64,000 nucleotides of DNA, taken from the NCBI RefSeq assembly GCF_041248615.1, contig NZ_CP158426.1. One strand, 5' to 3'. The stretch comes from Escherichia coli. GTDB lineage: Bacteria > Pseudomonadota > Gammaproteobacteria > Enterobacterales > Enterobacteriaceae. Under the pieces are notes generated by a model. It was not told where the DNA came from and ran no database searches. It was given only the letters and a program-made list of their open reading frames with translations. Made by a program: the position numbers and the translations under genes. This document shows positions 1-64,000 of the stretch, piece after piece; positions within the stretch are counted from its first letter, which is position 1, and each line of letters opens with the position of its first letter.

Positions 1-396
1 TTGTCCGTCAGCACTTATCACCCGCCATGTCTGTTGCAATAAATCCACCCGTTGCGAACATTCTTCATCAACCGTGGCACTGACCCGTGGATGGCAAATG
101 CTCGTCTGGCTGAGCAGCAACAGGCATCGCATTGTTGCTCCTCCATGTTGTTCCCGCAACCAGCGTAATACCACCGGTGGTGCTGGACTGGCCGTGTGAT
201 TACGTTCAGTAATACGCTCGTGCACCTGTCGGTAAAAGGAAGTACAGAATGCATGAATCTGTTGTCCGTTGATGTTTCCTTCTGCCGAATGGAGCGTGAA
301 GTGAAATGCCAACAGATTTGGCCAGTGGTCCACCGCCTGCTGAACAAAACGCCGGATTTCCCCCGGCGCTGAAAGTAAGGCTTCGGTTATTTGCAC
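1..396 (-). CDS. Inovirus Gp2 / YagK-YfjJ family protein, partial (3' end cut by window edge)
   Basis: This frame is absent from the ORF track because it runs off the window. Reverse translation reads ...VQITEALLSAPGEIRRFVQQAVDHWPNLLAFHFTLHSAEGNINGQQIHAFCTSFYRQVHERITERNHTASPAPPVVLRWLREQHGGATMRCLLLLSQ... It shows the same pattern (hydrophobic strand, then LRW/LRY..RE....H.H..LLL) as the 243-aa ORF at 1920-2651. The GTG start at 396 is a guess. Confidence 0.5.
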   Translation of the reverse strand, partial: MQITEALLSAPGEIRRFVQQAVDHWPNLLAFHFTLHSAEGNINGQQIHAFCTSFYRQVHERITERNHTASPAPPVVLRWLREQHGGATMRCLLLLSQTSICHPRVSATVDEECSQRVDLLQQTWRVISADGQ

Positions 397-673
397 TATT
401 TTATCCCCGTTGAATTTTGTTAAGCCGGTGCAGACCAGACACACGGAAAGCGCACATCGACACCGGCACGGTACGATACAAACACCAGTGACTGGCGGGA
501 CGAAGGGAATGACGAATCAGTCAGGAAATGATGACAAACAGTTGGCTGGCCAGAGGGTGCCAGCAGAAAGATGAGCGGGAGTTGTCAGCGCCAGCACCAG
601 GGACAGGGCTGATTTCCACAATACCAGCGCCGGCATTTCGCACATTGCCAGCGTACTGGCATTACAACACGTT

Positions 674-907
674 TCATGCTGCTGCTCCTCGTGATTCCTC
701 AATTCGCTGCTGCATCCACTGCTCCACTTCACTTTTGTACCAGCGGCTGCTGCGCCCCAGTTTGATGGGTTTAGGGAAATGACCTTCACTGATCAGCTTG
801 TAAAACCATTTATCGGTCATACCGGTGAAACTGGTGATGTAGTTCATGTCGATCAGGGGATCGTCGGCACGCAGCAATACGCTGTCGTGGCTTGTTGTGG
901 TCAACAT
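674..907 (-). CDS. AlpA-family (CP4-57 type) small DNA-binding regulator
   Basis: 77 aa. The stretch ...LIDMNYITSFTGMTDKWFYKLISEGHFPKPIKLGRSSRWYKSEVEQWM is the typical AlpA/Vis winged-helix signature. Confidence 0.8.
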   Translation of the reverse strand: MLTTTSHDSVLLRADDPLIDMNYITSFTGMTDKWFYKLISEGHFPKPIKLGRSSRWYKSEVEQWMQQRIEESRGAAA

Positions 908-930
908 GGTCAGAATGTCCTTTGTGAGAT

Positions 931-1581
931 TTATGAAGGTTGTGCAAATGCGGGGGAATCTGCTGAACTGTGCTTTCTGAGCTGGCCTGCTACGGGATAC
1001 CAGGGATTACCGGCGAGGTAACGGGCTTCCGGATCGCGCACACCACGACGATCGCGGGCGAAATCACTGAACGCCCATATCAACTCTTTGAGGATGTCTT
1101 CGCAGTCCGGTGAACGACTGTCCAGCACCACATCCCGTGTTATCTGTTTCTGGTACGGTGCCGCTTCACCCGGTGACGCGAAGCCCAGTACGTTGCTCCA
1201 GGCATCCAGAATCAGCCGGTCCAGTTCAGGGCCATCGAAATACTCCTGTCTGACGCACAGCACCACGTGGTATTCCGGCTTTTCAGGATGACGGGTTAGG
1301 ATCCAGCAGAGATCACGTCCGGGGGTTGCATTCATCAGCGCACTGACGGTTTCGATAAAATCCATGCCTAACCAGGTCTTTCTGCAACTGAAGGCGTTGT
1401 CATGTTCCCACGGCAGACGAAGCAGGATCCGCCGTACCCGGGAGCAGGACTGTTCACGCAGCGCACGATTGAGAACGCCGACGATTTTGTTCTGATAAGA
1501 TGGCCAGAAGGGTGCCATGCTATAGTCGAAATAAGGGATAGCATTCATAAGATATGCTCCATATGGAAACACACGACGCAT
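931..1581 (-). CDS. Gp2/YfjJ-like family protein (second paralogue)
   Basis: 216-aa ORF. The stretch ...VRRILLRLPWEHD...LCWILTRHPEKPEYHVVLCVRQEYF has the same architecture as the YagK/YfjJ-like ORF at 1920-2651. The true start may be the internal MNAIPYF (1548). Confidence 0.65.
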   Translation of the reverse strand: MRRVFPYGAYLMNAIPYFDYSMAPFWPSYQNKIVGVLNRALREQSCSRVRRILLRLPWEHDNAFSCRKTWLGMDFIETVSALMNATPGRDLCWILTRHPEKPEYHVVLCVRQEYFDGPELDRLILDAWSNVLGFASPGEAAPYQKQITRDVVLDSRSPDCEDILKELIWAFSDFARDRRGVRDPEARYLAGNPWYPVAGQLRKHSSADSPAFAQPS

Positions 1582-1919
1582 CCCCGCCAGCGAAAGACGA
1601 GCGTATGGTGAAACTGAAGGCGTCGTGTACTGAGGTTGTTGATGTGATAACCGTGGAACCGGGGATGGCAGATGTCGTATGCCAGGACAGTCAGGAGACC
1701 AGACAGGTGTAAAATTCCTGAGGTGGTGATCTCCGTTGACTTCGGTTCACATCATTAATCATCCCGGTAAGTTTTTACCGACGGATTGTTTCCAGGAGCG
1801 GAAGCAGATAAAAATACCGTTTCATGACTTCAGGGCGATTAGCAGAAAACGATCTAAGGGCGTTGGCTGACGCCCTTACCGTGACATACACTCTGGTACC
1901 GGATGCCGTTTTACAGGGC

Positions 1920-2651
1920 TCACCTGCCATCCAGCAGACGCCCCGGCCCACGACTGCAACCATAATTACGTTGCCCGGAACCGTCATGCTGCTTCGTCTC
2001 ATATTTCACGAGATAACTGGCTCTGTTCCGGGCTTTCTGCATCGCTTCCACATCACCACGCTTGACCCAGAGCACAGCGGATTCACCCGGCTTTTTGTCT
2101 GAAGCCTTCCTAGTTTCAGAACATCCACCCGACAAAGGCGTATCATCGGAAGAAGGGCGAGCATCAGATGATGTCGGTTTACGGAAAGGCGTCCGCCTGG
2201 AAAAATGAACCAGTCCATTACCCTGCCAGGGCTCAAGATGCAGAGCACTACACCATGCCAGTTGGATCAGCGTCGCCAGCGAAGAAGGAACGGTGAAATC
2301 CCCTGGCGAGCACCAGGTATCTTTGTTGAGCAGTAATATCACGTGATAATGTTTCCTGCCTTTTTCCTTGCCAAACTCCCGACACCAGAAATAACGCAGA
2401 GTGGTTGCACGCACACGCTTGTTGGCACGTCGTTTATGTCGCTGGTAAGCCTGAATTTTTGCTTTCAGGGATGCAAAAAAACGAGAAATCACCGCTGAAT
2501 CTAAATCGGTATCCATGATGGTGGCAGGCATATACTCAGGGAAACGTAAATCCACCCGGATTAACGAGACGGCACGGTGCTGCGCCAGGGCACTGTTGAG
2601 AATACTTTCAAAACGGGATAACCAGTAAGCATTGTGTATTGGTTGATTCAT
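1920..2651 (-). CDS. YagK/YfjJ (inovirus Gp2) family protein
   Basis: 243 aa. The stretch ...VSLIRVDLRFPEY...LRYFWCREFGKEKGRKHYHVILLLNKD... matches my memory of the YagK/YfjJ family found in CP4-6/CP4-57-type islands. Confidence 0.8.
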   Translation of the reverse strand: MNQPIHNAYWLSRFESILNSALAQHRAVSLIRVDLRFPEYMPATIMDTDLDSAVISRFFASLKAKIQAYQRHKRRANKRVRATTLRYFWCREFGKEKGRKHYHVILLLNKDTWCSPGDFTVPSSLATLIQLAWCSALHLEPWQGNGLVHFSRRTPFRKPTSSDARPSSDDTPLSGGCSETRKASDKKPGESAVLWVKRGDVEAMQKARNRASYLVKYETKQHDGSGQRNYGCSRGPGRLLDGR

Positions 2652-5080
2652 GATGAGAGATCTCCGTTGATTTGGATTGACTTCACATCATTAATCACTG
2701 CGGTAAAACTTTACGGCATCCCGCCATTGAGCAACGCCAATGGCTCCTGATTAAAACAGAATGAATCCCCCACGAAGAAAAAATAAACCTACACGCAGAG
2801 TAAAACACACAACAACGGCATAAATGTTTTTTAAAAACTACAAAGCCTGAAGGGAAACGGATCAACAGAACGCGCAAACAAAACGTCAGAAACGCAATCA
2901 GAACGCTTTCTGGCGCTGTAAATCAACAGCAACACCACACCTACAGCTTAACCACACAACTCAATCACAGAGCCGAACAGCGCGATTAAAACCTGTTTAC
3001 AGACACCCCCGCTCCAAGAACAAAAACCACCAACATCAGAATCGATTTTCTTATACTGAAAACGTTACTTTTAACTACGCTCCATAAAAACGGTTAACCA
3101 TCGATAACGTAAACCTCATCTGAATCAAAACACCAGAACCAATCATCACGCTTTTCCTGAAAAGAGTCTTGCGCTGAGAAAAAACACCAGGGCCAGTTAA
3201 TCATCTCATCAATCTCATCGTTACAAAATCATCCATAAAACCATTTAACAAAATCATCGTAAGCACACAGTAAATCACGCCAGGTTATCTCAGCCGGATT
3301 TGCGTTTTTACATAAAGACACTTGTCTCAGGTTAACGACTAAAAACACAAAAACTAAGAAAAGGTTAAACGTAACTTCAGAAAAATAGAATATCATCCTG
3401 ATTACTTAAACAGGAAAGATTGTTTTGTAGCAGCTTTAAACTGATTTTAGCTAACGTAAAGATTTACTAAACTGGATGTGTATCAGATCAAACAATGTGT
3501 ACAGCAATGCTTAATGAAAACACTTGTAGAATTGTTTATGAAAATGCGTGTATAACACTTAGTGAAGATATGTCTGTATAATACGTATATAATACGTATA
3601 TAGTACCATTCCCGACATTCTCAATATCTTCAGACATCCATGCAGACTGAGTGTTGATTTCAGTTTTTCACGGCCAGCATGGATCTTTACTGGTCAAAAA
3701 ACAGACAGGTTTACTCTGGAATTATTTTTCTGATTCCGTCTTCAGAACAACAAAAACTCGTGATAACTCTACAACAAACTATCGTAATTGGCTTCTGTAA
3801 CCCCGTCACTTTTCCTAAGAAACGTGCCCCCATATGATGCGGGAGAGATAAGTCATCGTATACAGGAAACACTGCCAATCATAATATGGCGTCATTCAGT
3901 AATTTTTATCCATAATCAGATTAGCATATCATGATTATTGAATATTATGATATATAGCTCATATGAATGTGTTATTATCTGTAAGCGTTAAGCATCACAT
4001 TGAATAACCATACTAAGCTGGCTAATCATCAACATTTTTATATGTAACTCATTGAAATTAATTATATGTTTTTTGTTGATAATTAATATGTAATGTGAAA
4101 TTAATATTTTTACATCATGAGCGCCATTTAAAATTACCATCCTGAATATCATATGACAATATATTTTCACTAAAGCATGAATTGTATATGTCTATTAACT
4201 CTGGAAAATTATCAGGATTCACCTTCAAATTCACTTGAATGTTACGCTTAATTTCACCCAGCAGTTCTTCATGTGTGGATTTTATTATCCCTTTCTCATA
4301 ATCGATAAATACACACATGTTCTTTATGAATTCAAAACCTTTTCCTGTATACAGTTTAATGAATGCCACCAGAGCAAACATTTCAAGATATAGCCATAAT
4401 GCCACGTTAGTTTTTTGTAAAGTATAAAAAATTGAATTCGCCACTCTTTTACTTATTGCTCTTTTATACTGTGATCGGGCAAGATTCAGTAGCGGAAGCT
4501 CTCGTTCAATAAATGAATGTGAAAAGACTGGATAAATTGATGTAGGAAACCTTTCAGGTCTTATGATATTTTCTATTTCCACCATAAATCTATCCATAGA
4601 AAGAAAGTCACTTTCTTTTTTTATTCTGGTATAGAGACCGCCTTTATTCCTTTCTGAGGTTTGTTTTCGTGCTATCCCCCCCAACACTTTCTCTAATTGT
4701 TTATTTATCTTCGTATAATTAAATACAACCATTCTTCTTATCATCCTCGGAAGGATAATAATATCAGTGCTTGAATCACTTGAGCGGCAATTATTATTTA
4801 TCCATGCAACTTCAAGTTGCAGTATCGGAACATTAACTTTTCTGGGGTGAATATCTCTCTGATATCGTTTTTTGTATGCGTTTTCATTAAGATATTCTCT
4901 GCTGTAGAGAAACTTATAGCAATATAATCTGATAATATCTTTTATGTAAAATTTAAATAGTTCACCTGTAACAGATATATGTTTTCTGCTAGACTGGCCC
5001 CATGAATCTCCAGACAACCAATATCACTTAAATAAGTGATAGTCTTAATACTAGTTTTTAGACTAGTCATTGGAGAGCAG

Positions 5081-5446
5081 ATGATTGATGTCTTAGGACC
5101 GGAGAAACGCAGACGGCGTACTACACAGGAAAAGATCGCTATTGTTCAGCAGAGTTTTGAACCGGGAATGAAGGTCTCCCTTGTTGCCCGGCAACACGGT
5201 GTGGCAGCCAGCCAGTTATTTCTCTGGCGCAAGCAATACCAGGAGGGAAGTCTTACTGCTGTGGCCGCAGGAGAGCAGGTCGTTCCTGCCTCTGAACTTG
5301 CTGCTGCCATGAAGCAGATTAAAGAACTCCAGCGCCTGCTCGGCAAAAAAACGATGGAAAATGAACTCCTTAAAGAAGCCGTTGAATACGGGCGTGCAAA
5401 AAAGTGGATAGCGCACGCGCCCTTATTGCCCGGGGATGGGGAGTAA
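5081..5446 (+). CDS. insC: IS2 OrfA (InsC)
   Basis: [29 protein letters not shown]... is the canonical IS2 InsC sequence. The track ORF begins earlier at an alternative start. Confidence 0.9.
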
Positions 5447-6309
5447 GCTTAGTCAGCCGTTGTCTCCGGGTGTCGCGTGCGCAGTTGCACGTAATTCTCA
5501 GACGAACCGATGACTGGAAAGATGGTCGCCGCAGCCGTCACTCAGATGATACGGATGTGCTTCTCCGTATACACCATGTTATCGGAGAGCTGCCCACGTA
5601 TGGTTATCGTCGGGTATGGGCGCTGCTTCGCAGACAGGCCGAACTTGATGGTACGCCTGCGATCAATGCCAAACGTGTTTACCGGATCATGCGCCAGAAT
5701 GCGCTGTTGCTTGAGCGAAAAACCGCTGTACCGCCATCGAAACGGGCACATACTGGCAAAGTGGCCGTGAAAGAAAGCAATCAACGATGGTGCTCTGACG
5801 GGTTCGAGTTCCGCTGTGATAACGGAGAAAAACTGCGAGTCACGTTCGCGCTGGACTGCTGTGACCGTGAGGCACTGCACTGGGCAGTCACTACGGGCGG
5901 CTTCGACAGTGAAACAGTACAGGACGTCATGCTGGGAGCGGTGGAACGCCGCTTCGGCAACGAGCTTCCGGCGTCTCCAGTAGAGTGGCTGACGGATAAT
6001 GGTTCATGCTACCGGGCTAATGAAACACGGCAGTTTGCCCGGATATTGGGGCTTGAACCGAAGAACACGGCGGTGCGGAGTCCGGAGAGTAACGGCATAG
6101 CAGAGAGCTTCGTGAAAACGATAAAGCGTGACTACATCAGTATCATGCCTAAACCAGACGGGTTAACGGCAGCAAAGAACCTTGCAGAGGCGTTCGAGCA
6201 TTATAACGAATGGCATCCGCATAGTGCACTGGGTTATCGCTCGCCACGGGAATATCTGCGGCAGCAGGCCAGTAATGGGTTAAGTGATAACAGGTGTCTG
6301 GAAATATAG
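5404..6309 (+). CDS. insD: IS2 OrfB (InsD) transposase
   Basis: 301 aa with a DDE integrase-type core (...WCSDGFEF...WLTDNGSCY...NGIAESF...) and the canonical IS2 C-terminus ...[10 protein letters not shown]. Confidence 0.9.
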
Positions 6310-6774
6310 GGGCAAATCCATCTGCTCAGTAACTCCTGTGTATTAAGCCATTCCCGTGACCGAAGCACACCCTTGTGAAAACTTTTTCTTACTTGCTTTG
6401 AAGCACGCCATTGATGTAATATTTTTGCGTCCTCAATAATTCTCTTTCCCGTTTTATTTTTTGCAGCATCTCTTACTCTATAAAATATCTCCCAGTCCAG
6501 ACTTTTGTCATATCTACTAATTATACGACAAATATTCCTGACCCGACGATTCTCTTTATTTCGCTTCCATAGCTTATAATGATCATCGCATAACCTTAAG
6601 GCATTTGCCTCATCAAATTCTGAAACAGGATTACTGCATTTTTTATTCCGACAGATACCTTTGTTTTTAGCCATACTCTTCTTCCCGTCAATGGAAAAAT
6701 TTTCACACCCATATTACCTGAATGATAAACCGGATTAGTGTGATCCGGTTCAGTGAAATCAACAGGATACCGGT

Positions 6775-7659
6775 ATGCCATTCAGCAATTCTTCCCTCTC
6801 CGCGCAAGTGAAATCATATCTGACGTTTCTTCCTGAAGAAATTCGCCAGAAAATCCTTGAACATCTCCACGGTGTTATTCATTACGAGCCCGTGATTGGC
6901 ATTATGGGTAAATCCGGCACCGGCAAAAGCAGTCTGTGTAATGCCATTTTTCAGTCCCGTATCTGCGCCACGCATCCCCTGAACGGCTGCACCCGCCAGG
7001 CTCATCGCCTCACCCTGCAGATTGGTGAACGCAGAATGACGCTGGTCGATCTGCCCGGCATTGGTGAGACACCGCAGCATGATCAGGAATACCGGGAGCT
7101 TTACCGTCAGTTACTGCCGGAACTGGATCTGATTATCTGGATCCTGCGGGCTGATGAACGTGCGTATGCTGCCGATATTGCCATGCATCAGTTTTTACTG
7201 AATGAAGGTGCAGATCCCTCGCGTTTTCTGTTTGTTCTCAGCCATGCCGATCGCGTGTTTCCTGCTGAAGAATGGAATGCCACAGAAAAATGCCCATCCC
7301 GTCACCAGGAACTCTCACTGGCAACTGTTACAGCCAGGGTGGCAACCCTGTTCCCGTCATCATTTCCGGTACTCCCCGTTGCTGCGCCTGTCGGCTGGAA
7401 TCTTCCGGCGTTTGTGTCGCTGATGATCCACGCCCTGCCACCGCAGGCAACCAGTGCGGTTTATTCACATATCCGGGGGGAAAACCGCTCTGAACAGGCC
7501 CAGAAACACGCACAACAGACTTTTGGTGACGCCATCGGGAAAAGTTTTGACGACGCCGTTGCCCGGTTCACTTTTCCGGTCTGGATGTTACAGCTTCTGC
7601 GTAAAGCCCGGGACCGCATTATCCGCCTGCTGGAAACACTGTGGGATCGTCTGTTCTGA
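6775..7659 (+). CDS. YfjP/YeeP/YkfA-family GTPase (island-borne)
   Basis: 294 aa with P-loop GKSGTGKSS, DLPG (G3) and a later SHAD motif. This is the family typical of CP4-type cryptic prophages. Confidence 0.75.
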   Translation: MPFSNSSLSAQVKSYLTFLPEEIRQKILEHLHGVIHYEPVIGIMGKSGTGKSSLCNAIFQSRICATHPLNGCTRQAHRLTLQIGERRMTLVDLPGIGETPQHDQEYRELYRQLLPELDLIIWILRADERAYAADIAMHQFLLNEGADPSRFLFVLSHADRVFPAEEWNATEKCPSRHQELSLATVTARVATLFPSSFPVLPVAAPVGWNLPAFVSLMIHALPPQATSAVYSHIRGENRSEQAQKHAQQTFGDAIGKSFDDAVARFTFPVWMLQLLRKARDRIIRLLETLWDRLF

Positions 7660-7861
7660 CACACTCACGCCGACAGGATGTGTCGCTGGATTAACGAGTA
7701 TTCTTCTTTTTATGAAATCATCATTAAAAATCAGATAATTAAAGGAATATTTTTTCTGCTGCATTTTATTCCTGATTATTCAGATACGACACATCCTTTC
7801 AACACCATGAGGCATAATAACATCATGAAATAAAAGATGTTTTCTTACGGAGTACACATCT

Positions 7862-8542
7862 ATGTCTGATGATCGTTCCCGGCATGATCGTCTGGCGGTT
7901 CGCTTATCACTCATTATCAGCCGACTGATGGCCGGAGAATCTCTGTCACTAAAGACACTGTCAGATGAATTTGGCGTTACAGAACGTACTTTACAGCGCG
8001 ATTTTCATTAGCGTCTGGTTCACCTGGATTTAGAGTACAGAAATGGCAGGTACAGCCTCAGACGACAGAGCAGCCCAGGTGCGATCCCTGAAATGCTTTC
8101 TTTTATACAGAATACCGGGATCGCACGGATACTTCCGCTCCGGAACGGACGACTGATAACCTGTCTTACCGACAACCAGGAGCCCTCTCCCTGCCTTATC
8201 TGGCTACCGGCGCCGGATATCACTGCAACGTTCCCCGAGTGTTTCTCGCAACTCATCCTGGCAATAAGACAGTGTATCCACATCTCTCTGATGACTGAGC
8301 GATGGTATCCGTCACTGGAGCCCTGCCGGCTCATTTATTACAGCGGTAGCTGGTATCTGATCGCGTTACAGAAGGGAAAACTGCAGGTCTTTCCTCTGGC
8401 AGATATCAAATCAGTCAGCCTGACATCAGAACGGTTTGAACGGAGAGGCCACATCCACAGTCTGGTCGCTGAAGAGCGTTTTATCTCCGCCCTGCCACAT
8501 TTCTCTTTCATCCATAAACTTATCAACACCTTTAACCTGTGA
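7862..8542 (+). pseudogene. YfjR-like HTH + WYL-domain regulator interrupted by one in-frame TAG (8009-8011)
   Basis: ATG at 7862 gives [49 protein letters not shown]. The same frame continues to 8542 (the track ORF 8093-8542 is in frame) and contains ...LIYYSGSWYLIALQKGKLQVFPLADIKSV (WYL-like). Confidence 0.7.
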
Positions 8543-8689
8543 TCGCCGGCCTGCCAAAGCCGTCCCGACAGGTATGGAGACAATATGTTGAACAGAAAAC
8601 TAAATATACGGCTACGTCATTCCCTGAACAGTCACTGCATACCTTCCATCATTATCAATAACACCGTACGTTCATTTCAGAGGTCAGTC

Positions 8690-10239
<1,550 letters not shown>

Positions 10240-10244
10240 TAACG

Positions 10245-10420
10245 GCATTGCATAACCTTGCATAGGCGTTCGAGAATTACAATGAGAACCACCCGCATAG
10301 TGCGTTAGGTTATCTCTCACCACGGGAATATCGATGTCAGCGGATAACGTCACCTTAGATGTAGCAGTTGCCAAACAGTGACTCAAGGGCAGGCTTACCG
10401 CATACGCTGACACTTAGCTG
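10245..10420 (+). pseudogene. Degenerate 3' remnant of an IS2-like transposase
   Basis: gcataggcgttcgagaattacaatgagaaccacccgcatagtgcgttaggttatctctcaccacgggaatat parallels the IS2 orfB end at 6186-6260 (gcagaggcgttcgagcattataacgaatggcatccgcatagtgcactgggttatcgctcgccacgggaatat). It contains stops. Confidence 0.5.
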
Positions 10421-10479
10421 ATCGACAGAATATTATTAACAGTTCATCACTGAACGCTACATAATCAGAGTTGCATAAA

Positions 10480-10504
10480 TAAAATGTTATGTTATAACAT
10501 TTTA
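10480..10504. promoter_or_regulatory. Perfect 11-bp-arm palindrome upstream of the heme-receptor gene (candidate Fur-type operator)
   Basis: TAAAATGTTAT-gtt-ATAACATTTTA lies 20 bp upstream of the ATG at 10525. It is AT-rich and hexamer-like as in Fur boxes, but does not match the Fur consensus closely. Confidence 0.4.
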
Positions 10505-10524
10505 ATACCAACATATGTTTTCGA

Positions 10525-12495
10525 ATGTATATGAATGTAATCAGAACTGTCATTTGTACATTAATTATAGTCCCGGTGGGACTACAGGCAGCGACCAGTC
10601 ATTCTTCTATGGCTAAAGATACAATCACCATTGTCGCGACAGGAAATCAGAACACGGTATTTGAAACGCCGTCGATGGTCAGTGTCGTCACGAATGACAC
10701 ACCGTGGAGTCAGAATGCGGTTACATCGGCCGGCATGCTGAAAGGTGTTGCCGGTCTCAGCCAGACTGGTGCAGGACGGACCAATGGGCAGACCTTTAAT
10801 CTACGCGGCTATGACAAAAGCGGGGTACTTGTTCTTGTTGACGGCGTCCGCCAACTCAGTGACATGGCAAAAAGCAGTGGCACTTATCTGGATCCGGCTC
10901 TTGTCAAACGTATCGAAGTTGTCCGCGGGCCAAACTCCAGTCTGTACGGCAGTGGCGGGCTGGGAGGTGTAGTGGACTTCAGAACTGCCGATGCAGCAGA
11001 TTTCCTTCCCCCCGGAGAGACAAACGGTTTAAGTCTGTGGGGAAATATTGCCAGTGGTGACCACAGCACAGGCTCGGGGCTCACCTGGTTCGGTAAAACC
11101 GGAAAAACAGATGCGCTCCTTTCTGTCATTATGCGTAAAAGAGGTAATATCTATCAAAGTGATGGTGAGCGCGCACCTAACAAGGAAAAACCTGCAGCCC
11201 TGTTTGCGAAAGGCTCTGTCGGTATAACAGACAGTAACAAAGCAGGTGCCAGCTTGCGTCTCTACCGGAATAACACCACTGAACCGGGCAATCCCACTCA
11301 GACACATGGTGACAGCGGCCTGCGTGACAGAAAAACAGTACAAAATGACGTACAGTTCTGGTACCAGTACGCTCCTGTGGATAACAGCCTCATCAATGTA
11401 AAGTCAACGTTATATCTCAGTGATATCACTATCAAGACAAACGGTCACAACAAAACGGCAGAATGGAGAAACAACAGAACCTCCGGTGTTAATGTTGTCA
11501 ACAGGAGTCATACTCTGATTTTTCCGGGAGCCCATCAGTTAAGTTATGGCGCTGAATATTACCGTCAGCAGCAGAAGCCAGAAGGCTCTGCCACACTATA
11601 TCCGGAAGGAAATATTGACTTTACATCGTTGTATTTCCAGGATGAAATGACAATGAAAAGCTACCCTGTTAACATTATCGTCGGTTCCCGCTATGACCGG
11701 TACAAGAGCTTCAATCCCCGTGCCGGAGAACTGAAAGCCGAACGCCTGTCCCCAAGGGCGGCGATTTCAGTCTCACCGACAGACTGGCTGATGATGTACG
11801 GCTCCATATCCTCTGCATTCCGAGCGCCCACAATGGCAGAAATGTACAGGGATGATGTACATTTTTACCGCAAGGGTAAACCCAATTACTGGGTTCCTAA
11901 CCTTAATCTGAAACCAGAAAATAACATCACCCGTGAGATTGGCGCAGGTATTCAACTGGATGGCCTGCTTACAGACAATGACCGGCTGCAGTTAAAAGGC
12001 GGATATTTCGGAACGGATGCCAGAAACTATATTGCCACACGCGTGGATATGAAACGGATGCGTTCTTATTCTTATAATGTATCCCGGGCCCGTATCTGGG
12101 GATGGGATATGCAGGGAAATTACCAGTCTGATTATGTTGACTGGGTGCTTTCTTATAACCGGACGGAAAGTATGGATGCCAGCAGCAGGGAATGGCTGGG
12201 CTCCGGCAATCCTGACACACTTATCAGTGACATCAGCATACCTGTTGGTCATAGAGGCGTTTATGCCGGATGGCGTGCTGAACTTTCAGCATCAGCCACG
12301 CATGTGAAAAAAGGCGACTCCTATCAGGCTGGCTATGCCATACATTCCTTTTCACTGTCTTATAAGCCTGTAAGTGTTAAAGGCTTTGAGGCGTCAGTAA
12401 CTCTGGATAATGCCTTCAACAAGCTTGCCATGAATGGCAAAGGTGTGCCGCTTTCAGGCCGAACTGTCAGTCTTTATACCCGTTATCAGTGGTAA
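10525..12495 (+). CDS. TonB-dependent outer-membrane heme/hemoglobin receptor (ChuA/ShuA/HemR family)
   Basis: Features: signal peptide; TonB box DTITIVATG; plug-domain motifs (NLRGYDKSGVLVLVDGVRQ, RIEVVRGPNSSLYGSGGLGGVV); the heme-receptor signature FRAPTMAEMY...DVHF...VPNLNLKPE (FRAP / His / NPNL-like); and a terminal ...YTRYQW. It aligns along its whole length with ChuA as I remember it. The start may be 10531. Confidence 0.85.
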   Translation: MYMNVIRTVICTLIIVPVGLQAATSHSSMAKDTITIVATGNQNTVFETPSMVSVVTNDTPWSQNAVTSAGMLKGVAGLSQTGAGRTNGQTFNLRGYDKSGVLVLVDGVRQLSDMAKSSGTYLDPALVKRIEVVRGPNSSLYGSGGLGGVVDFRTADAADFLPPGETNGLSLWGNIASGDHSTGSGLTWFGKTGKTDALLSVIMRKRGNIYQSDGERAPNKEKPAALFAKGSVGITDSNKAGASLRLYRNNTTEPGNPTQTHGDSGLRDRKTVQNDVQFWYQYAPVDNSLINVKSTLYLSDITIKTNGHNKTAEWRNNRTSGVNVVNRSHTLIFPGAHQLSYGAEYYRQQQKPEGSATLYPEGNIDFTSLYFQDEMTMKSYPVNIIVGSRYDRYKSFNPRAGELKAERLSPRAAISVSPTDWLMMYGSISSAFRAPTMAEMYRDDVHFYRKGKPNYWVPNLNLKPENNITREIGAGIQLDGLLTDNDRLQLKGGYFGTDARNYIATRVDMKRMRSYSYNVSRARIWGWDMQGNYQSDYVDWVLSYNRTESMDASSREWLGSGNPDTLISDISIPVGHRGVYAGWRAELSASATHVKKGDSYQAGYAIHSFSLSYKPVSVKGFEASVTLDNAFNKLAMNGKGVPLSGRTVSLYTRYQW

Positions 12496-12513
12496 CCTCT
12501 CAGGAAATAAATC

Positions 12514-13305
12514 ATGATGAAAAATACAGGCTATATCTTAGCTCTTTGTCTGACAGCATCGGGGCATGTCCTGGCCCATGATGTCTGGATTACCGGCAAA
12601 CAGGCAGAGAACAACGTTATCGCAGAGATTGGTTATGGTCATAATTTCCCCTCAAAGGGCACGATTCCTGACAGAAGGGATTTCTTTGAAACTCCCCGGC
12701 TTTATAACGGGAAAGAGACAATAACGCTGAAGCCAACATCCACGGATTATGTCTATAAAATTGAGTCTGCAGGCAACGGTAATAGCTACGTTCTGTCAAC
12801 GAAAATGAAACCGGGATACTGGTCGAGAACCTCGTCAGGATGGAAGCCTGTCAGCCGGGAGGGCAGAAATGATGTGGCATACTGTGAGTTTGTGACTAAA
12901 TATGCAAAATCTTTTATTCCTGGTGAACAGCAGATGCCAGCACAACTCTATCAGTATCCAATAGGGGATGAGCTTGAAATCATTCCGTTATCCGATATCA
13001 GTCGTTTCGGTGAAGATGTGAAGCTGAAAGTTCTGTATAAAACTTCCCCGCTTGCCGGAGCCACTCTGGAGCTTGACTCTGTCAGTTATCTGAAATCATC
13101 CCGCCATACTCATGCGGCAGAGCATAAACATTCGGCTCATAAAGCAGAACTTACCTTTGTAAGTAATGAGGACGGTATCATCACTGTACCCTCCCTTCAT
13201 GTCGGGCAATGGCTAGCTAAAGTCAAAAATAAGAAAGTATTTCAGGACAAAAACCTGTGTGATGAAACTGTCGATGTGGCAACCTTAAGCTTCTCCCGAA
13301 ATTAA
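12514..13305 (+). CDS. Periplasmic DUF4198-like protein (TonB-receptor partner)
   Basis: 263 aa with signal peptide MMKNTGYILALCLTASGHVLA|HDVWI. The mature N-terminus HDxW is typical of DUF4198. It lies 18 bp downstream of the receptor, so it is probably co-transcribed. Confidence 0.6.
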   Translation: MMKNTGYILALCLTASGHVLAHDVWITGKQAENNVIAEIGYGHNFPSKGTIPDRRDFFETPRLYNGKETITLKPTSTDYVYKIESAGNGNSYVLSTKMKPGYWSRTSSGWKPVSREGRNDVAYCEFVTKYAKSFIPGEQQMPAQLYQYPIGDELEIIPLSDISRFGEDVKLKVLYKTSPLAGATLELDSVSYLKSSRHTHAAEHKHSAHKAELTFVSNEDGIITVPSLHVGQWLAKVKNKKVFQDKNLCDETVDVATLSFSRN

Positions 13306-13546
13306 TAATACTATTCCTGCCCTGTAATTTACGGGCAGGGTATATCAACCGGAAATAGCCTACTGACATCCATGTATAAAGCCACATAATTATTTTGTTG
13401 ATGTATCTTACCTAATACGTAAGCGTAAAGCCAATGCCGTCTGTAACTCCTGATCCTTGCAGACTAAATGTAAGCGCTCCTTCTGTGCCGTCTTGTGGTG
13501 GTTGTCCTGTCTGGCAACAATCGTGTCCATCTATTGATGGACACGA

Positions 13547-13723
13547 ATGATGAATTCTCAGACAACAAAAGATATCACCGGCTTTCGCTCTTATTTTCCA
13601 GATGTATTGCGACTAATATTCGAAGAGCAATTATCTGTTCGGGCTATCGCACTGGAGCAGTTAGGCCTCAGTCATTCCACCGTTCATAATATCTTTCAAC
13701 GGTTTAATGCCTCTGGCATGTAA
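13547..13723 (+). pseudogene. N-terminal HTH fragment of a transposase, truncated by an IS66-type end
   Basis: A 58-codon frame below the track cutoff: MMNSQTTKDITGFRSYFPDVLRLIFEEQLSVRAIALEQLGLSHSTVHNIFQRFNASGM*. The stop is created by the GTAAGCG terminus at 13720. Confidence 0.3.
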
Positions 13724-13863
13724 GCGTAAACCGACCGTTGTATTGACGCTTATTTATAGGGGAGAACTACGTTCCATGGCAGGAGTTCGTCAGTAAGCGT
13801 ACAGCCTGAACCGTCTGGTCAGAATCTGACGCATTAGACAAAGTGGTGTCCACAAAATAAGTA

Positions 13864-14265
13864 GTGGGAACCAAAGTGTCAGATATGCAGAAAAATGTGA
13901 CTCCCGGCAGGCGAAAAGGCTGCCCTAATTATCCTCCCGAATTTAAACAGCTGCTCGTTGCTGCCTCCTGTGAACCCGGGATATCCATCTCAAAACTTGC
14001 TCTTGAAAATGGCATTAACGCCAATCTGTTGTTCAAATGGCGACAACAATGGCGCGAGGGAAAGCTGCTATTACCTTCTTCAGAGAGCCCCCAGCTACTT
14101 CCTGTGACTCTCGATGCAGCTGCCGAACAGCCAGAATCGCTCGCAGAGGACCCGGAAACCCTCAGTATCAGCTGTGAGGTAACGTTCCGGCACGGGACGC
14201 TCCGCTTCAATGGCAATGTCAGCGAAAAGCTCCTGACTCTGCTGATACAGGAACTGAAACGATGA
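13864..14265 (+). CDS. IS66-family accessory protein TnpA
   Basis: ...YPPEFKQLLVAASCEPGISISKLALENGINANLLFKWRQQWREG... is the HTH of IS66 orf1. An ATG alternative start is at 13885. Confidence 0.8.
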   Translation: MGTKVSDMQKNVTPGRRKGCPNYPPEFKQLLVAASCEPGISISKLALENGINANLLFKWRQQWREGKLLLPSSESPQLLPVTLDAAAEQPESLAEDPETLSISCEVTFRHGTLRFNGNVSEKLLTLLIQELKR

Positions 14266-14609
14266 TCCCGTTACCTTCCGGGACCAAAATTTGGCTGGTT
14301 GCCGGTATCACCGATATGAGAAATGGCTTCAACGGCCTGGCTGCGAAAGTACAGACGGCGCTGAAAGACGATCCCATATCCGGCCATGTTTTCATTTTCC
14401 GGGGCCGCAGCGGCAGTCAGGTTAAACTGCTGTGGTCCACCGGTGACGGGCTGTGCCTCCTGACCAAGCGGCTGGAGCGTGGGCGCTTCGCCTGGCCGTC
14501 AGCCCGTGATGGCAAAGTGTTCCTTACGCAGGCGCAGCTGGCGATGCTGCTGGAAGGTATCGACTGGCGACAGCCTAAGCGGCTGCTGACCTCCCTGACC
14601 ATGCTGTAA
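14262..14609 (+). CDS. IS66-family TnpB
   Basis: MIPLPSGTKIWLVAGITDMRNGFNGLAAKVQ...LLWSTGDGLCLLTKRLERGRFAWP is the canonical IS66 Orf2. There is a 4-nt overlap with tnpA. Confidence 0.85.
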   Translation: MIPLPSGTKIWLVAGITDMRNGFNGLAAKVQTALKDDPISGHVFIFRGRSGSQVKLLWSTGDGLCLLTKRLERGRFAWPSARDGKVFLTQAQLAMLLEGIDWRQPKRLLTSLTML

Positions 14610-14704
14610 ATCTCTTTATCCTGGTTGTCACAGAATAAGCCCGGTAAAATACGGGCTTATGAACGACATCTCTTGTAAGCGTCAACGGAGCACCGTATTG
14701 ACGC

Positions 14705-16297
14705 TTATTTATTGGTGAGTACTACGTTCCATGGCAGGAGTTCGTCAACACAGTTGGAGGGCCATTCCGGCAGTACGCTCAGAATATGGCGCAGATACGC
14801 TTCCGGATCGATACCGTTCAGACGGCAGGTGCCGATCAGCCCGTACAGCAGTGCTCCACGCTCGCCGCCGTGATCGCTACCGAAGAACACGTAATTTTTC
14901 TTTCCGAGACAGACTGCACGAAGCGCTCTTTCCGCTGTGTTATTGTCCGCTTCTGCCAAACCATCATCACTGTAATAACAGAGGGCGTCCCACTGATTCA
15001 GTACATAGCTGAACGCTTCGCCCAGTCTGGATTTTTTCGACAGCGTGCCATTCTTCTCCACCATCCATTCATGCAGCGACGTCAGTAACGCTTTGCTTCG
15101 CTGCTGCCTGGCTGCAAGACGCTCTGACTCTGGTAATCCCCGTATTTCATCCTCGATGGCGTACAGTTCACTGATTCGCTTCAGGGCTTCTTCTGCCGTC
15201 GCACTTTTGCTGCTGATGTATACATCGTGGATTTTTCGCCGGGCATGGGCCCAGCACGCAACTTCTGTCAGTGCACCACCTTCACGTTCTGCACTGAACA
15301 ACCTGTCGTAACCTGTGAACGCATCCGCCTGCAGGATACCCCGGAAGGGGCGAAGGTGTTGCTCCGGGTGTTTCCCCTGCCGGTTCGGCGAGTACGCGAA
15401 CCAGACCGCTGGAGGAGATGACGAACCCACATTGCGATCATCCCGGACATACGTCCAGATACACCCTGTTTTCGCCTTTTTCTGACCCGGTGCCAGTACC
15501 TTTACCGGTGTGTCATCAGTGTGAACCTTGCGGGTATTCATTACATAACGGTACAGGGCATCATTCACCGGTGTCATTAACTGGCAGCACGCGTCAACCC
15601 AGTTGGAGAGTAAGGCCCGGCTCAGTTCGACACCCTGGCGGGCAAAGATTTCACTCTGACGATACAGTGGCAGATGTTCGCAGTATTTTCCCGTTAACAC
15701 GCGGGCAAGTAATCCGGGGCCCGCGATACCACGCTCTATCGGGCGGGACGGCGCCGGTGCTTCAACAATACAGTCACATTTTGTACAGGCTTTTTTTACC
15801 CGTTCTGTGCGGATCACTTTCAGGGCACTGCTCACCAGTTCCAGCTGTTCAGCGCTGACTTCCCCCAGATAATCCAGCTCACCGCCACACTCCGGGCAAC
15901 AGCTTTCTTCTGGCTCCAGGCGGTGTATTTCACGGGGAAGGTGTGCCGGTAACGGACGACGATGGCGCGACTGTCGCAACTGGCGGGGAACCTGAGGATC
16001 GTCTTCCCGCCCACTGTAACGATCGCTGTCCTGTTCACGTTGTTTCAGCAGAGCCTCAGCCAGTTCAACTTCACGACGCAGTTTTTCAGAACGGGTACCG
16101 AACAGCATCCGGTGCAGTTTTTCTATCTGAGCCCGCAGATGTTCTATTTCCCGTTCATCTTCTTCGATCTTTTCTTCGGCACGTGCCAGTGCAGAGCGCA
16201 GGAAGGCCTCCGTCTCTTCAACCAGACTCAGTTGCTGGTCTTTCTGACGGAGCTGGCTTTCCAGTTCTGCAATGCGAATGAGGTATTTCTGACTCAT
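14705..16297 (-). CDS. IS66-family transposase TnpC
   Basis: 530 aa with an N-terminal coiled coil, Zn-finger CPECGGEL...CTKC and a DDE core. It ends ...ELLPWNVVLTNK, as is typical for IS66. Confidence 0.9.
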   Translation of the reverse strand: MSQKYLIRIAELESQLRQKDQQLSLVEETEAFLRSALARAEEKIEEDEREIEHLRAQIEKLHRMLFGTRSEKLRREVELAEALLKQREQDSDRYSGREDDPQVPRQLRQSRHRRPLPAHLPREIHRLEPEESCCPECGGELDYLGEVSAEQLELVSSALKVIRTERVKKACTKCDCIVEAPAPSRPIERGIAGPGLLARVLTGKYCEHLPLYRQSEIFARQGVELSRALLSNWVDACCQLMTPVNDALYRYVMNTRKVHTDDTPVKVLAPGQKKAKTGCIWTYVRDDRNVGSSSPPAVWFAYSPNRQGKHPEQHLRPFRGILQADAFTGYDRLFSAEREGGALTEVACWAHARRKIHDVYISSKSATAEEALKRISELYAIEDEIRGLPESERLAARQQRSKALLTSLHEWMVEKNGTLSKKSRLGEAFSYVLNQWDALCYYSDDGLAEADNNTAERALRAVCLGKKNYVFFGSDHGGERGALLYGLIGTCRLNGIDPEAYLRHILSVLPEWPSNCVDELLPWNVVLTNK

Positions 16298-16327
16298 GGC
16301 CGTTTTTATAATGCGGCCAGGCGTTTT

Positions 16328-16678
16328 TTACAACATTGTCAGTGCGTTAAGGCGGAATGTTTTTGGCTGACGCCAGTCCAGCTTATCGAGGAGCATTGCC
16401 AGTTGCGAGCGGGTAATGGATACCTTGCCGTCACGTACCGCAGGCCAGATAAACTGGCCTTCCTCCAGGCGTTTGGTGAACAGGCACAGACCATCAGCAT
16501 CAGCCCAAAGAATTTTAACGGTGTCACCCCGTCGGCCACGGAAGATAAACAGGTGACCGGAGAAGGGATTATCATTCAGCACATGTTGTACCTGTTCTCC
16601 CAGTCCGTTGAAGGATTTACGCATATCGGTAACGCCGGCAACGAGCCAGATACGGGTACCTGATGGGAGTGAGATCAT
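16328..16678 (-). CDS. IS66-family TnpB
   Basis: MISLPSGTRIWLVAGVTDMRKSFNGLGEQVQ... is a paralogue of the protein at 14262-14609. Confidence 0.85.
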   Translation of the reverse strand: MISLPSGTRIWLVAGVTDMRKSFNGLGEQVQHVLNDNPFSGHLFIFRGRRGDTVKILWADADGLCLFTKRLEEGQFIWPAVRDGKVSITRSQLAMLLDKLDWRQPKTFRLNALTML

Positions 16679-17100
16679 CTTCCCCTCCCGGTCAGTTCAC
16701 GGATCAACACCGTGAGCAGCTCTGGCGATGGATTTTCCAGCGTCATGTTACCGTGACGGAATTCCACCTTGCAGGAACTGGCACTGACTCTGGTCTGAGT
16801 GGAAGTGGATAAAGACGGCGCAATGGCCGCCACAGGTTCTTTCTGCTCATCCGGCGTTATTTCTACAGGTAATAATTCAACGCCAGTGTCAGAAGAGGTC
16901 GTTACCGGAAGACGCCGCGAAACACGCCCTTCGTTCTGCCAGAGCCTGAGCCATTTGAAAATAACATTATCATTGACGCCATTTTCACGTGCAATCTGTG
17001 CAACACAAGCTCCAGGTTGTGATGCCAGTTCCACCATACGAAGTTTGAATTCATTCGAATAGTTTTTACGAGGTTCTTTTCGCCAGTCCTGTAATTCCAT
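16675..17100 (-). CDS. IS66-family TnpA
   Basis: ...YSNEFKLRMVELASQPGACVAQIARENGVNDNVIFKWLRLWQNEG.. is the IS66 orf1 HTH. Confidence 0.8.
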   Translation of the reverse strand: MELQDWRKEPRKNYSNEFKLRMVELASQPGACVAQIARENGVNDNVIFKWLRLWQNEGRVSRRLPVTTSSDTGVELLPVEITPDEQKEPVAAIAPSLSTSTQTRVSASSCKVEFRHGNMTLENPSPELLTVLIRELTGRGR

Positions 17101-17185
17101 ACTTAGATGTCCGTCTATATCAGATGGGCGTCTAAGTTACCAATTCTCGTCTGATGGCTACATACGGCGGTCAGTTTACGCTTAC

Positions 17186-18421
17186 CTTTATCCCGACAGA
17201 CGACGTATATTTACCAGTAAGGCCAACCCGGTTGCGCCCTTTGAACCAGAAGTCAAACGTCAGGCTGTCATGGCACTCTGTACACGACAAGTATCAGCCA
17301 GTGAAATCGCCAGGCGTATTGGTGTCAGTCGTGCGGTATTGTATAAATGGAAAGATAAAATTATCGGCAACAGTGCTTACCAGACTATGCGTAAACATAA
17401 CGAACCTTCCCTGGAGGCAGAACGCGATGCGTTGCGGGAGGAAGTCGCCCGACTGAATCAGGAAATACGCCGCCGGCAGATGGAGCTGGATATTCTGAAA
17501 AAGGCGGAGGAAATCATAAAAAAAGACCCGGGCATCAGTATCAGTCACCTGAACAACAGAGAGAAAACGAAGATCGCTGATGCCCTGAGACAAACATATC
17601 CCCTGACAGAATTACTGCATGTTCTGGGCCTTGCCCGTAGCAGTTATTTTTATCACCGGGCTGCACTGAAAGCCGGTGATAAATACGCCACGATACGTAC
17701 GATGCTGACAGATATATTTAACAGTAATTACCAGTGTTATGGCTATCGTCGCCTGCATGCGATGCTCAGGCATGAGGGGGGGCGGCTATCAGAAAAGGTT
17801 GTACGCAGACTTATGGTGGAAGAACAGCTTGTCGTCAGCCGTAACCGTCGTCGCCGCTACAGCTCATATTGCGGAGAAATCGGACCGGCTCCGGATAACC
17901 TTATCGCCAGAGATTTTAAGGCGGAGCAACCTAATCAGAAATGGCTGACAGATATCACGGAGTTCCACCTCCCTGCAGGTAAAGTCTGGCTATCATCGGT
18001 GGTGGACTGCTTCGATGGAAAAGTTGTGAGCTGGTCTCTCAGTACACGCCCCGATGCTGAACTGGTCAACACTATGCTGGATAGCGCTGTCGAAACGTTA
18101 AATGCTGGCGAACGACCGGTGATACACAGTGACAGAGGTGGGCATTATCGCTGGTCAGGCTGGCTGGAAAGAGTGAATGCAGAAGGTCTTATTCGCTCAA
18201 TGTCCCGCAAAGGATGTTCACCTGATAATGCGGCATGCGAAGGCTTTTTCGGCAGACTGAAAACGGAAATGTATCATGGGCGTAAATGGTCGGGCATCAC
18301 GCCAGAAAAGTTCATGCAGCAAGTGGATACTTACATCAGATGGTATAACGAGCGGCGTATAAAATTATCGCCGGGTGCAGTCAGCCCCAAAATGTACCGC
18401 CAACAATGCGGGCTGGAATGA
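17186..18421 (+). pseudogene. IS3-family transposase, OrfA and OrfB in one continuous frame, N-terminus missing
   Basis: ...VKRQAVMALCTRQVSASEIARRIGVSRAVLYKWK (HTH) ... leucine zipper ... DDE core (WLTDITEF...IHSDRGGHY...SPDNAACEGFF). An A7G run at 17518-17525 sits where IS3-family elements carry the A6G frameshift site. Confidence 0.7.
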
Positions 18422-18433
18422 TAAAGCAGTCCA
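17186..18433 (+). mobile_element. IS3-family element, 5'-truncated by the IS66-family insertion
   Basis: The transposase frame is open right up to the IS66 junction at 17186. The right end ...GCAGTCCA (reverse TGGACTGC..) at about 18433 is inferred, not verified. Confidence 0.65.
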
Positions 18434-18439
18434 GGAAAT

Positions 18440-18728
18440 CGTCCGCATCCCCAGAACGGTCAAACATCGTGGCGTTGACAACGGGTTCCTGAGTCCGGTG
18501 AAGCGCCGGTTACTGGAAAATGTTGTGTACGTCATAACAGAAACGGAGAGAAAAACGGCGATGCAAATCAGGCGGAGAAGGGTGTATCAGCGGTTACTGA
18601 AGGTTGACCCGCTGAAGTGCATCCTGTGCGGAGGTCAGATGCGGTTTACGGGGCTGAAGCGGGGCTACCGTCTGGCAGAGCTGGTCATGATGCATGAGCC
18701 ACTGGCACGACAGCGGGTATACAGCTGA
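18440..18728 (+). pseudogene. C-terminal remnant of an IS91-family-type transposase
   Basis: ...YQRLLKVDPLKCILCGGQMRFTGLKRGYRLAELV... resembles the conserved C-terminal Cys motif (DP..C..CG..M/L.F) of IS91/IS801-like transposases. There is no upstream catalytic part. Confidence 0.45.
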
Positions 18729-19312
18729 GAGCCGCAGAGGGGAAGTTGCGTCCATTTTTTGAGGAATGGAGCAAAAAATCATCACAGATATAAAAAATCA
18801 ATCAATGAAAGCCATTTAATTGCCGGTGCATTGTGGATGCAGTCCTCATGGTACGTAACCAGAGTTGAATAAACATCCATTTTTTTGTGTTTTTTTAACC
18901 TCCCCGGGTTTTTAATTCCTGTCGATTAAAAGTGTTAGATTATTTGGTTAAGAGTTCTCTCGTCCTATTTATTCAGGCGTTATCACGGATATGCAGATCG
19001 CTAAGTCAGTTGTAAGAAAACCAGACAGTGCACATCATTATACCTAGGTCTTCTCTGGAAAAATACTTAGGAATAATTTATGTAAAACAGGTTGTCGTCT
19101 TCATGATTTAAACGCAGTACATATATATACTCTATAATAAATACAGGGAGTATCACGAGACGTCTGGATAAGAGGAATAACCAGAATAAATTGGTAAGGA
19201 ATAAAGACACTTATTTCTATTGAGAAAAAACATTCATCCTGATGTGATTAGTATCAATGAAATAATGTGCTTGTATGGTTGATAAAAAATGCATCACTAA
19301 AGAAAAAACAGT

Positions 19313-22300
19313 ATGAATAAGAATATACGAATTTTACAATTTCTGGTCAGTATACTTTATTCTGTGCAGTCTCATTTTTCTGGTGCGCAAACAATACAAC
19401 TGAATGGTAATGGTATACCTGAAAGTATAACCAGGAGTATTACAGGTGTTGATGGAAACGCGGCGCTTAATATCAGCGTGCCGTATAAAACAAGTTATAC
19501 TCAAAATATACTATCTGTTGAAAGCAGTATTAACATCAAAGGAGGAACAAGCAATACATCAATCGGTGGTGCAGGTGTCTACGGTGAAAACTTTACGCTA
19601 AATAATAATGGTAGTGTTTGGGGAGGAGATGGATATAATGGTGGAATTGCTGTTAGTGGCAACAAAATATCTATAAACAATTACAGAAATGTATATGGGG
19701 GTAATGGTCTTGGTGGCTCAGGAAGTAGCGGAGGTGCAGGGTTAAGCGGGGATGATATTATAGTTGATAATTACAGAAGTATATACGGAGGTGATGATGT
19801 AGGTGGGACAGGTGGTTCCGGTGTAACCGGTAGCAATATTACAGTGCATAATTCCGGAGGAATATTGGGCGGTAATGGCGTAAACGGTGGTGATGGTATT
19901 AATGGTAGTAATCTTTTCATTACTAACGACAACATGATATCTGGAGGATATGGAATAAAACAAGGGGGAGATGCTATTTCTGGAAATCAAATCACTTTGA
20001 ATAATAACGGTATTGTTCAGGGGGGATATGGCCCCGACGGTGGTTGCTCTGTTTATGGAGAAGATATCCATATTAATAATCATGGTAATCTTTCAGGATT
20101 ATATAATAGCCAAAAAGATGCTTATAATACATCAATAATTTTTTCTGGCGGGTATAATTCATTAGATATTTATTCAGATTCTGTGATTAATGGTGATATT
20201 AAACTAGCTAGTATACCTGTTAATGGTACAAATGAATTAATTATTAAAAACATCAATAACGCAACAGCAATTAATGGTGGGCTAATGATTGGGAATGGCT
20301 CATCTGTTTATCTGTCAGGCAAGAACTCCATTTTTAACGGAAATATAAGTATTGATGAAGACGCATCTATGAACCTGTCTGTAGGAAATGCTAATGTTCA
20401 CGCAAATACTATTACATTAAAAAGTGATTCATGGCTTAATATAGACACATCAATTAAGAACTGGACTCAGGACTATTACACATTATTGTCGTCAGACACA
20501 GGTATCTCGATCGCTGATAATAGTCACATTGTACAATACAATGTATTACTGACAGAAGGTGCTGAAAGTTATGTTTATACGTCTTTAAATGACGACGATA
20601 ACAAACTGATATCCATGCTGAGATGGAATAATACAAAAGGGATGGGATATGGAACCTTTAATATAGAAAAAGATGCCACTCTGAACATAGGCGTTTCTCT
20701 TTCCGATAATCTTTCACCTTTATTATATGATGGCTGGGACGGCAAAAGTCTGACAAAATCAGGTAATGGTACTCTTATACTTTCTGCAACAAACAATTAT
20801 ACAGGAAATACAGAGGTTAAATCTGGCGTATTAATTCTTGCTGCACCTGATGCTCTTGGTCGGACTGAGTATTTATATTTATCCCGTGGCGCAGAACTGG
20901 ATATGAATGGGTATCCTCAGACAATAAGCAAACTACTGACGGCTGCAGGCTCTGTGCTGAACATTCATGGCGGAAGTCTGATACTGAATAATGGAGGAGA
21001 ATCTGCAGGTACTATTGCAGGGGATGGTTCTCTGAACATAAATGGGGGAATGCTTGATATAACGGGTAATAATCGTAATTTTTCCGGTGTTTTTACCGTG
21101 AATAAGGGGGCTCATTTGGCTGTATCCACGGCTGATAATCTGGGGACAGCCTTTGTTGATAACTATGGCACATTAACTCTGAACAGTACATCAGCATGGC
21201 AGCTTACCAACAATATCAGTGGTTATGGTAATGTTCGCAAGACGGGAGCAGGTGCACTGAACATTAGCGATAACGCAAAATGGACCGGGATGACAGATAT
21301 TATTCAGGGGACAGTGATACTGGGGAACGCAGATTCACCGGTGATGCTCGGCAGTAACCAGGTCATTGTTGAAGAGCAGGGCAAACTCTCCGGGTTTGGG
21401 GGCGTTGCAGGAAATCTGAGCAATAGTGGTATAGTCGATCTCACTACATATATGCCGGGTAATATACTGACTGTCGGAGGGAATTACACTGGCAGAAATG
21501 GACTTATTCTCCTCCAGACAGAAACAGGTGGTGACAATTCGAAAACAGATCGTCTGGTGATTAAAGGTAATGCCAGTGGCCGTACCCGTGTCGCTGTTAC
21601 TCAGGCCGGTGGTACTGGTGCAGAGACACTTAATGGGATTGAAGTGATTCACGTCAGTGGCAATGCTGATAATGCTGAATTCATTCAGACGGAACGTATT
21701 ACAGCCGGAGCTTATGATTACATACTGAAACGTGGTCAGGGGATTAACAGCACTAACTGGTATCTGATTAGCAGAAAAGACATTCCTGTACCACAACCTG
21801 AAGCTGTACCGGAAAGCCATGATAATAATTTGCGTCCTGAGGCAGGTAGCTATGTTGCCAGTATTGCTGCTGCAAATAATCTGTTTGTAACGAATCTGTA
21901 TGAACGACAGGGACAGGAGTTGTATATCAGCCACATGACAGGAGAAGAAAATGAAGCAGGTATCTGGATGTATAATAAAGGAAAACATAATCGCTGGCGT
22001 GACAACAGTAGTCAGCTGAGAACCCGGGGGAATAGCTACGTTGTGTTAATAGGGGGAGATATAGCTCAGTGGAGCCTGAATGGTACCGATCGCTGGCATA
22101 CAGGTATGATGGCTGGCTATGGTCATAATAATAACAGTACGAATGCCCTGAGCACCGGATACCATTCGGAAGGAAGAATGAATGGATACACAGCGGGTCT
22201 TTATGCAACATGGTATGCCAATGATGAAACACACAATGGTTCTTATCTTGATAGCTGGCTGCAATACAGCTGGTTTGATAATCATATAAATGGAGAACGG

Positions 22301-22810
22301 CTGCCTGCTGAGTCATGGAAGTCAAAAGGGTTTACGGTATCTCTGGAAGCAGGATATTCATGGAAGGCTGGAGAGTTTACCGACAATTACAAGGGAAGTC
22401 ATGAATGGTATGTTCAGCCGCAGCTTCAGGTTGTCCGGATGAATGTAAAATCAGACAAATATCATGAAAGTAACGGAACCAGTATTGAAAATACCGGTAA
22501 CGGAAATATTCTCACCCGCCTGGGAGCAAGAACATGGCTTACCAGCAAAAACGGTAAAAATACGCGGTATGCGGTTCCGTTCAGACCATTTGTGGAGGCA
22601 CACTGGTTGCACAATAGTCGTGTTTTCGGCACCAGTATGAATGGTGTAAGTATATACCAGGATGGTGCGCGTGATATCGGAGAAATAAATGGTGGTGTTG
22701 TGGGAATGATAACACCAGAAGTAGCATTCCGGGCTGATGCAGGCATTCAACTTGGAGAACATGGATACCATAATACATCTGCCATGTTGAGTGTGGAATA
22801 TCGTTTCTGA
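19313..22810 (+). CDS. AIDA-I-type (type Va) autotransporter adhesin-like protein
   Basis: 1165 aa, low GC. The N-terminal signal-like segment is followed by a Gly-rich periodic passenger (…NNNGxxxGGxGxxGGxGxxG…). It then has PATR-type repeats (LTKSGNGTLILSATNNYTGNTEVKSGVLIL) and a C-terminal beta-barrel ending ...MLSVEYRF. Confidence 0.9.
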   Translation: MNKNIRILQFLVSILYSVQSHFSGAQTIQLNGNGIPESITRSITGVDGNAALNISVPYKTSYTQNILSVESSINIKGGTSNTSIGGAGVYGENFTLNNNGSVWGGDGYNGGIAVSGNKISINNYRNVYGGNGLGGSGSSGGAGLSGDDIIVDNYRSIYGGDDVGGTGGSGVTGSNITVHNSGGILGGNGVNGGDGINGSNLFITNDNMISGGYGIKQGGDAISGNQITLNNNGIVQGGYGPDGGCSVYGEDIHINNHGNLSGLYNSQKDAYNTSIIFSGGYNSLDIYSDSVINGDIKLASIPVNGTNELIIKNINNATAINGGLMIGNGSSVYLSGKNSIFNGNISIDEDASMNLSVGNANVHANTITLKSDSWLNIDTSIKNWTQDYYTLLSSDTGISIADNSHIVQYNVLLTEGAESYVYTSLNDDDNKLISMLRWNNTKGMGYGTFNIEKDATLNIGVSLSDNLSPLLYDGWDGKSLTKSGNGTLILSATNNYTGNTEVKSGVLILAAPDALGRTEYLYLSRGAELDMNGYPQTISKLLTAAGSVLNIHGGSLILNNGGESAGTIAGDGSLNINGGMLDITGNNRNFSGVFTVNKGAHLAVSTADNLGTAFVDNYGTLTLNSTSAWQLTNNISGYGNVRKTGAGALNISDNAKWTGMTDIIQGTVILGNADSPVMLGSNQVIVEEQGKLSGFGGVAGNLSNSGIVDLTTYMPGNILTVGGNYTGRNGLILLQTETGGDNSKTDRLVIKGNASGRTRVAVTQAGGTGAETLNGIEVIHVSGNADNAEFIQTERITAGAYDYILKRGQGINSTNWYLISRKDIPVPQPEAVPESHDNNLRPEAGSYVASIAAANNLFVTNLYERQGQELYISHMTGEENEAGIWMYNKGKHNRWRDNSSQLRTRGNSYVVLIGGDIAQWSLNGTDRWHTGMMAGYGHNNNSTNALSTGYHSEGRMNGYTAGLYATWYANDETHNGSYLDSWLQYSWFDNHINGERLPAESWKSKGFTVSLEAGYSWKAGEFTDNYKGSHEWYVQPQLQVVRMNVKSDKYHESNGTSIENTGNGNILTRLGARTWLTSKNGKNTRYAVPFRPFVEAHWLHNSRVFGTSMNGVSIYQDGARDIGEINGGVVGMITPEVAFRADAGIQLGEHGYHNTSAMLSVEYRF

Positions 22811-22831
22811 TGTGTCGGTAATGACTCCAAC

Positions 22832-23335
22832 TTATTGATAGTGTTTTATGTTCAGATAATGCCCGATGACTTTGTCATGCAGCTCCACCGATTTTGAGAA
22901 CGACAGCGACTTCCGTCCCAGCCGTGCCAGGTGCTGCCTCAGATTCAGGTTATGCCGCTCAATTCGCTGCGTATATCGCTTGCTGATTACGTGCAGCTTT
23001 CCCTTCAGGCGGGATTCATACAGCGGCCAGCCATCCGTCATCCATATCACCACGTCAAAGGGTGACAGCAGGCTCATAAGACGCCCCAGCATCGCCATAG
23101 TGCGTTCACCGAATACGTGCGCAACAACCGTCTTCCGGAGCCTGTCATACGCGTAAAACAGCCAGCGCTGGCGCGATTTAGCCCCGACATAGCCCCACTG
23201 TTCGTCCATTTCCGCGCAGACGATGACGTCACTGCCCGGCTGTATGCGCGAGGTTACCGACTGCGGCCTGAGTTTTTTAAGTGACGTAAAATCGTGTTGA
23301 GGCCAACGCCCATAATGCGGGCTGTTGCCCGGCAT
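22832..23335 (-). CDS. insB: IS1 InsB
   Basis: 167 aa. ...[28 protein letters not shown]... is the canonical InsB sequence. Confidence 0.9.
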
Positions 23336-23529
23336 CCAACGCCATTCATGGCCATATCAATGATTTTCTGGTGCGTACCGGGTTGAGAAGCGGTGTAAGT
23401 GAACTGCAGTTGCCATGTTTTACGGCAGTGAGAGCAGAGATAGCGCTGATGTCCGGCGGTGCTTTTGCCGTTACGCACCACCCCGTCAGTAGCTGAACAG
23501 GAGGGACAGCTGATAGAAACAGAAGCCAC
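23254..23529 (-). CDS. insA: IS1 InsA
   Basis: [45 protein letters not shown]... is the canonical InsA sequence. Confidence 0.9.
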
Positions 23530-24002
23530 TGGAGCACCTCAAAAACACCATCATACACTAAATCAGTAAGTTGGCAGCATCACCCGTTCATTTTCTGAGC
23601 CTGTAAAACATGTGGTGATATAGTCTGAGAGCATAAAAGTTGAGATTCTGTGTATCAAGTCCTGTCTTGGCACCGAATGAATATTGCTTACGAAGCCCCT
23701 TCATGCTTTCCTTGAGAACAATAATTTTATCTTTATGTGAATCTCATTTTTTATAATGATGTCAGATGATTGAAATGCTAAATTATATCTGAATCAACTT
23801 TTCCTTTGCTAAAGGTATAGAAATAACTGCAAGGCTGTATTTTGTAATTGCCAATTTAAAAATGTCAATTTGTTTTTAATTATGTTTTTGTAATAAGTTT
23901 GAAGACACAAAAAAATAATATAATAACAAAAATCCTCCAGCCTTGTAGGCCAGAGGATAAAATACTTAATTGAGGAAAACATCAGGGAAAAGTATTTCTG
24001 AC

Positions 24003-25187
24003 TTAACTTTCCCGGCTGGAGAGTGAATCAATGTAATCAGCGTACCATTGCATCATTTCACGGCGGCCATCGAGATACAGGGCATGATTATAGGTACCCC
24101 TGATGGAATTTTTATCCACATGAGCTAACTGCATTTCAATCCAGGCGGAGTTAAAGCCTTGTTCATGCAGAATTGTACTCATGGTGTGTCTGAAACCATG
24201 CCCTGTGAGTCTTCCCTTATATCCAAGTAATTCAATTACTTGGTTAATGCTTTCCTTACTAATTGGTTTGCGGGGATCATTTCTACCGATAAAGACTAGG
24301 GGATGATGTTTTGAGATTGGTTCAAGCTGCTTAAATAGCATAATAACCTGCTCAGAGAGCGGCACAATATGAGGTCGCTTCATCTTCATTACTTCTGCCG
24401 GGATCTCCCACAATTTTGTCTCAAAATCGATATCTTCCCAGCGTGCAAAACGCAGTTCTTGTGTTCGTACGCCGGTTAACATAATGATCTGAGTAGCTGT
24501 CTTAGTGATTATACTTCCGGTATAACCCGCCAGATCGTTGAGGAAGTGGGGAAGTTCATTAGCAGTAAGAAAGGGAAAATGTACTTTTTTCGGTGTAGCT
24601 AAAGCACTGGCAAGATCGGGGGCTGGGTTATAGTCTGCCCGGCCAGTAACAATTGCATAGCGGAACACCTCACCACAGCGCTGGCGTACCTTGCGCATTT
24701 TCTCCAGAGCTCCACGTTTTTCCATTTTACGCAGTGCTTCCAGTAACTCCATTGGTTTGATTTCGGCAATAGGGCGCTTGCCAATGTAGGGAAAAATGTC
24801 TTTTTCAAAGGTATCAATGATTTCATCACGATAGCGTAATGACCACCGATCGGCTTTTGACTGGTGCCATTCGCGAGCAATAGCCTCGAACGTATTTTTC
24901 AGACTTATTTGCTGCGCGATTTTTTCTTCCTTTTTTGCCTCCCCTGGATCGCCTCCAGCAGCGAGGAGTTTCCTGGCTTCACTGCGTTTCTCGCGAGCAT
25001 CGGCTAGCGTTACATCGGGGTATACGCCAATAGAAAGCATCTTTTCTTTACCAGCAAAGCGGTACTTCATGCGCCAGTATTTAGAACCATTAGTGTTAAT
25101 CAGTAGATACATACCGCCGCCATCAGCAAGCTTATAGGGTTTGTCTTTGGGTTTTGCGGTTTTCACTTTGATATCGGTTAATGCCAT
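24003..25187 (-). CDS. P4-type tyrosine integrase of the selC island
   Basis: 394 aa starting MALTDIKVKTAKPKDKPYKLADGGGMYLLINTNGSKYWRMKYRF... (P4-int N-terminal domain). The catalytic region is HGFRHTMSTILHE...LAHVDKNSIRGTYNHALY. Its start is 300 bp from the 3' end of selC. Confidence 0.9.
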   Translation of the reverse strand: MALTDIKVKTAKPKDKPYKLADGGGMYLLINTNGSKYWRMKYRFAGKEKMLSIGVYPDVTLADAREKRSEARKLLAAGGDPGEAKKEEKIAQQISLKNTFEAIAREWHQSKADRWSLRYRDEIIDTFEKDIFPYIGKRPIAEIKPMELLEALRKMEKRGALEKMRKVRQRCGEVFRYAIVTGRADYNPAPDLASALATPKKVHFPFLTANELPHFLNDLAGYTGSIITKTATQIIMLTGVRTQELRFARWEDIDFETKLWEIPAEVMKMKRPHIVPLSEQVIMLFKQLEPISKHHPLVFIGRNDPRKPISKESINQVIELLGYKGRLTGHGFRHTMSTILHEQGFNSAWIEMQLAHVDKNSIRGTYNHALYLDGRREMMQWYADYIDSLSSRES

Positions 25188-25486
25188 GACATCCTCCGGC
25201 TTTTGATGAATTCATGTTCCTGAGGGGGATTTCTGCCAGTAACTAACCTGATACCCCCAATACACCCCTTGTATAACAAAGATGTTGTTAAAAGCCGTTG
25301 TTATGTATCACATTTTTCCTATTATGGGGGTGCTTGTATTTCAATAGGAAATAACACCCCCTAAAGTACCCCCAAAAGAAACTTGATACGGGGTGAAGTA
25401 GGTTGACCTCAGGATACAAATAAATACTGATATACAAGGGATTAGAAGAGATTTATTGACATTGGGAGAGTTCAGAAGAGGTAAAC

Positions 25487-25581
25487 TGGCGGAAGATCAC
25501 AGGAGTCGAACCTGCCCGGGACCGCTGGCGGCCCCAACTGGATTTGAAGTCCAGCCGCCTCACCGGAGACGACGATCTTCC
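25487..25581 (-). tRNA. selC: tRNA-Sec (selC)
   Basis: The reverse complement reads GGAAGATCGTCGTCTCCGGTGAGGCGGCTGGACTTCAAATCCAGTTGGGGCCGCCAGCGGTCCCGGGCAGGTTCGACTCCTGTGATCTTCCGCCA. This is the 95-nt E. coli selC sequence with anticodon UCA. Confidence 0.97.
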
Positions 25582-25873
25582 GCGCCTCGATTGCTACATG
25601 GAGGCGGGGCGCATTATAGCTACTTCCTTGAGTTTCTACATCCCCCAGATCAGTTTTTTCCGCCTAATACACGCAGCGTATTATCACGAAAGCATTATAA
25701 TTCATATAAAACCCATATTTTACAATGATATATGAGCGGAATTAACGCTACCACGATCACATAAAACAAGAATCATAAATTAATAACCAGATATCGGAAT
25801 ATTCGCTCTCACAGGGATGGTTTACAAAATGCGTTATCGGTCTCAGCACCCCTATAGCATCAAGGAAAAGCAG

Positions 25874-27256
25874 ATGAAGAGTGAAGTGTTGTCCGTTAAA
25901 GAGAAAATTGGTTATGGCATGGGAGACGCCGCCAGCCACATTATTTTCGATAACGTAATGTTATATATGATGTTCTTTTATACCGATATTTTTGGCATAC
26001 CTGCCGGATTTGTCGGAACCATGTTTTTGGTCGCTCGTGCACTGGATGCGATTTCCGATCCTTGCATGGGGTTGTTGGCCGATCGAACGCGCTCTCGCTG
26101 GGGTAAATTTCGTCCGTGGGTACTGTTTGGCGCACTGCCATTTGGGATCGTCTGTGTACTGGCCTATAGCACGCCAGATCTCAGTATGAACGGAAAAATG
26201 ATTTATGCAGCAATTACTTACACCCTACTTACCTTACTTTATACCATCGTTAATATCCCTTACTGCGCATTGGGTGGTGTAATCACCAATGACCCGACTC
26301 AGCGTATCTCGCTGCAATCCTGGCGTTTTGTGCTGGCGACTGCGGGAGGCATGCTCTCTACTGTGCTGATGATGCCGCTGGTTAATTTAATTGGTGGTGA
26401 TAATAAACCACTCGGTTTCCAGGGCGGTATCGCGGTCCTTTCCGTGGTGGCATTTATGATGCTGGCATTTTGTTTCTTCACCACTAAAGAACGCGTTGAA
26501 GCACCACCTACAACGACGTCTATGCGGGAAGATTTACGTGATATCTGGCAAAACGATCAGTGGCGGATTGTCGGTTTACTAACCATTTTCAATATCCTGG
26601 CGGTATGCGTACGCGGTGGAGCGATGATGTATTACGTCACATGGATTTTGGGTACGCCGGAAGTGTTTGTCGCTTTTCTCACCACTTATTGTGTGGGTAA
26701 CCTGATTGGTTCCGCACTGGCAAAACCGCTGACCGACTGGAAATGTAAAGTCACTATCTTCTGGTGGACGAACGCCCTGCTGGCAGTGATTAGCCTCGCG
26801 ATGTTCTTTGTTCCTATGCAGGCCAGCATCACTATGTTTGTCTTCATCTTCGTGATTGGCGTGTTGCATCAACTGGTGACACCTATCCAGTGGGTAATGA
26901 TGTCCGATACCGTCGACTACGGCGAGTGGTGCAATGGTAAACGCCTGACCGGGATCAGTTTTGCTGGCACGCTGTTTGTGCTCAAGCTGGGATTGGCCTT
27001 CGGCGGCGCTCTTATCGGCTGGATGCTGGCTTATGGCGGATATGATGCGGCAGAAAAAGCGCAGAACAGCGCCACGATTAGCATCATTATCGCGCTATTC
27101 ACGATTGTTCCGGCGATCTGTTATTTGCTGAGCGCGATTATCGCTAAACGCTACTACTCACTCACGACGCACAATCTGAAAACCGTTATGGAACAGCTGG
27201 CTCAGGGCAAACGCCGTTGCCAGCAACAATTCACCTCTCAAGAAGTGCAGAACTAA
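25874..27256 (+). CDS. yicJ: YicJ, GPH-family sugar:cation symporter
   Basis: MKSEVLSVKEKIGYGMGDAASHIIFDNV... gives 460 aa from this start, as in K-12. The track ORF starts 19 codons earlier. Confidence 0.95.
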   Translation: MKSEVLSVKEKIGYGMGDAASHIIFDNVMLYMMFFYTDIFGIPAGFVGTMFLVARALDAISDPCMGLLADRTRSRWGKFRPWVLFGALPFGIVCVLAYSTPDLSMNGKMIYAAITYTLLTLLYTIVNIPYCALGGVITNDPTQRISLQSWRFVLATAGGMLSTVLMMPLVNLIGGDNKPLGFQGGIAVLSVVAFMMLAFCFFTTKERVEAPPTTTSMREDLRDIWQNDQWRIVGLLTIFNILAVCVRGGAMMYYVTWILGTPEVFVAFLTTYCVGNLIGSALAKPLTDWKCKVTIFWWTNALLAVISLAMFFVPMQASITMFVFIFVIGVLHQLVTPIQWVMMSDTVDYGEWCNGKRLTGISFAGTLFVLKLGLAFGGALIGWMLAYGGYDAAEKAQNSATISIIIALFTIVPAICYLLSAIIAKRYYSLTTHNLKTVMEQLAQGKRRCQQQFTSQEVQN

Positions 27257-27265
27257 GGAACGGCA

Positions 27266-29584
27266 ATGAAAATTAGCGATGGAAACTGGTTGATTCAACC
27301 TGGCCTCAATTTGATTCACCCGCTTCAGGTATTCGAGGTTGAACAGCAGGGTAATGAAATGGTGGTCTATGCTGCCCCCCGTGATGTACGTGAACGTACC
27401 TGGCAGCTTGACACGCCTTTATTTACGCTGCGCTTTTTCTCCCCACAGGAAGGTATTGTCGGTGTTCGGATTGAGCATTTTCAGGGGGCGCTGAATAACG
27501 GTCCTCATTATCCGCTCAATATTTTGCAGGATGTGAAGGTCACAATCGAAAACACAGAACGTTACGCTGAGTTTAAAAGTGGCAACTTAAGTGCGCGTGT
27601 CAGCAAAGGTGAGTTCTGGTCACTGGATTTTCTGCGCAACGGCGAACGTATTACCGGTAGTCAGGTGAAAAATAATGGCTACGTGCAGGACACGAATAAT
27701 CAACGAAATTATATGTTTGAGCGGCTGGATCTTGGCGTTGGCGAAACAGTTTACGGTCTGGGAGAGCGCTTTACTGCCCTGGTGCGCAATGGCCAGACGG
27801 TAGAGACCTGGAACCGGGACGGCGGCACAAGTACTGAACAGGCGTATAAAAATATTCCGTTCTATATGACTAACCGTGGTTATGGGGTACTGGTCAATCA
27901 TCCTCAATGCGTCTCTTTTGAAGTGGGATCGGAGAAAGTCTCCAAAGTGCAGTTCAGCGTTGAGAGTGAATATCTCGAATACTTTGTTATCGACGGCCCG
28001 ACGCCGAAAGCGGTACTTGATCGTTATACCCGTTTTACTGGTCGTCCGGCGCTGCCGCCCGCGTGGTCCTTCGGCCTGTGGCTAACCACTTCATTTACCA
28101 CCAACTACGACGAAGCGACGGTAAACAGCTTTATCGATGGTATGGCGGAACGCAATCTGCCACTGCATGTTTTCCACTTTGACTGTTTCTGGATGAAAGC
28201 CTTCCAGTGGTGCGATTTTGAGTGGGACCCGCTGACTTTCCCGGACCCGGAAGGGATGATCCGCCGCCTGAAAGCGAAAGGGCTAAAAATCTGCGTCTGG
28301 ATTAACCCCTATATCGGGCAAAAATCCCCTGTCTTTAAAGAGTTACAAGAGAAAGGCTATTTACTCAAACGCCCGGACGGTTCGTTATGGCAGTGGGATA
28401 AATGGCAGCCAGGTCTGGCGATTTATGACTTTACCAATCCGGATGCCTGCAAATGGTACGCCGACAAACTGAAAGGTCTGGTCGCGATGGGCGTTGATTG
28501 CTTTAAGACCGACTTTGGCGAACGTATTCCAACCGATGTTCAGTGGTTTGACGGTTCCGATCCGCAGAAAATGCATAACCATTATGCGTACATCTACAAC
28601 GAACTGGTGTGGAAAGTGCTCAAGGAAACCGTTGGCGAGGAAGAAGCCGTCTTGTTTGCTCGCTCGGCCTCCGTTGGTGCGCAGAAATTCCCGGTACACT
28701 GGGGTGGTGACTGTTACGCTAACTACGAATCAATGGCGGAAAGCCTGCGCGGTGGTTTGTCTATTGGCCTTTCAGGTTTTGGTTTCTGGAGCCACGATAT
28801 CGGCGGCTTTGAGAATACCGCTCCGGCGCACGTTTACAAACGCTGGTGCGCGTTTGGTTTGCTCTCCAGCCATAGCCGTTTACATGGCAGCAAATCTTAT
28901 CGTGTGCCGTGGGCCTACGATGATGAGTCCTGTGATGTGGTGCGCTTCTTCACGCAACTGAAATGCCGCATGATGCCGTATCTGTATCGTGAAGCTGCTC
29001 GTGCGAACGCGCGGGGTACGCCGATGATGCGCGCAATGGTGATGGAGTTCCCGGACGATCCGGCTTGTGATTACCTTGACCGTCAGTATATGTTGGGCGA
29101 CAGCGTGATGGTCGCGCCGGTGTTCACTGAAGCGGGCGATGTACAGTTTTATCTGCCGGAAGGTCGCTGGACGCACCTGTGGCACAATAATGAACTCGAC
29201 GGTAATCGCTGGCATAAACAGCAGCACAATTTTATGAGTTTGCCGGTTTACGTGCGTGAAGATACCTTACTGGCGCTGGGCAACAACGATCAACGTCCCG
29301 ATTACGCGTGGCACGAAGGCACGGCATTCCACCTCTTTAATCTGCAAGACGGGCATGAAGCCGTCTGTGAAGTGCCCGCTGCTGACGGTTCGGTGATCTT
29401 TACTCTAAAAGCAACACGTACTGGTAACACGATTACTGTGACTGGTGCGGGCGAGGCGAGGAACTGGACACTGTGCTTGCGCAATATTGTGAAAGTAAAT
29501 GGTCTGCAAGGCGGTTCGCAGGCTGAAGGTGAGCAGGGGCTGGTGGTGACGCCTCAAGGGAATGCGCTGACAATTACGTTGTAA
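27266..29584 (+). CDS. yicI: YicI alpha-xylosidase (GH31)
   Basis: 772 aa starting [28 protein letters not shown]..., with the GH31 motif KTDFGE. It has the K-12 position after yicJ. Confidence 0.95.
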
Positions 29585-29598
29585 TCAATTTAAGAAAT

Positions 29599-29625
29599 GC
29601 CGGGTACGTCTCAATCGTACCCGGC
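29599..29625. terminator. Hairpin between convergent yicI and yicH
   Basis: GCCGGGTACG-tctcaat-CGTACCCGGC has a perfect 10-bp stem. It lies 15 bp after the yicI stop and 12 bp after the yicH stop. The flanking U-runs are weak. Confidence 0.5.
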
Positions 29626-29636
29626 GAGATTGATTT

Positions 29637-31346
29637 TTACTGCACCGGCTCCGTCGACGTAACTTCACCACTGGAAACGACGCCTGCATTCATGGTTTGA
29701 GTCACTTGCTGCTTTGTGGCGTTCACGGCATGCAATTGCCCGCTAACCGTAGGTTTCAGCGGGACATTGGCCTGAATATCGCCGCTGGCGGTAAGCTGAA
29801 TATTGCCGTCGCCAGTCAACGGTAATTCAGGCCATCCCCACTGTTGCAAAATATTCACCGGCACACCGCGTCCATTCAGGCTGATATGGGTCTGACGTTG
29901 TGGCGTCTGTGAAACACTGGCGGTGGCTTCCAGAATGCCTTTTTCAGTAAATGCACTCAGTTCGCTGATATTCACCGTGCTGCTGTTGGCGGTCAGCGCC
30001 AGCGACGGGCGACGAACATCAACACGATTGAATGTCGCGGCGGCGGCATTCAGATTCGCCGAACCACTCCAGACGCCCCATTTATGATCGGTAACCAGCG
30101 TCAGGTTGGCACCGTAACCATCGAGCGCGGTGAGCTGCCACGGGAAGTCAGGGTCGATATCAATGATCAGATTGCGGCTGGCGCTAAATCTCTTCAGTTG
30201 CAGGCTGTTTAACCAACCCGGTGTCGTTTCCATCCACAACTGTTGCCAGTTTTTTGGCAAGGTATATTCCAGTCCGGCAATTGCCGCATCATCAAGGATC
30301 AACGTTTTCCCGTTGCGCAGCCAGTTTCCGGACGTTCTGACCATGCCCCCTTCCCAGCGGCTGGTGAACTGGCGCAGCGCTACGCCCTGCGGGGAAAATT
30401 CCGCGTTTATAATCGGGTCAAATAAATGCAGCGAACCATAAATGAACTCGCTAGCGTTCATCGACAGTTTGCCTTCCTGTGTCTGCCAGTCATCTTTACT
30501 GAAGGTCATGTTGCGCAAGCTGAGATCGAGGTCGGTCACCGCCCAGTCCGGACCTTGCAGGCGAGCGTCGATGACTTCCAGGCGACCAATCTGCAACGAC
30601 GGGACAGAGCGTAATGGCGCAAAGAAGTCGGTTAGCGATTTTTCGCTTTGTAGACGGATATCCGCCATGCGCAGATTTTCCACTTGCCAGCTGCCGTCGG
30701 CGTTACGCTGCGCGTTTCCGGTTAATGTCCCGCGGGCGATGTCGGCACCCAGGTTAGTCAGCGTAACGCGATCGTTATCAATACTGCCTTCAATCAGTAC
30801 ATTGGTGGCAGGAACATCATTGAGCGAAAGCGATCCGGCACTAAACTGAATCTGCGCCTTCGTACCCAGCACTTTACCGGCTTCAGGTGACCACGGAACC
30901 ACGCCGCCATTTACTCGCTGCGCGCTTAGTTTCCATTCGCTATTCGGGCTATTAAACGCCATATCACGCAGTTGCAGACGATCGGCTTTGAACGGTAGCG
31001 GCGCGGTCTGGTCGGTGAGATTCAGCGTCCCGTTTTCCAGCAGGATGGTATCGACATGGCGTGGTTCGGTCAGTTGCCGACTGCTTAGCGCAATGTCGAC
31101 ACTTTTTGCCACCAGGGTCGCGGGCTGACCATCACGACCAAACGTGACGTTCTCCAGCACGATATGAGATGGCGCGGAAAAACGGTGATCCATCGCTCCG
31201 AAGGCCAGATGATAGTCGCTATTCTCGGAAACCCATGCGCTGATATGTTCTGCTCCCCAGCGGGTTTGCAGAAGAAAATAGAGGCCAGCGATCACCACTA
31301 ACAGAGCGATGAGAATGTAAAGAAGCAGCTTCCCAATAAATTTCAT
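29637..31346 (-). CDS. yicH: YicH (AsmA-family protein)
   Basis: MKFIGKLLLYILIALLVVIAGLYFLLQTRWGAEHISAW... gives 569 aa from this start, as in K-12. Confidence 0.93.
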   Translation of the reverse strand: MKFIGKLLLYILIALLVVIAGLYFLLQTRWGAEHISAWVSENSDYHLAFGAMDHRFSAPSHIVLENVTFGRDGQPATLVAKSVDIALSSRQLTEPRHVDTILLENGTLNLTDQTAPLPFKADRLQLRDMAFNSPNSEWKLSAQRVNGGVVPWSPEAGKVLGTKAQIQFSAGSLSLNDVPATNVLIEGSIDNDRVTLTNLGADIARGTLTGNAQRNADGSWQVENLRMADIRLQSEKSLTDFFAPLRSVPSLQIGRLEVIDARLQGPDWAVTDLDLSLRNMTFSKDDWQTQEGKLSMNASEFIYGSLHLFDPIINAEFSPQGVALRQFTSRWEGGMVRTSGNWLRNGKTLILDDAAIAGLEYTLPKNWQQLWMETTPGWLNSLQLKRFSASRNLIIDIDPDFPWQLTALDGYGANLTLVTDHKWGVWSGSANLNAAAATFNRVDVRRPSLALTANSSTVNISELSAFTEKGILEATASVSQTPQRQTHISLNGRGVPVNILQQWGWPELPLTGDGNIQLTASGDIQANVPLKPTVSGQLHAVNATKQQVTQTMNAGVVSSGEVTSTEPVQ

Positions 31347-31466
31347 GGTCTTCCATCCCGTGAAAAGCACATAAGGGAGTTATGCACGATTTACGCGCAA
31401 TCCTCAAGGCGGGAATGGTGAAAGAGGTGAGACTGCGGCGGTAATTATCTTACCGCCGCCAGTGAA

Positions 31467-32858
31467 TTACTGTTTTTCTGGTGGGAAAATCAGATTCAGC
31501 ACGATGGCAGTAATACCGCCCGCGGCGATCCCGGAGGAGAGCAGGTTTTTCAGCCACTCAGGGGCAAACTGCAAAATCAGCGGCTGCTGAGAGACGCCCA
31601 GACCGACCGCCAGCGACAGCGCGATAATCAGAATCGCCCGACGGTTCAGCGGCTCACGAGAAACGATACGCACACCGGAGGCGGCGATAGTGCCAAACAT
31701 TACAAGCGTTGCGCCGCCCAGAACCGGTTCTGGAATGTGTTGTACAAAACCGCTCACTGCCGGGAACAGACCCAGCACGATCAACATCAGCGCGACGACA
31801 AAACCGACATAGCGGCTGGCAACACCGGTCAACTGGATCACTCCGTTGTTCTGCCCGAAGCAGGAGTTCGGGAAGGTGTTAAACACCGCCGAAACAAACG
31901 AGTTCAGGCCGTTTGCCAGCACGCCGCCTTTCAGGCGTTTCATGTACAGCGGACCGGACACTGGCTGTTCGGAAACGTCAGAGGTCGCCGTGATATCGCC
32001 AATGGTTTCCAGCGAAGTGATCATAAAGACCAGCATCAGCGGCAGCAGCAGACTCCATTCAATGCCAAGACCGTAATAGAGCGGCGTTGGCACCATAATC
32101 AGTTCTTGTGTCATCGGTTCGTTGCTTTCTGGCAACATGCCCATAAACCACGCCAGCGCATATCCGGCCGCCATCGCAATTACCAGTGAGGCCACGCGTA
32201 AGTAAGGGTTACGTTGACGGTTAAGCAGGATAATTAAGGCTAAAACCACGCCTGCCAGCAGCAGATTTTTCGGTGCGCCGAAGGTGTTATCGCTCATGGC
32301 TGCGTAACCGCCGCCAATGGAGGTCAGCCCCACCTGAATTAGCGACAGGCCGATAATCATCACCACAACGCCAGAAACCAGCGGCGTAATAATGCGGCGC
32401 GCCAGATGCAGAACGCGGGAGATCACCATCTCGGTGCAACTTGCCAGCATCAACGTGCCAAACAAAGCCGCCATCATGGTAGGAACATCAGCACCACCGG
32501 TTTTCAGCGCGGTACCGCCCATAATCAGTGGGGCAACAAAGTTGAAGCTGGTGCCCTGAATAGACAACAGCCCGGAGCCAACCGGACCCCAGGCCTTAAT
32601 TTGAATAATCGATGCCACACCGGAGGCAAACAGCGACATACTAATAATGTGTTGCGTGTCTTGTGCCGGTAAACCCAGCGCCTGGCAGATTAATAGCGCT
32701 GGCGTGATCACCGCAACGAACATCGCCAGCAAATGCTGACAGGCGGCAAACAGGGTTTGAGGAAGCGGCGGACGATCTTCAAGACGGTAAATCAGTTCGC
32801 TGTTTTGAGTCTGCGCAACCGGTTGCGCATTTTCTGACTCGAGGGTGGAAACAGACAT
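31467..32858 (-). CDS. xanP: XanP (YicE) xanthine permease
   Basis: [34 protein letters not shown]... gives 463 aa. It belongs to the NCS2 family. Confidence 0.95.
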
Positions 32859-33136
32859 CGAAAACAATCCCGTGGTAGCAAAGCGGGCATTTTAGCTGAC
32901 CGAAAGAGAAAAGCAAACGTTTGCCACATCCTCATCTAAATATTTAAATGAGATAAATGCACTTTTTTATATAACTTTTGGTATTTTTCTGCTTAAAATC
33001 CATGCCATTTGTTCATTAACAGCTGAGAATTTGACCCAGGAAAGCATAACTCGATACCCGTCATAGTTCATAAGTTGCCACTGCGCGATGAAGTATGACG
33101 AGTATGAAAGAGTGATGCGGATACAAAGGAGTAACT

Positions 33137-34342
33137 ATGTTTCATCTCGATACTTTAGCAACGCTTGTTGCCGCAACGCTGACGTTGCTGCTCGGGCGTA
33201 AGTTGGTCCATTCCGTCTCCTTTTTGAAGAAATACACCATACCGGAACCTGTTGCGGGTGGTTTGTTGGTGGCGCTGGCGCTACTGGTACTGAAAAAAAG
33301 CATGGGCTGGGAAGTCAACTTTGATATGTCCCTGCGCGATCCGTTAATGCTGGCATTCTTCGCCACCATTGGCCTGAACGCCAACATTGCCAGTTTGCGT
33401 GCCGGTGGGCGTGTGGTTGGCATCTTCCTGATTGTGGTTGTTGGTCTGTTGGTGATGCAAAATGCCATTGGCATTGGTATGGCTAGCCTGTTAGGGCTTG
33501 ATCCGCTGATGGGGCTGTTGGCCGGTTCTATTACGCTTTCCGGCGGTCACGGTACGGGCGCTGCGTGGAGTAAATTGTTCATTGAACGCTATGGCTTCAC
33601 CAATGCGACGGAAGTGGCGATGGCCTGTGCGACGTTTGGTCTGGTGCTGGGCGGCTTGATTGGCGGTCCGGTAGCGCGCTATCTGGTGAAACACTCCACC
33701 ACGCCGAACGGTATTCCGGATGACCAGGAAGTCCCGACGGCGTTCGAAAAGCCGGATGTGGGCCGCATGATCACCTCGCTGGTGCTGATTGAAACTATCG
33801 CGCTGATTGCTATCTGCCTGACGGTGGGGAAAATTGTTGCGCAACTTTTGGCTGGCACTGCTTTTGAACTGCCGACCTTCGTCTGTGTCCTGTTTGTTGG
33901 CGTGATTCTGAGCAACGGTCTGTCAATGATGGGCTTTTACCGTGTCTTTGAGCGTGCGGTATCCGTGCTGGGTAACGTAAGCCTGTCGTTGTTCCTGGCG
34001 ATGGCGCTGATGGGGCTGAAACTATGGGAGCTGGCTTCGCTGGCGCTGCCGATGCTGGCGATTCTGGTGGTACAGACCATCTTCATGGCGTTGTATGCCA
34101 TCTTCGTTACCTGGCGCATGATGGGCAAAAACTACGATGCGGCGGTGCTTGCTGCGGGTCATTGTGGTTTTGGCCTCGGTGCAACGCCAACGGCAATCGC
34201 CAACATGCAGGCGATCACTGAACGTTTTGGCCCGTCGCACATGGCCTTCCTGGTAGTGCCGATGGTCGGTGCGTTCTTTATTGATATCGTTAACGCGCTG
34301 GTGATTAAGCTGTATTTAATGTTGCCGATTTTTGCCGGTTAA
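33137..34342 (+). CDS. gltS: GltS sodium/glutamate symporter
   Basis: 401 aa starting MFHLDTLATLVAATLTLLLGRKLVHSVSFLKKYTIPEPVAGG..., matching K-12 gltS. Confidence 0.95.
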   Translation: MFHLDTLATLVAATLTLLLGRKLVHSVSFLKKYTIPEPVAGGLLVALALLVLKKSMGWEVNFDMSLRDPLMLAFFATIGLNANIASLRAGGRVVGIFLIVVVGLLVMQNAIGIGMASLLGLDPLMGLLAGSITLSGGHGTGAAWSKLFIERYGFTNATEVAMACATFGLVLGGLIGGPVARYLVKHSTTPNGIPDDQEVPTAFEKPDVGRMITSLVLIETIALIAICLTVGKIVAQLLAGTAFELPTFVCVLFVGVILSNGLSMMGFYRVFERAVSVLGNVSLSLFLAMALMGLKLWELASLALPMLAILVVQTIFMALYAIFVTWRMMGKNYDAAVLAAGHCGFGLGATPTAIANMQAITERFGPSHMAFLVVPMVGAFFIDIVNALVIKLYLMLPIFAG

Positions 34343-34344
34343 AA

Positions 34345-35211
34345 ATGAAAAAGCGTCGGAAGGAACCGGAAACGCTACGTGAACACTGTCGCCATATTTT
34401 TGGTGACGAGCCGCCAGTGCTCTGTGTATGGGAAACGGAATTTGATTACGCAGATGCCGAACTCAAGGCGCTGGCGGCTAAAGAGTGGCAACAGATAGGC
34501 GAATGGGATTTGAGTGCTTACTATGTACTCAATCTCGTTTATAACGAACCGATGCAAATAGAGCTGTTTCGCTATCTGTTTCCGCTATGCCTGGCGCAAT
34601 GGCATGAAACCGTTTTAGCTGGCGGTTATGGTGATCACTTCGAAGAATCCTTAATGAAGGCATTGCGTCGGCCCTATCTCTGGCAGGAGATGATGAATGC
34701 TTCCCAACGCCAGCAGGTACGGCAATTTTTACTGGAAACCGCGTTGCAGCGTATGGATAACGAGCGTGGTTTCAATAATGTTCTTTGCTGGCTGGCGGTG
34801 TTCAATACTCTGGGCGGGGCCGCGCCGTTAATTCATTCTCTCTGGTCACGCTGGTGGGTGCTGGATACGCCGGGAAAAGCGGTGTGTGCTATTCAGTATG
34901 CCGCGCATCTAATTTATCCCATAGAAGCCAATCCGTTATGGTCGCAAGAATGGTTAGGCTGGGGGCATCCATTAGGTCATAAAGATGGCTGGTCCTCTGA
35001 GAATCGCGCTTTTCTTCGCCAAATGTTAACACCTGAAATGATTGTGGCTGGCGTACAGGCAGCGGCTGAAATTCTGCGTGGTGAACCGGAAGGCGCAATG
35101 GCGGCGCGAATTGCGCAGGATGCGTATGAGGCAGTGGATATCATCACTATCCAGATTGAAGATTTACTGCGTGACTTGTCTTGTGATGAGTCTGGTCATG
35201 CGTTGGAGTAG
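34345..35211 (+). CDS. Hypothetical 288-aa Trp-rich cytoplasmic protein between gltS and recG
   Basis: The ATG is 2 nt after the gltS stop. The ORF is long, with backbone-like GC and no obvious Shine-Dalgarno sequence. Its 3' end overlaps the recG 3' end by 16 nt. I recognise no family. Confidence 0.55.
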   Translation: MKKRRKEPETLREHCRHIFGDEPPVLCVWETEFDYADAELKALAAKEWQQIGEWDLSAYYVLNLVYNEPMQIELFRYLFPLCLAQWHETVLAGGYGDHFEESLMKALRRPYLWQEMMNASQRQQVRQFLLETALQRMDNERGFNNVLCWLAVFNTLGGAAPLIHSLWSRWWVLDTPGKAVCAIQYAAHLIYPIEANPLWSQEWLGWGHPLGHKDGWSSENRAFLRQMLTPEMIVAGVQAAAEILRGEPEGAMAARIAQDAYEAVDIITIQIEDLLRDLSCDESGHALE

Positions 35212-37277
35212 CGTTCTGTTTCTGGCATCCAGCGTTCTATCAGGGCTTTTGCCTGTTGTGGGTAACGTTCGTGAATATGTCGCGCCAGGCGCTGAACTTC
35301 CGGGATCATCGCCTGATCGCGCAGTAAATCCGCCACTTTAAACTCAGCATTACCCGTCTGACGCGTACCTAACAGTTCACCCGGTCCGCGAATCTCTAAG
35401 TCTTTCTGTGCAATCACAAAACCGTCGTTGCTGTCGCGCAGTACCTGCAGGCGAATTTGCGCCGTTTTAGAGAGCGGTGTTTTGTAGAGCAACACGCAGT
35501 GAGAAGCCACCGCACCACGACCTACACGCCCGCGAAGCTGGTGCAACTGCGCCAGACCCAGACGCTCCGGGTTTTCGATAATCATCAGGCTGGCGTTAGG
35601 CACATCAACGCCGACTTCAATAACGGTAGTGGCAACCAGCAGGTGTAACTCGCCTTGTTTAAATGATGCCATGACGGCCTGCTTCTCGGCTGGTTTCATC
35701 CGTCCGTGTACCAGACCAACATTCAACTCTGGTAGCGCCAGTTTCAACTCTTCCCAGGTAGCTTCCGCCGCCTGCGCTTCCAGTAACTCTGACTCTTCAA
35801 TGAGTGTGCACACCCAGTACGCCTGACGCCCTTCAGTCATACAGGCGTGGCGCACGCGGTCGATAATGTCGTTACGACGCGTATCCGGGATTGCCACTGT
35901 CGTCACTGGCGTGCGGCCTGGCGGCAGCTCATCTATCACCGAGGTATCGAGATCGGCATACGCAGTCATCGCCAGCGTGCGGGGGATCGGCGTGGCGGTC
36001 ATGATCAACTGATGCGGATGGAAGCCTTGCTGCTGGCCTTTCTCCCATAACGCCAGACGCTGATGCACGCCAAAACGATGCTGTTCGTCGATAATCACCA
36101 GCGCCAGGCCGTTAAACTGCACCTGTTCCTGGAAGATGGCGTGCGTACCAACAATCATCTGCACCTGACCGCTGGCAATGGCTTCCTGCTGAGACAGTCG
36201 CGCTTTACCTTTCTGCTTACCGGCGAGCCAGCCCACTTCGATACCGAGCGGTGCAAACCAGTTGCGGAAGTTATTGGCGTGCTGTTCGGCGAGTAATTCG
36301 GTTGGTGCCATCAATGCCACCTGTTTGCCGTGCGCAATCGCACGCAACGCGGCGAGGGCGGCGACCAGCGTTTTACCGGAACCTACATCGCCCTGCACCA
36401 GGCGCATCATCGGCACATCCAGCGCCATATCGCGCTCGATCTCCGCCGCTACGCGTGCCTGTGCGCCCGTTGGCTTGAACGGTAAGGCTGCGAGGAGTTT
36501 ATTTTTCAGCGCGTCATTGGCGCTAAGCGGCTGGGCATGGAAACGTTGTGCACCAGCGCGTAACGCCAACATGCTGAGGTTGTGCGCAAGCAGTTCTTCC
36601 AGAATCAGACGGCGTTGTGCTGGATGCTGTCCGGTTTCGAGATCGCTAAGCTGTAGCGTCGGCGGCGGGCGGTGCAAAGTGCGCAACGCTTCCGGTAGCG
36701 TCATCATTCCTTGTGACAGTTCCGGCGGCAGGAGTTCTTCAATGGCGCAGGTGTCGAGCAGATCCAGCGCCTGATCGGTTAATTTACGCAGCGTGGCCTG
36801 CTTTACGCCTTCCGTAGTTGGGTAAACCGGCGTGAGCGTTTCCTGTAATTCTGGCGTGCTGAGATCGCCCTGCACGCGGTATTCCGGGTGGATCATCTCC
36901 GCACCATATTTACCGCGCTTTGCTTCGCCATAAGCCAGTACACGGCGGCCCGTCGCCAGGCTATTTTTCATTGCCGCGTTGAAGTTGAAAAAGCGCATGG
37001 TGAGAATGCCGGAACCGTCGCTGATCTGGCAGGTCATCATCCGCCGACCGCCGAAGGAGATATTGCAGTTCAGCACTTCGCCTTCCACCGTGGCATAAAC
37101 ACCCGGCAGTAGTTCTCCGATGGGGTAGAGATGGGTGCGATCTTCGTAGCGCAGGGGAAGGTGTAAGAGTAGATCCTGCACGGTATGCAGGTTGATTTTC
37201 GCCAGTTTGTTACTAAGTGCTGCGCCAACGCCCGTTAGGGAACTGAGTGGGACAGCATCTAACAGGCGACCTTTCAT
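35196..37277 (-). CDS. recG: RecG ATP-dependent DNA helicase
   Basis: MKGRLLDAVPLSSLTGVGAALSNKLAKINLHTVQDLL... gives 693 aa, with Walker A GDVGSGKT and a DEQH box. Confidence 0.97.
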   Translation of the reverse strand: MKGRLLDAVPLSSLTGVGAALSNKLAKINLHTVQDLLLHLPLRYEDRTHLYPIGELLPGVYATVEGEVLNCNISFGGRRMMTCQISDGSGILTMRFFNFNAAMKNSLATGRRVLAYGEAKRGKYGAEMIHPEYRVQGDLSTPELQETLTPVYPTTEGVKQATLRKLTDQALDLLDTCAIEELLPPELSQGMMTLPEALRTLHRPPPTLQLSDLETGQHPAQRRLILEELLAHNLSMLALRAGAQRFHAQPLSANDALKNKLLAALPFKPTGAQARVAAEIERDMALDVPMMRLVQGDVGSGKTLVAALAALRAIAHGKQVALMAPTELLAEQHANNFRNWFAPLGIEVGWLAGKQKGKARLSQQEAIASGQVQMIVGTHAIFQEQVQFNGLALVIIDEQHRFGVHQRLALWEKGQQQGFHPHQLIMTATPIPRTLAMTAYADLDTSVIDELPPGRTPVTTVAIPDTRRNDIIDRVRHACMTEGRQAYWVCTLIEESELLEAQAAEATWEELKLALPELNVGLVHGRMKPAEKQAVMASFKQGELHLLVATTVIEVGVDVPNASLMIIENPERLGLAQLHQLRGRVGRGAVASHCVLLYKTPLSKTAQIRLQVLRDSNDGFVIAQKDLEIRGPGELLGTRQTGNAEFKVADLLRDQAMIPEVQRLARHIHERYPQQAKALIERWMPETERYSNA

Positions 37278-37282
37278 GGCAC

Positions 37283-37972
37283 TTACCCTGCAGCCTGCAT
37301 AGTAGCCCACCAGTCGGCATCAGCTTCGATCTCGCCTTGCTGATTGACGTGGGGATAAGGCAGGCCTTTGCGTTTTGCGACTTTCGCCAGCACCGGATAG
37401 CCGCCTTCAAACAACAGGCGTTGTTGCTCTGCTTCCGGCAACATGCTGTTTTCACGCAGGTACATGCCTGCATTTTGCCGCTGACGCTGGGCTTCGTAAA
37501 GAATGAGGGCTGAGGCAACGGAAACATTCAGCGACTGCACCATGCCGATCATCGGAATGATGATGTCCTGATCCGCCAGGGCCAATGCTTCCTGCGTGAT
37601 GCCCGTTTTCTCCTGTCCCATCAAAATGCAGGTCGGGCGAGTGTAATCAATTTCGCGGAAATCGACAGCGTTATCAGAAAGATGGGTTGCCAGAATCTGC
37701 ATGCCCTGGCCTTTCAGATGAGCGACGGCATCGCCAATGGTGCGGTGCGTTTTCACCTGTACCCAGCTGTTACTACCCGCAGCTGCCGAAGCCATGGTGC
37801 GCATCCGGCTACCAGGCCAGACAGCATGAACTTCATGTACACCAACGGCATCTGCGGTACGAATAATCGCAGAAACGTTATGAGGTTTGTGGACCTGCTC
37901 CATGCAGACGGTCAGATCAGGCTGCCGCCTGGCGAGCATTTCGCAGATACGTGCATAACGTGTTGGGTTCAT
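37283..37972 (-). CDS. trmH: TrmH (SpoU) tRNA (Gm18) 2'-O-methyltransferase
   Basis: 229 aa starting MNPTRYARICEMLARRQPDLTVCMEQVHKPHNVSAIIRTADAVG... Confidence 0.95.
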   Translation of the reverse strand: MNPTRYARICEMLARRQPDLTVCMEQVHKPHNVSAIIRTADAVGVHEVHAVWPGSRMRTMASAAAGSNSWVQVKTHRTIGDAVAHLKGQGMQILATHLSDNAVDFREIDYTRPTCILMGQEKTGITQEALALADQDIIIPMIGMVQSLNVSVASALILYEAQRQRQNAGMYLRENSMLPEAEQQRLLFEGGYPVLAKVAKRKGLPYPHVNQQGEIEADADWWATMQAAG

Positions 37973-37978
37973 AAAACA

Positions 37979-40087
37979 TTAATTTCGGTTTCGGGTGACT
38001 TTAATCACGTCTGGCATCACGCGGATTTTGCGCATGATATTCGCCAGATGCACACGGTCACGGGCGGTCAGACGAATAAAGGCGCTGTAGACGCGACCAT
38101 CTTTCTCTTCCGTATTCAAACTTTGAATATTCGAGGTGGTGGTGTTAATTGCCGCTGTCAGGTTTGCCAGCGCGCCCTGATGATTGAACATCTCCACCTT
38201 GATTTCGGTGATGAACTCCTGCGCCGTCTCTTTATCCCATTCCACAGCCATAAACTTCTCAGGCTCTTTCTGGTAGCCACGGATGTTACGGCAGGATTCA
38301 TGGTGGATCACCAGACCTTTACCGGGGCTGACGTGGGCGATAATCGGGTCGCCAGGAATAGGGCGGCAGCATTTCGCAAAGGTGATCAGCACGCCATCGG
38401 CACCTTTAATGGGCAGATGTCCGTGACTTTGGGTTGCCGGTGGAATGGAGGCGTCCCCATGTTGCAGATTTTTCGCGACCACCACGCTCATTGCGTTACC
38501 AAGGCCGATTTCAGCCAGCAGATCGTCAAGCGTTGCCAGCTTCATGCGGTCCAGCTCGCGCTGAATATTTTCCTGCGGGATTTCATTGAGCTTGCGGCTG
38601 CCACCCAACGCATGGTTGAGCAGACGACGGCCCAGGCTTACAGAATCATCACGCTTGAGGTTTTTCAGCAATTGACGAATTTTGGCGCGCGCTTTCGAGC
38701 TAACGACAAAGTTCAGCCACGCGGCATTCGGGCGAGCGCCAGGTGCGGTAATAATTTCAACGGTTTGACCGCTGGTAAGCGGCTGCGACAGCGGGTAAGG
38801 CTGGCGGTCGACGCGTGCGCCCACGCAGGCATGACCGATATCGGTATGCACCGCATAAGCGAAGTCGACGGGCGTTGCACCGGCAGGCAGCTCTACAATG
38901 CGCCCTTCCGGTGTGAAAACGTAAATTTCATCCGGGAAGAGATCGGATTTAACGCTCTCGATAAATTCAAACGAGCTACCGGCACTCTGTTGCAGCTCCA
39001 GCAGGCTTTGCATCCAGCGCTGGGCGCGGATTTGTGCGGTAGTACTGGTTTCGCCGTGCTCTTTATAAGCCCAGTGCGCGGCAACACCCATCTCTGCCAT
39101 CTGATCCATATCTTCGGTACGGATCTGGACCTCAACCGGCACGCCGTGCGGGCCAATCATCGAGGTGTGCAAAGACTGATAGCCGTTCGCTTTTGGAATG
39201 GCGATGTAGTCTTTCACGCGACCCGGACGCGGCTTGTACAGGCTATGCATTTGCCCGAGCACGCGATAACAGGTGTCGGAATCATTGACGATCACGCGGA
39301 AGGCGTAGATGTCCATGATTGAGTGAAAACGCTGCTCTTTGAGCACCATTTTGCAGTAGATCGAATAAAGATGCTTTTCGCGACCACTGACGCGGCACGG
39401 TATTCCCGCTTCCTGCAAACGCCCTTCGATTTCAGAAAGAATCTTCTGGATCATCTCTTTACGGTTGCCGCGCGCGGCTTTCACCACTTCTTTGATTACG
39501 CGATAACGGTTGGGATACAGCGCCTCAAAACCCAGCTCTTCGAGTTCGGTTTTAATGTGGTGGATACCTAAACGGTGCGCCAGCGGGCTGTAAATTTCGA
39601 GTGTTTCACGGGCGATGCGGCGACGTTTGTCCGGGCGAAGTGAGCCCAGCGTGCGCATGTTGTGGGTACGGTCGGCAAGTTTGATGAGAATGACGCGGAT
39701 ATCCTGCACCATCGCCATAATCATCTTGCGAAAGTTTTCGGCCTGCGCCTCTTTCTTATCGCGGAACTTGAGCTTATCAAGTTTCGACACCCCCTCTACC
39801 AGCTCGGCGACGCTTTTACCAAAAAGCTGTTCCATGTCCTGGTAGGTGGCGGGAGTATCTTCAATCACGTCATGCAGCAGTGCCGCCATTAGCGTTTCAT
39901 AGTCGAGTTTCATCTCGGCCAGAATGCAGGCAACCGCCACCGGGTGCGTGATATAGGGTTCACCGCTTGAACGTGTTTGCCCCTCGTGAGCATCACGTGC
40001 AACGAGATACGCCTGCCGCAGACGCTTGATTTGGTCTTCCGGCAGGTAGGTTTGAATCAGTTGATTCAGGCTTTCAAACAGATACAA
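37979..40087 (-). CDS. spoT: SpoT bifunctional (p)ppGpp synthetase/hydrolase
   Basis: 702 aa starting MYLFESLNQLIQTYLPEDQIKRLRQAYLVARDAHEGQTRSSGEPYITHPVAVA... (HD domain). Confidence 0.97.
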   Translation of the reverse strand: MYLFESLNQLIQTYLPEDQIKRLRQAYLVARDAHEGQTRSSGEPYITHPVAVACILAEMKLDYETLMAALLHDVIEDTPATYQDMEQLFGKSVAELVEGVSKLDKLKFRDKKEAQAENFRKMIMAMVQDIRVILIKLADRTHNMRTLGSLRPDKRRRIARETLEIYSPLAHRLGIHHIKTELEELGFEALYPNRYRVIKEVVKAARGNRKEMIQKILSEIEGRLQEAGIPCRVSGREKHLYSIYCKMVLKEQRFHSIMDIYAFRVIVNDSDTCYRVLGQMHSLYKPRPGRVKDYIAIPKANGYQSLHTSMIGPHGVPVEVQIRTEDMDQMAEMGVAAHWAYKEHGETSTTAQIRAQRWMQSLLELQQSAGSSFEFIESVKSDLFPDEIYVFTPEGRIVELPAGATPVDFAYAVHTDIGHACVGARVDRQPYPLSQPLTSGQTVEIITAPGARPNAAWLNFVVSSKARAKIRQLLKNLKRDDSVSLGRRLLNHALGGSRKLNEIPQENIQRELDRMKLATLDDLLAEIGLGNAMSVVVAKNLQHGDASIPPATQSHGHLPIKGADGVLITFAKCCRPIPGDPIIAHVSPGKGLVIHHESCRNIRGYQKEPEKFMAVEWDKETAQEFITEIKVEMFNHQGALANLTAAINTTTSNIQSLNTEEKDGRVYSAFIRLTARDRVHLANIMRKIRVMPDVIKVTRNRN

Positions 40088-40105
40088 GGGCGACCCGCTT
40101 TGTGA

Positions 40106-40381
40106 TTAACGACGACCTTCAGCAATAGCGGTAACGGCTTGTAATTCAGCGGCTTCCTGCTCTTGCTGTTCCTGGCGTTCGCGAACGTCGAGGATCTGGT
40201 TGTTGATCAGACCTTCTTCGATTTCGCGCAGCGCGATTACAGTGGTTTTATCGTTTTCTTCCGGTACCAGCGGATCCTTTCCGCCTACCTGCATCTGACG
40301 AGCGCGACGCGCGGCGACCAGTACCAGGTCAAAACGGTTACCAATTTTCTCTACAGCGTCCTGAACAGTTACGCGTGCCAT
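40106..40381 (-). CDS. rpoZ: RNA polymerase omega subunit
   Basis: 91 aa starting [45 protein letters not shown]... Confidence 0.97.
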
Positions 40382-40435
40382 ACTTAAAAAGCTCCACAGG
40401 TGAAGAAATGACTGGGCATGATACTGAAATCAGGT

Positions 40436-41223
<788 letters not shown>

Positions 41224-41224
41224 C

Positions 41225-43616
<2,392 letters not shown>

Positions 43617-43907
43617 GGTTCTCTCCCTAAAAATCTGTCTGGCAGGGTAGCGATTTGTGCGTATTGTCACGATTGAGATTTTTTAAGGTGAGAGGAAATT
43701 GATAACTTGTAGTTATGTGAAATCGCTATTTTCTGTAGCGTAGATGCATTCTTCTGACTTCTTGTCTGAGAAAATGCATAAGAAAAAATAGGTTAAAATT
43801 GAGGGGTGGAAAAGAAAGGTGCAATGTTTAGCCATTGTGTTCACCGCACCTGGACTTTGGCTTACGCATCGGGTATCTCAATCAACAAAAAGAGTTTTTA
43901 GTTTCTG

Positions 43908-44732
43908 CTATTTCTTCTCTGTAATTTTTACTCTGTTTTCCAACTGCTTGATGCTGACCTGCTGGGTCGGCAACTCCTCAGGCATGGTTCCGCCAAGTTC
44001 CTGAATGGTTTGCCTCACCTTGCGGCCCACGTCAAAGTGTGTGGTGTTAGCTTGCTGTTTTGAATTCACGCCATCCCGCTTGAGTTTTTCTTCTGTTTGG
44101 GTAGCTCGAAAGAGATTAGCCGCCAGTTCTGTTGAACCCATATGATCCAGGATCTTCTGACTCTTTTTCAGCCCCTTCCGCTGATGGATGGCTTTCTGAT
44201 CTAATCCACCATACAGTCCCCGGTAACCATGATTCTGAAATATGGCGAAATCGATAGCTGTCGCTACCCCAGCTTGCTGCGCTGCCTCAACTAATTGTTT
44301 GTTATGTTCTTTCAACTCATTTCTCAGAAAAAGACGCTTTTCGTCTTCACGAAGTTGCCTGAAAGCTTCATCGTCAGCCAGCTCCTGCCGTCGGGTCTGG
44401 ATAGCAAAATAAGTTTGTCCTGCCGCAATAACCGGTTTCGCAGGGTCGCCGTTTTGTACTACCAGGTAACAGGCATAGCGGGAGAGTACGATGTCTTTTA
44501 ATGCTCTTTTGGCATTTGAGCCAATTTTGACCATATCGAGGATCTCCTCGAAATGGTCATCAATGGTGTGACCACTATTCAGACAAGCTTCTTTGGCGCG
44601 CGTTAATACAGGTATAAAGTGACGATACTCTGAATAACCCAGTAGTTTTCCAAGTTGTCTTGCTGACCATTGTTCTGCTCCGTTTGCATTAATCAGCTTT
44701 ATCTCTTCAAAAGGTTGATGATGTTCGTTCAT
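43908..44732 (-). CDS. dinD: DinD DNA-damage-inducible protein
   Basis: MNEHHQPFEEIKLINANGAEQWSARQLGKLLGYSEYRHFIPVLTRAKEAC... gives 274 aa. Confidence 0.95.
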   Translation of the reverse strand: MNEHHQPFEEIKLINANGAEQWSARQLGKLLGYSEYRHFIPVLTRAKEACLNSGHTIDDHFEEILDMVKIGSNAKRALKDIVLSRYACYLVVQNGDPAKPVIAAGQTYFAIQTRRQELADDEAFRQLREDEKRLFLRNELKEHNKQLVEAAQQAGVATAIDFAIFQNHGYRGLYGGLDQKAIHQRKGLKKSQKILDHMGSTELAANLFRATQTEEKLKRDGVNSKQQANTTHFDVGRKVRQTIQELGGTMPEELPTQQVSIKQLENRVKITEKK

Positions 44733-44775
44733 TGCCCACTCCATGTGATATCGATTGCAAGGAAAGTAAGTCTAC

Positions 44776-44795
44776 AACTGTGTTTATATACAGTT
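44776..44795 (-). promoter_or_regulatory. LexA box of dinD
   Basis: The minus strand reads AACTGTATATAAACACAGTT (CTGT-N8-ACAG), 44 bp upstream of the dinD ATG. This matches the known dinD SOS box position. Confidence 0.85.
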
Positions 44796-44886
44796 GTAAG
44801 TATCTCACGTTCTCACTGCGCTGGGCAAAAAAACATCGCAAAATCTGGAGCAGGCACGCAAAACAGAATTGAATGTTGCGGGGAGG

Positions 44887-44919
44887 AAAAATGCCGCTCT
44901 GTTTGAGTGGGCGGCATTT
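44887..44919 (-). terminator. Rho-independent terminator (native yicC terminator)
   Basis: The minus strand has AAATGCCGC-13 nt loop-GCGGCATTT followed by TT (T5 in total). It lies 35 nt downstream of the yicC-type stop codon at 44954-44956. Confidence 0.7.
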
Positions 44920-44953
44920 GTGAAGGCTGAAAAGGAAGAATTGGCGTTACGAG

Positions 44954-44974
44954 TTATTCAATATTCTGAATCTG
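44954..44974 (-). pseudogene. yicC: Displaced 3' tail of yicC (last six codons + stop) marking the left junction of the inserted element
   Basis: The minus frame reads ...AALKPILYK QIQNIE*. K-12 YicC ends ...REQIQNIE as I remember it. Similarity stops upstream of QIQNIE, so the identity (att core) is about 21 bp plus downstream sequence. Confidence 0.5.
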
Positions 44975-45035
44975 TTTGTAGAGTATTGGCTTCAATGCCG
45001 CATTGTAGCTGGTTTATTTCTAATGCGGTTTTTGA

Positions 45036-45057
45036 TTATGTACACCCTTATGTACAC
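45036..45057 (+). repeat. Tandem 10-bp direct repeat TTATGTACAC (12-bp period) ~60 bp inside the element's left end
   Basis: TTATGTACAC-cc-TTATGTACAC. Its position fits an arm-type Int/Xis binding site, but that is inference only. Confidence 0.4.
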
Positions 45058-45442
45058 GGTTTTTTCGGGTGCTTTGGCCAGAAGCCATTGTCTACATCCC
45101 TCACGATCGAGGTGTGTAACCATGTTCAGGCTTGTTGTCCTGCGCGCGCGTATTGCTCGTGAAATTGCTGTAACCAATAGTGATGTCCGAAAAAACCTCC
45201 GTTCTCACATGAAACAGCCATGTGCAACTGGTAACTGAATAGACTGGTAGACCGTTCGTTCAGTAAATACCTGATATTTTCGCCAACGAGAAATTGCGTT
45301 GGCTGGCAGAGTACAAATTTGCACGATGACCTAACCCATTGATTTTTTCGAAAACCTACAATGCAGGAAGCCGGATAACACCATTTTTATAGCTCCGATC
45401 CCTTCAAAGTGAGGGGGAATTTGCCAAAACAGAGAGAGAGCA

Positions 45443-45730
45443 TTACTGTCTCTGGCAATCTTTATCGCGATAACGCCTGAAGTACCCTCTCGCTTCCTCA
45501 TCCATACCAAGAGCCGAATGAGTCCGCTTAACTGCCTGTCTTAAATCTCCGAATCTGTCTGTAGTTGCTGGTGGGCGTGCCGCCTTACGGATACATTCAG
45601 AGCGTCTGTTTGCTGCATGTTCACGTTCTTTATCGCCATCTGCCAGCATCATGACTTCTGCCCATCGTGCGGCAGCTCTCCGGTATAGCCCTTTTGACTC
45701 CAGCTCTTCAGCTTTCCTGTCCCTTATCAT
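45443..45730 (-). CDS. PerC-family transcriptional activator
   Basis: 95 aa. MIRDRKAEELESKGLYRRAAARWAEVMMLADGDKEREHAANRRSECI... is the PerC/Pch signature (AEELE.KGLYRRAA.RW). Confidence 0.75.
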   Translation of the reverse strand: MIRDRKAEELESKGLYRRAAARWAEVMMLADGDKEREHAANRRSECIRKAARPPATTDRFGDLRQAVKRTHSALGMDEEARGYFRRYRDKDCQRQ

Positions 45731-45766
45731 TTCTGCCTCTCAGATTATATAGATAAGCAAAAAGGT

Positions 45767-45887
45767 GTTGGTTCAGTTGGTTCAGTTGGTTCAATTTGTA
45801 AAGATCGTTGTTTTTATTGTGTTTTTTCTGAAATGTTGAACCAACATCAACTCATTTTGAACCAACACAGCCCAGCTCTGAACCAAC
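45767..45887. repeat. Iteron cluster A: 3x GTTGGTTCA (contiguous, 9-bp period) + AT-rich spacer + 3x inverted TGAACCAAC (21-bp period)
   Basis: Direct copies are at 45767, 45776 and 45785. Inverted copies are at 45837, 45858 and 45879. Positions 45760-45804 are 45/45 identical to the reverse complement of 54129-54173. Confidence 0.8.
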
Positions 45888-45940
45888 AACACAGCGATAG
45901 CTTTGTGATTGGTCCGTTATTTTCTGGCTGATATTTGAGC

Positions 45941-45972
45941 GTATAACAGTGTTATACAGTGGTATACTGTAT
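45941..45972. promoter_or_regulatory. Two overlapping perfect palindromes upstream of the RHH gene (candidate operators)
   Basis: GTATAAC-agt-GTTATAC spans 45941-45957 and ATACAGT-ggtat-ACTGTAT spans 45954-45972. They lie 18-50 bp upstream of the ATG at 45990 and overlap TATAAC/TATACT -10-like hexamers. Confidence 0.5.
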
Positions 45973-45989
45973 GGATATTACTCACTGAT

Positions 45990-46430
45990 ATGGTCTTTGC
46001 AATGAGCAAATCTAATCTGATCGCGTTCCGCATCCCATCTGAATTGCAGGATGAGTTTAATCGGTCTGTTCTCGCTTCTGGAGGGGATAAAACCTCCTGG
46101 CTTGTTGATGCGATTCGCATGAAGCTGGGACAGCCGGAAAAGTCTATTGATTCACGAATGCTTGGGCTGGTGGAGCGCATGGAAAAAGCCGCAGCATCGC
46201 TTATTGCCGGAAAGCCGAACATCCCACCAAAGCCATATAACGAAACGGCAGTTATAAAGATCATTGCCGATACCATCCGACAGGGATTTGATAATGGGCG
46301 TGTGATAGCGGAACGGCTCAATGAAGCAGGCTACCAAACAAAAGCTGGTAAAGCGTGGGATAAAGACATTTACAGCGCGTGGAAGCGTCAGGGTAACAAT
46401 ATTAAAAGAATCAATACGCTGCTTCAGTAA
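45990..46430 (+). CDS. Ribbon-helix-helix-type DNA-binding protein with recombinase-like C-terminal domain
   Basis: 146 aa. The N-terminus SNLIAFRIPSELQDEFNRSVLASGGDKTSWLVDAIRMKL has an RHH pattern. The C-terminus ...IAERLNEAGYQTKAGKAWDKDIYSAWKRQ resembles the LN..G..T..G..W motif of the serine-recombinase 'recombinase' domain. The start may be 46002. Confidence 0.6.
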   Translation: MVFAMSKSNLIAFRIPSELQDEFNRSVLASGGDKTSWLVDAIRMKLGQPEKSIDSRMLGLVERMEKAAASLIAGKPNIPPKPYNETAVIKIIADTIRQGFDNGRVIAERLNEAGYQTKAGKAWDKDIYSAWKRQGNNIKRINTLLQ

Positions 46431-46459
46431 TTGATCAGTGTATAAATGATATTTATCGC

Positions 46460-47437
46460 TCAATCGCTCCCTTTCCGCCCTTCAGCTACAGGGTCGTTGT
46501 CGGCGATAACAAAACCTAAGTCCTGAGAGAATCTCTCTCGTGGGAATCCTTTAGCAGGTAAACCCATTGAATCATATCCACATCCGGGAACATTTGGTTT
46601 AGAGTCAATAAGGTCTGCAATTTGCCGAAGCCATGTTGATCCCGGACCAAGTCGTTTAACTAAGTACCAGATAATACAGATCGCGCTAAAAATCCTCTCG
46701 CAACTCTCTGGATGGAGATTAAGTCCGTCAAAGTATTCATTATCCGGTACTGGAACTCGGGGATGCTTTCTATTCCATATTCTGGAATGGTGAGCGCAAC
46801 GATTCCTTATGAGATTAAGGCACTTCAACCATTTTGCAAATGTCTGCTTATTATCAATGCCAAAACGACGTATAATTTTCCCCTGCATATGACCATTAAG
46901 CATCGCATAATATTTAGACATCTGACCAAAATCCCAGGTCTCCACCGCCACCCAAAATGGAATCTCCTTGCCTTGGCTTCGATGCCATTCAATACAGTCA
47001 TCTCTGCTTTCGTCTAATTTTACTTTTTGCTTATACACCCAATGCTCGAAGGCAGATGAGAATTTTGGATTAATGTATTTTGATGACATGTAGGCAAGTG
47101 GATCATTGCGACCAACCTCATGCGCGATGACTGAACGAACATGAATCTCTATTCTTTCGATAGCATCAATCATCAAAAGACGCAGTTTTTTGTCAAAAAG
47201 ATATAGATCGTACGTCTTCTCGAAACTGGTACCAGCAAGAAATCGGTCTGTTCTGTACGAAAGACCTTTATCTGTTGTCGCAATAATTCTTGATGGGTAC
47301 CAAAAACCTGACAATCGATAATATCCAACCTGCGACAGCTTACGTATCGCACGATTTCGATCATTGATAATCATGCCACGTTCAAGTAGCAATCCTAGCA
47401 ATTCGTGATAGTCCTTATGAGGCTTTGCGGCAATCAT
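46460..47437 (-). CDS. Abi_2 (AbiD/AbiF-like) abortive-infection family protein
   Basis: MIAAKPHKDYHELLGLLLERGMII...YYRLSGFWYP...FWVAVETWDFGQMSKYY...LNLIRNRCAHHSRIWNR carries the hallmark R/N..AHH.R.WN motif. The track ORF starts 15 codons upstream. Confidence 0.8.
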   Translation of the reverse strand: MIAAKPHKDYHELLGLLLERGMIINDRNRAIRKLSQVGYYRLSGFWYPSRIIATTDKGLSYRTDRFLAGTSFEKTYDLYLFDKKLRLLMIDAIERIEIHVRSVIAHEVGRNDPLAYMSSKYINPKFSSAFEHWVYKQKVKLDESRDDCIEWHRSQGKEIPFWVAVETWDFGQMSKYYAMLNGHMQGKIIRRFGIDNKQTFAKWLKCLNLIRNRCAHHSRIWNRKHPRVPVPDNEYFDGLNLHPESCERIFSAICIIWYLVKRLGPGSTWLRQIADLIDSKPNVPGCGYDSMGLPAKGFPRERFSQDLGFVIADNDPVAEGRKGSD

Positions 47438-47910
47438 AGTGGCGAAACAAAAGATAATAAAAGGCCCGACCGTGAAACTCACATGCCTGAAATCGGCGGC
47501 GGAGAAACAGAGGATCGGGCTCGGTTGCCTGTAACTCTATCCGAAGTTATCCACATGTCAATGCACAGTTACTTAGGAAACTAACATAGATACTATCATC
47601 ACTCACGAAAAACCACTATATGTGGTTTTTATTCATATTGTTATCCACTACAGGCTGTGTCAATAACTTTTACCTATTAATTGGGTAATTTCTACATTTT
47701 CCTATGCTGGCTAGTTTCTCTACTGAAAAGTTGGCACTCCTTAATCGCTTTTCGGTTAATACTATCGGTCTTCATATTGCCAGCAGCATACGCCATCCGA
47801 TAATTTCTATGCTACGCGCGCGTACTTGTCGCAAAATATCAGGCAAAGGCCAGATTCAGAACGTCGTGATAACCACCAGCACAACATGAGATGTCATGTA
47901 ACGCGATTTA

Positions 47911-48170
47911 TCACACCAGATACATGTGATTGGTGTACCCGCATAAAACATCGTCATAGCGCGTCCTGTGCGCATATACGCCGATAATCAACACATCACC
48001 ACCACTCTGTCTTATGTAGAGAACAGTTTTATGGTGCTCCCCGCCATCGTGTGCGTACTGGTCGGACGTAGTTGCAAAATTTTTTGCAACTGATACCCCT
48101 CGCGCGCGTACTGGTCACGAAATTGGTGTTTTGCTGTGGCAGTGATATCAGAAAAATCTTCCTGTTTCAC
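47911..48170 (-). pseudogene. Possible frameshifted RelE/ParE-like toxin remnant
   Basis: The N-terminal frame (from GTG 48170) reads KQEDFSDITATAKHQFRDQYAREGYQLQKILQLRP... A second frame, shifted by one nucleotide, reads ...HKTVLYIRQSGGDVLIIGVYAHRTRYDDVL...*. Joined, they would give about 86 aa with a ParE-like C-terminus. No antitoxin partner is recognised. Confidence 0.3.
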
Positions 48171-48309
48171 ATAAAGCGGATATGCGCGTACTGTAACGGC
48201 CCCATCAACTGGGAGCGGATTTGAAATCCCGACCCAAGCTATGTACCAAATGCCATGTCTTGGATATATGATGATTGCCATTCTAAACAACGCTAAAGGG
48301 AGGGTTGGT

Positions 48310-48708
48310 GTGAATCAATTGAAGCGATTGGTTGTCTCCGGTTTATTATTTGCTTCTTTTGGAGCGAACGCTGAATGCTGGATTATTGGTGATCTGAAAG
48401 GACAAGAAGCCTCAAGTTCAGATGGGTATAACTATAAGTTATCATCTATACCAGATACCTTTCATTTGGTAATAAGTAAAGAGAAGGCGGATCTTATCTT
48501 GGCAAAAGATGGTATAGGTGGAGGTATTGATTATTACCCGCTATCTCCGAATGCCATGATGGGAAGAAGCTATCGAGATGGTCAACTGACGCTTGTCACA
48601 TGGGCAATCTCAAATGACGGAAAAGTGATCCATACACGAACAATTAGTCGATCTGATATAGGCTCATTTACAGGCTCATTTGTCGGCAATGTTAAAGGCA
48701 AGTGTTAA
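48310..48708 (+). CDS. Secreted 132-aa protein of unknown function
   Basis: GTG start, 6 nt after AAAGGGAGGG. The signal peptide is (M)NQLKRLVVSGLLFASFGANA|ECWIIG. It is low-GC and I recognise no family. Confidence 0.6.
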   Translation: MNQLKRLVVSGLLFASFGANAECWIIGDLKGQEASSSDGYNYKLSSIPDTFHLVISKEKADLILAKDGIGGGIDYYPLSPNAMMGRSYRDGQLTLVTWAISNDGKVIHTRTISRSDIGSFTGSFVGNVKGKC

Positions 48709-48770
48709 TGTTCATAACTATTTGAAAAAAATACTAATTACTATTATAACCAACCATCCATGGCCATCTG

Positions 48771-50876
48771 TTATTGAGCTTCCTTTTGCGATGCTTGTGC
48801 TGCTGTGGTCAGTGATTGTGTGACCGTACTGATCGCTCTGTCATATGCTGTGCTACCTTTTGGCGTATTTGCCAGACGTAACAAGGCATTTCGTATAACA
48901 GGGCTTTCGTATGCCTTCGCTGCTCCGCCTACGGCACCAGCAGCAGGAACAACAAACGCAGCCGTTTTTAGCATCCCCGCTAATACTGCTGCGTTTATGA
49001 TGCCACCACCAACTAACAATCCATAAAGCTGCTGACCATTTAAGTTTTGAACGTTCGCTTTTGCCGCGTGTCTTGTATCGTTGAGGTATTTAATAACGCC
49101 GTCCAGTTCCTTTCCATGTACGCCTTTAAAGAAAGTTGCTGATTGCTTCCTGTTCCGGTGTAACGCATTAATAAACTTCTCAACACTGATATTTCCAGAC
49201 GGATCAGTCGCCTTATCTACAGCATTCTGAACTATAGCTGCTCGTGCGTTTTGCCTACCATTGTCATCCAGAAGCCTGTAAAGCTGAGAACGTTCTGATG
49301 GGCTTTGGCTAAAAACGAGTTTTGTTACATCCTCAGGCGTGGCCTTGCCGCTGGCTATTGCCTTTTGAACGCGCGTTCTTCCCATCATGTCATTGAATTT
49401 AGACCATGAGCGATCAACCCTTGCCATATTAATGGCTTCGTCTGCTCCAAGATTTTTGGCTACGGCTTTTTTCATATCCGCCGTATATGCCTTGTAGATA
49501 ATATCGCTGGCTTTCTGGAGCGTATCTTTATCAACAGTGTCAGATGACGCCATAAATCGCTTTCGAAGATCGGTTCTGTTTTCCCTCGCCAGACGCAGGT
49601 CATTTGGTCCGCTGGTGATATCGTCTTTAAATTGCTGCAAGACTTTTACCGCGGCTCTATCCTGAGATTTGCCCGGGCGGCTTAACACGGCAATCTGATT
49701 GTCGATAGCTTTTACCGTGTTTGAGAGATCGACAGGGGTATCCCCCATAGCGTCAATTATGCGGTTATATCGCTTTCCTGCTGCCTCAATGAATTTTTGT
49801 TGCCCTTTAGTCGCAGATTCATAAAGCTGTTTATCAGAAATGCCACCCAGACCATCGCTAAATGTTCTGACTAAATTTTCTCGTGCTTGTTGTTGATTCA
49901 GCCGATTCTTACCGGTTCCAAAAAAAGGAACTCTTTCGCCTAATGTCTGAGCCTGACTCTGCATAAAGGTTTTATCTTTCAACATGTCACTGGTCATTAA
50001 CGGCAGATTTCTTTCCGATGCAAAGTCGACAGCAGCCTTTGCTTCAGGCGACATATCACCACGAACAGCCCTCGAAACCGCACTCGCTGTATTTTCCAGC
50101 CCCTTACCAATACCACCAATGCCAGCAGAAATTACCGTTTGTAACGGATCAATATCTTCTCCACCAGCAAGGCTGGTGGCTCCCTGTAGTGCTAAATCTG
50201 TAGCTGCTGATTTCCCTATGGCCCCCAGCACCGTTCCGGCCCTGCCCGCTGGTGTAAACGCCAGCGCATTAGCCAGAAACGATGCCACGTCTTGCGGCGA
50301 TAAACCCGGCTTGTTCAGAGCATAATCACCGGATGGCAGGGAAACGATAGTGTTACCCTTCTCATCCTGCCTTAATTTCGCTCCCATGCTCTGAAGAATC
50401 TTTTCCTGAGATGCGTCAGAGCCGAAAAGTTGAGACCATCGAGCTTTTAGAGCATCCATGCTGAGTGAGGTTAACTCTGGGGCAAGGTCGACATTTTGCA
50501 GTCTCTCCATCTCTGGAGTCATTCGGCTTTCGCCTGTTATAGCATCGCGCATCGCAGCCCCAAGACTGGCTCCCTGTTCTGCTGAACGCTCAAGCCCCTC
50601 TCTTTGCTGAGTAGCTAACTTTGCATACCCTGACGCAAGAGAATTATCAGATGATGTATGTTGAATATTTTGAGTTGCTGATTGGTATCGGTCTATTTCA
50701 TTCGTTGATGGTAGTGGATAGGCAGCATAAAAAGCCTGCTTAGCCTGCTCTACACTTTCTCCGGCTTGCGGGGCAACGACTTCATTAAAGTATTGCTCCT
50801 GAGCCTGCGCTTTTTGTTCTGGTGCTAACGCCTGATACTGTGGAGAGGCGATAACATCTTTCCATGCTTTAGCCAT
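48771..50876 (-). CDS. P22 gp16-like ejection (DNA-transfer) protein candidate
   Basis: 701 aa and the last gene of the operon. It has ...KPGLSPQDVASFLANALAFTPAGRAGTVLGAIGKSAATDL... and a Gly/Ala-rich hydrophobic segment near the C-terminus (LLVGGGIINAAVLAGMLKTAAFVVPAAGAVGGAA). Position and size class match P22 gene 16. Confidence 0.5.
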   Translation of the reverse strand: MAKAWKDVIASPQYQALAPEQKAQAQEQYFNEVVAPQAGESVEQAKQAFYAAYPLPSTNEIDRYQSATQNIQHTSSDNSLASGYAKLATQQREGLERSAEQGASLGAAMRDAITGESRMTPEMERLQNVDLAPELTSLSMDALKARWSQLFGSDASQEKILQSMGAKLRQDEKGNTIVSLPSGDYALNKPGLSPQDVASFLANALAFTPAGRAGTVLGAIGKSAATDLALQGATSLAGGEDIDPLQTVISAGIGGIGKGLENTASAVSRAVRGDMSPEAKAAVDFASERNLPLMTSDMLKDKTFMQSQAQTLGERVPFFGTGKNRLNQQQARENLVRTFSDGLGGISDKQLYESATKGQQKFIEAAGKRYNRIIDAMGDTPVDLSNTVKAIDNQIAVLSRPGKSQDRAAVKVLQQFKDDITSGPNDLRLARENRTDLRKRFMASSDTVDKDTLQKASDIIYKAYTADMKKAVAKNLGADEAINMARVDRSWSKFNDMMGRTRVQKAIASGKATPEDVTKLVFSQSPSERSQLYRLLDDNGRQNARAAIVQNAVDKATDPSGNISVEKFINALHRNRKQSATFFKGVHGKELDGVIKYLNDTRHAAKANVQNLNGQQLYGLLVGGGIINAAVLAGMLKTAAFVVPAAGAVGGAAKAYESPVIRNALLRLANTPKGSTAYDRAISTVTQSLTTAAQASQKEAQ

Positions 50877-52297
50877 TAATCACCCCATAGTGAAGAAAAG
50901 TTACTGCTGGCTGCTGGCTGTGATACCTGCTCAGATTGCGGCAATGTCTGCGACGAAGAAGCAGTTCCTCTGTCAACTGCTGAAATAACCCGCAAAGCAT
51001 CATAAGTTCGACCAGAAGCAGCTTTCAGCGAATTGAACTGGTTTTCCATCTTCCGGCGCTTGGTATCAATGGTTTTTGTGGAGTCGCCAGGCTGAGGGAA
51101 ATACATTTGATAATATTTTGACATTTCAGCAGGTGCGATAGCTGCCCCTGTTTCCTGACGGAGTATTGCCATTATTGCGTCATTAGCATTAACAACGTAT
51201 TGCTGCTCTGCTGGGCTGAGCGTTAAGTTAGCCAGCGTCCCATTACCCAAAGCATTATTAATGATCGCCACTCGCTGTGGGCTAAGCTGGTCTTTCAGTG
51301 TATCTATTGAATCAAGAGCATCCCTAACCCTGTATGCAAATCCAGCAGCTTTTTTAGCCCCATCTGGCGACTTTTCCATGATCTTTTGGGCTGTTGGCAA
51401 AGCTATTGGACGAAACCCATCTCCAGATATTGGCTGGTTTAGTTTTCCCTGCTCTTCACTTCCGTCTGTGTAGTATTTTGTGACAGTGCCATCATCGTTT
51501 TCTCTAACACTCATTAATTTTTTGGCGTTTGTATTAATTCCAGCCGCTGCCGCAAATGCCGCCGCCCCCTCTGGATCCGCCTTTAACATTTGAGCGTACT
51601 GATTGTAATTCTGCATTGCTGCTGTTGGTGCATATGCTGACGTTAACGCATTTGCTCGGTTAATATCCTGCCCTCTCGCCTGAAGTGCTTCGCTGGCCTG
51701 ATTGCTGCGGATTGTCTCTGCCAACTTGCCACGTTCAATATCCCGACCTTCCATTTGATCTTTGATATCGAAATACTTCTCATGACCGAGAGAAAACAGT
51801 GCCATACTACCAGCAAGCCGCTGGAATCCCTGTGGATCATTAACATGCATTTCGGCAACAGACTCAGGAGAAATTCCCAGGCGACGCATTTCATCTTCGT
51901 TATCTGCTATGAATTTTCCAAATGCCCCAGTTCCGAGCGAAGATGCGATTTGAGCACTAGTCGCAAGATGACCAATAGAATTTCTCTGGTCGTCATCAAT
52001 AAAGCCCATCCCTTTCTGAACGCTTTCAAATTCTTCTGGATACTCAGAAATAAGACTGCGCATTTTGTTTCTGTCTCCAGACTCAAAAGCCCCGGCATAT
52101 GCTTTCTGAAACTCTGCTTTACGCTGTTGTTGACGTGCCTGCTGATTAATCTCAGCAACGCCTCTTAGCCCCTGTAGCGCCATTAAACCTACGTTTGGCT
52201 GCTGCTGATACTGCACAGGCTGAGGAACGGAAGAACGAGGAGCATTATCATTTTGCGGTGCCATGCTAGGCAGCCCGCCAAGTTGCCATGTCGCCAT
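50876..52297 (-). CDS. P22 gp20-like ejection protein candidate
   Basis: 473 aa (P22 gp20 is about 471 aa from memory). The N-terminus is Gln-rich. It overlaps both neighbours by 1 nt. Confidence 0.5.
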   Translation of the reverse strand: MATWQLGGLPSMAPQNDNAPRSSVPQPVQYQQQPNVGLMALQGLRGVAEINQQARQQQRKAEFQKAYAGAFESGDRNKMRSLISEYPEEFESVQKGMGFIDDDQRNSIGHLATSAQIASSLGTGAFGKFIADNEDEMRRLGISPESVAEMHVNDPQGFQRLAGSMALFSLGHEKYFDIKDQMEGRDIERGKLAETIRSNQASEALQARGQDINRANALTSAYAPTAAMQNYNQYAQMLKADPEGAAAFAAAAGINTNAKKLMSVRENDDGTVTKYYTDGSEEQGKLNQPISGDGFRPIALPTAQKIMEKSPDGAKKAAGFAYRVRDALDSIDTLKDQLSPQRVAIINNALGNGTLANLTLSPAEQQYVVNANDAIMAILRQETGAAIAPAEMSKYYQMYFPQPGDSTKTIDTKRRKMENQFNSLKAASGRTYDALRVISAVDRGTASSSQTLPQSEQVSQPAASSNFSSLWGD

Positions 52298-52974
52298 TAG
52301 AATCCAAGCCCCCCAACAAGACCAATAAGCCCACCACCAATAGCGCCGGCCGCAGTTCCTATTCCAGGAACAACGGAACCAAGTTGCGCACCCGCTAAAG
52401 CGCCTGATGCTGCCCCACCAATACCACGCGCAAGACTGGATGGCTGCTGCGCCTGACCTGCACGAATAGCGCCAAGCCCCTGCAAGAGTTGTCCGGTATT
52501 ATTGGCGTAGTTTTGCCCTGCCGTTGCCTGCCCTGATGCCGCATTCATCCCGACATTTAGCAGGTTTCCATAATTTTGCATTTGCCCACTAAGCCAATTG
52601 TTATAAAGCATGGGCGCAATGGAAGATAACTGGTTACTGGTAGCTGTTGAGCCAAGCCCCCCGGTAGCTTCTGCTGAGACAAGGTTCTGATAACGGGCCT
52701 GATCTGCCTGTGTTTTATATAAACCAGAACCAAAGAAATCATTCGCGGCTTTATTCTGCCCTTCCAGAGTCATCAGTCCTTGTAGTTGTTGTAAAGCAGG
52801 CAATCCGACTTCTGCATACGGCTTGAGATTATTCATCACCGTATTCCACTGCTCGCGCTGCAAATCAATTGCCTGCTGCTGGGCCTTCGCCTGAGCTTTA
52901 GAGGCACCACCATCACCGCCTTTTTCGTATACGGCACGATTGAGATGTTTATGAGCTATATGGGTAATTAACAT
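52297..52974 (-). CDS. P22 gp7-like ejection protein candidate
   Basis: 225 aa (P22 gp7 is about 229 aa from memory). ...YEKGGDGGASKAQAKAQQQAIDLQREQWN... and the Gly-rich C-terminal tail GIGTAAGAIGGGLIGLVGGLGF resemble gp7-type DNA-transfer proteins. Confidence 0.55.
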   Translation of the reverse strand: MLITHIAHKHLNRAVYEKGGDGGASKAQAKAQQQAIDLQREQWNTVMNNLKPYAEVGLPALQQLQGLMTLEGQNKAANDFFGSGLYKTQADQARYQNLVSAEATGGLGSTATSNQLSSIAPMLYNNWLSGQMQNYGNLLNVGMNAASGQATAGQNYANNTGQLLQGLGAIRAGQAQQPSSLARGIGGAASGALAGAQLGSVVPGIGTAAGAIGGGLIGLVGGLGF

Positions 52975-53429
52975 TCGCTGAATTCCTTATATTGTTGCCG
53001 AGTTAACTGATAAAGCGTTACGCCGACGGGTTTACCACATCTGATATAAGCATCATCAAGGTGACCAACACGGGTAGCGCCAAGCAAACGGATAATTGCC
53101 CGTCCGTATTTCGTGGTGTCAGGAACCATAGTGATGCTGTTAAGGAATGGTGAGTTTTCGAGAAGCCATTTGCAGAATAATCGATGCCCTTGCAGTGCAT
53201 ATTCACCACGGAATCCGGGGTCGTACACCGCATGGCATTCAACAATGCTATGCCAGAAGTTACGCACTTCATGAACGCCAGCCAGCACCAATCCTTCGTA
53301 GATGCCGAGATATACCGCATCAGGCTTGATGTAGTACGTGTGCCCCGGCTCAACAATATTTTCGGTATTGCCAGGATCGTTAAGAAAGGCCTGTAATCGC
53401 ACAGGGTTATCAATAAATTTTAGTTCCAT
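52968..53429 (-). CDS. 153-aa protein in the position of P22 gene 14
   Basis: It precedes the gp7/20/16-like genes with a 7-nt overlap. MELKFIDNPVRLQAFLNDPGNTENIVEPGHTYYIKPDAVYLGIYEG... looks like a small alpha/beta (acetyltransferase-like) protein. The assignment rests on synteny only. Confidence 0.4.
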   Translation of the reverse strand: MELKFIDNPVRLQAFLNDPGNTENIVEPGHTYYIKPDAVYLGIYEGLVLAGVHEVRNFWHSIVECHAVYDPGFRGEYALQGHRLFCKWLLENSPFLNSITMVPDTTKYGRAIIRLLGATRVGHLDDAYIRCGKPVGVTLYQLTRQQYKEFSEC

Positions 53430-53445
53430 GCGATGCCATCCATTT

Positions 53446-53607
53446 TCACATACAGCCTGCCAGCGCCTTATCTATTAACCCTCGAGCAATTTCATGCAGA
53501 GTTGGCGCTACTCCAATTCCTGATTTTTTACGCTGCTCTTCCTGAATTTTCTTTATCGCTTCCATTTGCTTCTCACTTATCAATACCGGCTTTACTGAAA
53601 TAGCCAT
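53446..53607 (-). CDS. 53-aa ribbon-helix-helix-like protein, first gene of the operon
   Basis: Below the ORF-track cutoff. ATG lies 5 nt after AAGGGGG. The sequence is MAISVKPVLISEKQMEAIKKIQEEQRKKSGIGVAPTLHEIARGLIDKALAGCM, with a strand-helix-helix pattern like Arc/Mnt. Confidence 0.55.
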   Translation of the reverse strand: MAISVKPVLISEKQMEAIKKIQEEQRKKSGIGVAPTLHEIARGLIDKALAGCM

Positions 53608-53620
53608 AACGCCCCCTTAG

Positions 53621-53646
53621 AACTGTATAAAACAACAGTTATTATA
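53621..53646 (-). promoter_or_regulatory. Perfect -10 (TATAAT) immediately followed by a LexA box (AACTGTTGTTTTATACAGTT)
   Basis: The minus strand reads TATAAT (53646-53641) and then a 20-mer with CTGT-N8-ACAG (53640-53621). It lies 13 nt upstream of the RBS and ATG of the 53-aa gene. The -35 is poor. Confidence 0.65.
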
Positions 53647-53702
53647 GTTTCACAAATCGCAATATTCATCATCGTAATTGCAAAATATGAAACAGATAGC
53701 AC

Positions 53703-53735
53703 AAAAAAATGCCACCGCTCAGTAGCTGGTGGCAT
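53703..53735 (-). terminator. Rho-independent terminator ending the primase operon
   Basis: The minus strand has ATGCCACC-11 nt loop-GGTGGCAT followed by T6-7. Confidence 0.7.
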
Positions 53736-54055
53736 CGTTCTGTGTGTCAGGTTTTGACAGGTTTTTTATGGACTCTAAAAACTATATTTATGGTGTCGCA
53801 TTACCCTTCACGGCAGGCGCTTTTCAGTTCTGCCCTTGCTTCTGGCTCCATTGGTAATTTGATTCGCGATCAGCTATGCGGATGGTTTGCTGAACAGGCA
53901 TAACAACTTCTCAGTGGCTGTTTTCTGAACTACGAAAATTTCGTAGTGCTCACTTTCAAAAACGTCACGCCCTTGTACACAGGATTTTACGAAAGTCTCG
54001 TAAAACACTCTCTGATGCCAGCCAGGTGTTGTGCGCATCAATTCAGTCACATTGT

Positions 54056-54166
54056 GTTGGTTCAAAATACCGTGTTGTTGGTTCAGTGTTGGTTCAATAA
54101 AAAGAATAAAATCCTTATAAAACAATACTCTTTACAAATTGAACCAACTGAACCAACTGAACCAAC
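54056..54166. repeat. Iteron cluster B: 3x GTTGGTTCA + AT-rich spacer + 3x TGAACCAAC (contiguous), mirror image of cluster A
   Basis: GTTGGTTCA occurs at 54056, 54077 and 54088. TGAACCAAC occurs at 54140, 54149 and 54158. The cluster ends 26 bp from the stop of the primase-helicase gene. Confidence 0.8.
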
Positions 54167-54191
54167 ACCTTTTCTACGCACATGAAGAAGC

Positions 54192-56951
54192 TCATTCTTC
54201 AGATGAGTTATAATCTCCTGGCTGGTAATTGAGTACATAAACGTTTATTTGTCGTCCCTGAATACGTGGTGATTTTCTTTGGTATCCACGACCGCTGTTT
54301 GGTGGGGTTAGCATCCCGGCTTTTTTCAACACTTCAGCAAACTGTTTTGCGTTGAAACCACATGCGATCTCCTTTTCAAATGTGGCCGGGAATGTGTAGA
54401 AAATCATTGGGCTTTCGTCATGTTCTCCACGCTGACGGTATCCGGCTAAATCTTTGATGGGCAAATCTGCCGGGCTGTATGGAAATGGTGCAAAACGGCT
54501 AAGCCCATAGGCATTAAGAAATGCCTCCGTTTGTTCAATAATCTGCTGATGCTCTTTGTTACCTGTGCCGAACTCGCGCAACCATGCGTTATAGCTGTGC
54601 TGTATCGCATCACGGCATGTCTGAGCATCCCAGCCTGTTACAACCTCGCCTAACAACAATGCGGCCTCCAGAATGGCAAATCGCGCGGCTACACGGTGAA
54701 CCTGCTCACCATAATCGGATGGGATCAGGCTTCTCCATCTGCTTTCGCAGTCACGAACGGTTTTAATAGCCTGTTGCTGGTGGTCTGCCAGCCATTTAAT
54801 CCACTCACGCCCGGACGCGCCGTGGTGATGCTGGTAAGCGTCTTTCAGTGCGTCTGCGTGCTGTTTTCCGTTCTGGTAATCGTGAAAGCGTACTGCTTTA
54901 CTCAACGGAATATTCAGCAGTCGCACCAGTTGCCCGGCTTTGGTTTTTCGCCCGGAAGTAGCGATAAATGTTTCTAAATCCATTTCTCCGGTGCTGATTG
55001 CCACTGTACGCCAGCGTTTTAGATCCCGGTTTCCACCATCTTTAGCGCCTTGCAGTTTCCCTACACCGTTAAATAACGCATAGGCAGACTGTGAAACGCT
55101 GACAGGATCAGCGCCCTGACCAACTTCATCAAGCGGCATTAGTCCGTCATTGTGGGCGGCGGCCTCATTTGCCAGCCCCAGCGCGGTTCCGTACCACGTC
55201 AGCCGCAGTAAATCAGGGTTGCCGTATAAGCTGCTCGCCACGTTTGCCGTGGTGGTCTTACCTGCGCTCGACTGCTCATAGAAATGAATGCCGAACCCGT
55301 CAGCGCCCACCAGCCCAATCAATGGCGCTGCCAGTGCTGCGCCGATCCCGGTCATCATTGAATAGTTACCAAAGGCCAGACGCGCCACGTTATCACGCCA
55401 GCTTTTCGCGCTCCCTGAGACGGTATATCCGGCTGCGGCTGAGCTTCTCCCGCTGAACAGCACAGGATTTTCAGGTGTTCCGATGATTTCCCCATCAGGC
55501 ATGATGTACGCTCCGCATTGCCAGCCAGTGGCATGAGCAACACGCCACAATTCACGAGAGCCACTGCGTTGTAGCCAGTCTGCCAGTATTGCTCTGAGGC
55601 TGCTTTTGGTCGTGACATTTACCCCACCAGCTTTAAGTGTGCGCCATCCTTCACGTTCACCAATATCAGCCAGTGGAATGGCAGCGGTTGTCGGCGTTTC
55701 AGAACCAAACGACAGCCAGCGAAGAATGAGATACTGGTCTTTATCGTCTCTGCCAGTACCGATAACGCTTAACGGAGAACATAACCAGCTTTCGTTATTG
55801 ATGATTTCTCCACTCTGGCTGTCAGCTCTCGGAGATACCCAATAAATACCATCCTCGCGGCTTTCTATTCTTGGTTTCAGTGGATCGGTATCCATAACCT
55901 TAAAATCGCTTCCCTCAATGGTCTGTGGCTCCTGTTTCACGCCATTACCCTGTGGTTGGTACATTGACTTATTGAACGCTTCTGTGGCGCATTTAATGCC
56001 GTGTTTTTGGTGGTAATCATTCCAGTCTGCTTTGTGATCTGTCGGGGGTAATGCCACCCATCCAGAAACAGATAAAGCTGCTTTTTCTGCTGCTATTCTC
56101 CCCGTGTTTTGTCTTCCTTCGCTGTGGTCGTTATCCGCAGCAATGATGATTTGTGCTGAAGGAAATTTATCCCGCAGTACCTGGGCGACATATAACAGGT
56201 TCCCGGCATCAATCGCCGCCACTGTCAGCGCCTCTGGACGAATTAAATGGGCAGATAATGCCGTTGCCAGCCCTTCTGCGATTAAGATGCTCTGTGTTGT
56301 TTCTGGTGCGTTTATGGCGTGATATGCCCCCCGCTTTGCTGAACCTGTCAGGAGTCTTTTTTCACCATGTGAGGTAATAGTCTGTGCTGCTGTGACTGCG
56401 CCGGATTTATCCACCAGCGCCAGCAACAGAGATCCATCGGGCAACACGGGGAATGTAAAATCACCTACCCCTTTCGCAACCAGATAATCAGATTTGCCGT
56501 TTACAGCCTTTCTGCGCATGTCATCAAACTGACGGGAAAACGTATCCCGTCTTTGTTGTTCGTCCTTCTCTGCCCTTTTCAGGCGCTCCTGTTCGCGTCG
56601 CTGGCGCTCGGTTTCCAGTTGTTCCCGTTTCTGGCTGGTGGCTTCTGGTGTTTCCGTTGTCCGGTAATCAATACCCAGAACATCAGCGGCAAGAAGCGCC
56701 GCCTCTGTTGTGTCGCAGTTATTTACGCGTTTAATTAAATCCAGCCCATCACCAGCGCCGCACTGATTACAGATGAAGCTACCGCGCCCGTTGTCATCGA
56801 ACCGGAATCGATCTTTGCCCCCACATGCAGGGCAGGGAGCATGACGGCGCGGAGAGTCAGGGACATTTATGTTCAGGCAGCCCAGCACATGAGGCCAGTT
56901 GTTTTCAGACGCACTGATAACCTGACGGATAAGATCAATGTTTCGCATCAC
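54192..56951 (-). CDS. P4 alpha-like primase-helicase (Zn-ribbon + Toprim + DUF927/SF3-type NTPase)
   Basis: 919 aa with Zn-binding CPACGGKDRFRFDD...FICNQCG. Toprim motifs are ILIAEGLATALS and IIIAADNDHSEGRQNTG. Walker A is YEQSSAGKTTT. Confidence 0.85.
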   Translation of the reverse strand: MMRNIDLIRQVISASENNWPHVLGCLNINVPDSPRRHAPCPACGGKDRFRFDDNGRGSFICNQCGAGDGLDLIKRVNNCDTTEAALLAADVLGIDYRTTETPEATSQKREQLETERQRREQERLKRAEKDEQQRRDTFSRQFDDMRRKAVNGKSDYLVAKGVGDFTFPVLPDGSLLLALVDKSGAVTAAQTITSHGEKRLLTGSAKRGAYHAINAPETTQSILIAEGLATALSAHLIRPEALTVAAIDAGNLLYVAQVLRDKFPSAQIIIAADNDHSEGRQNTGRIAAEKAALSVSGWVALPPTDHKADWNDYHQKHGIKCATEAFNKSMYQPQGNGVKQEPQTIEGSDFKVMDTDPLKPRIESREDGIYWVSPRADSQSGEIINNESWLCSPLSVIGTGRDDKDQYLILRWLSFGSETPTTAAIPLADIGEREGWRTLKAGGVNVTTKSSLRAILADWLQRSGSRELWRVAHATGWQCGAYIMPDGEIIGTPENPVLFSGRSSAAAGYTVSGSAKSWRDNVARLAFGNYSMMTGIGAALAAPLIGLVGADGFGIHFYEQSSAGKTTTANVASSLYGNPDLLRLTWYGTALGLANEAAAHNDGLMPLDEVGQGADPVSVSQSAYALFNGVGKLQGAKDGGNRDLKRWRTVAISTGEMDLETFIATSGRKTKAGQLVRLLNIPLSKAVRFHDYQNGKQHADALKDAYQHHHGASGREWIKWLADHQQQAIKTVRDCESRWRSLIPSDYGEQVHRVAARFAILEAALLLGEVVTGWDAQTCRDAIQHSYNAWLREFGTGNKEHQQIIEQTEAFLNAYGLSRFAPFPYSPADLPIKDLAGYRQRGEHDESPMIFYTFPATFEKEIACGFNAKQFAEVLKKAGMLTPPNSGRGYQRKSPRIQGRQINVYVLNYQPGDYNSSEE

Positions 56952-57306
56952 CGTACCCCACGTGGTCTATAGCGTTTGCGATATGGCTAACCAGCATCTG
57001 CCACTTGGTTATTCCGTAATCAGTCAGCATGCCATCATTGTTTAGCCACATATCAAATTCAGCGGTTGTCGCAAGTTTCCACTTATCGCCGTGGACAGTC
57101 CTCATTGCTGGGTACATGAATGCGCAAATCAGATCACAAACATCTGACGGCTTCAGAGATGTAGTAATGGTGCGTCCCTCTGGCGTCTGAATTGCCATTT
57201 TCTCTTCACCAGTAGAATGAAGGTTATGAATCCACACAGCACCAGCAATCTTTGCCACCTGCTCTCCGATTGCGGAGCTAAGCGCCATTTCTGCATTTTC
57301 ACGCAT
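56935..57306 (-). CDS. Hypothetical protein (123 aa)
   Basis: Part of the translationally coupled chain, with a 17-nt overlap with the primase and an 8-nt overlap upstream. No family recognised. Confidence 0.5.
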   Translation of the reverse strand: MRENAEMALSSAIGEQVAKIAGAVWIHNLHSTGEEKMAIQTPEGRTITTSLKPSDVCDLICAFMYPAMRTVHGDKWKLATTAEFDMWLNNDGMLTDYGITKWQMLVSHIANAIDHVGYGDAKH

Positions 57307-57640
57307 GAGAACCTCCCGCTACAGTTGCGCCCATGTCATTAACCATGCTTTGCCATATCTCACGCCCGACGTCAGTCAATCCGTCCTTAGTGACGCAACG
57401 CTCAAGAAGCTCGATCCCCACGGTTTCCCACTGCGGGTAGAACACTTTCATGGCTGCCAGTGTGTAGCTATCGATCAGGCTGCGAACGCCTTTTACTCCA
57501 TTGACGATTTCCACACGTACGGCCTCGCCGTCCGCATCAACCATGAAATAGTCCCCGCCGCTGGTGGAGGTAATGTGGTTATACAGTGCCGACGCATACT
57601 TATTTGCCAGCGCATTCAGTCGGAAATTTTTAGTAATCAT
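57299..57640 (-). CDS. Hypothetical protein (113 aa)
   Basis: Same operon, with plausible globular composition. No family recognised. Confidence 0.5.
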   Translation of the reverse strand: MITKNFRLNALANKYASALYNHITSTSGGDYFMVDADGEAVRVEIVNGVKGVRSLIDSYTLAAMKVFYPQWETVGIELLERCVTKDGLTDVGREIWQSMVNDMGATVAGGSHA

Positions 57641-57650
57641 GGCTCCATCC

Positions 57651-58253
57651 TCAGTGCGTCACTGGTTCCGCTGGCATGCCGTTTTCATTCAGTTCAGCTA
57701 TAAAGCTGTTGTGAAGTTCAGCAAGCGTTTCACGACCAAATGGAGTCAGTGCTCCTTGTTCCACATCCATCATGGCTCTGTAGAAAATGATGGCGCGTTC
57801 TGTGCCAGACTCGATGCCAAAACGTTCTATCATCGCGCCCTCAATGTTGTTTGCCATAGCGAGGCGCTCTGCTACTGGATACAGCGGCATGGCGACGATG
57901 CCGTTGGAATAAACAGCCACTTCGGAAGGATTGCCAGTATCATCAATGATGCTGACAGTGCCGTTTTCCTCTCTCATTTCCAGCATGAATACTGTTGCGA
58001 TCAGCCATCTCCACATAATGACGTTATGCTGTGATGTGTAATCGAAATATCCCTGGTTGCCGCCATCGGCTATAGCGAGATGTATTGACATGCCTTCATC
58101 TGGTTTATCGTCATAATCCCCGGCATCCAGACGATTTACGGCATCAATATATGAGACGGTCTCAACGCGTTCTGTCATGCCATCGTTGCTGCGGTGCATG
58201 ATGTTTACGCCGTCAGGCGTTGCTTCTGCATGGAAGGTTAAGAAATTATTCAT
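57651..58253 (-). CDS. Hypothetical protein (200 aa)
   Basis: I take the start as MNNFLTFHAEATPDG.., whose ATG overlaps the upstream stop (ATGAATAA). The track ORF extends 35 codons further over the upstream gene. Confidence 0.5.
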   Translation of the reverse strand: MNNFLTFHAEATPDGVNIMHRSNDGMTERVETVSYIDAVNRLDAGDYDDKPDEGMSIHLAIADGGNQGYFDYTSQHNVIMWRWLIATVFMLEMREENGTVSIIDDTGNPSEVAVYSNGIVAMPLYPVAERLAMANNIEGAMIERFGIESGTERAIIFYRAMMDVEQGALTPFGRETLAELHNSFIAELNENGMPAEPVTH

Positions 58254-58467
58254 GTTTCGCCTCGCCTGAATGATTCTGTAACTCATATTTGCCCAACAAT
58301 TCGTCCGCTTCCTGAATAGCTTCTGGTACGCCATTGAGCAGTGACATAACCGCGCCAATCATTAACTTGTCTCTGTTGCTGGGGCTGGCCCCTTCAAGCC
58401 AGAACCCTAAAACAGTCTGAACCTGTTCGATGCGACATTGCGCTTCAATGAGCTGGATGTTGGTCAT
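58246..58467 (-). CDS. Small helical protein, paralogue set member (73 aa)
   Basis: MTNIQLIEAQCRIEQVQTVLGFWLEGASPSNRDKLMIGAVMSLLNG... shares SPS.RD.KL with the 72-aa protein. Confidence 0.5.
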   Translation of the reverse strand: MTNIQLIEAQCRIEQVQTVLGFWLEGASPSNRDKLMIGAVMSLLNGVPEAIQEADELLGKYELQNHSGEAKHE

Positions 58468-58727
58468 TTCGCACTCTCCACATCGATTAAACTGATATCT
58501 ATCAGGGAGGTAACTTTTTGTAGCCAGCTATTGATTACTGTCGCCTGCTCCCCTCCCACCGAGGGAATAATCTCATTCATCACATGAACCAGACCTGTGC
58601 GCGCTCTGGTAAGCCGTTCAGTCGCGCAATCTGCGGGAGTGAATGTGTCTGGATATGGCTCTTCACTCCCCAGCAATGATTCAATTTCCAGCTCACACGG
58701 ATGACGATAAATTAAGTTGATATTCAT
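58464..58727 (-). CDS. Small helical protein (87 aa)
   Basis: Has 4-nt overlaps on both sides and a two-helix pattern. Confidence 0.45.
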   Translation of the reverse strand: MNINLIYRHPCELEIESLLGSEEPYPDTFTPADCATERLTRARTGLVHVMNEIIPSVGGEQATVINSWLQKVTSLIDISLIDVESAK

Positions 58728-58918
58728 TTTTCACCCCCAAGAATTACCAGCTCTGCACGGGCATCGTTAACCAAAGATGAGCACGCTTTAATCGCATCCA
58801 CGACATCAGTAGCGTCCATTTCTTCAGCCGAAAGACTGACAGCAACCAGGACAGCCGCTGCTTGCTCGATTAATTGAAGTGCGGACGTAAGGCGAGGGGT
58901 ATTAATTGAGTTATTCAT
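58724..58918 (-). CDS. Small helical protein (64 aa)
   Basis: ...LTSALQLIEQAAAVLVAVSLSAEEMDATDVVDAIKACSSLVNDARAELVILGGEK. The C-terminus L..GGE resembles that of the 72-aa protein. Confidence 0.45.
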   Translation of the reverse strand: MNNSINTPRLTSALQLIEQAAAVLVAVSLSAEEMDATDVVDAIKACSSLVNDARAELVILGGEK

Positions 58919-59129
58919 TGGTTGCCCCCGTTTTTACTGGCATTTCGCCACCTTCCAGCAGGAAATGAACGTCACGAACGGCGAGATCCAATATCGCGAG
59001 TAACGCCTTCAGTTTTTCGTCTCGTGAGGGAGAGTTGCTCACCAGAATGTCATTAATCACTTCTGTCAGTGTGATGATCTGGCTTGTGCGTTCGAGGGGG
59101 TCCATATGCACATCGTAGGTTTTAATCAT
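58911..59129 (-). CDS. Small helical protein (72 aa)
   Basis: MIKTYDVHMDPLERTSQIITLTEVINDILVSNSPSRDEKLKALLAILDLAVRDVHFLLEGGE... Its ATG overlaps the stop of the Icd-like gene (CATGATTAA). It is in the same frame as the long 342-aa track ORF. Confidence 0.45.
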   Translation of the reverse strand: MIKTYDVHMDPLERTSQIITLTEVINDILVSNSPSRDEKLKALLAILDLAVRDVHFLLEGGEMPVKTGATNE

Positions 59130-59316
59130 GTGCCACCTCCATGCGGATACGACCAGCAAAAAAGCAGACGTGATCGCGCACCAGAGAACGGCGAGCATCG
59201 CGTTCAGACTCGGCAGCAATATGATGAATTTTGGCGGTAATTGTCGGGCAATCGCGGCGAACTGCGGCGATAATCCAGATAAATTGCGGTTTTTGGGTAG
59301 GGGTAGTAGCCAGCAT
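59122..59316 (-). CDS. Icd-like (P4-type host cell-division inhibitor-like) protein
   Basis: 64 aa. MLATTPTQKPQFIWIIAAVRRDCPTITAKIHHIAAESERDARRSLVRDHVCFFAGRI matches the KPQF/Y.W...A..R...A..E.EARR.L....FAGR pattern I remember for Icd-like proteins of P4-like prophages. There is a strong SD (AAGGAGG) 7 nt upstream. Confidence 0.6.
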   Translation of the reverse strand: MLATTPTQKPQFIWIIAAVRRDCPTITAKIHHIAAESERDARRSLVRDHVCFFAGRIRMEVAHD

Positions 59317-59379
59317 GTGGCAGCCTCCTTGATTGATGGTTTATAGCCACCGCCGGAGGTCCTAAGCTCGCTGGCGGTG

Positions 59380-59450
59380 GACTGTACAGGGTTAGGACTA
59401 CTGGCAATCAAGGAAACCAGCCTGACCGAAGTCAGCCCCATACAGCCCAC
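59380..59450 (-). ncRNA. Candidate P4 CI-like immunity RNA (seqB-bearing segment); boundaries approximate
   Basis: The minus transcript contains GGGGCUGACUUCGGUCAGGCUGGUUUCCUUGAUUGCCAGUAGUCCUAACCC. The motifs GAUUGCC and GUCCUAA are complementary to an upstream site (59514-59536) and a downstream site (59359-59365). CCUUGAUUG is complementary to the SD region of the Icd-like gene. Confidence 0.35.
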
Positions 59451-59480
59451 CATTGATAAGGTGTGCGTGTGCGCCGATAC

Positions 59481-59501
59481 AAAAAAAGACGCTGGCGCGT
59501 C
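59481..59501 (-). terminator. Short GC hairpin + U7 inside the leader (candidate immunity-controlled terminator)
   Basis: The minus strand reads GACGC-gcca-GCGTC-TTTTTTT. It lies between the seqA-like and seqB-like elements. Confidence 0.4.
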
Positions 59502-59932
59502 ATGTATCGCCTCGATTGCCTGCGGGGTCCTAATCCCGGCACCCGTTTTATGAGGTGCCTTATAACCATAAACCGTGTTGCCGCATAACGGCAAGCTCTT
59601 TTTTATGGACTCCGAAAACTCACTATTGGAAGAACCAGATGCACAATACATCGCGCTCATTTCGTTAACGTCACGCGCATGGACGAAGGTTTTTGTGGAG
59701 TCACTACGCGAGAAGAGAAAGCCATCTACGACCAGAAATTCTCTGGCGCAGCCGCTGACCTTCTCAACGCTAACACCATCGACCGTAATTTCTGACATGG
59801 TTAAGGCATCCGCTCCTACCACCAGCAAATGACAAACTTTGCTTGTATCTGCTGTATTAATGCCTGACTTTGCTGTCATATTGCTGGATTTTGGCGACAT
59901 ACCAGCCAGTGAAAATATCTTCTTCTGGACGG

Positions 59933-60115
59933 TTAGCATTTGTTAACCTCCGCGAACTCCTTCATGAAGCGCGCCAGCGGTTGTACGCATGGCGATTGAT
60001 ACCCGTCGCGATAAAACGTCACTCGGTTGTGAGACACGCTTTCGACAGTAACGAGTGCTCCGTGGGCATCTTTGTAGCGTTTTTGTGGTTGTGGTATTCC
60101 TGTTGGCTTAGACAT
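59933..60115 (-). CDS. DUF4222-like small protein (60 aa)
   Basis: MSKPTGIPQPQKRYKDAHGALVTVESVSHNRVTFYRDGYQSPCVQPLARFMKEFAEVNKC shows the pattern KD..G..V.V......V.F.RDGY......P...F.K.F. Its ATG overlaps the upstream stop (AATGTCTAA). Confidence 0.5.
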   Translation of the reverse strand: MSKPTGIPQPQKRYKDAHGALVTVESVSHNRVTFYRDGYQSPCVQPLARFMKEFAEVNKC

Positions 60116-60941
60116 TGAGCGCCTCCAGACGCTTGGCGAGCCAGCGTTGCGACAGGTGGGTGAGTTCTCCTTTGCGCTGCTCATATTCCATGCCCATATC
60201 AATTAACGTGATATTGGTGCTTTCGAGATATGAGAGGTGCTCAAGCTGTTCTGCGTTCATATGGTCGCGAGGTTCGCCAGAATAGCCATTTATCCGCGCC
60301 CACTGCTTAGCAGTTAGCCCTCCAAGAACGATACGAGAAATCATATTGCTCTCGTTTGTGTAGTGGTGTTGCTGCGTCGTTTTCCCCTGCTCGGCACGGG
60401 CCATATTCAGCGCATCGCACATTGGCTTAAAGTTGTTTGCGGCACTGATACGGGCTTTTAGCTGGCGACGATAGCGGGCGGCGATTTCAGGCACGCTACG
60501 CTGTAATTCTTCCTCGCACTGGATGAAATAACGACGGATAGCGCGACCCTGATCATTGCGTTCGATCATTGCCAGTTCTTTCGCCATTCCGACACTTAAC
60601 AGATAGTCTTTGCCGGGTCTGCCAGACTGCTTAATCTTGCTGTAAGCCGCGCCATTCGGGCTTTTCCCCAAATTTGGGGAAATTGTTTTATGGACTGAGT
60701 AATCGTGCCCAATGGTGAAGTCATATTCAGAGATGCGATCAGTGATCCATGTAGAGAAGTCTTTTCCCACGCCCAACGCTTTGTGTAACGCTTTTGCGCT
60801 AACAATATTGGTTTCACGCCCACCGATGTGACCAGGAATAACCGGGACAATTGCGGCAAATTCATTACCGTTAATTGTGCCCAGAGAGGCGTTCAGATGA
60901 GGGGCGGCCTCAGAAATTAATCTGCTTTTTTCGATGTTCAT
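60108..60941 (-). CDS. Phage antirepressor-type protein (AntA/Bro-N-like N-terminus + KilAC-like C-terminus)
   Basis: 277 aa, with ...NIVSAKALHKALGVGKDFSTWITDRISEYDFTIGHDY... and ...DYLLSVGMAKELAMIERNDQGRAIRRYFIQCEEEL. Confidence 0.7.
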   Translation of the reverse strand: MNIEKSRLISEAAPHLNASLGTINGNEFAAIVPVIPGHIGGRETNIVSAKALHKALGVGKDFSTWITDRISEYDFTIGHDYSVHKTISPNLGKSPNGAAYSKIKQSGRPGKDYLLSVGMAKELAMIERNDQGRAIRRYFIQCEEELQRSVPEIAARYRRQLKARISAANNFKPMCDALNMARAEQGKTTQQHHYTNESNMISRIVLGGLTAKQWARINGYSGEPRDHMNAEQLEHLSYLESTNITLIDMGMEYEQRKGELTHLSQRWLAKRLEALNV

Positions 60942-60953
60942 TTTCAGTCTCCG

Positions 60954-61385
60954 TTAGGCGGCGTTAAACGCGTCCGGGTAGAGTTTCAGAATGTCGGCAA
61001 TTTCCTGCTGAGAAAGTCCGTTGTGATCATTTATGTTCGCAAGATGGTTAACATGAGTGATCACTTTCAGAACATCACCACGGCAGGAGAAACGGTAGCG
61101 AAGGTGTGTTCCGATACCATCAGGATTCTTTTCGTCGATACGCTCCAGAGTGATTCCAAGCTGGCGTTCTAACTCTGTTGCATAGTTACGACCAGAAGAC
61201 AGACGGCAGTAGCGAAGAATGTCATTTTCTGTCCATCCCTCTATACCAGTACGCAGCATATAGACTCGGGCACGATGCTTTTTCGGTGTGCGCTTTGGTG
61301 CTTGAAGGGATTTTGTAAGGGGCGTAATATCAGATACGCGAATATCTGAATTAGCCGCCTGTAATGGGCGGTTTTTCTTTTCCAT
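60954..61385 (-). CDS. Hypothetical protein (143 aa)
   Basis: Overlaps the AlpA-like gene stop by 1 nt. The N-terminus is basic. No family recognised. Confidence 0.5.
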   Translation of the reverse strand: MEKKNRPLQAANSDIRVSDITPLTKSLQAPKRTPKKHRARVYMLRTGIEGWTENDILRYCRLSSGRNYATELERQLGITLERIDEKNPDGIGTHLRYRFSCRGDVLKVITHVNHLANINDHNGLSQQEIADILKLYPDAFNAA

Positions 61386-61603
61386 CAGGCCACCTTCCCG
61401 CGGCGTTCTGCCAGCCAGTTATTAATTTCCACCGCATCAAACGCAGTCACGTTATCTGTTAGCTTCACTGGGCGTGGAAGAGTGCCATTTTTAACCCATC
61501 TATCAATAGTAGGCAGTGAAACACCTAGCAATTCCGGCATGCGAAAGCGACGGATGTATCCAGTTGTTGGGATAGCTGATGATGCTGGCTTGTGTGCTGT
61601 CAT
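61385..61603 (-). CDS. AlpA/Vis-like excisionase-type regulator
   Basis: 72 aa. ...YIRRFRMPELLGVSLPTIDRWVKNGTLPRPVKLTDNVTAFDAVEINNWL is the AlpA family signature. Confidence 0.8.
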   Translation of the reverse strand: MTAHKPASSAIPTTGYIRRFRMPELLGVSLPTIDRWVKNGTLPRPVKLTDNVTAFDAVEINNWLAERRGKVA

Positions 61604-62074
61604 ATCTCTAGTAACCTCTCTGATAGCTCATGAAGTTACTTAAAGTTTAGTGGTTGCCCATACAGTATTTCTATTAAGACTAGAATCTATTGAAAGAAAT
61701 TATAAATCTATTGAAAAAATACCGATCCACTGAAAGATTGCAAATGCAGGTGGGATAATTATTTTCTTTATTTTCAATTAGTTACCAGTTTAAAAAATCA
61801 TTGTTTTATCAAAGAGTTATATCTTTCATCGTCATTCATCATGTTTTTACATTTCTTTTTATCTTTTATTATTCAATTGGTTGAGTCGGTTTATAATGGC
61901 TCATGATGGCTTAAAATGGCTAATGATAGCTGGCGTATCTTTTAGAGATGGGGTGATTACAGATGAACTAAGCCGAACAGATATAGCAATGGCTAGGCAT
62001 AGAATTATCTATGCTGGTGGAGATGGGTAAACAGGTAATGCCCCGCCATTGCTTTGGAGGGGCGTGAAAAGTGA

Positions 62075-62725
62075 TTAGTCGAGATCGTGGACAGCTAATA
62101 AAGCCCGTGAGATTTTTTCTAGGAATGTGGCTTTTGCTATTCCTTTATGGGATATCCCTTCATCCTTGATTAAGGTTTCTATGTCACGGTATATAGCTGT
62201 GCGATTAGGTTTCCCATTTTGGATGTAGGAAGATGAGCCTGATTTTTTTATCAGCAGATGTACTATCAACCCCATCATTTTCATTGTCCCGTTTTCCTCA
62301 TCCTGCTTTCTATGCTGCCCACGTCCGCTGCGGTTGGTTTCTTTGATGTAGTTTACTAACTGGAGTCCTCCAAGGTTTCGGGCTTTTTCTTCCCAGCCCT
62401 TGGTGCCACGCAAATCATCAATCGCTTCTGATATTTTCTGAACAATTATTTCTGGTGTATTTGTGTCAATAAATGGGTAAGAAGCTAAGAAAATATCAAG
62501 GGCATGGCAAGGCTCGTCTTTACTAGTTTTTTCACCTCTGTACACCTTGATAGCTCTGGCAAGATGAGTTCTGACAAAATCGACATATTCGAAATTTTCC
62601 TCAGGCACATCGCTAATGCGCATAGATGGGTTTAGGCCAGCCAAGGCCACAGCCATTTCATGAGGGGTAATCGATACAGATGAACAAAGCCGTTCGATTG
62701 GCGATTTTCTCAAGATGTTGTTCAC
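62075..62725 (-). CDS. Hypothetical 216-aa protein coupled to the integrase gene
   Basis: The GTG start overlaps the integrase stop (GTGA). GC is lower than in neighbouring genes. No family recognised. The alternative start is Met24. Confidence 0.5.
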   Translation of the reverse strand: MNNILRKSPIERLCSSVSITPHEMAVALAGLNPSMRISDVPEENFEYVDFVRTHLARAIKVYRGEKTSKDEPCHALDIFLASYPFIDTNTPEIIVQKISEAIDDLRGTKGWEEKARNLGGLQLVNYIKETNRSGRGQHRKQDEENGTMKMMGLIVHLLIKKSGSSSYIQNGKPNRTAIYRDIETLIKDEGISHKGIAKATFLEKISRALLAVHDLD

Positions 62726-63990
62726 ATTTGCCTCCGGGCTTTATCGAATGGCGTTACGTTGTAGTCTTTCCCGCTTTCCAGTGCCACCAGCAGATCAGCC
62801 CACTGTGCCAGCGCAGCTTTACGCTCATCAAAATACTGATGGCGGTTATAAATCCCCTCCACACCCTTAATGCGATGATTGAGGCATCGTTCCGCTACGA
62901 CAGGATCAACACCCAATGCTGCTAAATGAGTACGTGCGGTACGCCGGAAGTCGTGAATCGTGAAATTAGGCACATCCGGCATTTCGGCGCGAACCTTAGC
63001 CAGTGCTACGGGTAAAGTGCTTTCCTGAATATGTGGGATCATTCTGTTTTGCATCTTCCTGGCTGGAAGCACCCATGCGCTATTACATGAAAAGGTGTGT
63101 AGCTCTCTCAACCATTCAACGGCTGGGGAAGGTAGAGGTATATCAATAGGGTCTCCGTTTTTGCTGCGTTCTTCCGGCAAATGCCATACCGCACCATCTA
63201 AATCAAACTCTTCCCATCGTGCGGCGCATAACTCCATCTTACGAACGCATAGTGCCAGCAATAGCTTAAATGTCAGTTCGTTCTGGCGGCTGAATCCTTT
63301 TGCGGTGCGCATAGCTTCGAATAGCCTGATAAGCTCATCGCGAGTTAGCCAACGGTCGCGGGAAACCTCTTTACCACCAGCATCAGATACTTCAAACGCT
63401 GAACAAGGGTTTATCTCCAGAGCGTGGCGTTTTATCCCATAGTCAAAGATACGGCGTGTCCAGCGTAATACATCTGTTGCTATCGTTGGTGCTCCTCGGT
63501 CAACGATACCTTTCAACATGTCGTCAATGTGGCGTGGCTTAACGTCCTCCACCTTCATATGCCCAATGCAGGGGTTAATATCCTTATCAATTCTCCGGCG
63601 AAGGATATCGGGATGTTTCCATCTTGGAAGTATCTGGCGCTCGAAGTATTCGGCGGCCAGATCTGAAACGCGCATGGCGTTTTTCTCAGCCTCCATTTTT
63701 GCCAGTGCTTCAGCTTTTCGTTCCTGTTTCTCTGCTGCTACGTCATAGCCAAGAGCAACTCTGGCTGACAGCTCTTTTGCTGTTTCTCTGGCTTTTGATA
63801 GTGACAGTTCGGAGTAAGAGCCTATAACCATAGCCCGCTGCTTTCCTGCGAGCTTATAGCGGAATCGCCAGAACGGGACTGTGTAGTTTTTTGGGTAGCA
63901 AATATAAAGGCCGTTGCCGTCTGCCTTGCCATCAAATCTGTCTCCCGCCTTTATCCATGCGCGGATCTGCATATCTGTGAGTTTTGGCAT
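62722..63990 (-). CDS. P4-type tyrosine integrase of the yicC-inserted element
   Basis: 422 aa starting MPKLTDMQIRAWIKAGDRFDGKADGNGLYICYPKNYTVPFWRFRYKLAGKQR... The catalytic region is HDFRRTARTHLAALG...LNHRIKGVEGIYNRHQY. It starts 10 bp from the window edge. Confidence 0.9.
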   Translation of the reverse strand: MPKLTDMQIRAWIKAGDRFDGKADGNGLYICYPKNYTVPFWRFRYKLAGKQRAMVIGSYSELSLSKARETAKELSARVALGYDVAAEKQERKAEALAKMEAEKNAMRVSDLAAEYFERQILPRWKHPDILRRRIDKDINPCIGHMKVEDVKPRHIDDMLKGIVDRGAPTIATDVLRWTRRIFDYGIKRHALEINPCSAFEVSDAGGKEVSRDRWLTRDELIRLFEAMRTAKGFSRQNELTFKLLLALCVRKMELCAARWEEFDLDGAVWHLPEERSKNGDPIDIPLPSPAVEWLRELHTFSCNSAWVLPARKMQNRMIPHIQESTLPVALAKVRAEMPDVPNFTIHDFRRTARTHLAALGVDPVVAERCLNHRIKGVEGIYNRHQYFDERKAALAQWADLLVALESGKDYNVTPFDKARRQM

Positions 63991-64000
63991 TGCGAATACC

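Follow-up and report, generated by a model that had tools for sequence, protein, structure and literature searches.

A 19.2-kb element in the 3′ end of Escherichia coli yicC and its probable nature as a PICI with an EcCIMP1-type backbone

The yicC-dinD locus and its two junctions

The window analysed here, a stretch of 64,000 nucleotides of Escherichia coli DNA, carries in its right-hand part an integrated element, the body of which extends on the minus strand from 44975 to the end of the window at 64000 and on to the window-equivalent position 64199 (annotation of NZ_LT599825.1). Elsewhere in the window, a second island (1-25581) is located at the tRNA-Sec gene (selC, 25487-25581). It has its own integrase (24003-25187) and contains an autotransporter (19313-22810), a TonB-dependent receptor and many copies or fragments of IS3, IS66 and IS1. 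Between gltS and recG an annotated hypothetical gene of 288 aa (34345-35211, plus strand) overlaps the 3′ end of recG, and in Z1323CEC0013 (L004) and UMNK88 (L086) the gap between gltS and recG is only about 170 bp long.

At the left junction of the element, beside dinD, the minus strand at 44954-45004 translates as NAALKPILYKQIQNIE and terminates with the stop codon 44954-44956. The match to the C-terminus of K-12 YicC (...LIEQMREQIQNIE and stop; ...EQMREQIQNIE and stop) is confined to the six terminal residues and the stop, and the codons upstream of this QIQNIE-ending tail are not related to yicC. Both the tail and the unrelated codons had been described in the original prediction, and both are present at these positions. 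The tail includes the attL core TTATTCAATATTCTGAATCTG (44954-44974, minus strand), which represents the displaced last six codons of yicC together with the stop. Because the exchange falls inside this 21-bp core, the attL tail is a hybrid, with a stop-proximal part of bacterial origin and a distal part that comes from the element. The claim that the native tail was displaced to the dinD junction is therefore right for the stop-proximal part, but not for the distal, element-derived part.

Downstream of this stop a terminator-like hairpin (44889-44919, minus strand) was recognised by its fold and by its near-identity to the K-12 sequence downstream of yicC. The hairpin starts 34 nt past the stop and has a 9-bp stem and a long loop, followed by a U-run; its folding energy is -12.4 kcal/mol, with a z-score of -1.6. 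The hairpin stretch, the LexA box (44778-44793) and dinD are collinear with the yicC-dinD spacer of K-12. Because of this collinearity and near-identity the hairpin is regarded as the native yicC downstream hairpin, which after integration is placed between the orphaned yicC tail and dinD. In a simple terminator scan of the attL side this hairpin was not flagged, because its loop exceeds 8 nt, and the palindrome of the dinD LexA box was the sole call. A good terminator had been expected about 35 nt past the stop; the position is correct, but the hairpin can be considered a moderate terminator only. On the other side of the core, 61 nt inside the element, two tandem copies of TTATGTACAC with a period of 12 (45036-45045 and 45048-45057, in total 45036-45057, plus strand) represent the arm-type repeats of the P′ arm.

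The closest public record to the window is that of E. coli NRZ14408 (NZ_LT599825.1, record positions 96001-160000). Only two bases differ in the 23 kb compared, at 44963 and 50787, where the window has A and the record G. The first of these is position 10 of the core and alters which positions are informative for mapping the crossover. The region past the end of the window (beyond 64000) was read from this record and is given in window-equivalent coordinates. The order in the record, from left to right, is ligB, yicG, dinD, a 19-kb block ending in int, intact yicC, rph and pyrE; its annotation of this region lists individual genes only, without an element feature. Intact yicC occupies 64179-65042, and its last 21 bp form a further copy of the core. 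This copy is attR (64179-64199), which is 19,225 bp away from the attL core and identical to it at 19 of 21 positions. The reconstituted YicC has 287 aa, with one substitution in comparison to K-12 and an identical C-terminus, and the core differences among the att sites are all synonymous.

With this extension, intact yicC was seen to adjoin the integrase and to end in the repeat of the core, as the original prediction required. Past 64000 there are only the P arm, attR and yicC; the integrase had been rightly expected next to the reconstituted yicC, but it is encoded inside the window (62722-63990) and not beyond it. In comparison with the yicC-dinD region of K-12, the K-12-like flanks change to element DNA exactly at the core. 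The presence of the same core at both junctions, with flanks switching there from host to element DNA, places the element in the 3′ end of yicC, as had been proposed.

Gene content of the element

Measured from core to core (44954 to window-equivalent 64199) the element has a length of 19,246 bp. The backbone genes are all encoded on the minus strand and comprise int, a 216-aa ORF, alpA, a 143-aa ORF, the AntA, DUF4222 and Ash genes, small ORFs and the primase gene. After the primase follow, in this order, the putative iteron origin, the P22 gp14, gp7, gp20 and gp16-like genes, AbiD and PerC.

The tyrosine integrase, IntyicC (62722-63990, minus strand), shows the Pfam domains Arm-DNA-bind_3, Phage_int_M and Phage_integrase (PF13356, PF22022, PF00589). 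The alpA gene (61385-61603, minus strand; Phage_AlpA, PF05930, above cut-off) encodes a regulator and putative excisionase; we infer that AlpA acts either as excisionase or as activator. Between int and alpA a 216-aa ORF without family match is located (62075-62725, minus strand). In four relatives (L084, L085, L086, L088) other ORFs of 281-321 aa are found at this place, which looks like a variable cargo slot. The zone of Bro/antirepressor genes (58911-60941, minus strand) includes the Ash-family, DUF4222 and AntA/AntB genes, as assigned by Pfam.

Inside the ash gene two RNAs are found on the minus strand, a C4 antisense RNA (59370-59457; RF01695, 80.2 bits) and an isrK-type RNA (59482-59558; RF01394, 63 bits), both with scores over the gathering score. 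This pair suggests an RNA immunity module of the P4 CI/seqA type. Such C4/isrK-detectable, CI-like RNAs are one of the properties that the element has in common with satellite P4, the others being the arm-binding P4-type integrase architecture, an Ash-family homologue and a Toprim primase, and on these grounds the element could be assigned to the P4 family of satellites instead of the PICIs. We give this assignment hardly any credence. Among the 20 predicted proteins scanned there is no match to the Psu family in Pfam and nothing is annotated as Sid or Delta, although of these only the absence of Psu is firm, because Pfam may lack models for Sid and Delta. Furthermore, the late genes are P22-like and not P2-related, the proven helper of the closest relative EcCIMP1 is likewise P22-like and not P2-like, and the att site differs from that of P4. 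In part, the distinction between PICI and P4 family is a question of naming, since these satellite classes share modules.

The gene for the primase/replicase (54192-56948, minus strand) contains Zn-ribbon, Toprim_3 and DUF927 domains. Just downstream of its stop a putative replication origin was found (54054-54166), in which three GTTGGTTCA iterons and three inverted ones flank an AT-rich spacer; the repeats were grouped into the families D1 and D2 and the inverted pairs I3-I9. The position of this putative origin agrees with the published layout of PICI origins.

The P22-type genes (48771-53429, minus strand) code for a gp16-like injection protein, gp20, gp7 and gp14/DUF2824 (Pfam Inj_translocase, P22_gp7, DUF2824). 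Nucleotide matches of this block were obtained only with P22-like podoviruses, including Kapi1. Among the relatives the block is variable or truncated; it is absent or fragmentary in L003 and frameshifted in L084. This is consistent with the late zone of a PICI, in which late genes were captured from a P22-like helper. The attL end is occupied by accessory genes, namely the gene for a PerC-family regulator (45443-45730, minus strand; PF06069, E 2.6e-33) and an AbiD/Abi_2 abortive-infection gene (46460-47437, minus strand; PF07751; PADLOC AbiD, E 7e-58), which represents defence cargo and is missing from the relatives L003, L084, L085 and L086. No suggestive Pfam match was obtained for a packaging-redirection gene (rppA or terS), and several small ORFs are without family assignment.

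The four P22-type genes (gp14, gp7, gp20 and the gp16-like gene) together with the AntA antirepressor might also be explained as what is left of a decayed P22-like prophage at yicC, with no satellite involved. We consider this very improbable, because neither in the annotation nor in the Pfam scans of the element could genes be found for capsid (coat), portal, terminase, tail or tailspike, lysis or CI/Cro-type immunity. In addition, the order int-alpA-Bro-pri-ori of the backbone is the layout of PICIs, with 97.8% identity to EcCIMP1, and a 12-kb relative without ejection genes has the same ends. As this relative keeps the ends without the ejection genes, these genes are cargo.

Judged by the properties known for PICIs (Fillol-Salom 2018; Williams-lab zone model), int, alpA and pri of the element are on one strand (minus) in the order int-alpA-Bro zone-pri, and iterons flank an AT-rich stretch downstream of pri, the putative origin being recognised by its sequence only. 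The length of 19,246 bp compares with an expected length of about 10-20 kb, and there are four captured ejection genes without a full structural and lysis set. It is therefore very probable that the element is a 19.2-kb Gram-negative PICI of the EcCIMP1 backbone family, which with its own tyrosine integrase integrated into the last 21 bp of yicC. Its helper would be a P22-like phage.

The att sites, the point of exchange and deletions in attL

The attL site of the window reads gag-TTATTCAATATTCTGAATCTG-tttgtagag, attR of NZ_LT599825.1 reads agc-TTATTCGATATTCTGGATCTG-ctcgcgcat, and attB of K-12 reads gag-TTATTCGATGTTCTGAATCTG-ctcgcgcat. A fourth site, attP (agc-TTATTCGATATTCTGAATCTG-tttgtagag), is present on the circular record NZ_CP148430.1 of 12,152 bp from strain Z1323CEC0013. 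An attB of 100 bp was reconstructed from the left side of attL (in the allele of the public record) and the right side of attR. It matches at 100 of 100 positions in at least 25 listed genomes with an empty site, for example Nissle 1917 and ATCC 11775, and the yicC-dinD junction is uninterrupted in 4192 of 5426 complete E. coli genomes. Since this reconstruction has exact counterparts in empty genomes, the insertion was conservative and precise. Because, in addition, the 21-bp core recurs at the far junction, the match to the yicC tail is not due to chance. The comparison of the att sites also agrees with the earlier proposal that the element carries a replacement tail and leaves the native tail on the dinD side.

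On this basis the following course of integration is proposed. The attP site would carry a near-copy of the yicC tail CAGATTCAGAATATCGAATAA (QIQNIE and stop), followed by the element's own terminator. Recombination within the core would fuse the body of yicC to the element-borne tail, and YicC would remain full length with an unchanged C-terminus. A terminator of the element is detected, on both strands, between the new yicC stop and int (GCCCG...CGGGC, then T6), and it would shield int from read-through out of yicC. The native hairpin and the stop-proximal part of the native tail would be left orphaned beside dinD, which is the feature first seen at this locus. Four TGTACA-type repeats are located in the P arm beside int (window-equivalent 64019-64070) and two in the P′ arm, and the integrase would bind to the core as well as to these arm sites. 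Excision should still be possible for this copy.

The circular record NZ_CP148430.1 (L003) represents a shorter relative of the element, in which P arm, core and P′ arm are contiguous. The circle was assembled as a "plasmid", and a copy of it is also found integrated at yicC in the same strain (L004, 21055-33227). The two differ at core position 7, at position 22, which is just past the core, and at two other bases. The primase is intact in the circle, and in the integrated copy a stop is annotated in the primase gene, which is probably one of the two other differences. As these are four independent positions, the circle is ruled out as a simple excision product of the integrated copy as assembled. 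The differences may represent a polishing artefact or a second allele. According to a related reading, a 12-kb circle with an intact primase would be a plasmid-like state, which is said to be lacking in PICIs. A search of PLSDB for further circular copies found only this same single record.

Bacterial and element alleles differ at the core positions 7, 10, 16 and 22. In the public record of NRZ14408 and in E686 and PKF11, attL has the bacterial and attR the element alleles at positions 7 and 10, and the reverse pattern is seen at positions 16 and 22, where these are informative. Judged from these three genomes, the exchange would fall between core positions 10 and 16 (TTCTG). The A at position 10 in the window itself widens this interval to positions 8-15. 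Other genomes do not fit this mapping cleanly: in 042, ECONIH1, FDAARGOS_1261 and 1296KP the attL side shows G16, and the junctions of Z1323CEC0013 look attB-like at positions 7 and 22. Because of these misfits, an exchange point at the level of single nucleotides is not claimed.

Deletions in the core came to light when a strict search pattern for it failed to recognise attL of three relatives. The deletions seen on the dinD side have lengths of 2 bp (E686), 4, 5, 6 (UMNK88, 042), 9 and 11 bp, and all are within positions 2-14 of the core, where the crossover maps (L084 21055, L086 21054, L088 and L090-L097, equivalent to 44954-44974 of the window). Among 59 sampled chromosomal attL sites of E. 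coli, 23 are full length, 12 are 2 bp short and nine are 4-6 bp short. The remaining 15 can be aligned only from inside the core; of the three that were read, two had deletions, of 9 and 11 bp, and the third was a junction between tandem elements. The 2-bp loss recurs in the published far junctions of the O145 and Citrobacter PICIs EcCIRM13514 and CfCIP10159 as well as in Zobellella maritima (L034). The core on the yicC side is full length in every copy examined. It is tempting, if rather doubtful at present, to regard attL of this PICI family as a hotspot for deletions of 2-11 bp at the crossover segment of the core. If the deletions were scars of abortive integrase action or selected lock-in mutations, most resident copies would be immobilised, and the "attB drift" published for yicC would be an artefact of attL deletions. 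If confirmed, such micro-deletions would bear on the fixation of satellites in genomes and on the reading of identity blocks by automated att-site mappers, for example TIGER and Islander.

In E. coli G749 (L096, locus positions about 100-160) the P′ arm is joined leftward to DNA unrelated to the dinD flank, with the junction TTACTCGAT-ATTGAATCTG. It appears that two different elements, both with yicC as their target, are arranged here in tandem.

Integrase relatives and comparison with known systems

The P arm of this element type is found at yicC in 377 of the 5426 complete E. coli genomes (about 7%), and its P′ arm beside dinD in 155 complete E. coli genomes. In other species, where a threshold of at least 40% identity was used, relatives of the integrase (40-92% identity) are encoded at 52 loci, with a distance of about 190 bp from the end of a full-length yicC that lies upstream in the same orientation. 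These loci belong to Enterobacterales, Aeromonas, Tolumonas, Zobellella, Vogesella, Azonexus, Propionivibrio and Steroidobacteraceae. The contig L006 (CACSKA010000004.1) is labelled Chryseobacterium sp. 18061; its YicC is 92% identical to that of E. coli and its integrase 90% identical to that of the window, which suggests that the contig is of enterobacterial origin and the assembly mislabelled or contaminated.

The enterobacterial loci and most of the other gamma- and betaproteobacterial ones share this layout of the P arm, in which the stop is followed by a spacer, a terminator and four repeats. In the P arms of the Steroidobacteraceae, which are the most distant loci, the terminator hairpin is not evident and the repeats are kept. 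The motif of the P-arm repeats varies by lineage (GTGTACA, GTACCA, GTGCACA, GTAGCT). A fuzzy search for the far junction at the 52 loci gave mostly chance matches, which were accepted only when arm-type repeats were present about 60 bp inside. In the eight loci where the far junction could be reached in this way (L034, L050, L052, L053, L055, L059, L060, L063), a tandem pair of the motif of the respective lineage is found about 55-75 bp inside the displaced yicC tail. Position and number of the repeats are thus conserved, while the motif covaries with the integrase lineage on both arms. Because the motif changes together with the integrase, there is good comparative evidence that the tandem repeat TTATGTACAC is an arm-type site. 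That the repeat about 60 bp inside might have this function had been suggested at the outset, and besides the covariation the arm-binding domain of the integrase and the four copies in the P arm argue for it.

The original prediction had called the 3′ end of yicC an unusual att site, being a protein gene. This does not hold, as yicC-dinD has already been published as a site of PICIs and of mobilizable islands. EcCIRM13514 was described at yicC-dinD and CfCIP10159 at yicC-yicG (Fillol-Salom et al. 2018, Table S1), and their junction and att sequences are given in the Williams-lab supplements (PMC10111431). Elements at yicC_dinD were also reported in a study of E. coli O157. The yicC element of strain 042 does not appear to be the published EcCIO42, which is marked at locus 1749 with the AlpA CBG34595. 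Both the target site and the class of element are already in the literature, and the element itself is an ordinary one of its kind. As an annotation, its description defines exact ends, core, arm sites, a putative origin and the cargo (AbiD, PerC and the P22 ejection genes) for a PICI.

Mobilizable islands of the MGIVflInd1 type and the SGI1-like IEEcoMOD1 have been published as using the 3′ end of yicC, and integrases specific for this gene have been described in such islands. Sharing the same end of the same gene, the element could be imagined as a conjugatively mobilised island of this kind. However, MGIVflInd1/MGIVmi1 and IEEcoMOD1 are mobilised by conjugative elements (SXT/R391, IncC) and have oriT mimics or mob/tra genes and RdfM, whereas no relaxase, mobI, traG/traN, mpsA or rdfM-like genes were found here in the Pfam scans and in the annotation of the record. 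Phage-satellite hallmarks are present instead, and we regard a conjugatively mobilised island as very improbable.

It is textbook knowledge that integrating elements can replace the 3′ end of a gene. In icd, the elements e14 and phage 21 provide a substitute 3′ end which keeps the gene functional, and the displaced native end is found at the far junction. In comparison with the element in yicC, the gene is another one, the replaced segment is much longer and the integrases are different.

Clear homology exists between the P arm described here and that of CfCIP10159 (GCTATCAG, terminator, ttgttatcatgggctatcat, caacaaagcgc), and perC is present in both elements. EcCIRM13514 and CfCIP10159 differ from the element of the window in their backbones and cargo. 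The identity blocks published for the att sites of these two, GAGCAGATTCAA and ATCGAGTAAG, each span one side of the 21-bp core only, because the far junctions of both elements carry the 2-bp deletion.

The closest known system is EcCIMP1, a PICI of E. coli MP1, for which induction and mobilisation by vB_EcoP_Kapi1, a P22-like phage, were demonstrated in experiments (PMC11773190). Both elements share 9.3 kb at 97.8% identity, and several of their proteins have identical accessions. The order of alpA, the 143-aa ORF, AntA, DUF4222, Ash, small ORFs, the Toprim/DUF927 primase, DUF2824, gp7, gp20 and PerC is the same, and the sizes are similar (19,963 bp in EcCIMP1, 19,246 bp here). The integrase of EcCIMP1 is another one, and its insertion site is tRNA-Thr, between proA and yagU (PMC11773190), whereas the element of the window has a yicC-specific integrase and att module, other cargo at the attL end (AbiD) and another gp16-like gene. 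From the combination of an EcCIMP1 backbone with a yicC integrase we therefore conclude that the element very probably is a PICI in which the EcCIMP1 backbone is coupled to an integration module specific for yicC. This backbone is thus associated with at least two different integration modules, which direct it to tRNA-Thr and to yicC, respectively.

Follow-up and report, generated by a model that had tools for sequence, protein, structure and literature searches.

The replication origins of SaPIs and Gram-negative PICIs are composed of opposed iterons flanking an AT-rich stretch, and are positioned directly 3′ of the rep gene (PMC9371898, PMC6092414). In both, the iterons are read by the C-terminal domain of Rep (PMC9371898, PMC6092414), which is of the DNA-binding winged-helix type. 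The origin of EcCICFT073 supports replication with its own Rep (Fillol-Salom 2018, PMC6092414). It is formed by 11 GGTAGA copies in one block of about 225 bp with mirrored outward-facing tandem pairs at its ends, and we found no distant second iteron cluster in EcCICFT073. In experiments, Kapi1, a P22-like phage, served as helper for the induction and transfer of the island EcCIMP1 (Pick et al. 2025, PMC11773190). The paper that describes it contains no treatment of the origin or of iterons (PMC11773190), and a search of the literature accessible to us returned no description of a split PICI origin. A two-site arrangement occurs in P4, the annotated record of which has crr 46 bp after the alpha gene and ori at a distance of 4.7 kb. 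P4 requires the two sites in cis and brings them together through looping by alpha.

The window analyzed here is a 64-kb stretch of E. coli DNA. It contains 12 exact copies of the 9-mer GTTGGTTCA, every one located in one of two sites, at positions 45767–45887 (cluster A) and 54056–54166 (cluster B), with the orientations +,+,+,−,−,− in each. The expectation is 0.65 copies (100 dinucleotide shuffles; the largest count was 3, and 12 was reached by 0/100), which confirms the 12 copies in two sites reported by the first-pass annotation. A literature search with the iteron string gave no paper.

Clusters A and B are built alike, from three tandem iterons with a 9-bp step, a 43-bp spacer, and three inverted iterons. 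Positions 45760–45804 are identical to the reverse complement of 54129–54173 at 45 of 45 nucleotides, and the inverted repeat widens to 55 nt at 95% (45760–45814 and 54119–54173). The tandem triplets of both clusters, which are separated by 8.3 kb, face outward, and the clusters are therefore true mirror images. The earlier description of cluster A as an inverted six-iteron copy of cluster B is thus borne out, and its 45/45 inverted identity is reproduced. The inner iterons are spaced by 21 and 21 bp in cluster A, compared with 21 and 11 bp in cluster B. The AT content of the spacer is 77% in cluster A and 84% in cluster B, in an island that has 53%. In a nearest-neighbour stability scan, spacer B ranks fourth for low stability among the distinct 43-nt segments of the island (z=+3.5), and spacer A belongs to the top 2% for instability (z=+2.2 against all 43-nt windows of the island). 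Consensus promoter scans of the surroundings of both clusters called no sigma-70-like promoter around A or B. The parts of the two clusters are as follows.

45760–45887, no strand: cluster A, putative distal origin half; six exact iterons; mirror of cluster B
45767–45793, plus strand: outer tandem triplet of cluster A, three GTTGGTTCA copies with a 9-bp step, 36 bp from the perC start codon
45794–45836, no strand: AT-rich spacer of cluster A, 43 bp, candidate unwinding region; 77% AT, z=+2.2
45837–45887, minus strand: three inner inverted iterons of cluster A, spaced by 21 and 21 bp
54056–54173, no strand: cluster B, putative proximal origin half, 25 bp from the pri-rep stop codon
54056–54096, 54097–54139 and 54140–54166: spaced iterons, AT-rich spacer (84% AT) and tandem iterons of cluster B, respectively

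Both clusters are located inside a 19.2-kb EcCIMP1-like PICI between dinD and yicC (E. coli NRZ14408, NZ_LT599825.1). The island encodes a tyrosine integrase, an AlpA-family regulator, antA/B, ash, an icd-like gene, and a 919-aa fused primase-helicase, with perC at the far end. It has an exact length of 19,226 bp, and its attR is positioned about 200 bp past the end of the window. The main features of the island in the window are listed below.

44954–44974, no strand: attL core, 21 bp, defined by the junction of the circular record NZ_LT599831.1 against both chromosomal flanks
45443–45730, minus strand: perC-family regulator gene, just outside cluster A (Pfam PerC, E 2.6e-33; annotation)
45990–46430, plus strand: 146-aa gene with an RHH-like N-terminus, 102 bp inward of cluster A
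46460–47482, minus strand: Abi_2 gene, variable cargo (Pfam Abi_2, E 2.3e-52)
48771–53607, minus strand: 53-aa ORF and operon of P22 gp14- (DUF2824), gp7-, gp20- and gp16-like genes (Pfam, PHROGs)
53695–53736, minus strand: terminator-like hairpin, downstream of pri-rep and cluster B
54192–56951, minus strand: pri-rep, 919-aa fused primase-helicase, presumed iteron-binding initiator (Pfam Zn_Ribbon_Prim, Toprim_3, DUF927)
61385–61603, minus strand: alpA-family regulator gene (Pfam Phage_AlpA)
62722–63990, minus strand: tyrosine integrase gene (Pfam Arm-DNA-bind_3, Phage_int_M, Phage_integrase)

The island has the features by which Gram-negative PICIs are recognized: int at one end, AlpA, pri-rep, transcription in one direction, att sites, and a length of about 10–20 kb. 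It departs from the further rule that PICIs contain no phage structural genes, as it carries the P22 gp14-, gp7-, gp20- and gp16-like genes. Phage-type structural genes are a trait of the EcCIMP1 group. The island family, which is widespread in E. coli, is present in roughly 370–570 of 5,426 complete genomes. Rfam matches to a C4 antisense RNA (80 bits, 59370–59457) and to isrK (63 bits, 59482–59558), both on the minus strand, lie within a stretch whose annotation is an 'ash family' gene. They correspond to an immunity RNA of the P1 C4 / P4 CI type, and the island thus mixes P4-like control elements with a PICI-like replicon.

Free forms of the island are represented by two circular records. 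NZ_LT599831.1 ('phage_14408_2'), from the same isolate, is a 19,226-bp circle of the island closed exactly at the att core. NZ_CP148430.1, a 12,152-bp circular 'plasmid' of strain Z1323CEC0013, is a shorter relative with its origin halves 1.9 kb apart. The chromosome of Z1323CEC0013 also matches the 3′ end of pri-rep, at two places. The free circular records suggest spontaneous excision, and perhaps replication, of the island.

The Pri-Rep protein is composed of parts with different affinities. Its N-terminus aligns with P4 alpha over 359 residues at 33% identity (E 2e-41), and no similarity to P4 alpha was detected past residue ~362. Among PDB entries, Pri-Rep matches 8tch best ('Pathogenicity island protein', E 1.4e-11), with the Cch helicase 5dgk in second place. 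Judged by these matches, the helicase/initiator part of Pri-Rep is SaPI-Rep-like (DUF927) and not P4-like. A DUF927 helicase 69% identical to Rep residues 339–908 is encoded by Klebsiella phage P12620-1 (PQ569648.1, 98.6–101.2 kb). In this 106-kb phage-labelled record, about 12 GAACCAAC iterons form a contiguous origin behind the helicase gene; the record may represent a phage-plasmid that shares the replicon or a co-assembled satellite.

We compared the downstream region of pri-rep in 77 fetched loci with primase-helicase relatives, one genome per species. Repeats were scanned in the approximately 60 loci that have sequence past the 3′ end of the gene, and in nearly all of them an iteron cluster starts 26–60 bp behind the gene. 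The origin is contiguous in about 29 relatives from other Enterobacterales, with approximately 12 iterons in one block of 260–320 bp. The order within the block is a tandem triplet, an AT-rich spacer, three spaced copies, about 35 bp, three spaced copies, a spacer, and an opposite-facing triplet. In 13 relatives, from genera that include Lonsdalea, Chimaeribacter, Leclercia, Cedecea, Serratia, and Citrobacter, the second half is located 0.35–9 kb downstream and retains the outward-facing triplet. The flank ACCTTTTT.CTTATATA of the distal half is common to the split relatives, to cluster A, and to the second half of contiguous relatives. Two genomes of Lonsdalea britannica differ by a 5.86-kb indel positioned exactly between the halves. 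Since EcCICFT073 and the approximately 29 relatives have their iterons in one block, the known PICI origin corresponds to the contiguous form, and the window contains the split form.

About 12 relatives have the proximal half only within the 10 kb fetched, and the distal half may therefore be dispensable or located further away. Several contiguous relatives have a GC-rich spacer in the second half, and that half may therefore not melt. A conserved motif, CTGGCTGGCA, which is not an iteron, is present at about 54013–54022 in the window. Lineages that differ in their iteron word have it after the third spaced iteron, and in many loci, such as our L004, L009, L017, L023, and L033, it is located about 35 bp beyond the proximal half. 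A locus of Yersinia pekkanenii (NZ_CQAZ01000049.1) has clusters of 10–12 iterons at −5.7 kb, −1.1 kb, and +51 bp from the end of the primase gene; its protein match is abnormally long, and it may contain tandem or nested elements. Descent of cluster A from a second, inverted island was considered and rejected, as there is no primase remnant beside cluster A and the second-half flank ACCTTTTT.CTTATATA is conserved.

The iteron word varies by lineage and includes GAACCAAC, AGACAACA, TAACCCGT, GAACCGAC, GGGATAAGT, and others. The distal half always has the local word, such as GGGATAAGT at 7.8 kb in a Citrobacter locus (L064) and AACCGAC at 0.4 kb in a Limnobaculum locus (L043). A short segment near the C-terminus of Rep, at residues ~885–900, reads QRKS-PRI.GRQ.N in all GAACCAAC loci and QGRV--RE.GRQIR in all AGACAACA loci, with further versions for further words. 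This covariation, which is correlational and partly phylogenetic, is as would be expected if the segment reads the iterons. A profile search of the PDB gave no match for the Rep C-terminus, and its AlphaFold single-sequence model has a pLDDT of 49.

Both halves are present in all 13 inspected E. coli islands with an intact pri-rep, 1.9 to 9.05 kb apart. Each half contains six iterons, nearly all of them exact, and no cluster has more than one mismatch. The sampled islands come from two insertion sites and differ in cargo, and part of the sample was picked evenly down the hit list. EcCIMP1 of E. coli MP1, one of the 13, has its two clusters 8.4 kb apart. A synthetic fused-origin query identified a contiguous origin in 0/551 E. 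coli genomes, and the split state is therefore fixed in E. coli. The decayed tRNA-Thr island of E. coli ET729 (NZ_CP100927.1) has kept cluster A, the RHH gene, and perC, and has lost pri-rep and half B; a lone cluster can thus survive as debris.

The DNA between the halves combines conserved and variable genes. Two of them, the 53-aa ORF and the 146-aa RHH gene, are family genes that are conserved from genus to genus, and in split relatives the RHH gene is nearly always the direct neighbour of the distal half. The 146-aa RHH-like protein has no Pfam match. It was considered as an Rpp packaging protein of the EcCICFT073 kind and rejected: it has no PDB match to RppC and is not an Rpp homologue. 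The P22-like ejection genes, the operon of which matches P22-like phages including Kapi1 and Sf6, are present in 10/13 of the inspected E. coli islands. Among the islands without the full set, one has IS3 instead, the 12-kb circle has none, and others show partial loss. The variable stretch is located between the gp16-like and RHH genes and is occupied by Abi_2 here, and by ImmA/IrrE, IS66, or others elsewhere. The perC gene is positioned outside the pair of halves in E. coli, and inside, beside the proximal half, in Lonsdalea, Chimaeribacter, and Pantoea. The expectation that cargo varies while the clusters stay agrees with the 13/13 E. coli islands, which retain both clusters around differing contents. 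The more general proposal of the first-pass annotation, that everything inside the pair is cargo and everything outside is backbone, is too simple and holds only roughly; it fails for the conserved 53-aa ORF and RHH gene, and for perC where it is inside in Lonsdalea, Chimaeribacter, and Pantoea. In the approximately 29 contiguous relatives the accessory region is not bracketed at all, because the halves are adjacent there.

The ejection-like operon has several further features. The gp16-like gene encodes 701 aa here, compared with a 906-aa lytic transglycosylase form in other islands. The island is a satellite with its own P22-type ejection genes, and the helper of EcCIMP1 is a P22-like phage. 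On the minus strand at 53607–53660, a TATAAT is directly followed by CTGTTGTTTTATACAG (CTGT-N8-ACAG, LexA-box-like), AGGGGG, and the ATG of the 53-aa ORF. A matching CTGT-N8-ACAG motif, paired with it by the repeat finder, is located just upstream of dinD at 44776–44800. The ejection-gene operon may be under SOS control. Two palindromes TACGA-N5-TCGTA, 57 bp apart at 53931–53945 and 53988–54002 (0.03 expected by chance), are located in the 320-bp non-coding stretch between half B and the terminator-like hairpin, and may form an operator pair for some regulator.

We propose that cluster A is probably the Rep-bound distal part of a mirror-symmetric two-part origin of this EcCIMP1-like PICI, an interpretation drawn from repeat architecture and comparative genomics. 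Opposed iterons around an AT-rich region, as in SaPI and PICI origins, are present in both A and B; the position directly 3′ of rep is occupied by B, whereas A is 8.3 kb off. Each half would be a SaPI/PICI-type unit of tandem iterons, an AT-rich unwinding stretch, and inverted iterons. After excision and circularization, the C-terminal domain of Pri-Rep would bind the iterons of both halves, and the bound Rep would melt the AT-rich spacers and self-load, as proposed for SaPI Reps. The non-canonical position of cluster A, and a spacer that is a weaker unwinding candidate than that of B (z=+2.2 vs +3.5), argue against A as an origin half. Cluster B is probably the main start, because it has the better unwinding site and the canonical place. 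Cluster A could provide a second start, or act as a cis helper that loops to B as in P4 ori–crr. In E. coli, the downstream module of the 53-aa ORF, ejection genes, defence cargo, and RHH gene is located between the halves, and the origin is therefore split by 2–9 kb.

The strongest competitor to an origin function of cluster A is that Rep binds it mainly for regulation, with the cluster serving as a perC/RHH operator tied to Rep levels or as a handcuffing site similar to P1 incA. We consider this unlikely. The perC start codon is 36 bp away from the tandem triplet, and 102 bp separate the inner iterons from the start of the RHH gene, which in split relatives nearly always abuts the distal half; spacer A is less AT-rich than spacer B, and it is well established for iteron plasmids that additional iteron sets titrate or pair initiators. 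However, no sigma-70-like promoter was called around cluster A, and its neighbours change while the cluster stays, as in ABU 83972 and EcCIMP1, which have no RHH gene beside A. Furthermore, perC is beside the proximal half in Lonsdalea and Pantoea, and in about 29 relatives the equivalent half is just a part of one contiguous origin. Cluster A could instead be a relic without function, left by the duplication or rearrangement of an origin and kept only through recency, which we regard as improbable. Recent copying or gene conversion could account for the 45-bp perfect identity of A and B, and the decayed ET729 island has cluster A without any primase, but the distal half occurs in distant split genera, each time with the iteron word of its lineage, and six iterons per half with at most one mismatch per cluster are maintained in 13/13 E. 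coli islands.

Two further readings assign the repeats to other machinery, and both appear very improbable to us. The repeats might be sites of another protein, for example of the 146-aa RHH protein in a centromere-like or pac/cos packaging role. An RHH-type gene is indeed located beside cluster A, and the island has no recognisable terS or Rpp (PMC11773190). Nevertheless, the repeats persist where the RHH gene is missing, they are always at the 3′ end of pri-rep with a word that tracks the Rep C-terminus, and a search of the island for a lambda-type cosN gave chance-level near-matches only. We give the least credence to the idea, raised by the first-pass annotation, that the long inverted repeat serves inversion or exchange of the 8.3-kb segment. 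A 45–55-bp inverted repeat is long enough for occasional RecA-dependent inversion, and the cargo between the halves does vary among islands. However, when all complete E. coli genomes were searched with a synthetic chimeric junction representing the inverted state, 570 genomes matched parts of it and 0/570 matched over at least 80%. The segment has a single orientation in the 13 inspected islands and in the free circle, gene order and orientation are unchanged in split relatives from other genera, and Pfam and PHROGs identified no invertase or other recombinase gene in or beside the segment. Rare RecA-dependent flipping is conceivable, but nothing suggests that flipping is the function of the repeat.

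Within the two-part origin, we speculate that the halves act as one origin over 8 kb, with Rep hexamers at A and B pairing by looping, although we consider this more doubtful than plausible. If looping occurs, the accessory module would be a closed loop inside the initiation complex, and the centre of the origin would be a place where the arrival of cargo is tolerated and perhaps even favoured. The assembly of a self-loading MCM-like helicase would then proceed from two distant half-sites, which would offer a natural system for studying the positioning of double hexamers. PICI and SaPI origins have been described as a compact block after rep, and a split origin in a widespread E. coli satellite family would place accessory genes, such as P22-like ejection genes and defence genes including Abi_2, inside the origin. 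If both halves act, they would constrain models of how the self-loading Rep helicase is assembled, and would provide a mechanistic bridge between PICI origins and the puzzle of P4 ori/crr. Engineers of PICI delivery vehicles would also learn which sequences to keep and which places tolerate cargo.

The island resembles SaPIs and PICIs in its int, alpA, and pri-rep genes, and in the opposed iterons around an AT-rich stretch 3′ of the Rep gene. It differs from them in that a second half, a near-perfect mirror with its own AT-rich spacer, is located 8.3 kb from rep with genes in between. EcCIMP1 belongs to the same family and has the same gene order, with int, pri-rep, the ejection-like genes, and perC in succession. 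It is, however, inserted at tRNA-Thr, whereas the island in the window is located at dinD–yicC and contains Abi_2 and the 146-aa RHH gene.

The island shares with P4 two separated clusters of one short iteron, one of them just 3′ of the primase-helicase gene, as well as an alpha-type primase domain (Zn ribbon and Toprim), a C4/CI-type RNA, and icd-like and ash genes. In contrast to P4 alpha (D5_N/DUF5906/Pox_D5), the helicase/origin-binding part of Pri-Rep is DUF927. The iteron word GTTGGTTCA differs from the type-1 repeats of the P4 record. P4 crr consists of two direct 120-bp repeats, and P4 ori is positioned upstream of the operon, whereas the two sites of the island are mirror images, both downstream of rep, and are fused in relatives of the island. 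The likeness to P4 ori/crr pointed out by the first-pass annotation therefore extends to the layout and the homologous primase domain, and ends at the helicase, the iteron word, and the arrangement. On account of these three differences, the first of which concerns the initiator as well as the helicase, the origin does not belong to the P4 family. A single initiator acting at two sites is also found at P1 incC/incA and at R6K gamma with its distant alpha and beta origins, where looping or pairing controls or activates initiation. The initiator families are unrelated, and P1 and R6K need the host DnaA and DnaB, whereas PICI Reps self-load.

Follow-up and report, generated by a model that had tools for sequence, protein, structure and literature searches.

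Why would a satellite island with no other virion genes carry a set of phage DNA-ejection proteins, and what would switch them on? The question is raised by a stretch of 64,000 nucleotides of Escherichia coli DNA (assembly GCF_041248615.1, contig NZ_CP158426.1), referred to below as the window, in which a preliminary description, made from the sequence alone, had pointed out an operon resembling the P22 14-7-20-16 block, placed behind a LexA box in what was taken for a P4-like satellite. In this paper we identify the island and its relatives, compare its proteins and promoter with those of phages and other satellites, and weigh the functions that the operon may serve.

Table 1. Coordinates of the island features in the window.
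Feature	Position	Strand	Remarks
attR core	44954-44974		21 bp; blastn of the 19,226-bp circle against the chromosome
Gene 5, gp16 homologue (membrane-associated ejection protein)	48771-50876	-	701 aa; PHROG 770, 8e-162
Gene 4, gp20 homologue (periplasmic conduit protein)	50876-52297	-	473 aa; Pfam Inj_translocase, 2e-57
Gene 3, gp7 homologue (ejection protein)	52297-52974	-	225 aa; Pfam P22_gp7, 7e-73
Gene 2, gp14 homologue	52968-53429	-	153 aa; Pfam DUF2824, 7e-62; PHROG 651, 1e-66
Gene 1, leader protein	53446-53607	-	53 aa; extended N-terminus and two helices
LexA-type operator AACTGTTGTTTTATACAGTT	53621-53640	-	20 nt; core CTGT-N8-ACAG at 53623-53638
-10 hexamer TATAAT	53641-53646	-	perfect; conserved in relatives
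Promoter/operator segment	53657-53683	-	inverted repeat GCAAT-N13-ATTGC over the -35 region; kept in most genera aligned
Intrinsic terminator	53702-53733	-	GCCACC...GGTGGC, then T run; between primase operon and ejection-protein operon
Satellite primase/helicase	54192-56951	-	Zn ribbon, Toprim, DUF927; replication module upstream of cassette
AlpA-family regulator	61385-61603	-	Pfam Phage_AlpA, 6e-6
Tyrosine integrase, yicC site	62722-63990	-	Pfam Arm-DNA-bind_3, Phage_int_M, Phage_integrase
attL core	~64179-64199		matches attR core; just beyond window end; overlaps yicC 3' end

Identity and excision of the island

The island is approximately 19 kb in size and is integrated between dinD and yicC. 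In assembly GCF_900093485.1 a separate record of 19,226 bp is the exact excised island circle; a blastn comparison of the chromosome with this circle gives two arms that overlap by 21 bp, and the attP of the circle is the attL/attR recombinant. The same assembly holds a separate, complete P22-like phage of 41,305 bp, hereafter the co-resident phage.

Like P4-like satellites, the island has an integrase, an AlpA-type regulator, a large Zn-ribbon/Toprim primase and defence cargo near one end, but a search of the island for sid, psu and delta found none of these genes, and the classification as P4-like had to be replaced. The island belongs instead to the family of EcCIMP1, a phage-inducible chromosomal island (PICI) of E. 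coli MP1 characterised by experiment in 2025 (Pick, Stadel and Raivio, ISME J; PMC11773190). The two share the order int, AlpA (the master activator in EcCIMP1; PMC11773190), AntA, DUF4222, Ash, small ORFs and DUF927 primase, followed by leader, gp14, gp7, gp20, gp16 and PerC-type cargo. Identity is 99% for both gp14 and gp7, and the two islands have the same promoter and LexA box. They differ in integrase and attachment site (the yicC 3' end for the island, tRNA-Thr for EcCIMP1), at the cargo end, where the window's island has AbiD, and in the last two genes of the cassette: the gp20 of EcCIMP1 is non-orthologous (48%, N-terminus only), and its gp16, which has an SLT domain, gives no BLAST match to that of the island.

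Experiments have shown that the P22-like phage Kapi1 induces EcCIMP1 and, at very low frequency, transduces it (PMC11773190). Because of this demonstration, and because a P22-like phage is co-resident, the helper of the window's island is likely to be a P22-like podophage rather than a P2-like phage.

A satellite that makes SOS-induced ejection proteins of its own had been thought undescribed; the family itself was already known. Pick et al noted "DNA transfer-like" genes in EcCIMP1 and guessed at a packaging role for EcCIMP1_017-019; their paper does not mention the LexA box or identify the genes as an ejection-protein set (PMC11773190). Neither the LexA box nor the idea of a satellite making its own ejection proteins was met with in the literature searched, and both are new to that extent.

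The ejection-protein operon

The five closely packed ORFs are all present (48771-53607, minus strand), and the spacing originally reported is correct, with a gap of 16 nt between leader and gp14 followed by overlaps of 7, 1 and 1 nt. Pfam, PHROG and BLASTP identify the last four proteins as true homologues of P22 gp14, gp7, gp20 and gp16, so that the likeness first noticed in size and order is one of descent. By BLASTP all four are similar to the P22 proteins, with 23% identity for gp14, 56% for gp7, 38% over the N-terminal 212 aa for gp20, and 30% over 482 aa (E = 6e-52) for gp16. The gp20 homologue also matches PHROG 917 (2e-110), and PHROG 770, to which the gp16 homologue belongs, is annotated as DNA transfer protein. 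The closest sequenced phage protein to the window's gp20 is that of APSE (52%), and its gp16 is closest, among phages, to that of E. coli phage N7 (67%). The gp14 homologue is 99% identical to that of EcCIMP1, 83% to that of Kapi1 and 23% to that of the co-resident phage, whose gp7 is 52% identical to the island's.

The island cassette and the late-operon block of P22 (Lederbergvirus) have the four families, their order and their tight coupling in common. In phages, however, needle gene 26 and sieA flank the block, which is part of the late operon and depends on late antitermination for its expression; the island version stands alone, preceded by a terminator, a promoter and a LexA operator that belong to it and by a leader gene absent from phages. 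Judged from sequence, the cassette and its leader constitute a separate transcription unit. Coat, portal, scaffold, terminase, tail and lysis genes were not found in the island, in agreement with the original picture of a mobile satellite with no other virion genes.

The leader, the first gene of the operon, serves as a marker of the EcCIMP1 satellite family; its protein is identical (WP_001018524.1) in the window's island and in EcCIMP1 and is absent among the 50,697 phage records searched. The topology of this protein is compatible with the earlier label "RHH-like", but family and fold searches gave no match and the label is not demonstrated.

A LexA-type operator at the promoter

The -10 hexamer of the sigma-70 promoter directly adjoins the operator, as had been observed, and the operator covers the expected transcription start. 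The -35 element is weak (ATGAAT, spacing 17 nt), and the inverted repeat that spans it is a candidate site for a second regulator. The motif CTGT-N8-ACAG occurs twice in the 64 kb, against 0.71 expected, the second copy being the dinD operator. With a weight matrix built from E. coli LexA operators, the cassette operator scores 19.2, which ranks second in the window and is within the range of the training sites. The equivalent of the terminator, a hairpin with T run, is found at the matching place in Leclercia and Pantoea relatives.

At the matching position CTG-N10-CAG is found, with inner bases differing, in Leclercia adecarboxylata, Serratia, Pantoea and Erwinia. Overall the box is conserved in five genera and in 14 of the 15 IMG/VR loci with P22-type cassettes; it is degenerate in the Klebsiella, Enterobacter, Raoultella and Pectobacterium lineages. 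We infer from these sequences that the cassette operon is under LexA control.

Alternatively, the operon could be an inert remnant that reached the island by recombination with a P22-like prophage, the LexA-like sequence ahead of it being there by chance. Pseudogenes occur in some copies, and genes for ejection proteins show strong mosaicism and are traded with phages, as this reading would have it. It is already contradicted, and we regard it as extremely improbable, since the box is conserved across the five genera while its inner bases vary, the precisely excised circle contains the block, other virion genes were not found nearby, and position and leader gene are the same across genera. The leader, gp14 and gp7 genes are also under strong purifying selection as judged from their sequences: between the E. 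coli and Leclercia islands dN/dS is 0.03 for the leader, 0.07 for gp14 and 0.07 for gp7.

Related islands: one slot, different parts

The preliminary description had named flanking head or tail genes in related strains as the mark of a plain prophage remnant. None of the relatives examined shows such flanks: the satellite primase is always upstream of the block, in most cases immediately so and in a few with small ORFs between. In other related islands the slot behind the leader gene holds genes for internal virion proteins, a tape-measure protein, a baseplate hub protein or a transglycosylase protein. This variety of DNA-delivery parts suggests that the satellites refit the virus particles they steal. 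We examined 80 IMG/VR loci, covering the genes downstream of the leader; in about one quarter of the family's loci the leader is followed only by a 90-aa ORF and a terS-like gene.

A terS-like gene also lies within the leader-led operon of Klebsiella relatives, which is in line with the suggestion made for EcCIMP1_017-019 that the genes downstream of the primase redirect packaging to the satellite, as is their position, where other Gram-negative PICIs have their packaging module (PMC11773190). For the present cassette we consider this highly improbable: the matches of the four proteins to ejection-protein families extend over almost their whole length, no part in packaging is known for the ejection proteins of P22, and searches of the island found no terminase, Rpp/Ppi-like or capsid-sizing domains.

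In several E. coli copies gp16 is truncated or gp20 is interrupted by a stop codon, and a circular relative of 12 kb no longer has the cassette at all. Excision and replication thus do not require the module, which is decaying in some lineages.

Proposed function and divergence from the helper

We think it somewhat probable that the operon is an SOS-induced cassette which loads satellite-specified DNA-delivery proteins into helper particles of P22-like podophages. DNA damage would inactivate LexA, the same signal inducing the resident P22-like helper prophage; the satellite would then produce its own ejection proteins, helper-built procapsids would take them up, and particles containing satellite DNA would deliver it through a satellite-specified conduit. 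Satellite-supplied components also join helper-built particles in the case of SaPIbov5 Ccm, SaPI CpmAB, P4 Sid and the capsid-forming PICIs, but these act on capsid size or build capsids; a satellite protein acting on the DNA-ejection apparatus was not found in the searched literature.

P22 incorporates even very divergent ejection proteins of foreign origin and functions with them, gp16 and gp20 requiring cognate pairing while gp7 is interchangeable (PMC10883804). The satellite cassettes are either 14-7-20-16 or 20-16; gp20 and gp16 always travel together and are swapped as a pair, with co-varying junction types. In both pairs that can be examined, satellite gp20 and gp16 are strongly divergent from the helper alleles: between the window and the co-resident phage gp20 is 27-33% identical and the gp16 alignment is limited to the first 56 aa (75%), and between EcCIMP1 and Kapi1 the values are 26% for gp20 and 24% for gp16. 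By analogy with the P22 hybrids (PMC10883804), mixtures of helper and satellite gp16 and gp20 in one particle might be non-functional.

The likely pay-off of such a cassette would be entry into cells that block the helper's gp20/gp16 conduit, namely helper lysogens with SieA-type exclusion; more generally, the satellite would become independent of the ejection-protein alleles of its helper. SieA blocks injection, and escape mutations lie in gp16 and gp20 (PMC10883804). The known targets or escape loci of SieA, HK97 gp15 and TP-J34 Ltp exclusion are gp16/gp20 and the tape-measure protein, the very parts that these satellites carry, and the tie to the window's island is one that we infer. A SieA homologue was found neither in the co-resident phage nor in Kapi1, so for these pairs the benefit of exclusion escape is a conjecture. 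Nor does the cassette ensure efficient transfer, given the low frequency at which Kapi1 transduces EcCIMP1.

It is common for satellites to disturb assembly by means of homologues of the helper's structural proteins, SaPIbov5 Ccm being an example. The divergent gp20 and gp16 may accordingly be poison subunits which co-assemble with the helper's ejection proteins so that helper particles fail to inject and infectious helper output falls, an interference of the kind known from other PICI mechanisms. P22 with a non-cognate gene 16 alone makes non-infectious particles containing the foreign gp16, and with a non-cognate gene 20 alone it yields no plaque-forming phage (PMC10883804). We nevertheless find this unlikely, because poisoning would block the satellite's own transfer in the same particles and because Kapi1 titres were no lower with EcCIMP1, whether after induction or after lytic growth (PMC11773190). 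In addition, the gp20 C-terminus (...FSSLWGD) and the gp16 N-terminus of the window are of the junction types found in the co-resident phage, which suggests compatibility.

An "insurance policy" logic was proposed by Pick et al for EcCIMP1, whose alpA_1, a second AlpA-like protein, can replace the Kapi1 excisionase gene xis (PMC11773190). The cassette could in the same way serve helper prophages whose genes 7, 20 or 16 are defective or mismatched to the host, and foreign ejection proteins do function in P22 (PMC10883804). This is quite improbable, since defective helpers would usually be missing more than ejection proteins, and it leaves unexplained both the systematic unlikeness of satellite and helper alleles and the tape-measure and hub genes in the same slot of other lineages.

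In lysogens EcCIMP1 adds to Kapi1 immunity, and a known defence system was not found in it (PMC11773190). An intracellular decoy, in which the ejection proteins or a secreted protein encoded next to them obstruct the conduit by which a P22-like phage enters, would explain this contribution, and the lack of any PADLOC match for the cassette may be counted in its favour. We judge the decoy very unlikely: the ejection proteins have no signal peptides and so would not reach the periplasm, and LexA repression would silence the cassette in uninduced cells, the state in which exclusion has to work. Better candidates for such a role are AbiD and the secreted proteins or lipoproteins encoded beside gene 16.

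The ejection-protein cassette

The cassette consists of five minus-strand genes (see feature table). It opens with a gene for a 53-aa protein, referred to here as the leader, which is followed after a 16-nt gap by four further genes overlapping by 7, 1 and 1 nt. All five open reading frames, and their spacing, were recovered exactly as proposed in the preliminary description. Its comparison of the last four with the 14-7-20-16 block of phage P22 also holds, since family scans are clear for all four proteins, the order 14-7-20-16 and the coupling of the genes are both present, and the lengths given there for P22 gp20 and gp16 (471 and 609 aa) agree with the coordinates of the P22 record, in which the order is 26-14-7-20-16-sieA. 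In BLASTP comparisons with P22, identity is 23% for the gp14 homologue, 56% for gp7, 38% over the N-terminal 212 aa for gp20 and 30% over 482 aa for gp16 (E = 6e-52); the Pfam family P22_gp16 gave no match to the 701-aa protein at E <= 0.1. By sequence, the four proteins are a P22-type set of gp14, gp7, gp20 and gp16, and their presence in virions is presumed.

Features of the cassette, the island and its surroundings (positions in the window)
Feature	Position	Strand	Evidence or remark
Leader, 53 aa	53446-53607	-	ORF as in the preliminary description
gp14 homologue, 153 aa	52968-53429	-	Pfam DUF2824, 7e-62
gp7 homologue, 225 aa	52297-52974	-	Pfam P22_gp7, 7e-73
gp20 homologue, 473 aa	50876-52297	-	Pfam Inj_translocase, 2e-57; PHROG 917, 2e-110, full length
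gp16 homologue, 701 aa	48771-50876	-	PHROG 770 'DNA transfer protein', 8e-162, residues 19-700
Intrinsic terminator GCCACC...GGTGGC and T run	53733-53702	-	sequence
Inverted repeat GCAAT-N13-ATTGC, over -35 region	53683-53657	-	conserved in most genera examined
-10 TATAAT, perfect; -35 weak	53646-53641	-	sequence
LexA-type operator AACTGTTGTTTTATACAGTT	53640-53621	-	directly abuts TATAAT
LexA-like site in gp20 gene, CCCTGTATGCAAATCCAGCA	51328-51347		matrix score 17.0
LexA-like half-site, weak	61648-61667		matrix score 12.5; left arm GTG, not CTG
dinD LexA operator	44776-44795		matrix score 23.3
attR core	44954-44974		21 bp
Island limits	44954 to about 64199		set by the excised circle
Secreted-protein ORF	48241-48708	+	signal peptide; PHROG 2651; no Pfam
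AbiD-type abortive-infection gene	46460-47437	-	PADLOC, 7e-58
PerC-family regulator	45443-45730	-
Low G+C (0.31-0.36)	3001-5000; 19001-21000
tRNA-SeC gene	25487-25581

The leader was without match in Pfam, PHROG and PADLOC. Its AF2 model (pLDDT 85) predicts an extended N-terminus and two helices, a topology at most compatible with an RHH protein. The best Foldseek match of the model in the PDB was not significant (E = 4), an hmmsearch of the leader profile against PDB sequences found nothing, and hhalign against P22 Arc gave a probability of 0.3%. The RHH (Arc/MetJ/CopG) label for this predicted structure is best treated as unproven.

The carrier island

The cassette is carried by an island of about 19 kb located between dinD and yicC. 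Over the 29.3 kb compared, the window equals the E. coli NRZ14408 chromosome record NZ_LT599825.1 apart from two mismatches, at 44963 in the att core and at 50787 in the gp16 gene, both A versus G; it may derive from a nearly identical genome or from a different version of that record. From the yicC side the island encodes an integrase, an AlpA-family regulator, an AntA antirepressor, DUF4222, Ash and small ORFs, and then a Zn-ribbon/Toprim/DUF927 primase and the cassette, followed by a convergent secreted-protein gene, AbiD and PerC. Coat, portal, scaffold, terminase, tail and lysis genes were not found among its ORFs, in agreement with the preliminary description. The P4-like class given there could not be kept: no sid, psu or delta family was found among the island ORFs scanned (all except four of less than 90 aa), the virion genes of the cassette are of P22 type, and the closest relative has a Lederbergvirus, not a P2-like phage, as its proven helper.

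That relative is EcCIMP1, a phage-inducible chromosomal island (PICI) of E. coli MP1. The island has the integrase, AlpA and primase core in EcCIMP1 synteny, without capsid, terminase or lysis genes. Both elements share one architecture, the same upstream region including the LexA box, an identical leader (WP_001018524.1) and gp14 and gp7 proteins that are 99% identical, whereas gp16 is unrelated and gp20 largely so. The common architecture, the leader and the gp14 and gp7 identities place the carrier, by sequence criteria, in the already described EcCIMP1 family of PICIs. EcCIMP1 requires its own integrase and AlpA, excises solely in the presence of the P22-like phage Kapi1, is transduced by Kapi1 at low frequency and contributes to the superinfection immunity of lysogens, in which EcCIMP1 genes, left unnamed, are up-regulated (PMC11773190, Pick, Stadel and Raivio). 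The cargo end of the island carries the AbiD-type and PerC-family genes; the PerC homologue of EcCIMP1 is a repressor of LEE in Citrobacter rodentium.

Control region and LexA-type operator

Downstream of the primase gene the minus strand presents, in order, a terminator, an inverted-repeat segment, TATAAT, a LexA-type operator, a G-rich Shine-Dalgarno sequence and the leader ATG. The perfect -10 adjoining a LexA box that had been reported from first inspection is indeed present, and the box, placed over the promoter or transcription start, is a CTGT-N8-ACAG palindrome whose flanks resemble those of known E. coli operators. The 64 kb hold two copies of this motif (0.71 expected), and the second is the dinD operator; dinD, an SOS gene, borders the island. 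With an approximate weight matrix made from known E. coli operators, whose training sites score 13-26, the dinD site ranked first (23.3) and the cassette site second (19.2). A LexA box stands at the orthologous position in Escherichia, Leclercia adecarboxylata, Serratia, Pantoea and Erwinia, with variable inner bases, and in 14 of 15 P22-type cassettes from IMG/VR; in Klebsiella, Enterobacter, Raoultella, Pectobacterium and Leclercia EMC7 it is degenerate, with 9-nt spacing or broken half-sites. The cassette is a transcription unit of its own, and the LexA-type operator in front of it is conserved. The inverted repeat may be a candidate operator for the leader protein or AlpA.

A direct LexA switch would be unusual for a PICI. 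In EcCIMP1 the promoter of the master regulator alpA is not induced by mitomycin C without helper, and it is the helper rather than DNA damage as such that it answers to (PMC11773190). The text of that paper does not mention LexA, and 'SOS' occurs solely in a reference title. Two further LexA-like sequences were noted, one inside the gp20 gene and a weak half-site that precedes the alpA start by about 45 nt. The dinD operator lies approximately 160 bp from the attR core, and two LexA-fronted units are therefore found at that end of the island.

Excision and a co-resident phage

The NRZ14408 assembly includes a 19,226-bp record, 'phage_14408_2' (NZ_LT599831.1), which is the island in circularly permuted form. 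The arms of this circle overlap by a 21-bp core when compared to the chromosome, and its attP core CAGATTCAGAATATCGAATAA is a hybrid whose left part comes from attR and whose right part comes from attL. Because the core is recombinant, the circle is a recombination product and not a copy-and-paste artefact, and the records indicate that the island excises and circularises site-specifically.

A complete P22-like phage makes up a second record of the same assembly, 'phage_14408_1' (NZ_LT599830.1, 41,305 bp). It has genes for terminase, portal, scaffold, coat, gp4, gp10, needle, DUF2824 and three DNA transfer proteins, as well as arc/mnt/ant, tailspike and integrase. No integrated copy of it was found among the top matches in the main NRZ14408 chromosome record, and nothing was found in the literature on the NRZ14408 phage records. 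The two records look like a natural satellite-helper pair caught in a DNA preparation, their co-assembly suggesting a possible helper dependence in this strain.

Relatives of the leader gene also occur in small non-mobilisable 'plasmids' of 12-23 kb, and both of those examined look like excised satellites. One, a 12,152-bp circular 'plasmid' of E. coli Z1323CEC0013 (NZ_CP148430.1), has the leader gene and a very similar, yicC-type integrase; the PLSDB gene table, which omits pseudogenes, lists no ejection-protein genes for it. This suggests that excision and replication can do without the cassette.

Selection and exchange of alleles

Between the E. coli island and a Leclercia adecarboxylata island that has the same cassette, dN/dS is 0.03 for the leader and 0.07 for both gp14 and gp7, with dS saturated; these ratios show purifying selection on the three coding sequences. 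Only 27-30% identity remains between the gp20 and gp16 proteins of the same islands, so that these alleles have been replaced. Variants with only the leader, gp20 and gp16 were found in E. coli and Serratia, and in certain E. coli copies gp16 is truncated or gp20 is interrupted by a stop. The primase-leader junction is present in about 328 of 5,426 complete E. coli genomes at a coverage of at least 80%. That the cassette is an inert prophage remnant was considered and rejected, being contradicted by the excised circle, purifying selection, the conserved LexA box and the family contexts.

The satellite alleles were compared to those of the helpers. Identities between the window and the co-resident phage are 23% for gp14, 52% for gp7 and 27-33% for gp20, and gp16 is alike in the first 56 aa only (75%). 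For EcCIMP1 and its proven helper Kapi1 the values are 83% (gp14), 57% (gp7), 26% (gp20) and 24% (gp16). The nearest sequenced phage proteins are from E. coli phage N7 for gp16 (67%) and from APSE for gp20 (52%). In the window and nine other loci, the last residues of gp20 (about 10) co-vary with the first of gp16 (about 20), as in ...FSSLWGD with MAKAWKDV... or ...YYQAKLKG.. with an SLT-type N-terminus. The window and the co-resident phage have one junction type (...FSSLWGD / MAKAWKDV...) and differ in the remaining protein sequence. These alignments show gp20 and gp16 as swapped in pairs and divergent from the helper alleles, and their junction may be an interaction interface or a recombination hotspot. 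In P22, very divergent foreign ejection proteins assemble and work; gp7 is interchangeable, while gp16 and gp20 need to be a cognate pair (PMC10883804, Leavitt et al.), a requirement which the co-variation at the junction fits.

The leader-marked family

The leader-protein profile recovers more than 300 clusters across Enterobacterales, and the leader gene has no match among 50,697 phage records, so that the unit it heads is specific to satellites. In most contexts examined a satellite primase gene precedes the leader gene, either immediately or with a few small ORFs in between; one Salmonella locus departs from this order. The genes that follow the leader gene encode P22-type ejection proteins in Escherichia, Leclercia and Serratia; 'internal virion protein' sets with a transglycosylase domain in Leclercia EMC7, K. 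pneumoniae and Pectobacterium; a 1,188-aa tape-measure protein (Pfam TMP_3, 4e-53) and a small partner, with no other tail gene, in Pantoea, Erwinia and Raoultella; a baseplate-hub protein in Klebsiella and Salmonella; and lytic tail or transglycosylase proteins in Enterobacter and Klebsiella. The tape-measure cassette is fragmented in the Raoultella record.

We sorted 80 IMG/VR loci, duplicates kept, by BLAST against these reference cassettes. There were 15 P22-type, 9 internal-virion-protein and 3 tape-measure cassettes, about 14 hub sets, about 10 transglycosylase sets with or without hub, about 19 loci with just a 90-aa ORF and a terS-like gene, and about 10 of unknown type. The late operon of the satellite is therefore headed by the leader gene, and envelope-penetration proteins are a frequent (about two thirds of loci), not universal, cargo of it.

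Possible role of the cassette

We propose that DNA damage would derepress the cassette operon while the helper prophage is induced, that helper procapsids would take in the satellite ejection proteins, and that satellite DNA would then be delivered via a conduit specified by the satellite. The most attractive benefit, although one that we consider less likely than not, would be escape from exclusion systems aimed at the helper conduit, since it is in helper lysogens that a satellite, once received, can be mobilised anew. Injection is blocked by the prophage protein SieA, from which escape maps to gp16 and gp20 (PMC10883804). BLASTP found no SieA homologue in the co-resident phage or Kapi1. At the sieA position, unrelated lipoproteins or secreted proteins are encoded in EcCIMP1, in the co-resident phage and in Kapi1, those of the two phages being without a Pfam family. 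The secreted-protein ORF of the window (approximately 146-155 aa), convergent with gp16, also occupies the place that sieA has in P22, and all of these are exclusion-factor candidates.

The strongest rival to the proposed model is that the cassette proteins are poison subunits, an interference device directed at the helper; it is weakened by Kapi1 titres, which are unchanged by EcCIMP1, and by the reliance of the satellite on the same particles. Insurance for defective helpers, a packaging role and an intracellular decoy are other rival explanations of the same genes.

For the family as a whole, we tentatively suggest, at somewhat below an even chance, that leader-marked satellites of Enterobacterales carry helper DNA-delivery proteins as exchangeable cargo, often under direct SOS control, and that a conduit chosen by the satellite evades helper-prophage exclusion and reaches lysogens able to mobilise it next. 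The cargo would then fit the virion, with gp20/gp16-type or internal virion proteins for podophages, tape measures for siphophages and hubs for myophages, the helper of each set being presumed except for the P22-type sets.

Known satellites interfere with capsid size, packaging or tails. In the searched literature (subscription-only papers lying outside it), we found no satellite that replaces the proteins bringing DNA across the recipient envelope and no description of a complete gp14-7-20-16 set on a satellite, of a LexA-fronted operon for such a set, of gp20/gp16 allele behaviour in satellites, of the NRZ14408 helper-satellite pair, or of related islands with tape measures, hubs or internal virion proteins as parallel cargo. 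The element family of EcCIMP1 and its 'DNA transfer-like' genes are already published; of the earlier statement that no such satellite module had been described, the part that stands concerns a LexA-fronted ejection set of the satellite's own. Should the cassette act in the proposed way, helper-satellite conflict would gain a new layer, control of the entry step; this could account for the mosaicism of gp20 and gp16, and would give islands with PerC-type regulators, Abi systems and other cargo a testable entry route into helper-excluding lysogens. Strain pairs are ready in NRZ14408, with satellite and P22-like phage, and in MP1 with Kapi1, already a genetic system.

Other features of the window

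Two stretches of low G+C and a tRNA-SeC gene elsewhere in the window suggest that it contains further islands.

Follow-up and report, generated by a model that had tools for sequence, protein, structure and literature searches.

A predicted LexA operator at the promoter of an ejection-protein operon in an EcCIMP1-like satellite of Escherichia coli

Introduction

Operon I of the SaPIs, pathogenicity islands found in Staphylococcus aureus, is reportedly repressed by the LexA protein of the host. LexA also controls switches of several other mobile elements, including the tum antirepressor of coliphage 186, the antirepressors of the Gifsy prophages, the rstA promoter of CTXphi/RS1 and the colicin operons. 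The paper on SaPI operon I and LexA (Ubeda et al. 2007) is cited in PMC6739421 and PMC6092414. Among the phage-inducible chromosomal islands (PICIs) of Gram-negative bacteria, the master regulator AlpA answers the helper phage and not the SOS response in the cases considered here (PMC6092414, PMC11773190).

The closest described relative of the element analyzed here is EcCIMP1, a PICI of E. coli MP1 that is mobilised by Kapi1, a temperate and mitomycin-inducible P22-like phage (Pick, Stadel & Raivio 2025, PMC11773190). EcCIMP1 excises only when Kapi1 is present, is transduced by Kapi1 and needs its own alpA, and mitomycin treatment switches on an alpA-lux fusion in lysogens and not in non-lysogens (PMC11773190). 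Kapi1 titres are not lowered by EcCIMP1, and the DUF2824 and DNA-transfer genes of the island were proposed as packaging candidates (PMC11773190). The same paper makes no mention of LexA and did not study the regulation of this operon (PMC11773190), and we found no report in the literature of direct LexA control in Gram-negative PICIs or in P4-like satellites. Here we describe a predicted LexA operator at the promoter of the corresponding operon in an island related to EcCIMP1, located within a 64,000-nt stretch of an E. coli chromosome (hereafter the window), and we compare this promoter with those of related islands.

Materials and Methods

LexA-like sites were scored by heterology index (HI) using a matrix that we take to be that of Lewis et al. 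(1994), given that the values 2.77, 4.31, 4.65, 5.16 and 6.11 of the source table are those of umuDC, recA, sulA, recN and uvrB. Four of the source 20-mers, which we identify as lexA box 2, uvrD, ruvAB and recN box 2, have HI values of 8.32, 8.80, 9.19 and 9.38, respectively. The matrix was recovered by a linear fit to 106 one-orientation sequence/HI pairs from Table S1 of the PSOSP paper, which lists E. coli K-12 20-mers with their heterology index (PMC12527982). The fit reproduced every one of the 106 values within 5e-5 (residual below 1e-4), and the recovered matrix also reproduces the 34 table entries given on both strands. Its penalties are symmetric and fit counts that sum to 38 per position, which corresponds to 19 sites read in both orientations.

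Homologues of the first gene of the operon were collected from 14 loci (one genome per species), 45 IMG/VR loci and 80 metagenome loci, in addition to E. coli genomes, and the comparison spans about 135 related loci.

Results

The window is E. coli chromosomal DNA, 100% identical to NZ_LT599825. Between yicC and dinD, two genes that are adjacent in K-12, it carries an island of roughly 19 kb; most of this region is present in about 330 of the complete E. coli genomes searched. Read along the minus strand, RefSeq annotation and Pfam/PHROG matches give, in order, an integrase, AlpA, an AntA-type antirepressor, a DUF4222 protein, an Ash-family protein, several small uncharacterised ORFs, a primase and the operon considered here, beyond which lie an Abi_2 protein (46460-47482) and a PerC-family regulator. 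The tyrosine integrase (62722-63990, minus strand, Pfam) occupies one end of the island, next to an AlpA-family regulator (61385-61603, minus strand; PF05930, 26.5 bits with the cut-off at 21). The island also has its own TOPRIM/DUF927 primase (54192-56951, minus strand, Pfam and PHROG matches), and just downstream of this gene, which ends at 54192, six TGAACCAAC iterons, three direct and three inverted (54054-54168), form a probable origin of replication of the island. Both arrangements, an integrase at one end with an adjacent alpA and a primase with an adjacent putative origin, are those of a PICI. Among the island ORFs scanned, we found no gene for capsid, terminase, tail or lysis proteins, the ejection and gp14-like genes being the only virion-related ones, nor any gene for Psu, Sid or Delta by which a P4-like satellite would be recognized; what the island has in common with P4-like satellites is limited to int, alpA, an ash-family protein and an alpha-like primase. 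Judged by its gene content, the element is a PICI of the EcCIMP1 type.

Relative to EcCIMP1, the island is mosaic. The promoter, LexA-like box and leader discussed below are identical base for base in both elements, as is the 53-aa product of the first gene of the operon (WP_001018524.1 in EcCIMP1). The backbone (52137-61395 of the window) is 97.7-98.6% identical, with the same gene order of antirepressor, ash, primase, small gene, DUF2824 gene and DNA-transfer genes. EcCIMP1, for which excision, replication and transfer at high frequency have been shown to depend on its helper Kapi1 (PMC11773190), differs from the present island in its integrase/alpA module and in its insertion site (a tRNA-Thr near proA, as opposed to yicC-dinD here). 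The gp20/gp16 alleles and the accessory genes (Abi_2 and the PerC-family gene here) are either different or only patchily similar. Upstream of the present alpA lies a borderline LexA-like 20-mer, TACTGTATGGGCAACCACTA (61648-61667, minus strand, HI 12.46, 45 nt upstream of the gene), which has a perfect left half and CAC for CAG in its right half; in this region, alignments with diverged relatives begin only at the coding sequence.

The operon is read on the minus strand, and the start and stop codons of its genes touch or overlap along it. The 53-aa protein (53446-53607) is followed by a DUF2824 head-morphogenesis protein resembling gp14 of P22 (52968-53429; Pfam PF11039, 7e-62; phrog_651), a P22 gp7-like ejection protein (52297-52974; Pfam PF25688, 7e-73; phrog_598), a P22 gp20-like ejection protein, or injectosome translocase (50876-52297; Pfam PF16928, 2e-57; phrog_917), and, as the last gene of the operon, a gp16-like DNA transfer/injection protein (48771-50876; phrog_770, 8e-162; phrog_29864 transglycosylase), annotated as an 'injection protein' in RefSeq. 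A LexA-like 20-mer inside the gp20-like gene (CCCTGTATGCAAATCCAGCA, 51328-51347, HI 10.47) probably occurs by chance, about 0.1 such sites being expected per window.

In P22-like phages, similarity to the operon starts at the gp14 gene, and neither the promoter nor the small gene was found in these phages; a search of phage genomes for the two together returned only two short, unrelated matches in Klebsiella phages. Because the phage matches begin at the gp14 gene, we rejected the possibility that the promoter was imported together with the virion-protein genes. The 53-aa protein had no match in Pfam or PHROG, and a PDB sequence search with a profile of this small protein was also empty. Its homologues share 25 invariant residues. 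The AlphaFold model (pLDDT 83) has an extended N-terminus followed by helices at residues 12-28 and 37-52, and this beta-alpha-alpha topology makes the protein ribbon-helix-helix (RHH)-like; the best Foldseek match of the model is the RHH domain of PutA, which is not significant (E 0.79). Based on this model, the protein may regulate transcription by binding DNA, possibly at the TTGCAAT motifs described below.

Directly after a TATAAT hexamer (53646-53641), the minus strand reads AACTGTTGTTTTATACAGTT (53640-53621), flanked by gtgaaacTATAAT on the 5′ side and ctAAGGGGGcgttATGgct on the 3′ side. As proposed in the initial annotation, its half-sites are exact (CTGT-N8-ACAG) and, together with an A/T-rich centre, they give the pattern of a LexA operator, or SOS box. 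The pattern CTGT-N8-ACAG is present twice in the window, the other copy being the dinD box (44776-44795), 32 nt upstream of dinD and 8.8 kb from AACTGTTGTTTTATACAGTT. Taken alone this bare pattern is not significant, with 0.71 copies expected per window and at least two copies in 18 of 100 shuffled sequences. Scored with the recovered Lewis matrix, AACTGTTGTTTTATACAGTT has an HI of 8.19 and the dinD box an HI of 4.91, and no other site in the window falls below 10.4. An exact calculation predicts 0.014 sites with an HI of 8.2 or less per 64 kb given the composition of the window, and 0.0003 in the 584-nt intergenic region given its local composition, which places the site far beyond chance.

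Heterology scoring had been put forward in the initial annotation as a check on the box, and an HI of 8.19 is well under both the functional threshold of 12.6 reportedly set by Lewis et al. in 1994 and the limit of 13.6 found in the PSOSP table. The binding class of this table takes in all entries up to HI 13.6, and its strongest boxes range from 2.8 to 4.7 (PMC12527982). The same annotation had called the box near-consensus, which goes too far for a site that matches the consensus at 14 of 20 positions and whose index of 8.19 exceeds those of the dinD box (4.91) and of the strongest boxes in the table (2.8-4.7). AACTGTTGTTTTATACAGTT is of middle strength, mid-range among proven E. coli operators. 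It shares with the middle-strength SOS boxes of lexA (box 2), uvrD and ruvAB a 20-bp architecture, a similar score (HI 8.2 versus 8.3-9.2) and, by prediction here, an overlap with the core promoter; those chromosomal boxes control repair functions, whereas the present one lies on a mobile satellite, ahead of genes for virion proteins.

We regard the 20-mer as very probably a LexA operator on the promoter of the island's last operon, and it is likely that LexA binds there and represses this promoter. As RNA, the palindrome has no remarkable fold (z -0.35), and Rfam gave only chance plant-miRNA matches in this region, located on the iteron hairpins. An RNA element was rejected on these grounds, leaving a DNA operator as the simplest reading. 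The likeness to the dinD box that had been noted initially is real for the box itself, which is common to both promoters, and does not extend to the rest of them. Capture of the neighbouring dinD promoter by the island was also rejected, since only the box is common and since the same promoter is found in EcCIMP1 at another chromosomal site.

We analyzed the localization of the box relative to the other elements of the predicted promoter. The -10 hexamer TATAAT (53641-53646, minus strand) adjoins the box and is invariant in 22 of 22 class-A haplotypes, and TATAAT or a one-base variant is found at this position in nearly all of 63 unique promoters. A candidate -35 element, ATGAAT (53664-53669, minus strand), matches the consensus at three of six positions with a 17-nt spacer, and relatives have ATGA(A/T)N at the same position; a consensus promoter scan called no promoter here, this -35 being too weak. 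The Shine-Dalgarno sequence AAGGGGG (53612-53618, minus strand) begins 2 nt past the box, a purine-rich element being conserved here in all loci, and the ATG follows at 53607. The box covers the expected transcription start, as had been suggested, adjoining a perfect and evolutionarily invariant -10 in a promoter that is itself predicted and has a weak -35. The distance of 13 nt that the initial annotation had placed between box and ribosome-binding site separates in fact the end of the box from the start codon.

Further upstream, a strong intrinsic terminator made of a GCCACC-loop-GGTGGC hairpin and a run of seven T residues (53703-53733, minus strand) is situated about 55 nt upstream of the -10. 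An equivalent hairpin and T-run exist in Leclercia-type relatives, and the terminator should insulate the promoter from transcripts of the primase operon. Just upstream of the hairpin, read on the minus strand, we observed a tandem pair, TGTCAGGTTT and TGACAGGTTT (53745-53764), and between the iterons and the terminator two related palindromes, TACGAAAATTTCGTA (53929-53947) and TACGAAAGTCTCGTA (53988-54002), lie 57 nt apart. Two motifs, TTGCAAT (53683-53677) and TTGCGAT (53662-53656), recur on the minus strand upstream of the -10 (53656-53683). Similar motifs, of which ATTGCAAT is palindromic, precede the -10 in each of the promoter lineages, whether or not a LexA box is present. They may serve as binding site for a second regulator encoded by the island, such as the RHH-like protein.

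All collected loci have a common architecture, in which TTGCAAT-like motifs, a -10, about 20 nt and a Shine-Dalgarno sequence precede the small gene. A box with canonical spacing follows the -10 directly in 54 loci, representing 22 promoter haplotypes, with HI values of 8.2 to 12.4 and two types of spacer, CTGTTGTTTTATACAG and, in Leclercia-like loci, CTGTATCGTTATACAG. Across these 22 haplotypes, none of the eight columns of the arms and none of the six of the -10 varies, compared with 34 of the 57 other columns (one-sided Fisher p = 0.0016, a descriptive value since the haplotype sequences are related). That orthologous promoters conserve the arms in preference to their surroundings is what is expected of a LexA operator. 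More distant relatives have a canonical box of different sequence in the same place, TACTGTATAAAATAACAGGA (HI 7.37) in Pantoea and Lonsdalea and AGCTGTATAAATTATCAGCA (HI 10.63) in Photorhabdus.

About 80 loci have at this place either CTGTATAAATATCAGG, a CTG-N9-CAG arrangement that is one base short (HI at least 14.9), or mutated arms. The structure of LexA bound to DNA indicates that the protein measures the spacing of its half-sites rigidly. CTGTATAAATATCAGG includes a perfect LexA left half-site and is highly conserved within the 16 nt that follow the -10 (loci L007-L012, L032-L062 and others), which suggests that something besides LexA may constrain this stretch. In two loci with a Leclercia-type promoter, L006 and L099, both arms are mutated (AATTGTATCGATATAGAGTG versus AACTGTATCGTTATACAGTG). 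In a neighbour-joining tree of the 53-aa protein, which is poorly resolved, Pantoea, Lonsdalea and Photorhabdus are basal and the E. coli-type boxes are nested inside a box-less clade, so that an ancestral box and a regained one are not told apart. Either history, loss of an ancestral box or its regain, implies lineage-specific selection on LexA binding. Given the many related islands that have no functional box, this control is a lineage-specific feature and not a rule of the family.

The most serious rival to direct SOS control is the interpretation that LexA acts as a safety lock only, expression also requiring AlpA, the RHH-like protein or a factor that recognizes the TTGCAAT motifs, in which case SOS alone would give little transcription. 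This would agree with the weakness of the -35 element, although measurable transcription usually requires no more than a perfect -10, a 17-nt spacer and a -35 matching three of six positions. All lineages, box-less ones included, conserve the upstream TTGCAAT-like motifs, and the box-less relatives keep the same promoter architecture, which means that some other control must exist in them; we identified no activator site, however, and a second requirement of this kind is compatible with repression by LexA and not opposed to it. On balance we find it rather unlikely that LexA is a lock only.

It is very unlikely, in our estimation, that the palindrome instead serves as operator for a protein encoded by the island, as in an autoregulation by the RHH-like protein, and that its likeness to a LexA site is incidental. 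RHH proteins commonly autoregulate from sites that overlap their promoters, and conservation after the -10 extends even to loci whose spacing or arms exclude LexA, as in CTGTATAAATATCAGG. Yet the lineages with a canonical box, which differ in spacer and flanks, all keep CTGT-N8-(A/T)CAG and an A/T-rich centre, as LexA reads them, and the small protein hardly differs among loci whose sequences are very different at this position. The probability of reaching an HI of 8.19 by accident in this region is moreover about 3e-4. That the palindrome arose by chance in an AT-rich promoter and has no regulatory role is scarcely credible, for although the bare pattern is frequent enough in a window of this size, the weighted score is far past chance, the arms are invariant while their neighbours vary and the box recurs in distant genera.

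Recognition of the 20-mer by LexA thus remains our preferred reading, and we related the presence of the box to the genes that lie behind the small gene. This cargo differs among loci and, where identifiable, codes for proteins that are expelled from the virion or belong to the tail tip. It consists of P22-type gp14/gp7/gp20/gp16 or gp20 and gp16 alone, of T7-like internal virion proteins with a transglycosylase (SLT) domain, or of lytic tail, baseplate hub or tape-measure proteins. A canonical box accompanies P22-type cargo in 50 of 51 loci (L032, with P22-type cargo, being the one without it), a 223-aa protein of unknown function in 4 of 4 and tape-measure cargo in 2 of 2, whereas none of the 35 loci with T7-like internal virion proteins and none of the 29 with lytic tail/hub cargo has one. 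Shared ancestry confounds this association, which is in keeping with a retention of LexA control where the helper is an SOS-inducible prophage. In L006 and L099, what looks like a loss of LexA control coincides with a change of cargo to T7-like internal virion proteins. Helper-matched promoters in the loci with T7-like cargo were considered and are not supported, as no T7-, T3-, SP6- or K11-type promoter was found near the slot in these loci.

Discussion

We propose the following model for the regulation of the operon, in which LexA binding and repression, the position of the start site and the role of the ejection proteins are inferred. In an undamaged cell, a LexA dimer would sit on the box from -6 to about +14, covering the transcription start expected at about 53633-53636, and block access of RNA polymerase to a sigma-70 promoter composed of the -35 ATGAAT, a 17-nt spacer and the -10 TATAAT. 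The upstream terminator would stop read-through from the primase operon, so that LexA and the terminator together would silence the RHH-like gene and the homologues of gp14, gp7, gp20 and gp16. Upon DNA damage, a resident P22-like helper prophage would be induced and RecA* would in parallel trigger the self-cleavage of LexA, opening the promoter without any helper-encoded activator. The ejection proteins of the satellite and its gp14-like assembly factor would then be present as the procapsids of the helper assemble. Excision and replication would be under a separate, helper-sensing input, AlpA, as in EcCIMP1. Under this model, the satellite would probably turn on its ejection-protein operon directly at the SOS response.

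The analogy with SaPI operon I, described in the initial annotation as a packaging operon, is retained for the logic of repression by LexA, itself predicted here, and not for the cargo, which is made of ejection proteins. In both cases, a late, virion-related operon of a satellite would be repressed directly by the LexA of the host, with excision and replication placed under a separate helper sensor. The two systems have no homology, SaPIs residing in a Gram-positive host with another LexA box. SaPI operon I provides packaging and capsid-size functions, and the present operon, which has neither a small terminase gene nor capsid-remodelling genes, provides ejection proteins and an RHH-like protein. 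SaPIs sense their helper through the Stl repressor; the sensor here would be the AlpA activator. The present operon would therefore be an analogue of SaPI operon I in logic only. Because the alpA of EcCIMP1 answers the helper and not mitomycin C alone, a separate LexA-controlled operon would give a SaPI-like logic with two inputs.

A LexA operator at the promoter of a mobile element is of a kind already known, for which SaPI operon I is the functional precedent. In the phage and colicin switches cited above, LexA of the host is likewise a direct repressor and the box is often located just downstream of the -10. They control induction or toxins, whereas the target predicted here is a structural/ejection operon and the switch, alpA, is apparently separate. 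As a specific site, 53640-53621 is a well-supported new candidate member of the E. coli LexA regulon, for which we found no prior report. If our interpretation is true, Gram-negative satellites have reached a SaPI-like two-input design, in which a helper sensor governs excision and replication and an SOS repressor governs the late operon, and a first handle is available on why these satellites carry ejection proteins and when these are made. A laboratory system with an identical promoter already exists in the form of EcCIMP1 and Kapi1 in E. coli MP1.

The more novel lead is the satellite family itself, with its slot for DNA-delivery cargo and a LexA control that is present or absent depending on the lineage. 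We tentatively suggest, as a possibility that we find less probable than its converse, that the EcCIMP1-like PICIs of Enterobacterales use this slot, with its swappable cargo behind a conserved promoter and RHH-like gene, to re-equip the particles of their helpers with delivery proteins of their own, which on leaving the virion would form the conduit for DNA entry, LexA control being kept, gained or lost according to the helper. In this reading, LexA control would accompany P22-type and tape-measure cargo and be destroyed with T7-like cargo. We found no description of such a variable cargo in the literature, which gave nothing specific beyond EcCIMP1 on ejection, tape-measure or internal virion proteins carried by satellites.

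Work on P22 provides a context for what the cargo could do. With respect to SieA of P22, gp16 and gp20 decide the sensitivity to exclusion; complete sets of ejection proteins taken from other P22-like phages can stand in for that of P22 and still yield infectious virions, and mismatched gp16/gp20 pairs give dead particles (PMC10461980). Both an escape from exclusion and a sabotage of the helper are conceivable in light of these results. Escape from SieA-type exclusion is one possible purpose of the cargo, and the observation that EcCIMP1 leaves Kapi1 titres unreduced speaks against strong sabotage.

Follow-up and report, generated by a model that had tools for sequence, protein, structure and literature searches.

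A predicted replication origin 3' of pri-rep in an integrative PICI of Escherichia coli, with a second iteron module 8.2 kb away

The origins published for PICIs and SaPIs consist of two opposed sets of iterons around an AT-rich core and lie immediately 3' of pri-rep (PMC6092414, PMC9371898). For the E. coli island EcCICFT073, the pri-rep-ori segment was reported to drive plasmid replication (Fillol-Salom et al. 2018, PMC6092414). The Rep proteins of SaPIs are self-loading, and their C-terminal winged helix binds iterons located directly after rep on both sides of the AT-rich centre (Qiao et al. 2022, PMC9371898). EcCIMP1 of E. coli MP1 is a PICI that is induced and transferred by the P22-like phage Kapi1; the paper describing it makes no mention of an origin or of iterons (Pick, Stadel and Raivio 2025, PMC11773190). 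Here, we analyzed a stretch of 64,000 nucleotides of E. coli (contig NZ_CP158426.1), referred to below as the window.

The window contains an island of ~19 kb, located between dinD and yicC, that extends from ~44954 to just past the window end. Nearly all of its genes are on the minus strand; the plus strand carries two small genes, a 155-aa ORF and a 146-aa gene. The first part of the island has the order integrase, AlpA-like HTH protein, AntA antirepressor, DUF4222, ash, Icd-like, small ORFs, a 919-aa gene and a cluster of repeats that we term M1. After M1 follow a small ORF, gp14/DUF2824, gp7, gp20, a gp16-like gene, the 155-aa ORF, Abi_2, the 146-aa RHH-like gene, a second cluster of repeats (M2) and PerC. 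The PICI gene set (int, alpA-like and pri-rep, with no genes for capsid, tail or lysis) and the near-single gene orientation are present, and four genes for virion-internal ejection proteins are also carried. The element is very probably an integrative PICI, having the organisation of Gram-negative PICIs, and 7.3 kb around pri-rep are 98.6% identical to EcCIMP1. Among 5426 complete E. coli genomes, M1 and the 3' end of pri-rep occur together in 363 (~7%), and the M2-PerC region occurs in 334. The coordinates of the features are listed in Table 1.

Table 1. Positions in the window of the predicted origin modules, the pri-rep gene and other features of the island
Feature	Position	Strand	Remarks
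pri-rep gene	54192..56951	-	919-aa primase-helicase-initiator
C-terminal winged-helix domain, residues 840-919	54195..54434	-	presumed iteron reader
R892-K893-S894 codons	54270..54278	-	wing strand beta-2; track iteron sequence
Predicted origin module M1	54056..54166		111-bp span; six exact GTTGGTTCA in two inward-facing sets
M1 contiguous iterons, pri-rep direction	54166-54140	-	first in pri-rep direction, followed by the core
AT-rich core of M1	54097..54139		43 bp, 16.3% GC; presumed melting site
M1 spaced iterons, pri-rep direction	54096-54088, 54085-54077, 54064-54056	+	three copies after the core, facing back
Predicted origin module M2	45767..45887		between PerC gene and 146-aa gene; 8.2 kb from M1
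Cargo between M1 and M2	46460..53607	-	splits the predicted origin, not part of it
Abi_2 abortive-infection gene	46460-47482	-	in cargo between the modules
155-aa phrog_2651 ORF	48241-48708	+	in cargo between the modules
P22-like ejection-protein genes	48771-53429	-	gp14/DUF2824 153 aa; gp7 225 aa; gp20 473 aa; gp16-like 701 aa
Icd-like ORF	59122-59316		
C4 antisense RNA	59370-59457	-	Rfam, 80 bits
isrK	59482-59558	-	Rfam, 63 bits
antA	60108-60941		

The domain composition of the 919-aa protein was analyzed by sequence, profile and structure comparison. Pfam places a Zn_Ribbon_Prim domain at residues 35-70, Toprim_3 at 222-319 and a DUF927 helicase at 366-644. Over residues 8-362 the protein shares 33% identity with the P4 alpha primase domain (BLASTP, E 2e-41), and beyond residue 362 neither BLASTP nor profile comparison detected any similarity to P4 alpha. 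The SaPI Rep initiator-helicase (PDB 8TCH) matches residues 403-814 with an E value of 1.4e-11, and the SCCmec Cch protein (5DGK) also matches the DUF927 region. Sequence and profile searches with the last 140 residues against the PDB and P4 alpha gave no match. AlphaFold2 modelled these 140 residues with a pLDDT of 82.7 when given a 46-sequence alignment and of 42 with a shallow 17-sequence alignment. The best structural match of the C-terminal domain was the C-terminal domain of SaPI Rep; in a Foldseek search against the PDB the matches were weak (E of at least 0.14). In the model, residues R892-K893-S894 lie on strand beta-2 of the wing, after helix 868-877. Because its primase matches P4 alpha, its middle part matches SaPI Rep and Cch, and its C-terminus was modelled as described, the 919-aa protein is a Pri-Rep fusion, made up of an alpha-type primase and a helicase-initiator of the SaPI-Rep type that ends in a winged helix.

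M1 lies directly 3' of this gene. Its plus-strand copies of GTTGGTTCA start at 54056, 54077 and 54088 (21 and 11 bp from start to start), and its minus-strand copies form a contiguous head-to-tail triplet at 54140-54166. Only 0.24% of the 43-mers in the 64-kb window match the AT-richness of the spacer between the two sets. As the stop codon of the 919-aa ORF occupies 54192-54194, leaving 25 nt between it and the nearest iteron, the array begins at the 26th base after the stop. A sequence-only reading of the same DNA had described six copies of a 9-mer within 111 bp, arranged three against three with 21- and 11-bp spacing around a 43-bp AT-rich spacer and starting 26 bp after the stop of the 919-aa gene; every one of these details holds, but that reading missed the other six of the window's 12 copies, which form M2. 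A total of 12 copies of GTTGGTTCA compares with 0.65 expected in the 64-kb window, and none of 100 shuffles reached 12. Copies with one or two mismatches were not enriched in the window (169 observed versus 190 expected); thus, the copies of GTTGGTTCA are exact and confined to the clusters. Three ORFs that overlap M1 (79, 83 and 51 aa) were treated as artefacts; RefSeq annotates no CDS there, and in one of them the triple repeat is translated as EPTEPTEPT.

Read on the minus strand, the M1 core contains the motif TTGTTTTATAAGG, which can also be written TTG(T/A)TTTATAAGG and which occupies a fixed site in loci of three iteron classes, its position being kept from class to class. When up to two mismatches were allowed, 19 related loci, including ones with GTTGTCTCA or GTTGTACCA iterons, were found to have the motif between +65 and +71 from the stop codon (in the Morganella locus L028 at +115), and it was never found in M2. 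Its fixed position in M1 and its absence from M2 point to M1 as the melting site. Scans for sigma-70 promoters around M1 and M2 found none (for M2 the region scanned was 45300-46200), and terminator-like matches were obtained near 53700. DnaA boxes are absent from the origin regions, the nearest being at 47547, inside the cargo, and inspection by eye revealed no IHF consensus in the spacer of either module.

We analyzed relatives of the locus by scanning one genome per species, which yielded 80 loci, numbered with the prefix L; ~60 full-length loci were examined, and 58 had enough downstream sequence. An iteron cluster was called where a k-mer was repeated at least four times near the pri-rep stop, and in almost all clusters the copies occur in both orientations. 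The sequence-only reading had made the conservation of the repeats in related elements part of its stake, and iterons do follow the stop codon in most of the ~60 loci, the cluster lying within ~120 bp of it and typically at 24-40 bp. In homologous loci, an M1-type module is located 24-30 bp after the stop. The iteron itself differs by lineage, and at least 12 different sequences were observed: GTTGGTTCA, GTTGTCTCA, GTTGTACCA, TGTGGTTCA, AGTGTGTCA and TTGGGATAA, and in further lineages CTGGTAACA, GGTGTAACA, TGTACTACA, GTGGTTACA, GTGGGTACA and AAACCGACC.

Co-variation between the iteron sequence and the C-terminus of the primase, a comparison that the earlier reading had suggested, was found across the homologs and centres on R892-K893-S894. 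We compared 20 loci carrying GTTGGTTCA with 7 carrying GTTGTCTCA; each of the two groups contains proteins that are ~80% and proteins that are ~52-55% identical to the query. Five of 924 alignment columns separate the two groups perfectly, and three of the five are R892, K893 and S894. All of the GTTGGTTCA loci (20/20) have RKS at these positions, all of the GTTGTCTCA loci (7/7) have (G/N)R(V/T), and other iteron classes have still different residues at 892-894. In a sliding-window analysis of 37 proteins, the association with iteron class was highest at residues 882-902, with an AUC of 0.93 versus a median of 0.47, and the AUC was 0.71 for residues 903-917, which are nearest to the origin. 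Because the iterons lie within 300 bp of the co-varying codons, co-inheritance of a linked block could mimic functional coupling. A signal that is point-like and weaker nearest to the origin argues against pure linkage, though linkage contributes. The comparison suggests that iteron specificity matches the initiator, as would be the case for cognate pairs, the physical linkage of the gene end to the origin being the caveat.

M2 is a paralog of M1 in mirror orientation, as seen when M1 is aligned with the reverse complement of M2, and the two modules have an exact stretch of 45 nt in common, AAAAGGT(GTTGGTTCA)3ATTTGTAAAGA. In M2, the three contiguous iterons (45767-45793) are on the plus strand; the spacer that follows measures 43 bp and has 23% GC, and the three minus-strand iterons beyond it, at 45837, 45858 and 45879, are spaced 21 and 21 bp apart. 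The 146-aa gene (+) and PerC (-) flank the module, which lies 36 bp ahead of the PerC start codon. In many relatives, M1 is followed by M2 in tandem, such that 10-12 iterons are found within ~280 bp after the stop; examples are loci in Klebsiella (L003), Enterobacter (L005 and L009), Pseudomonas (L026), Morganella (L028 and L031) and Beggiatoa (L068). In the tandem layout, the contiguous copies of M1 are followed by the AT-rich core and spaced copies facing back, and then by the spaced copies of M2, its spacer and contiguous copies facing back. The mutual orientation of M1 and M2 in these loci is the same as in the window. The M2 iteron is identical to the M1 iteron in tandem loci of four iteron classes, and the spacer within M2 of Morganella L028 shows recognisable homology to that of the window. 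An alignment of M2 from seven genera showed that the iterons are conserved and that the DNA between them has diverged; in L003, L005 and L042 the M2 spacer is GC-rich.

Loci of the GTTGGTTCA class have either 12 adjacent iterons or 6 plus another 5-6 at 1.9-9 kb. The split arrangement is found in the window and in L001, L014, L020, L022, L035 and L037, and within the 10 kb available only M1 was seen in L015, L018, L024 and L025. Taken together, the shared orientation, the spacer homology in L028, the iteron counts and the conservation of the M2 iterons make it look as if a composite origin had been opened up by accessory DNA inserted between its halves, and the occurrence of 12 adjacent or 6 plus 5-6 distant iterons suggests that the full set is kept. 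In the window, the inserted genes are the small ORF, the P22-like gp14/DUF2824, gp7, gp20 and gp16-like genes, the 155-aa ORF and the Abi_2 gene.

Some loci depart from the two-module layout. Among distant relatives, the Beggiatoa locus L068 has three modules between +17 and +531 after the pri-rep stop, and in the Vitreoscilla locus L064 (+81 to +790) seven copies that all point the same way form one array, with a second cluster ~450 bp further on; as these loci carry more than two modules, module number and polarity vary across the family. Locus L089 (NZ_CP119120.1, 1032824-1061334) is a decayed island in which the remains of a lambdoid prophage replace the int/alpA side; it keeps pri-rep, M1 and the ejection genes and is without M2. 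The outer flank of the contiguous M2 triplet (45731-45766 in the window) is conserved across genera as ACCTTTTT..CTTATATA. It includes a TATAAT at 45744-45749 on the minus strand, 13 nt before the PerC start, which is too close for a normal promoter. The 146-aa gene is directly preceded, at 45941-45974, by three direct repeats of 10-11 bp, GTATAACAGTG, TTATACAGTG and GTATACTGTA. These differ from the iterons, and the 146-aa protein, which looks RHH-like at its N-terminus, could use them as its own operator.

We consider it probable that M1 is the replication origin of this integrative PICI, read by the island's own 919-aa Pri-Rep, and that M2 is the separated second half of the origin. Because its anatomy matches the published PICI/SaPI design, M1 is with high probability an undescribed instance of this well-known kind of origin. 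By homology to SaPI Rep, Pri-Rep would be made upon helper-phage induction and excision of the island. Its C-terminal winged helices would then bind the 9-bp iterons, which form two inward-facing sets around the 43-bp AT-rich core. The core would melt, the DUF927 helicase would load itself, and the N-terminal Toprim primase would prime synthesis for the host polymerase. In this lineage, 1.8-9 kb of accessory DNA would have been inserted between the halves of an origin that was ~280 bp long and contained 12 iterons.

A more far-reaching version of this proposal, possible in our view but doubtful, is that the origin is truly bipartite and acts at long range. Pri-Rep bound to M1 and M2 would pair the two across 1.8-9 kb, looping out the cargo, and efficient initiation, or copy control, would depend on the two halves and their total of 12 iterons. 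If this were true, the island would provide the first case of a split PICI origin, which would have arisen independently of that of P4 and be served by a DNA-binding domain not homologous to that of P4 alpha. Cargo, here helper-derived ejection-protein genes and a defence gene, would then enter the island in the gap between the halves, and through a three-residue wing 'code' (RKS for GTTGGTTCA, GRV or NRT for GTTGTCTCA) the specificity for the origin could be re-targeted.

Alternatively, M1 alone could be the origin, with M2 being a set of regulatory iterons that either act with M1 in copy control of the handcuffing type or serve as an operator for the PerC and 146-aa genes. The position of M2 between these two genes, so close to the PerC start, is consistent with such a role, and in each split locus in which the 146-aa gene was found (L020, L022, L037 and the window), that gene has M2 just upstream of it. 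The core motif conserved in M1 is missing from M2, the M2 spacer of some loci is rich in GC, and M1 occurs without M2 both in some loci and in the decayed island L089. However, there are many relatives in which M2 directly adjoins M1, without an intervening gene and away from PerC and the 146-aa gene; the stretch 45300-46200 yielded no sigma-70-like promoter; and the adjacent or distant iterons add up to what looks like a retained full set. We therefore regard a purely regulatory M2 as rather unlikely, and favor the reading of M2 as the displaced half of the Pri-Rep origin.

The earlier reading took M1 to be the equivalent of the P4 site and the 919-aa protein to be an alpha-like primase-helicase. 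Taken literally, this would make the two clusters the ori and crr of a P4-like satellite whose replication system is homologous to that of P4 alpha, and the primase domain, the crr/ori-like topology of M1 and M2, and the presence of a C4-type antisense RNA and an icd-like gene would all fit. Likeness to alpha nevertheless ends at residue 362; the helicase is of the DUF927 type, and the DNA-binding domain resembles the C-terminal domain of SaPI Rep. The P4 type-I iteron TGTTCACC occurs 5 times in the window versus 2.1 expected and not once inside the element. The genes sid, psu and delta were found neither in the RefSeq annotation of the element nor in Pfam/PHROG scans of ten ORFs, and no cos-type genes are present in its RefSeq annotation. 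As a whole, the P4 reading is very unlikely. What stands of the earlier claim is an origin-like iteron site for the adjacent primase-helicase, supported by the conserved position in the ~60 loci and the winged-helix co-variation; what falls is the P4 equivalence, the element having PICI organisation and a DUF927 helicase, and 'alpha-like' is right for residues 8-362 and wrong for the helicase and the DNA-binding domain.

Two further readings fare worse. It is highly improbable that a transcription factor of the island (PerC, AlpA or the RHH-like 146-aa protein) uses the repeats as operators: one cluster does lie in a divergent intergenic region beside two regulator-like genes, but L006, L011, L016, L027, L030 and L032 have iterons after pri-rep and no detectable homologs of the 146-aa protein or PerC, the iteron sequence tracks the wing residues of Pri-Rep, and the 146-aa gene has distinct upstream repeats of its own at 45941-45974. 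It is scarcely credible that M1 and M2, although mutually inverted and bracketing a variable 1.8-9 kb of cargo, are the terminal inverted repeats of a mobile or invertible cassette, recombination sites or pac sites for the helper terminase, given that the 'empty' state in many genera has both modules side by side at pri-rep, which is unexpected of transposon ends, that the cargo contains no transposase or recombinase and has the same orientation in all copies examined, and that the co-variation with Pri-Rep would be left unexplained. We return to the view that the clusters are iterons of a Pri-Rep origin. Two other candidates were rejected: an oriV of an iteron plasmid (RepA/pi/TrfA type, with direct 17-22-bp iterons and DnaA boxes), as the iterons here are 9 bp and inverted and no Rep_3 was found in the scanned proteins, and a parS centromere, as there are no par genes.

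The island has further features apart from its origin. The ejection-protein genes directly after M1 encode full-length homologs of P22 virion ejection proteins. The same set is present in EcCIMP1, whose authors mention these genes only as possible packaging genes (PMC11773190), and gp14/gp7 homologs are found downstream of pri-rep in Leclercia (L025) and Buttiauxella (L043). A satellite that supplies its own ejection proteins is worth attention. The genes for C4 RNA and isrK lie just upstream of the Icd-like ORF, with antA further upstream, and this region is a P1/P4-style immunity cassette inside a PICI.

Several database records bear on the family. NZ_CP148430.1 (L001), a 12,152-bp circular E. 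coli record labelled as a plasmid, is a form of the element without ~6.8 kb of the cargo, including the Abi_2 gene and the 155-aa ORF, and its M1 and M2 are 1.8 kb apart. Its circular form is an indirect hint of autonomous replication. This 12-kb 'plasmid' and the 19-kb Klebsiella 'plasmid' CP031370.2 (L003) are circular forms of PICIs from the island's family; each has int, antA, pri-rep and PerC as well as the predicted origin. The record labelled 'plasmid unnamed1', NZ_CP134663.1, is a chromosome of 4.9 Mb. Two records of Campylobacter phages, MG065691.1 (A11a) and MG065686.1 (A18a), contain ~19 kb that are 97% identical to E. coli core chromosome (25473-44900 of the window) and are probably contaminated or chimeric.

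These results provide a predicted origin, and a predicted determinant of initiator specificity, for a common family of E. coli satellites. The comparison across the family offers a ready set of predicted cognate iteron/wing pairs for DNA reading of the SaPI-Rep type. It also suggests that kilobases of cargo can come to separate the parts of a compact PICI origin, and raises the question of whether PICI initiators can act on two distant sites, as P4 alpha does. For annotation, the unannotated 585-bp gap in RefSeq records would be explained by the origin, and the 12-kb 'plasmids' by excised satellites.

The P4 alpha protein is said by Ziegelin, Lanka and Calendar to pair ori with crr. According to the annotation of GenBank NC_001609, P4 crr lies 46 bp after the alpha stop and consists of two direct 120-bp repeats with type-1 iterons in both orientations, and ori is ~4.7 kb away. 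Since this record places one site by the 3' end of the gene and the other kilobases off, the layout is like that of the island, where M1 is at +26 and M2 is 8.2 kb distant; the likeness is one of layout only. The primase domains (Zn ribbon and Toprim) are homologous, and the modules of both systems are ~120 bp long with iterons in both orientations. In contrast, the helicase and origin-binding domains are non-homologous, the iteron is different, and crr is built of direct repeats. By analogy, P4 describes how the system may work, and not the family to which it belongs.

The likeness to SaPI1, SaPI5 and SaPIbov extends from the helicase core, which is homologous, to an origin that follows rep immediately and whose 6-12 iterons form opposed halves on either side of an AT-rich centre. 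The SaPI iterons are 5-6 bp long, whereas those described here are 9-10 bp; the hosts of SaPIs are Gram-positive; the primase of the island is of the P4-alpha Toprim type; and a distant second module is not described in the account of SaPI origins (PMC9371898). EcCIMP1 shares with the island both iteron modules, located 8.4 kb apart, the P22-like ejection-gene cargo and the PerC gene, and differs in its integrase and attachment site, which is a tRNA-Thr near proA rather than dinD/yicC. The displaced second half is the only feature of the island not described for PICIs in PMC6092414 and PMC11773190. In EcCICFT073, as here, the origin immediately follows the replication gene, opposed iterons flank an AT-rich region with the contiguous outer repeats pointing inward, and the island is organised as int-alpA-...-pri-rep-ori-PerC; its primase-family protein, however, has 584 aa and its iteron is TGTCTACC. 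The nine TGTCTACC-type iterons of EcCICFT073 form one 226-bp block that resembles the tandem state, whereas the corresponding block in the window is split by 8.2 kb.
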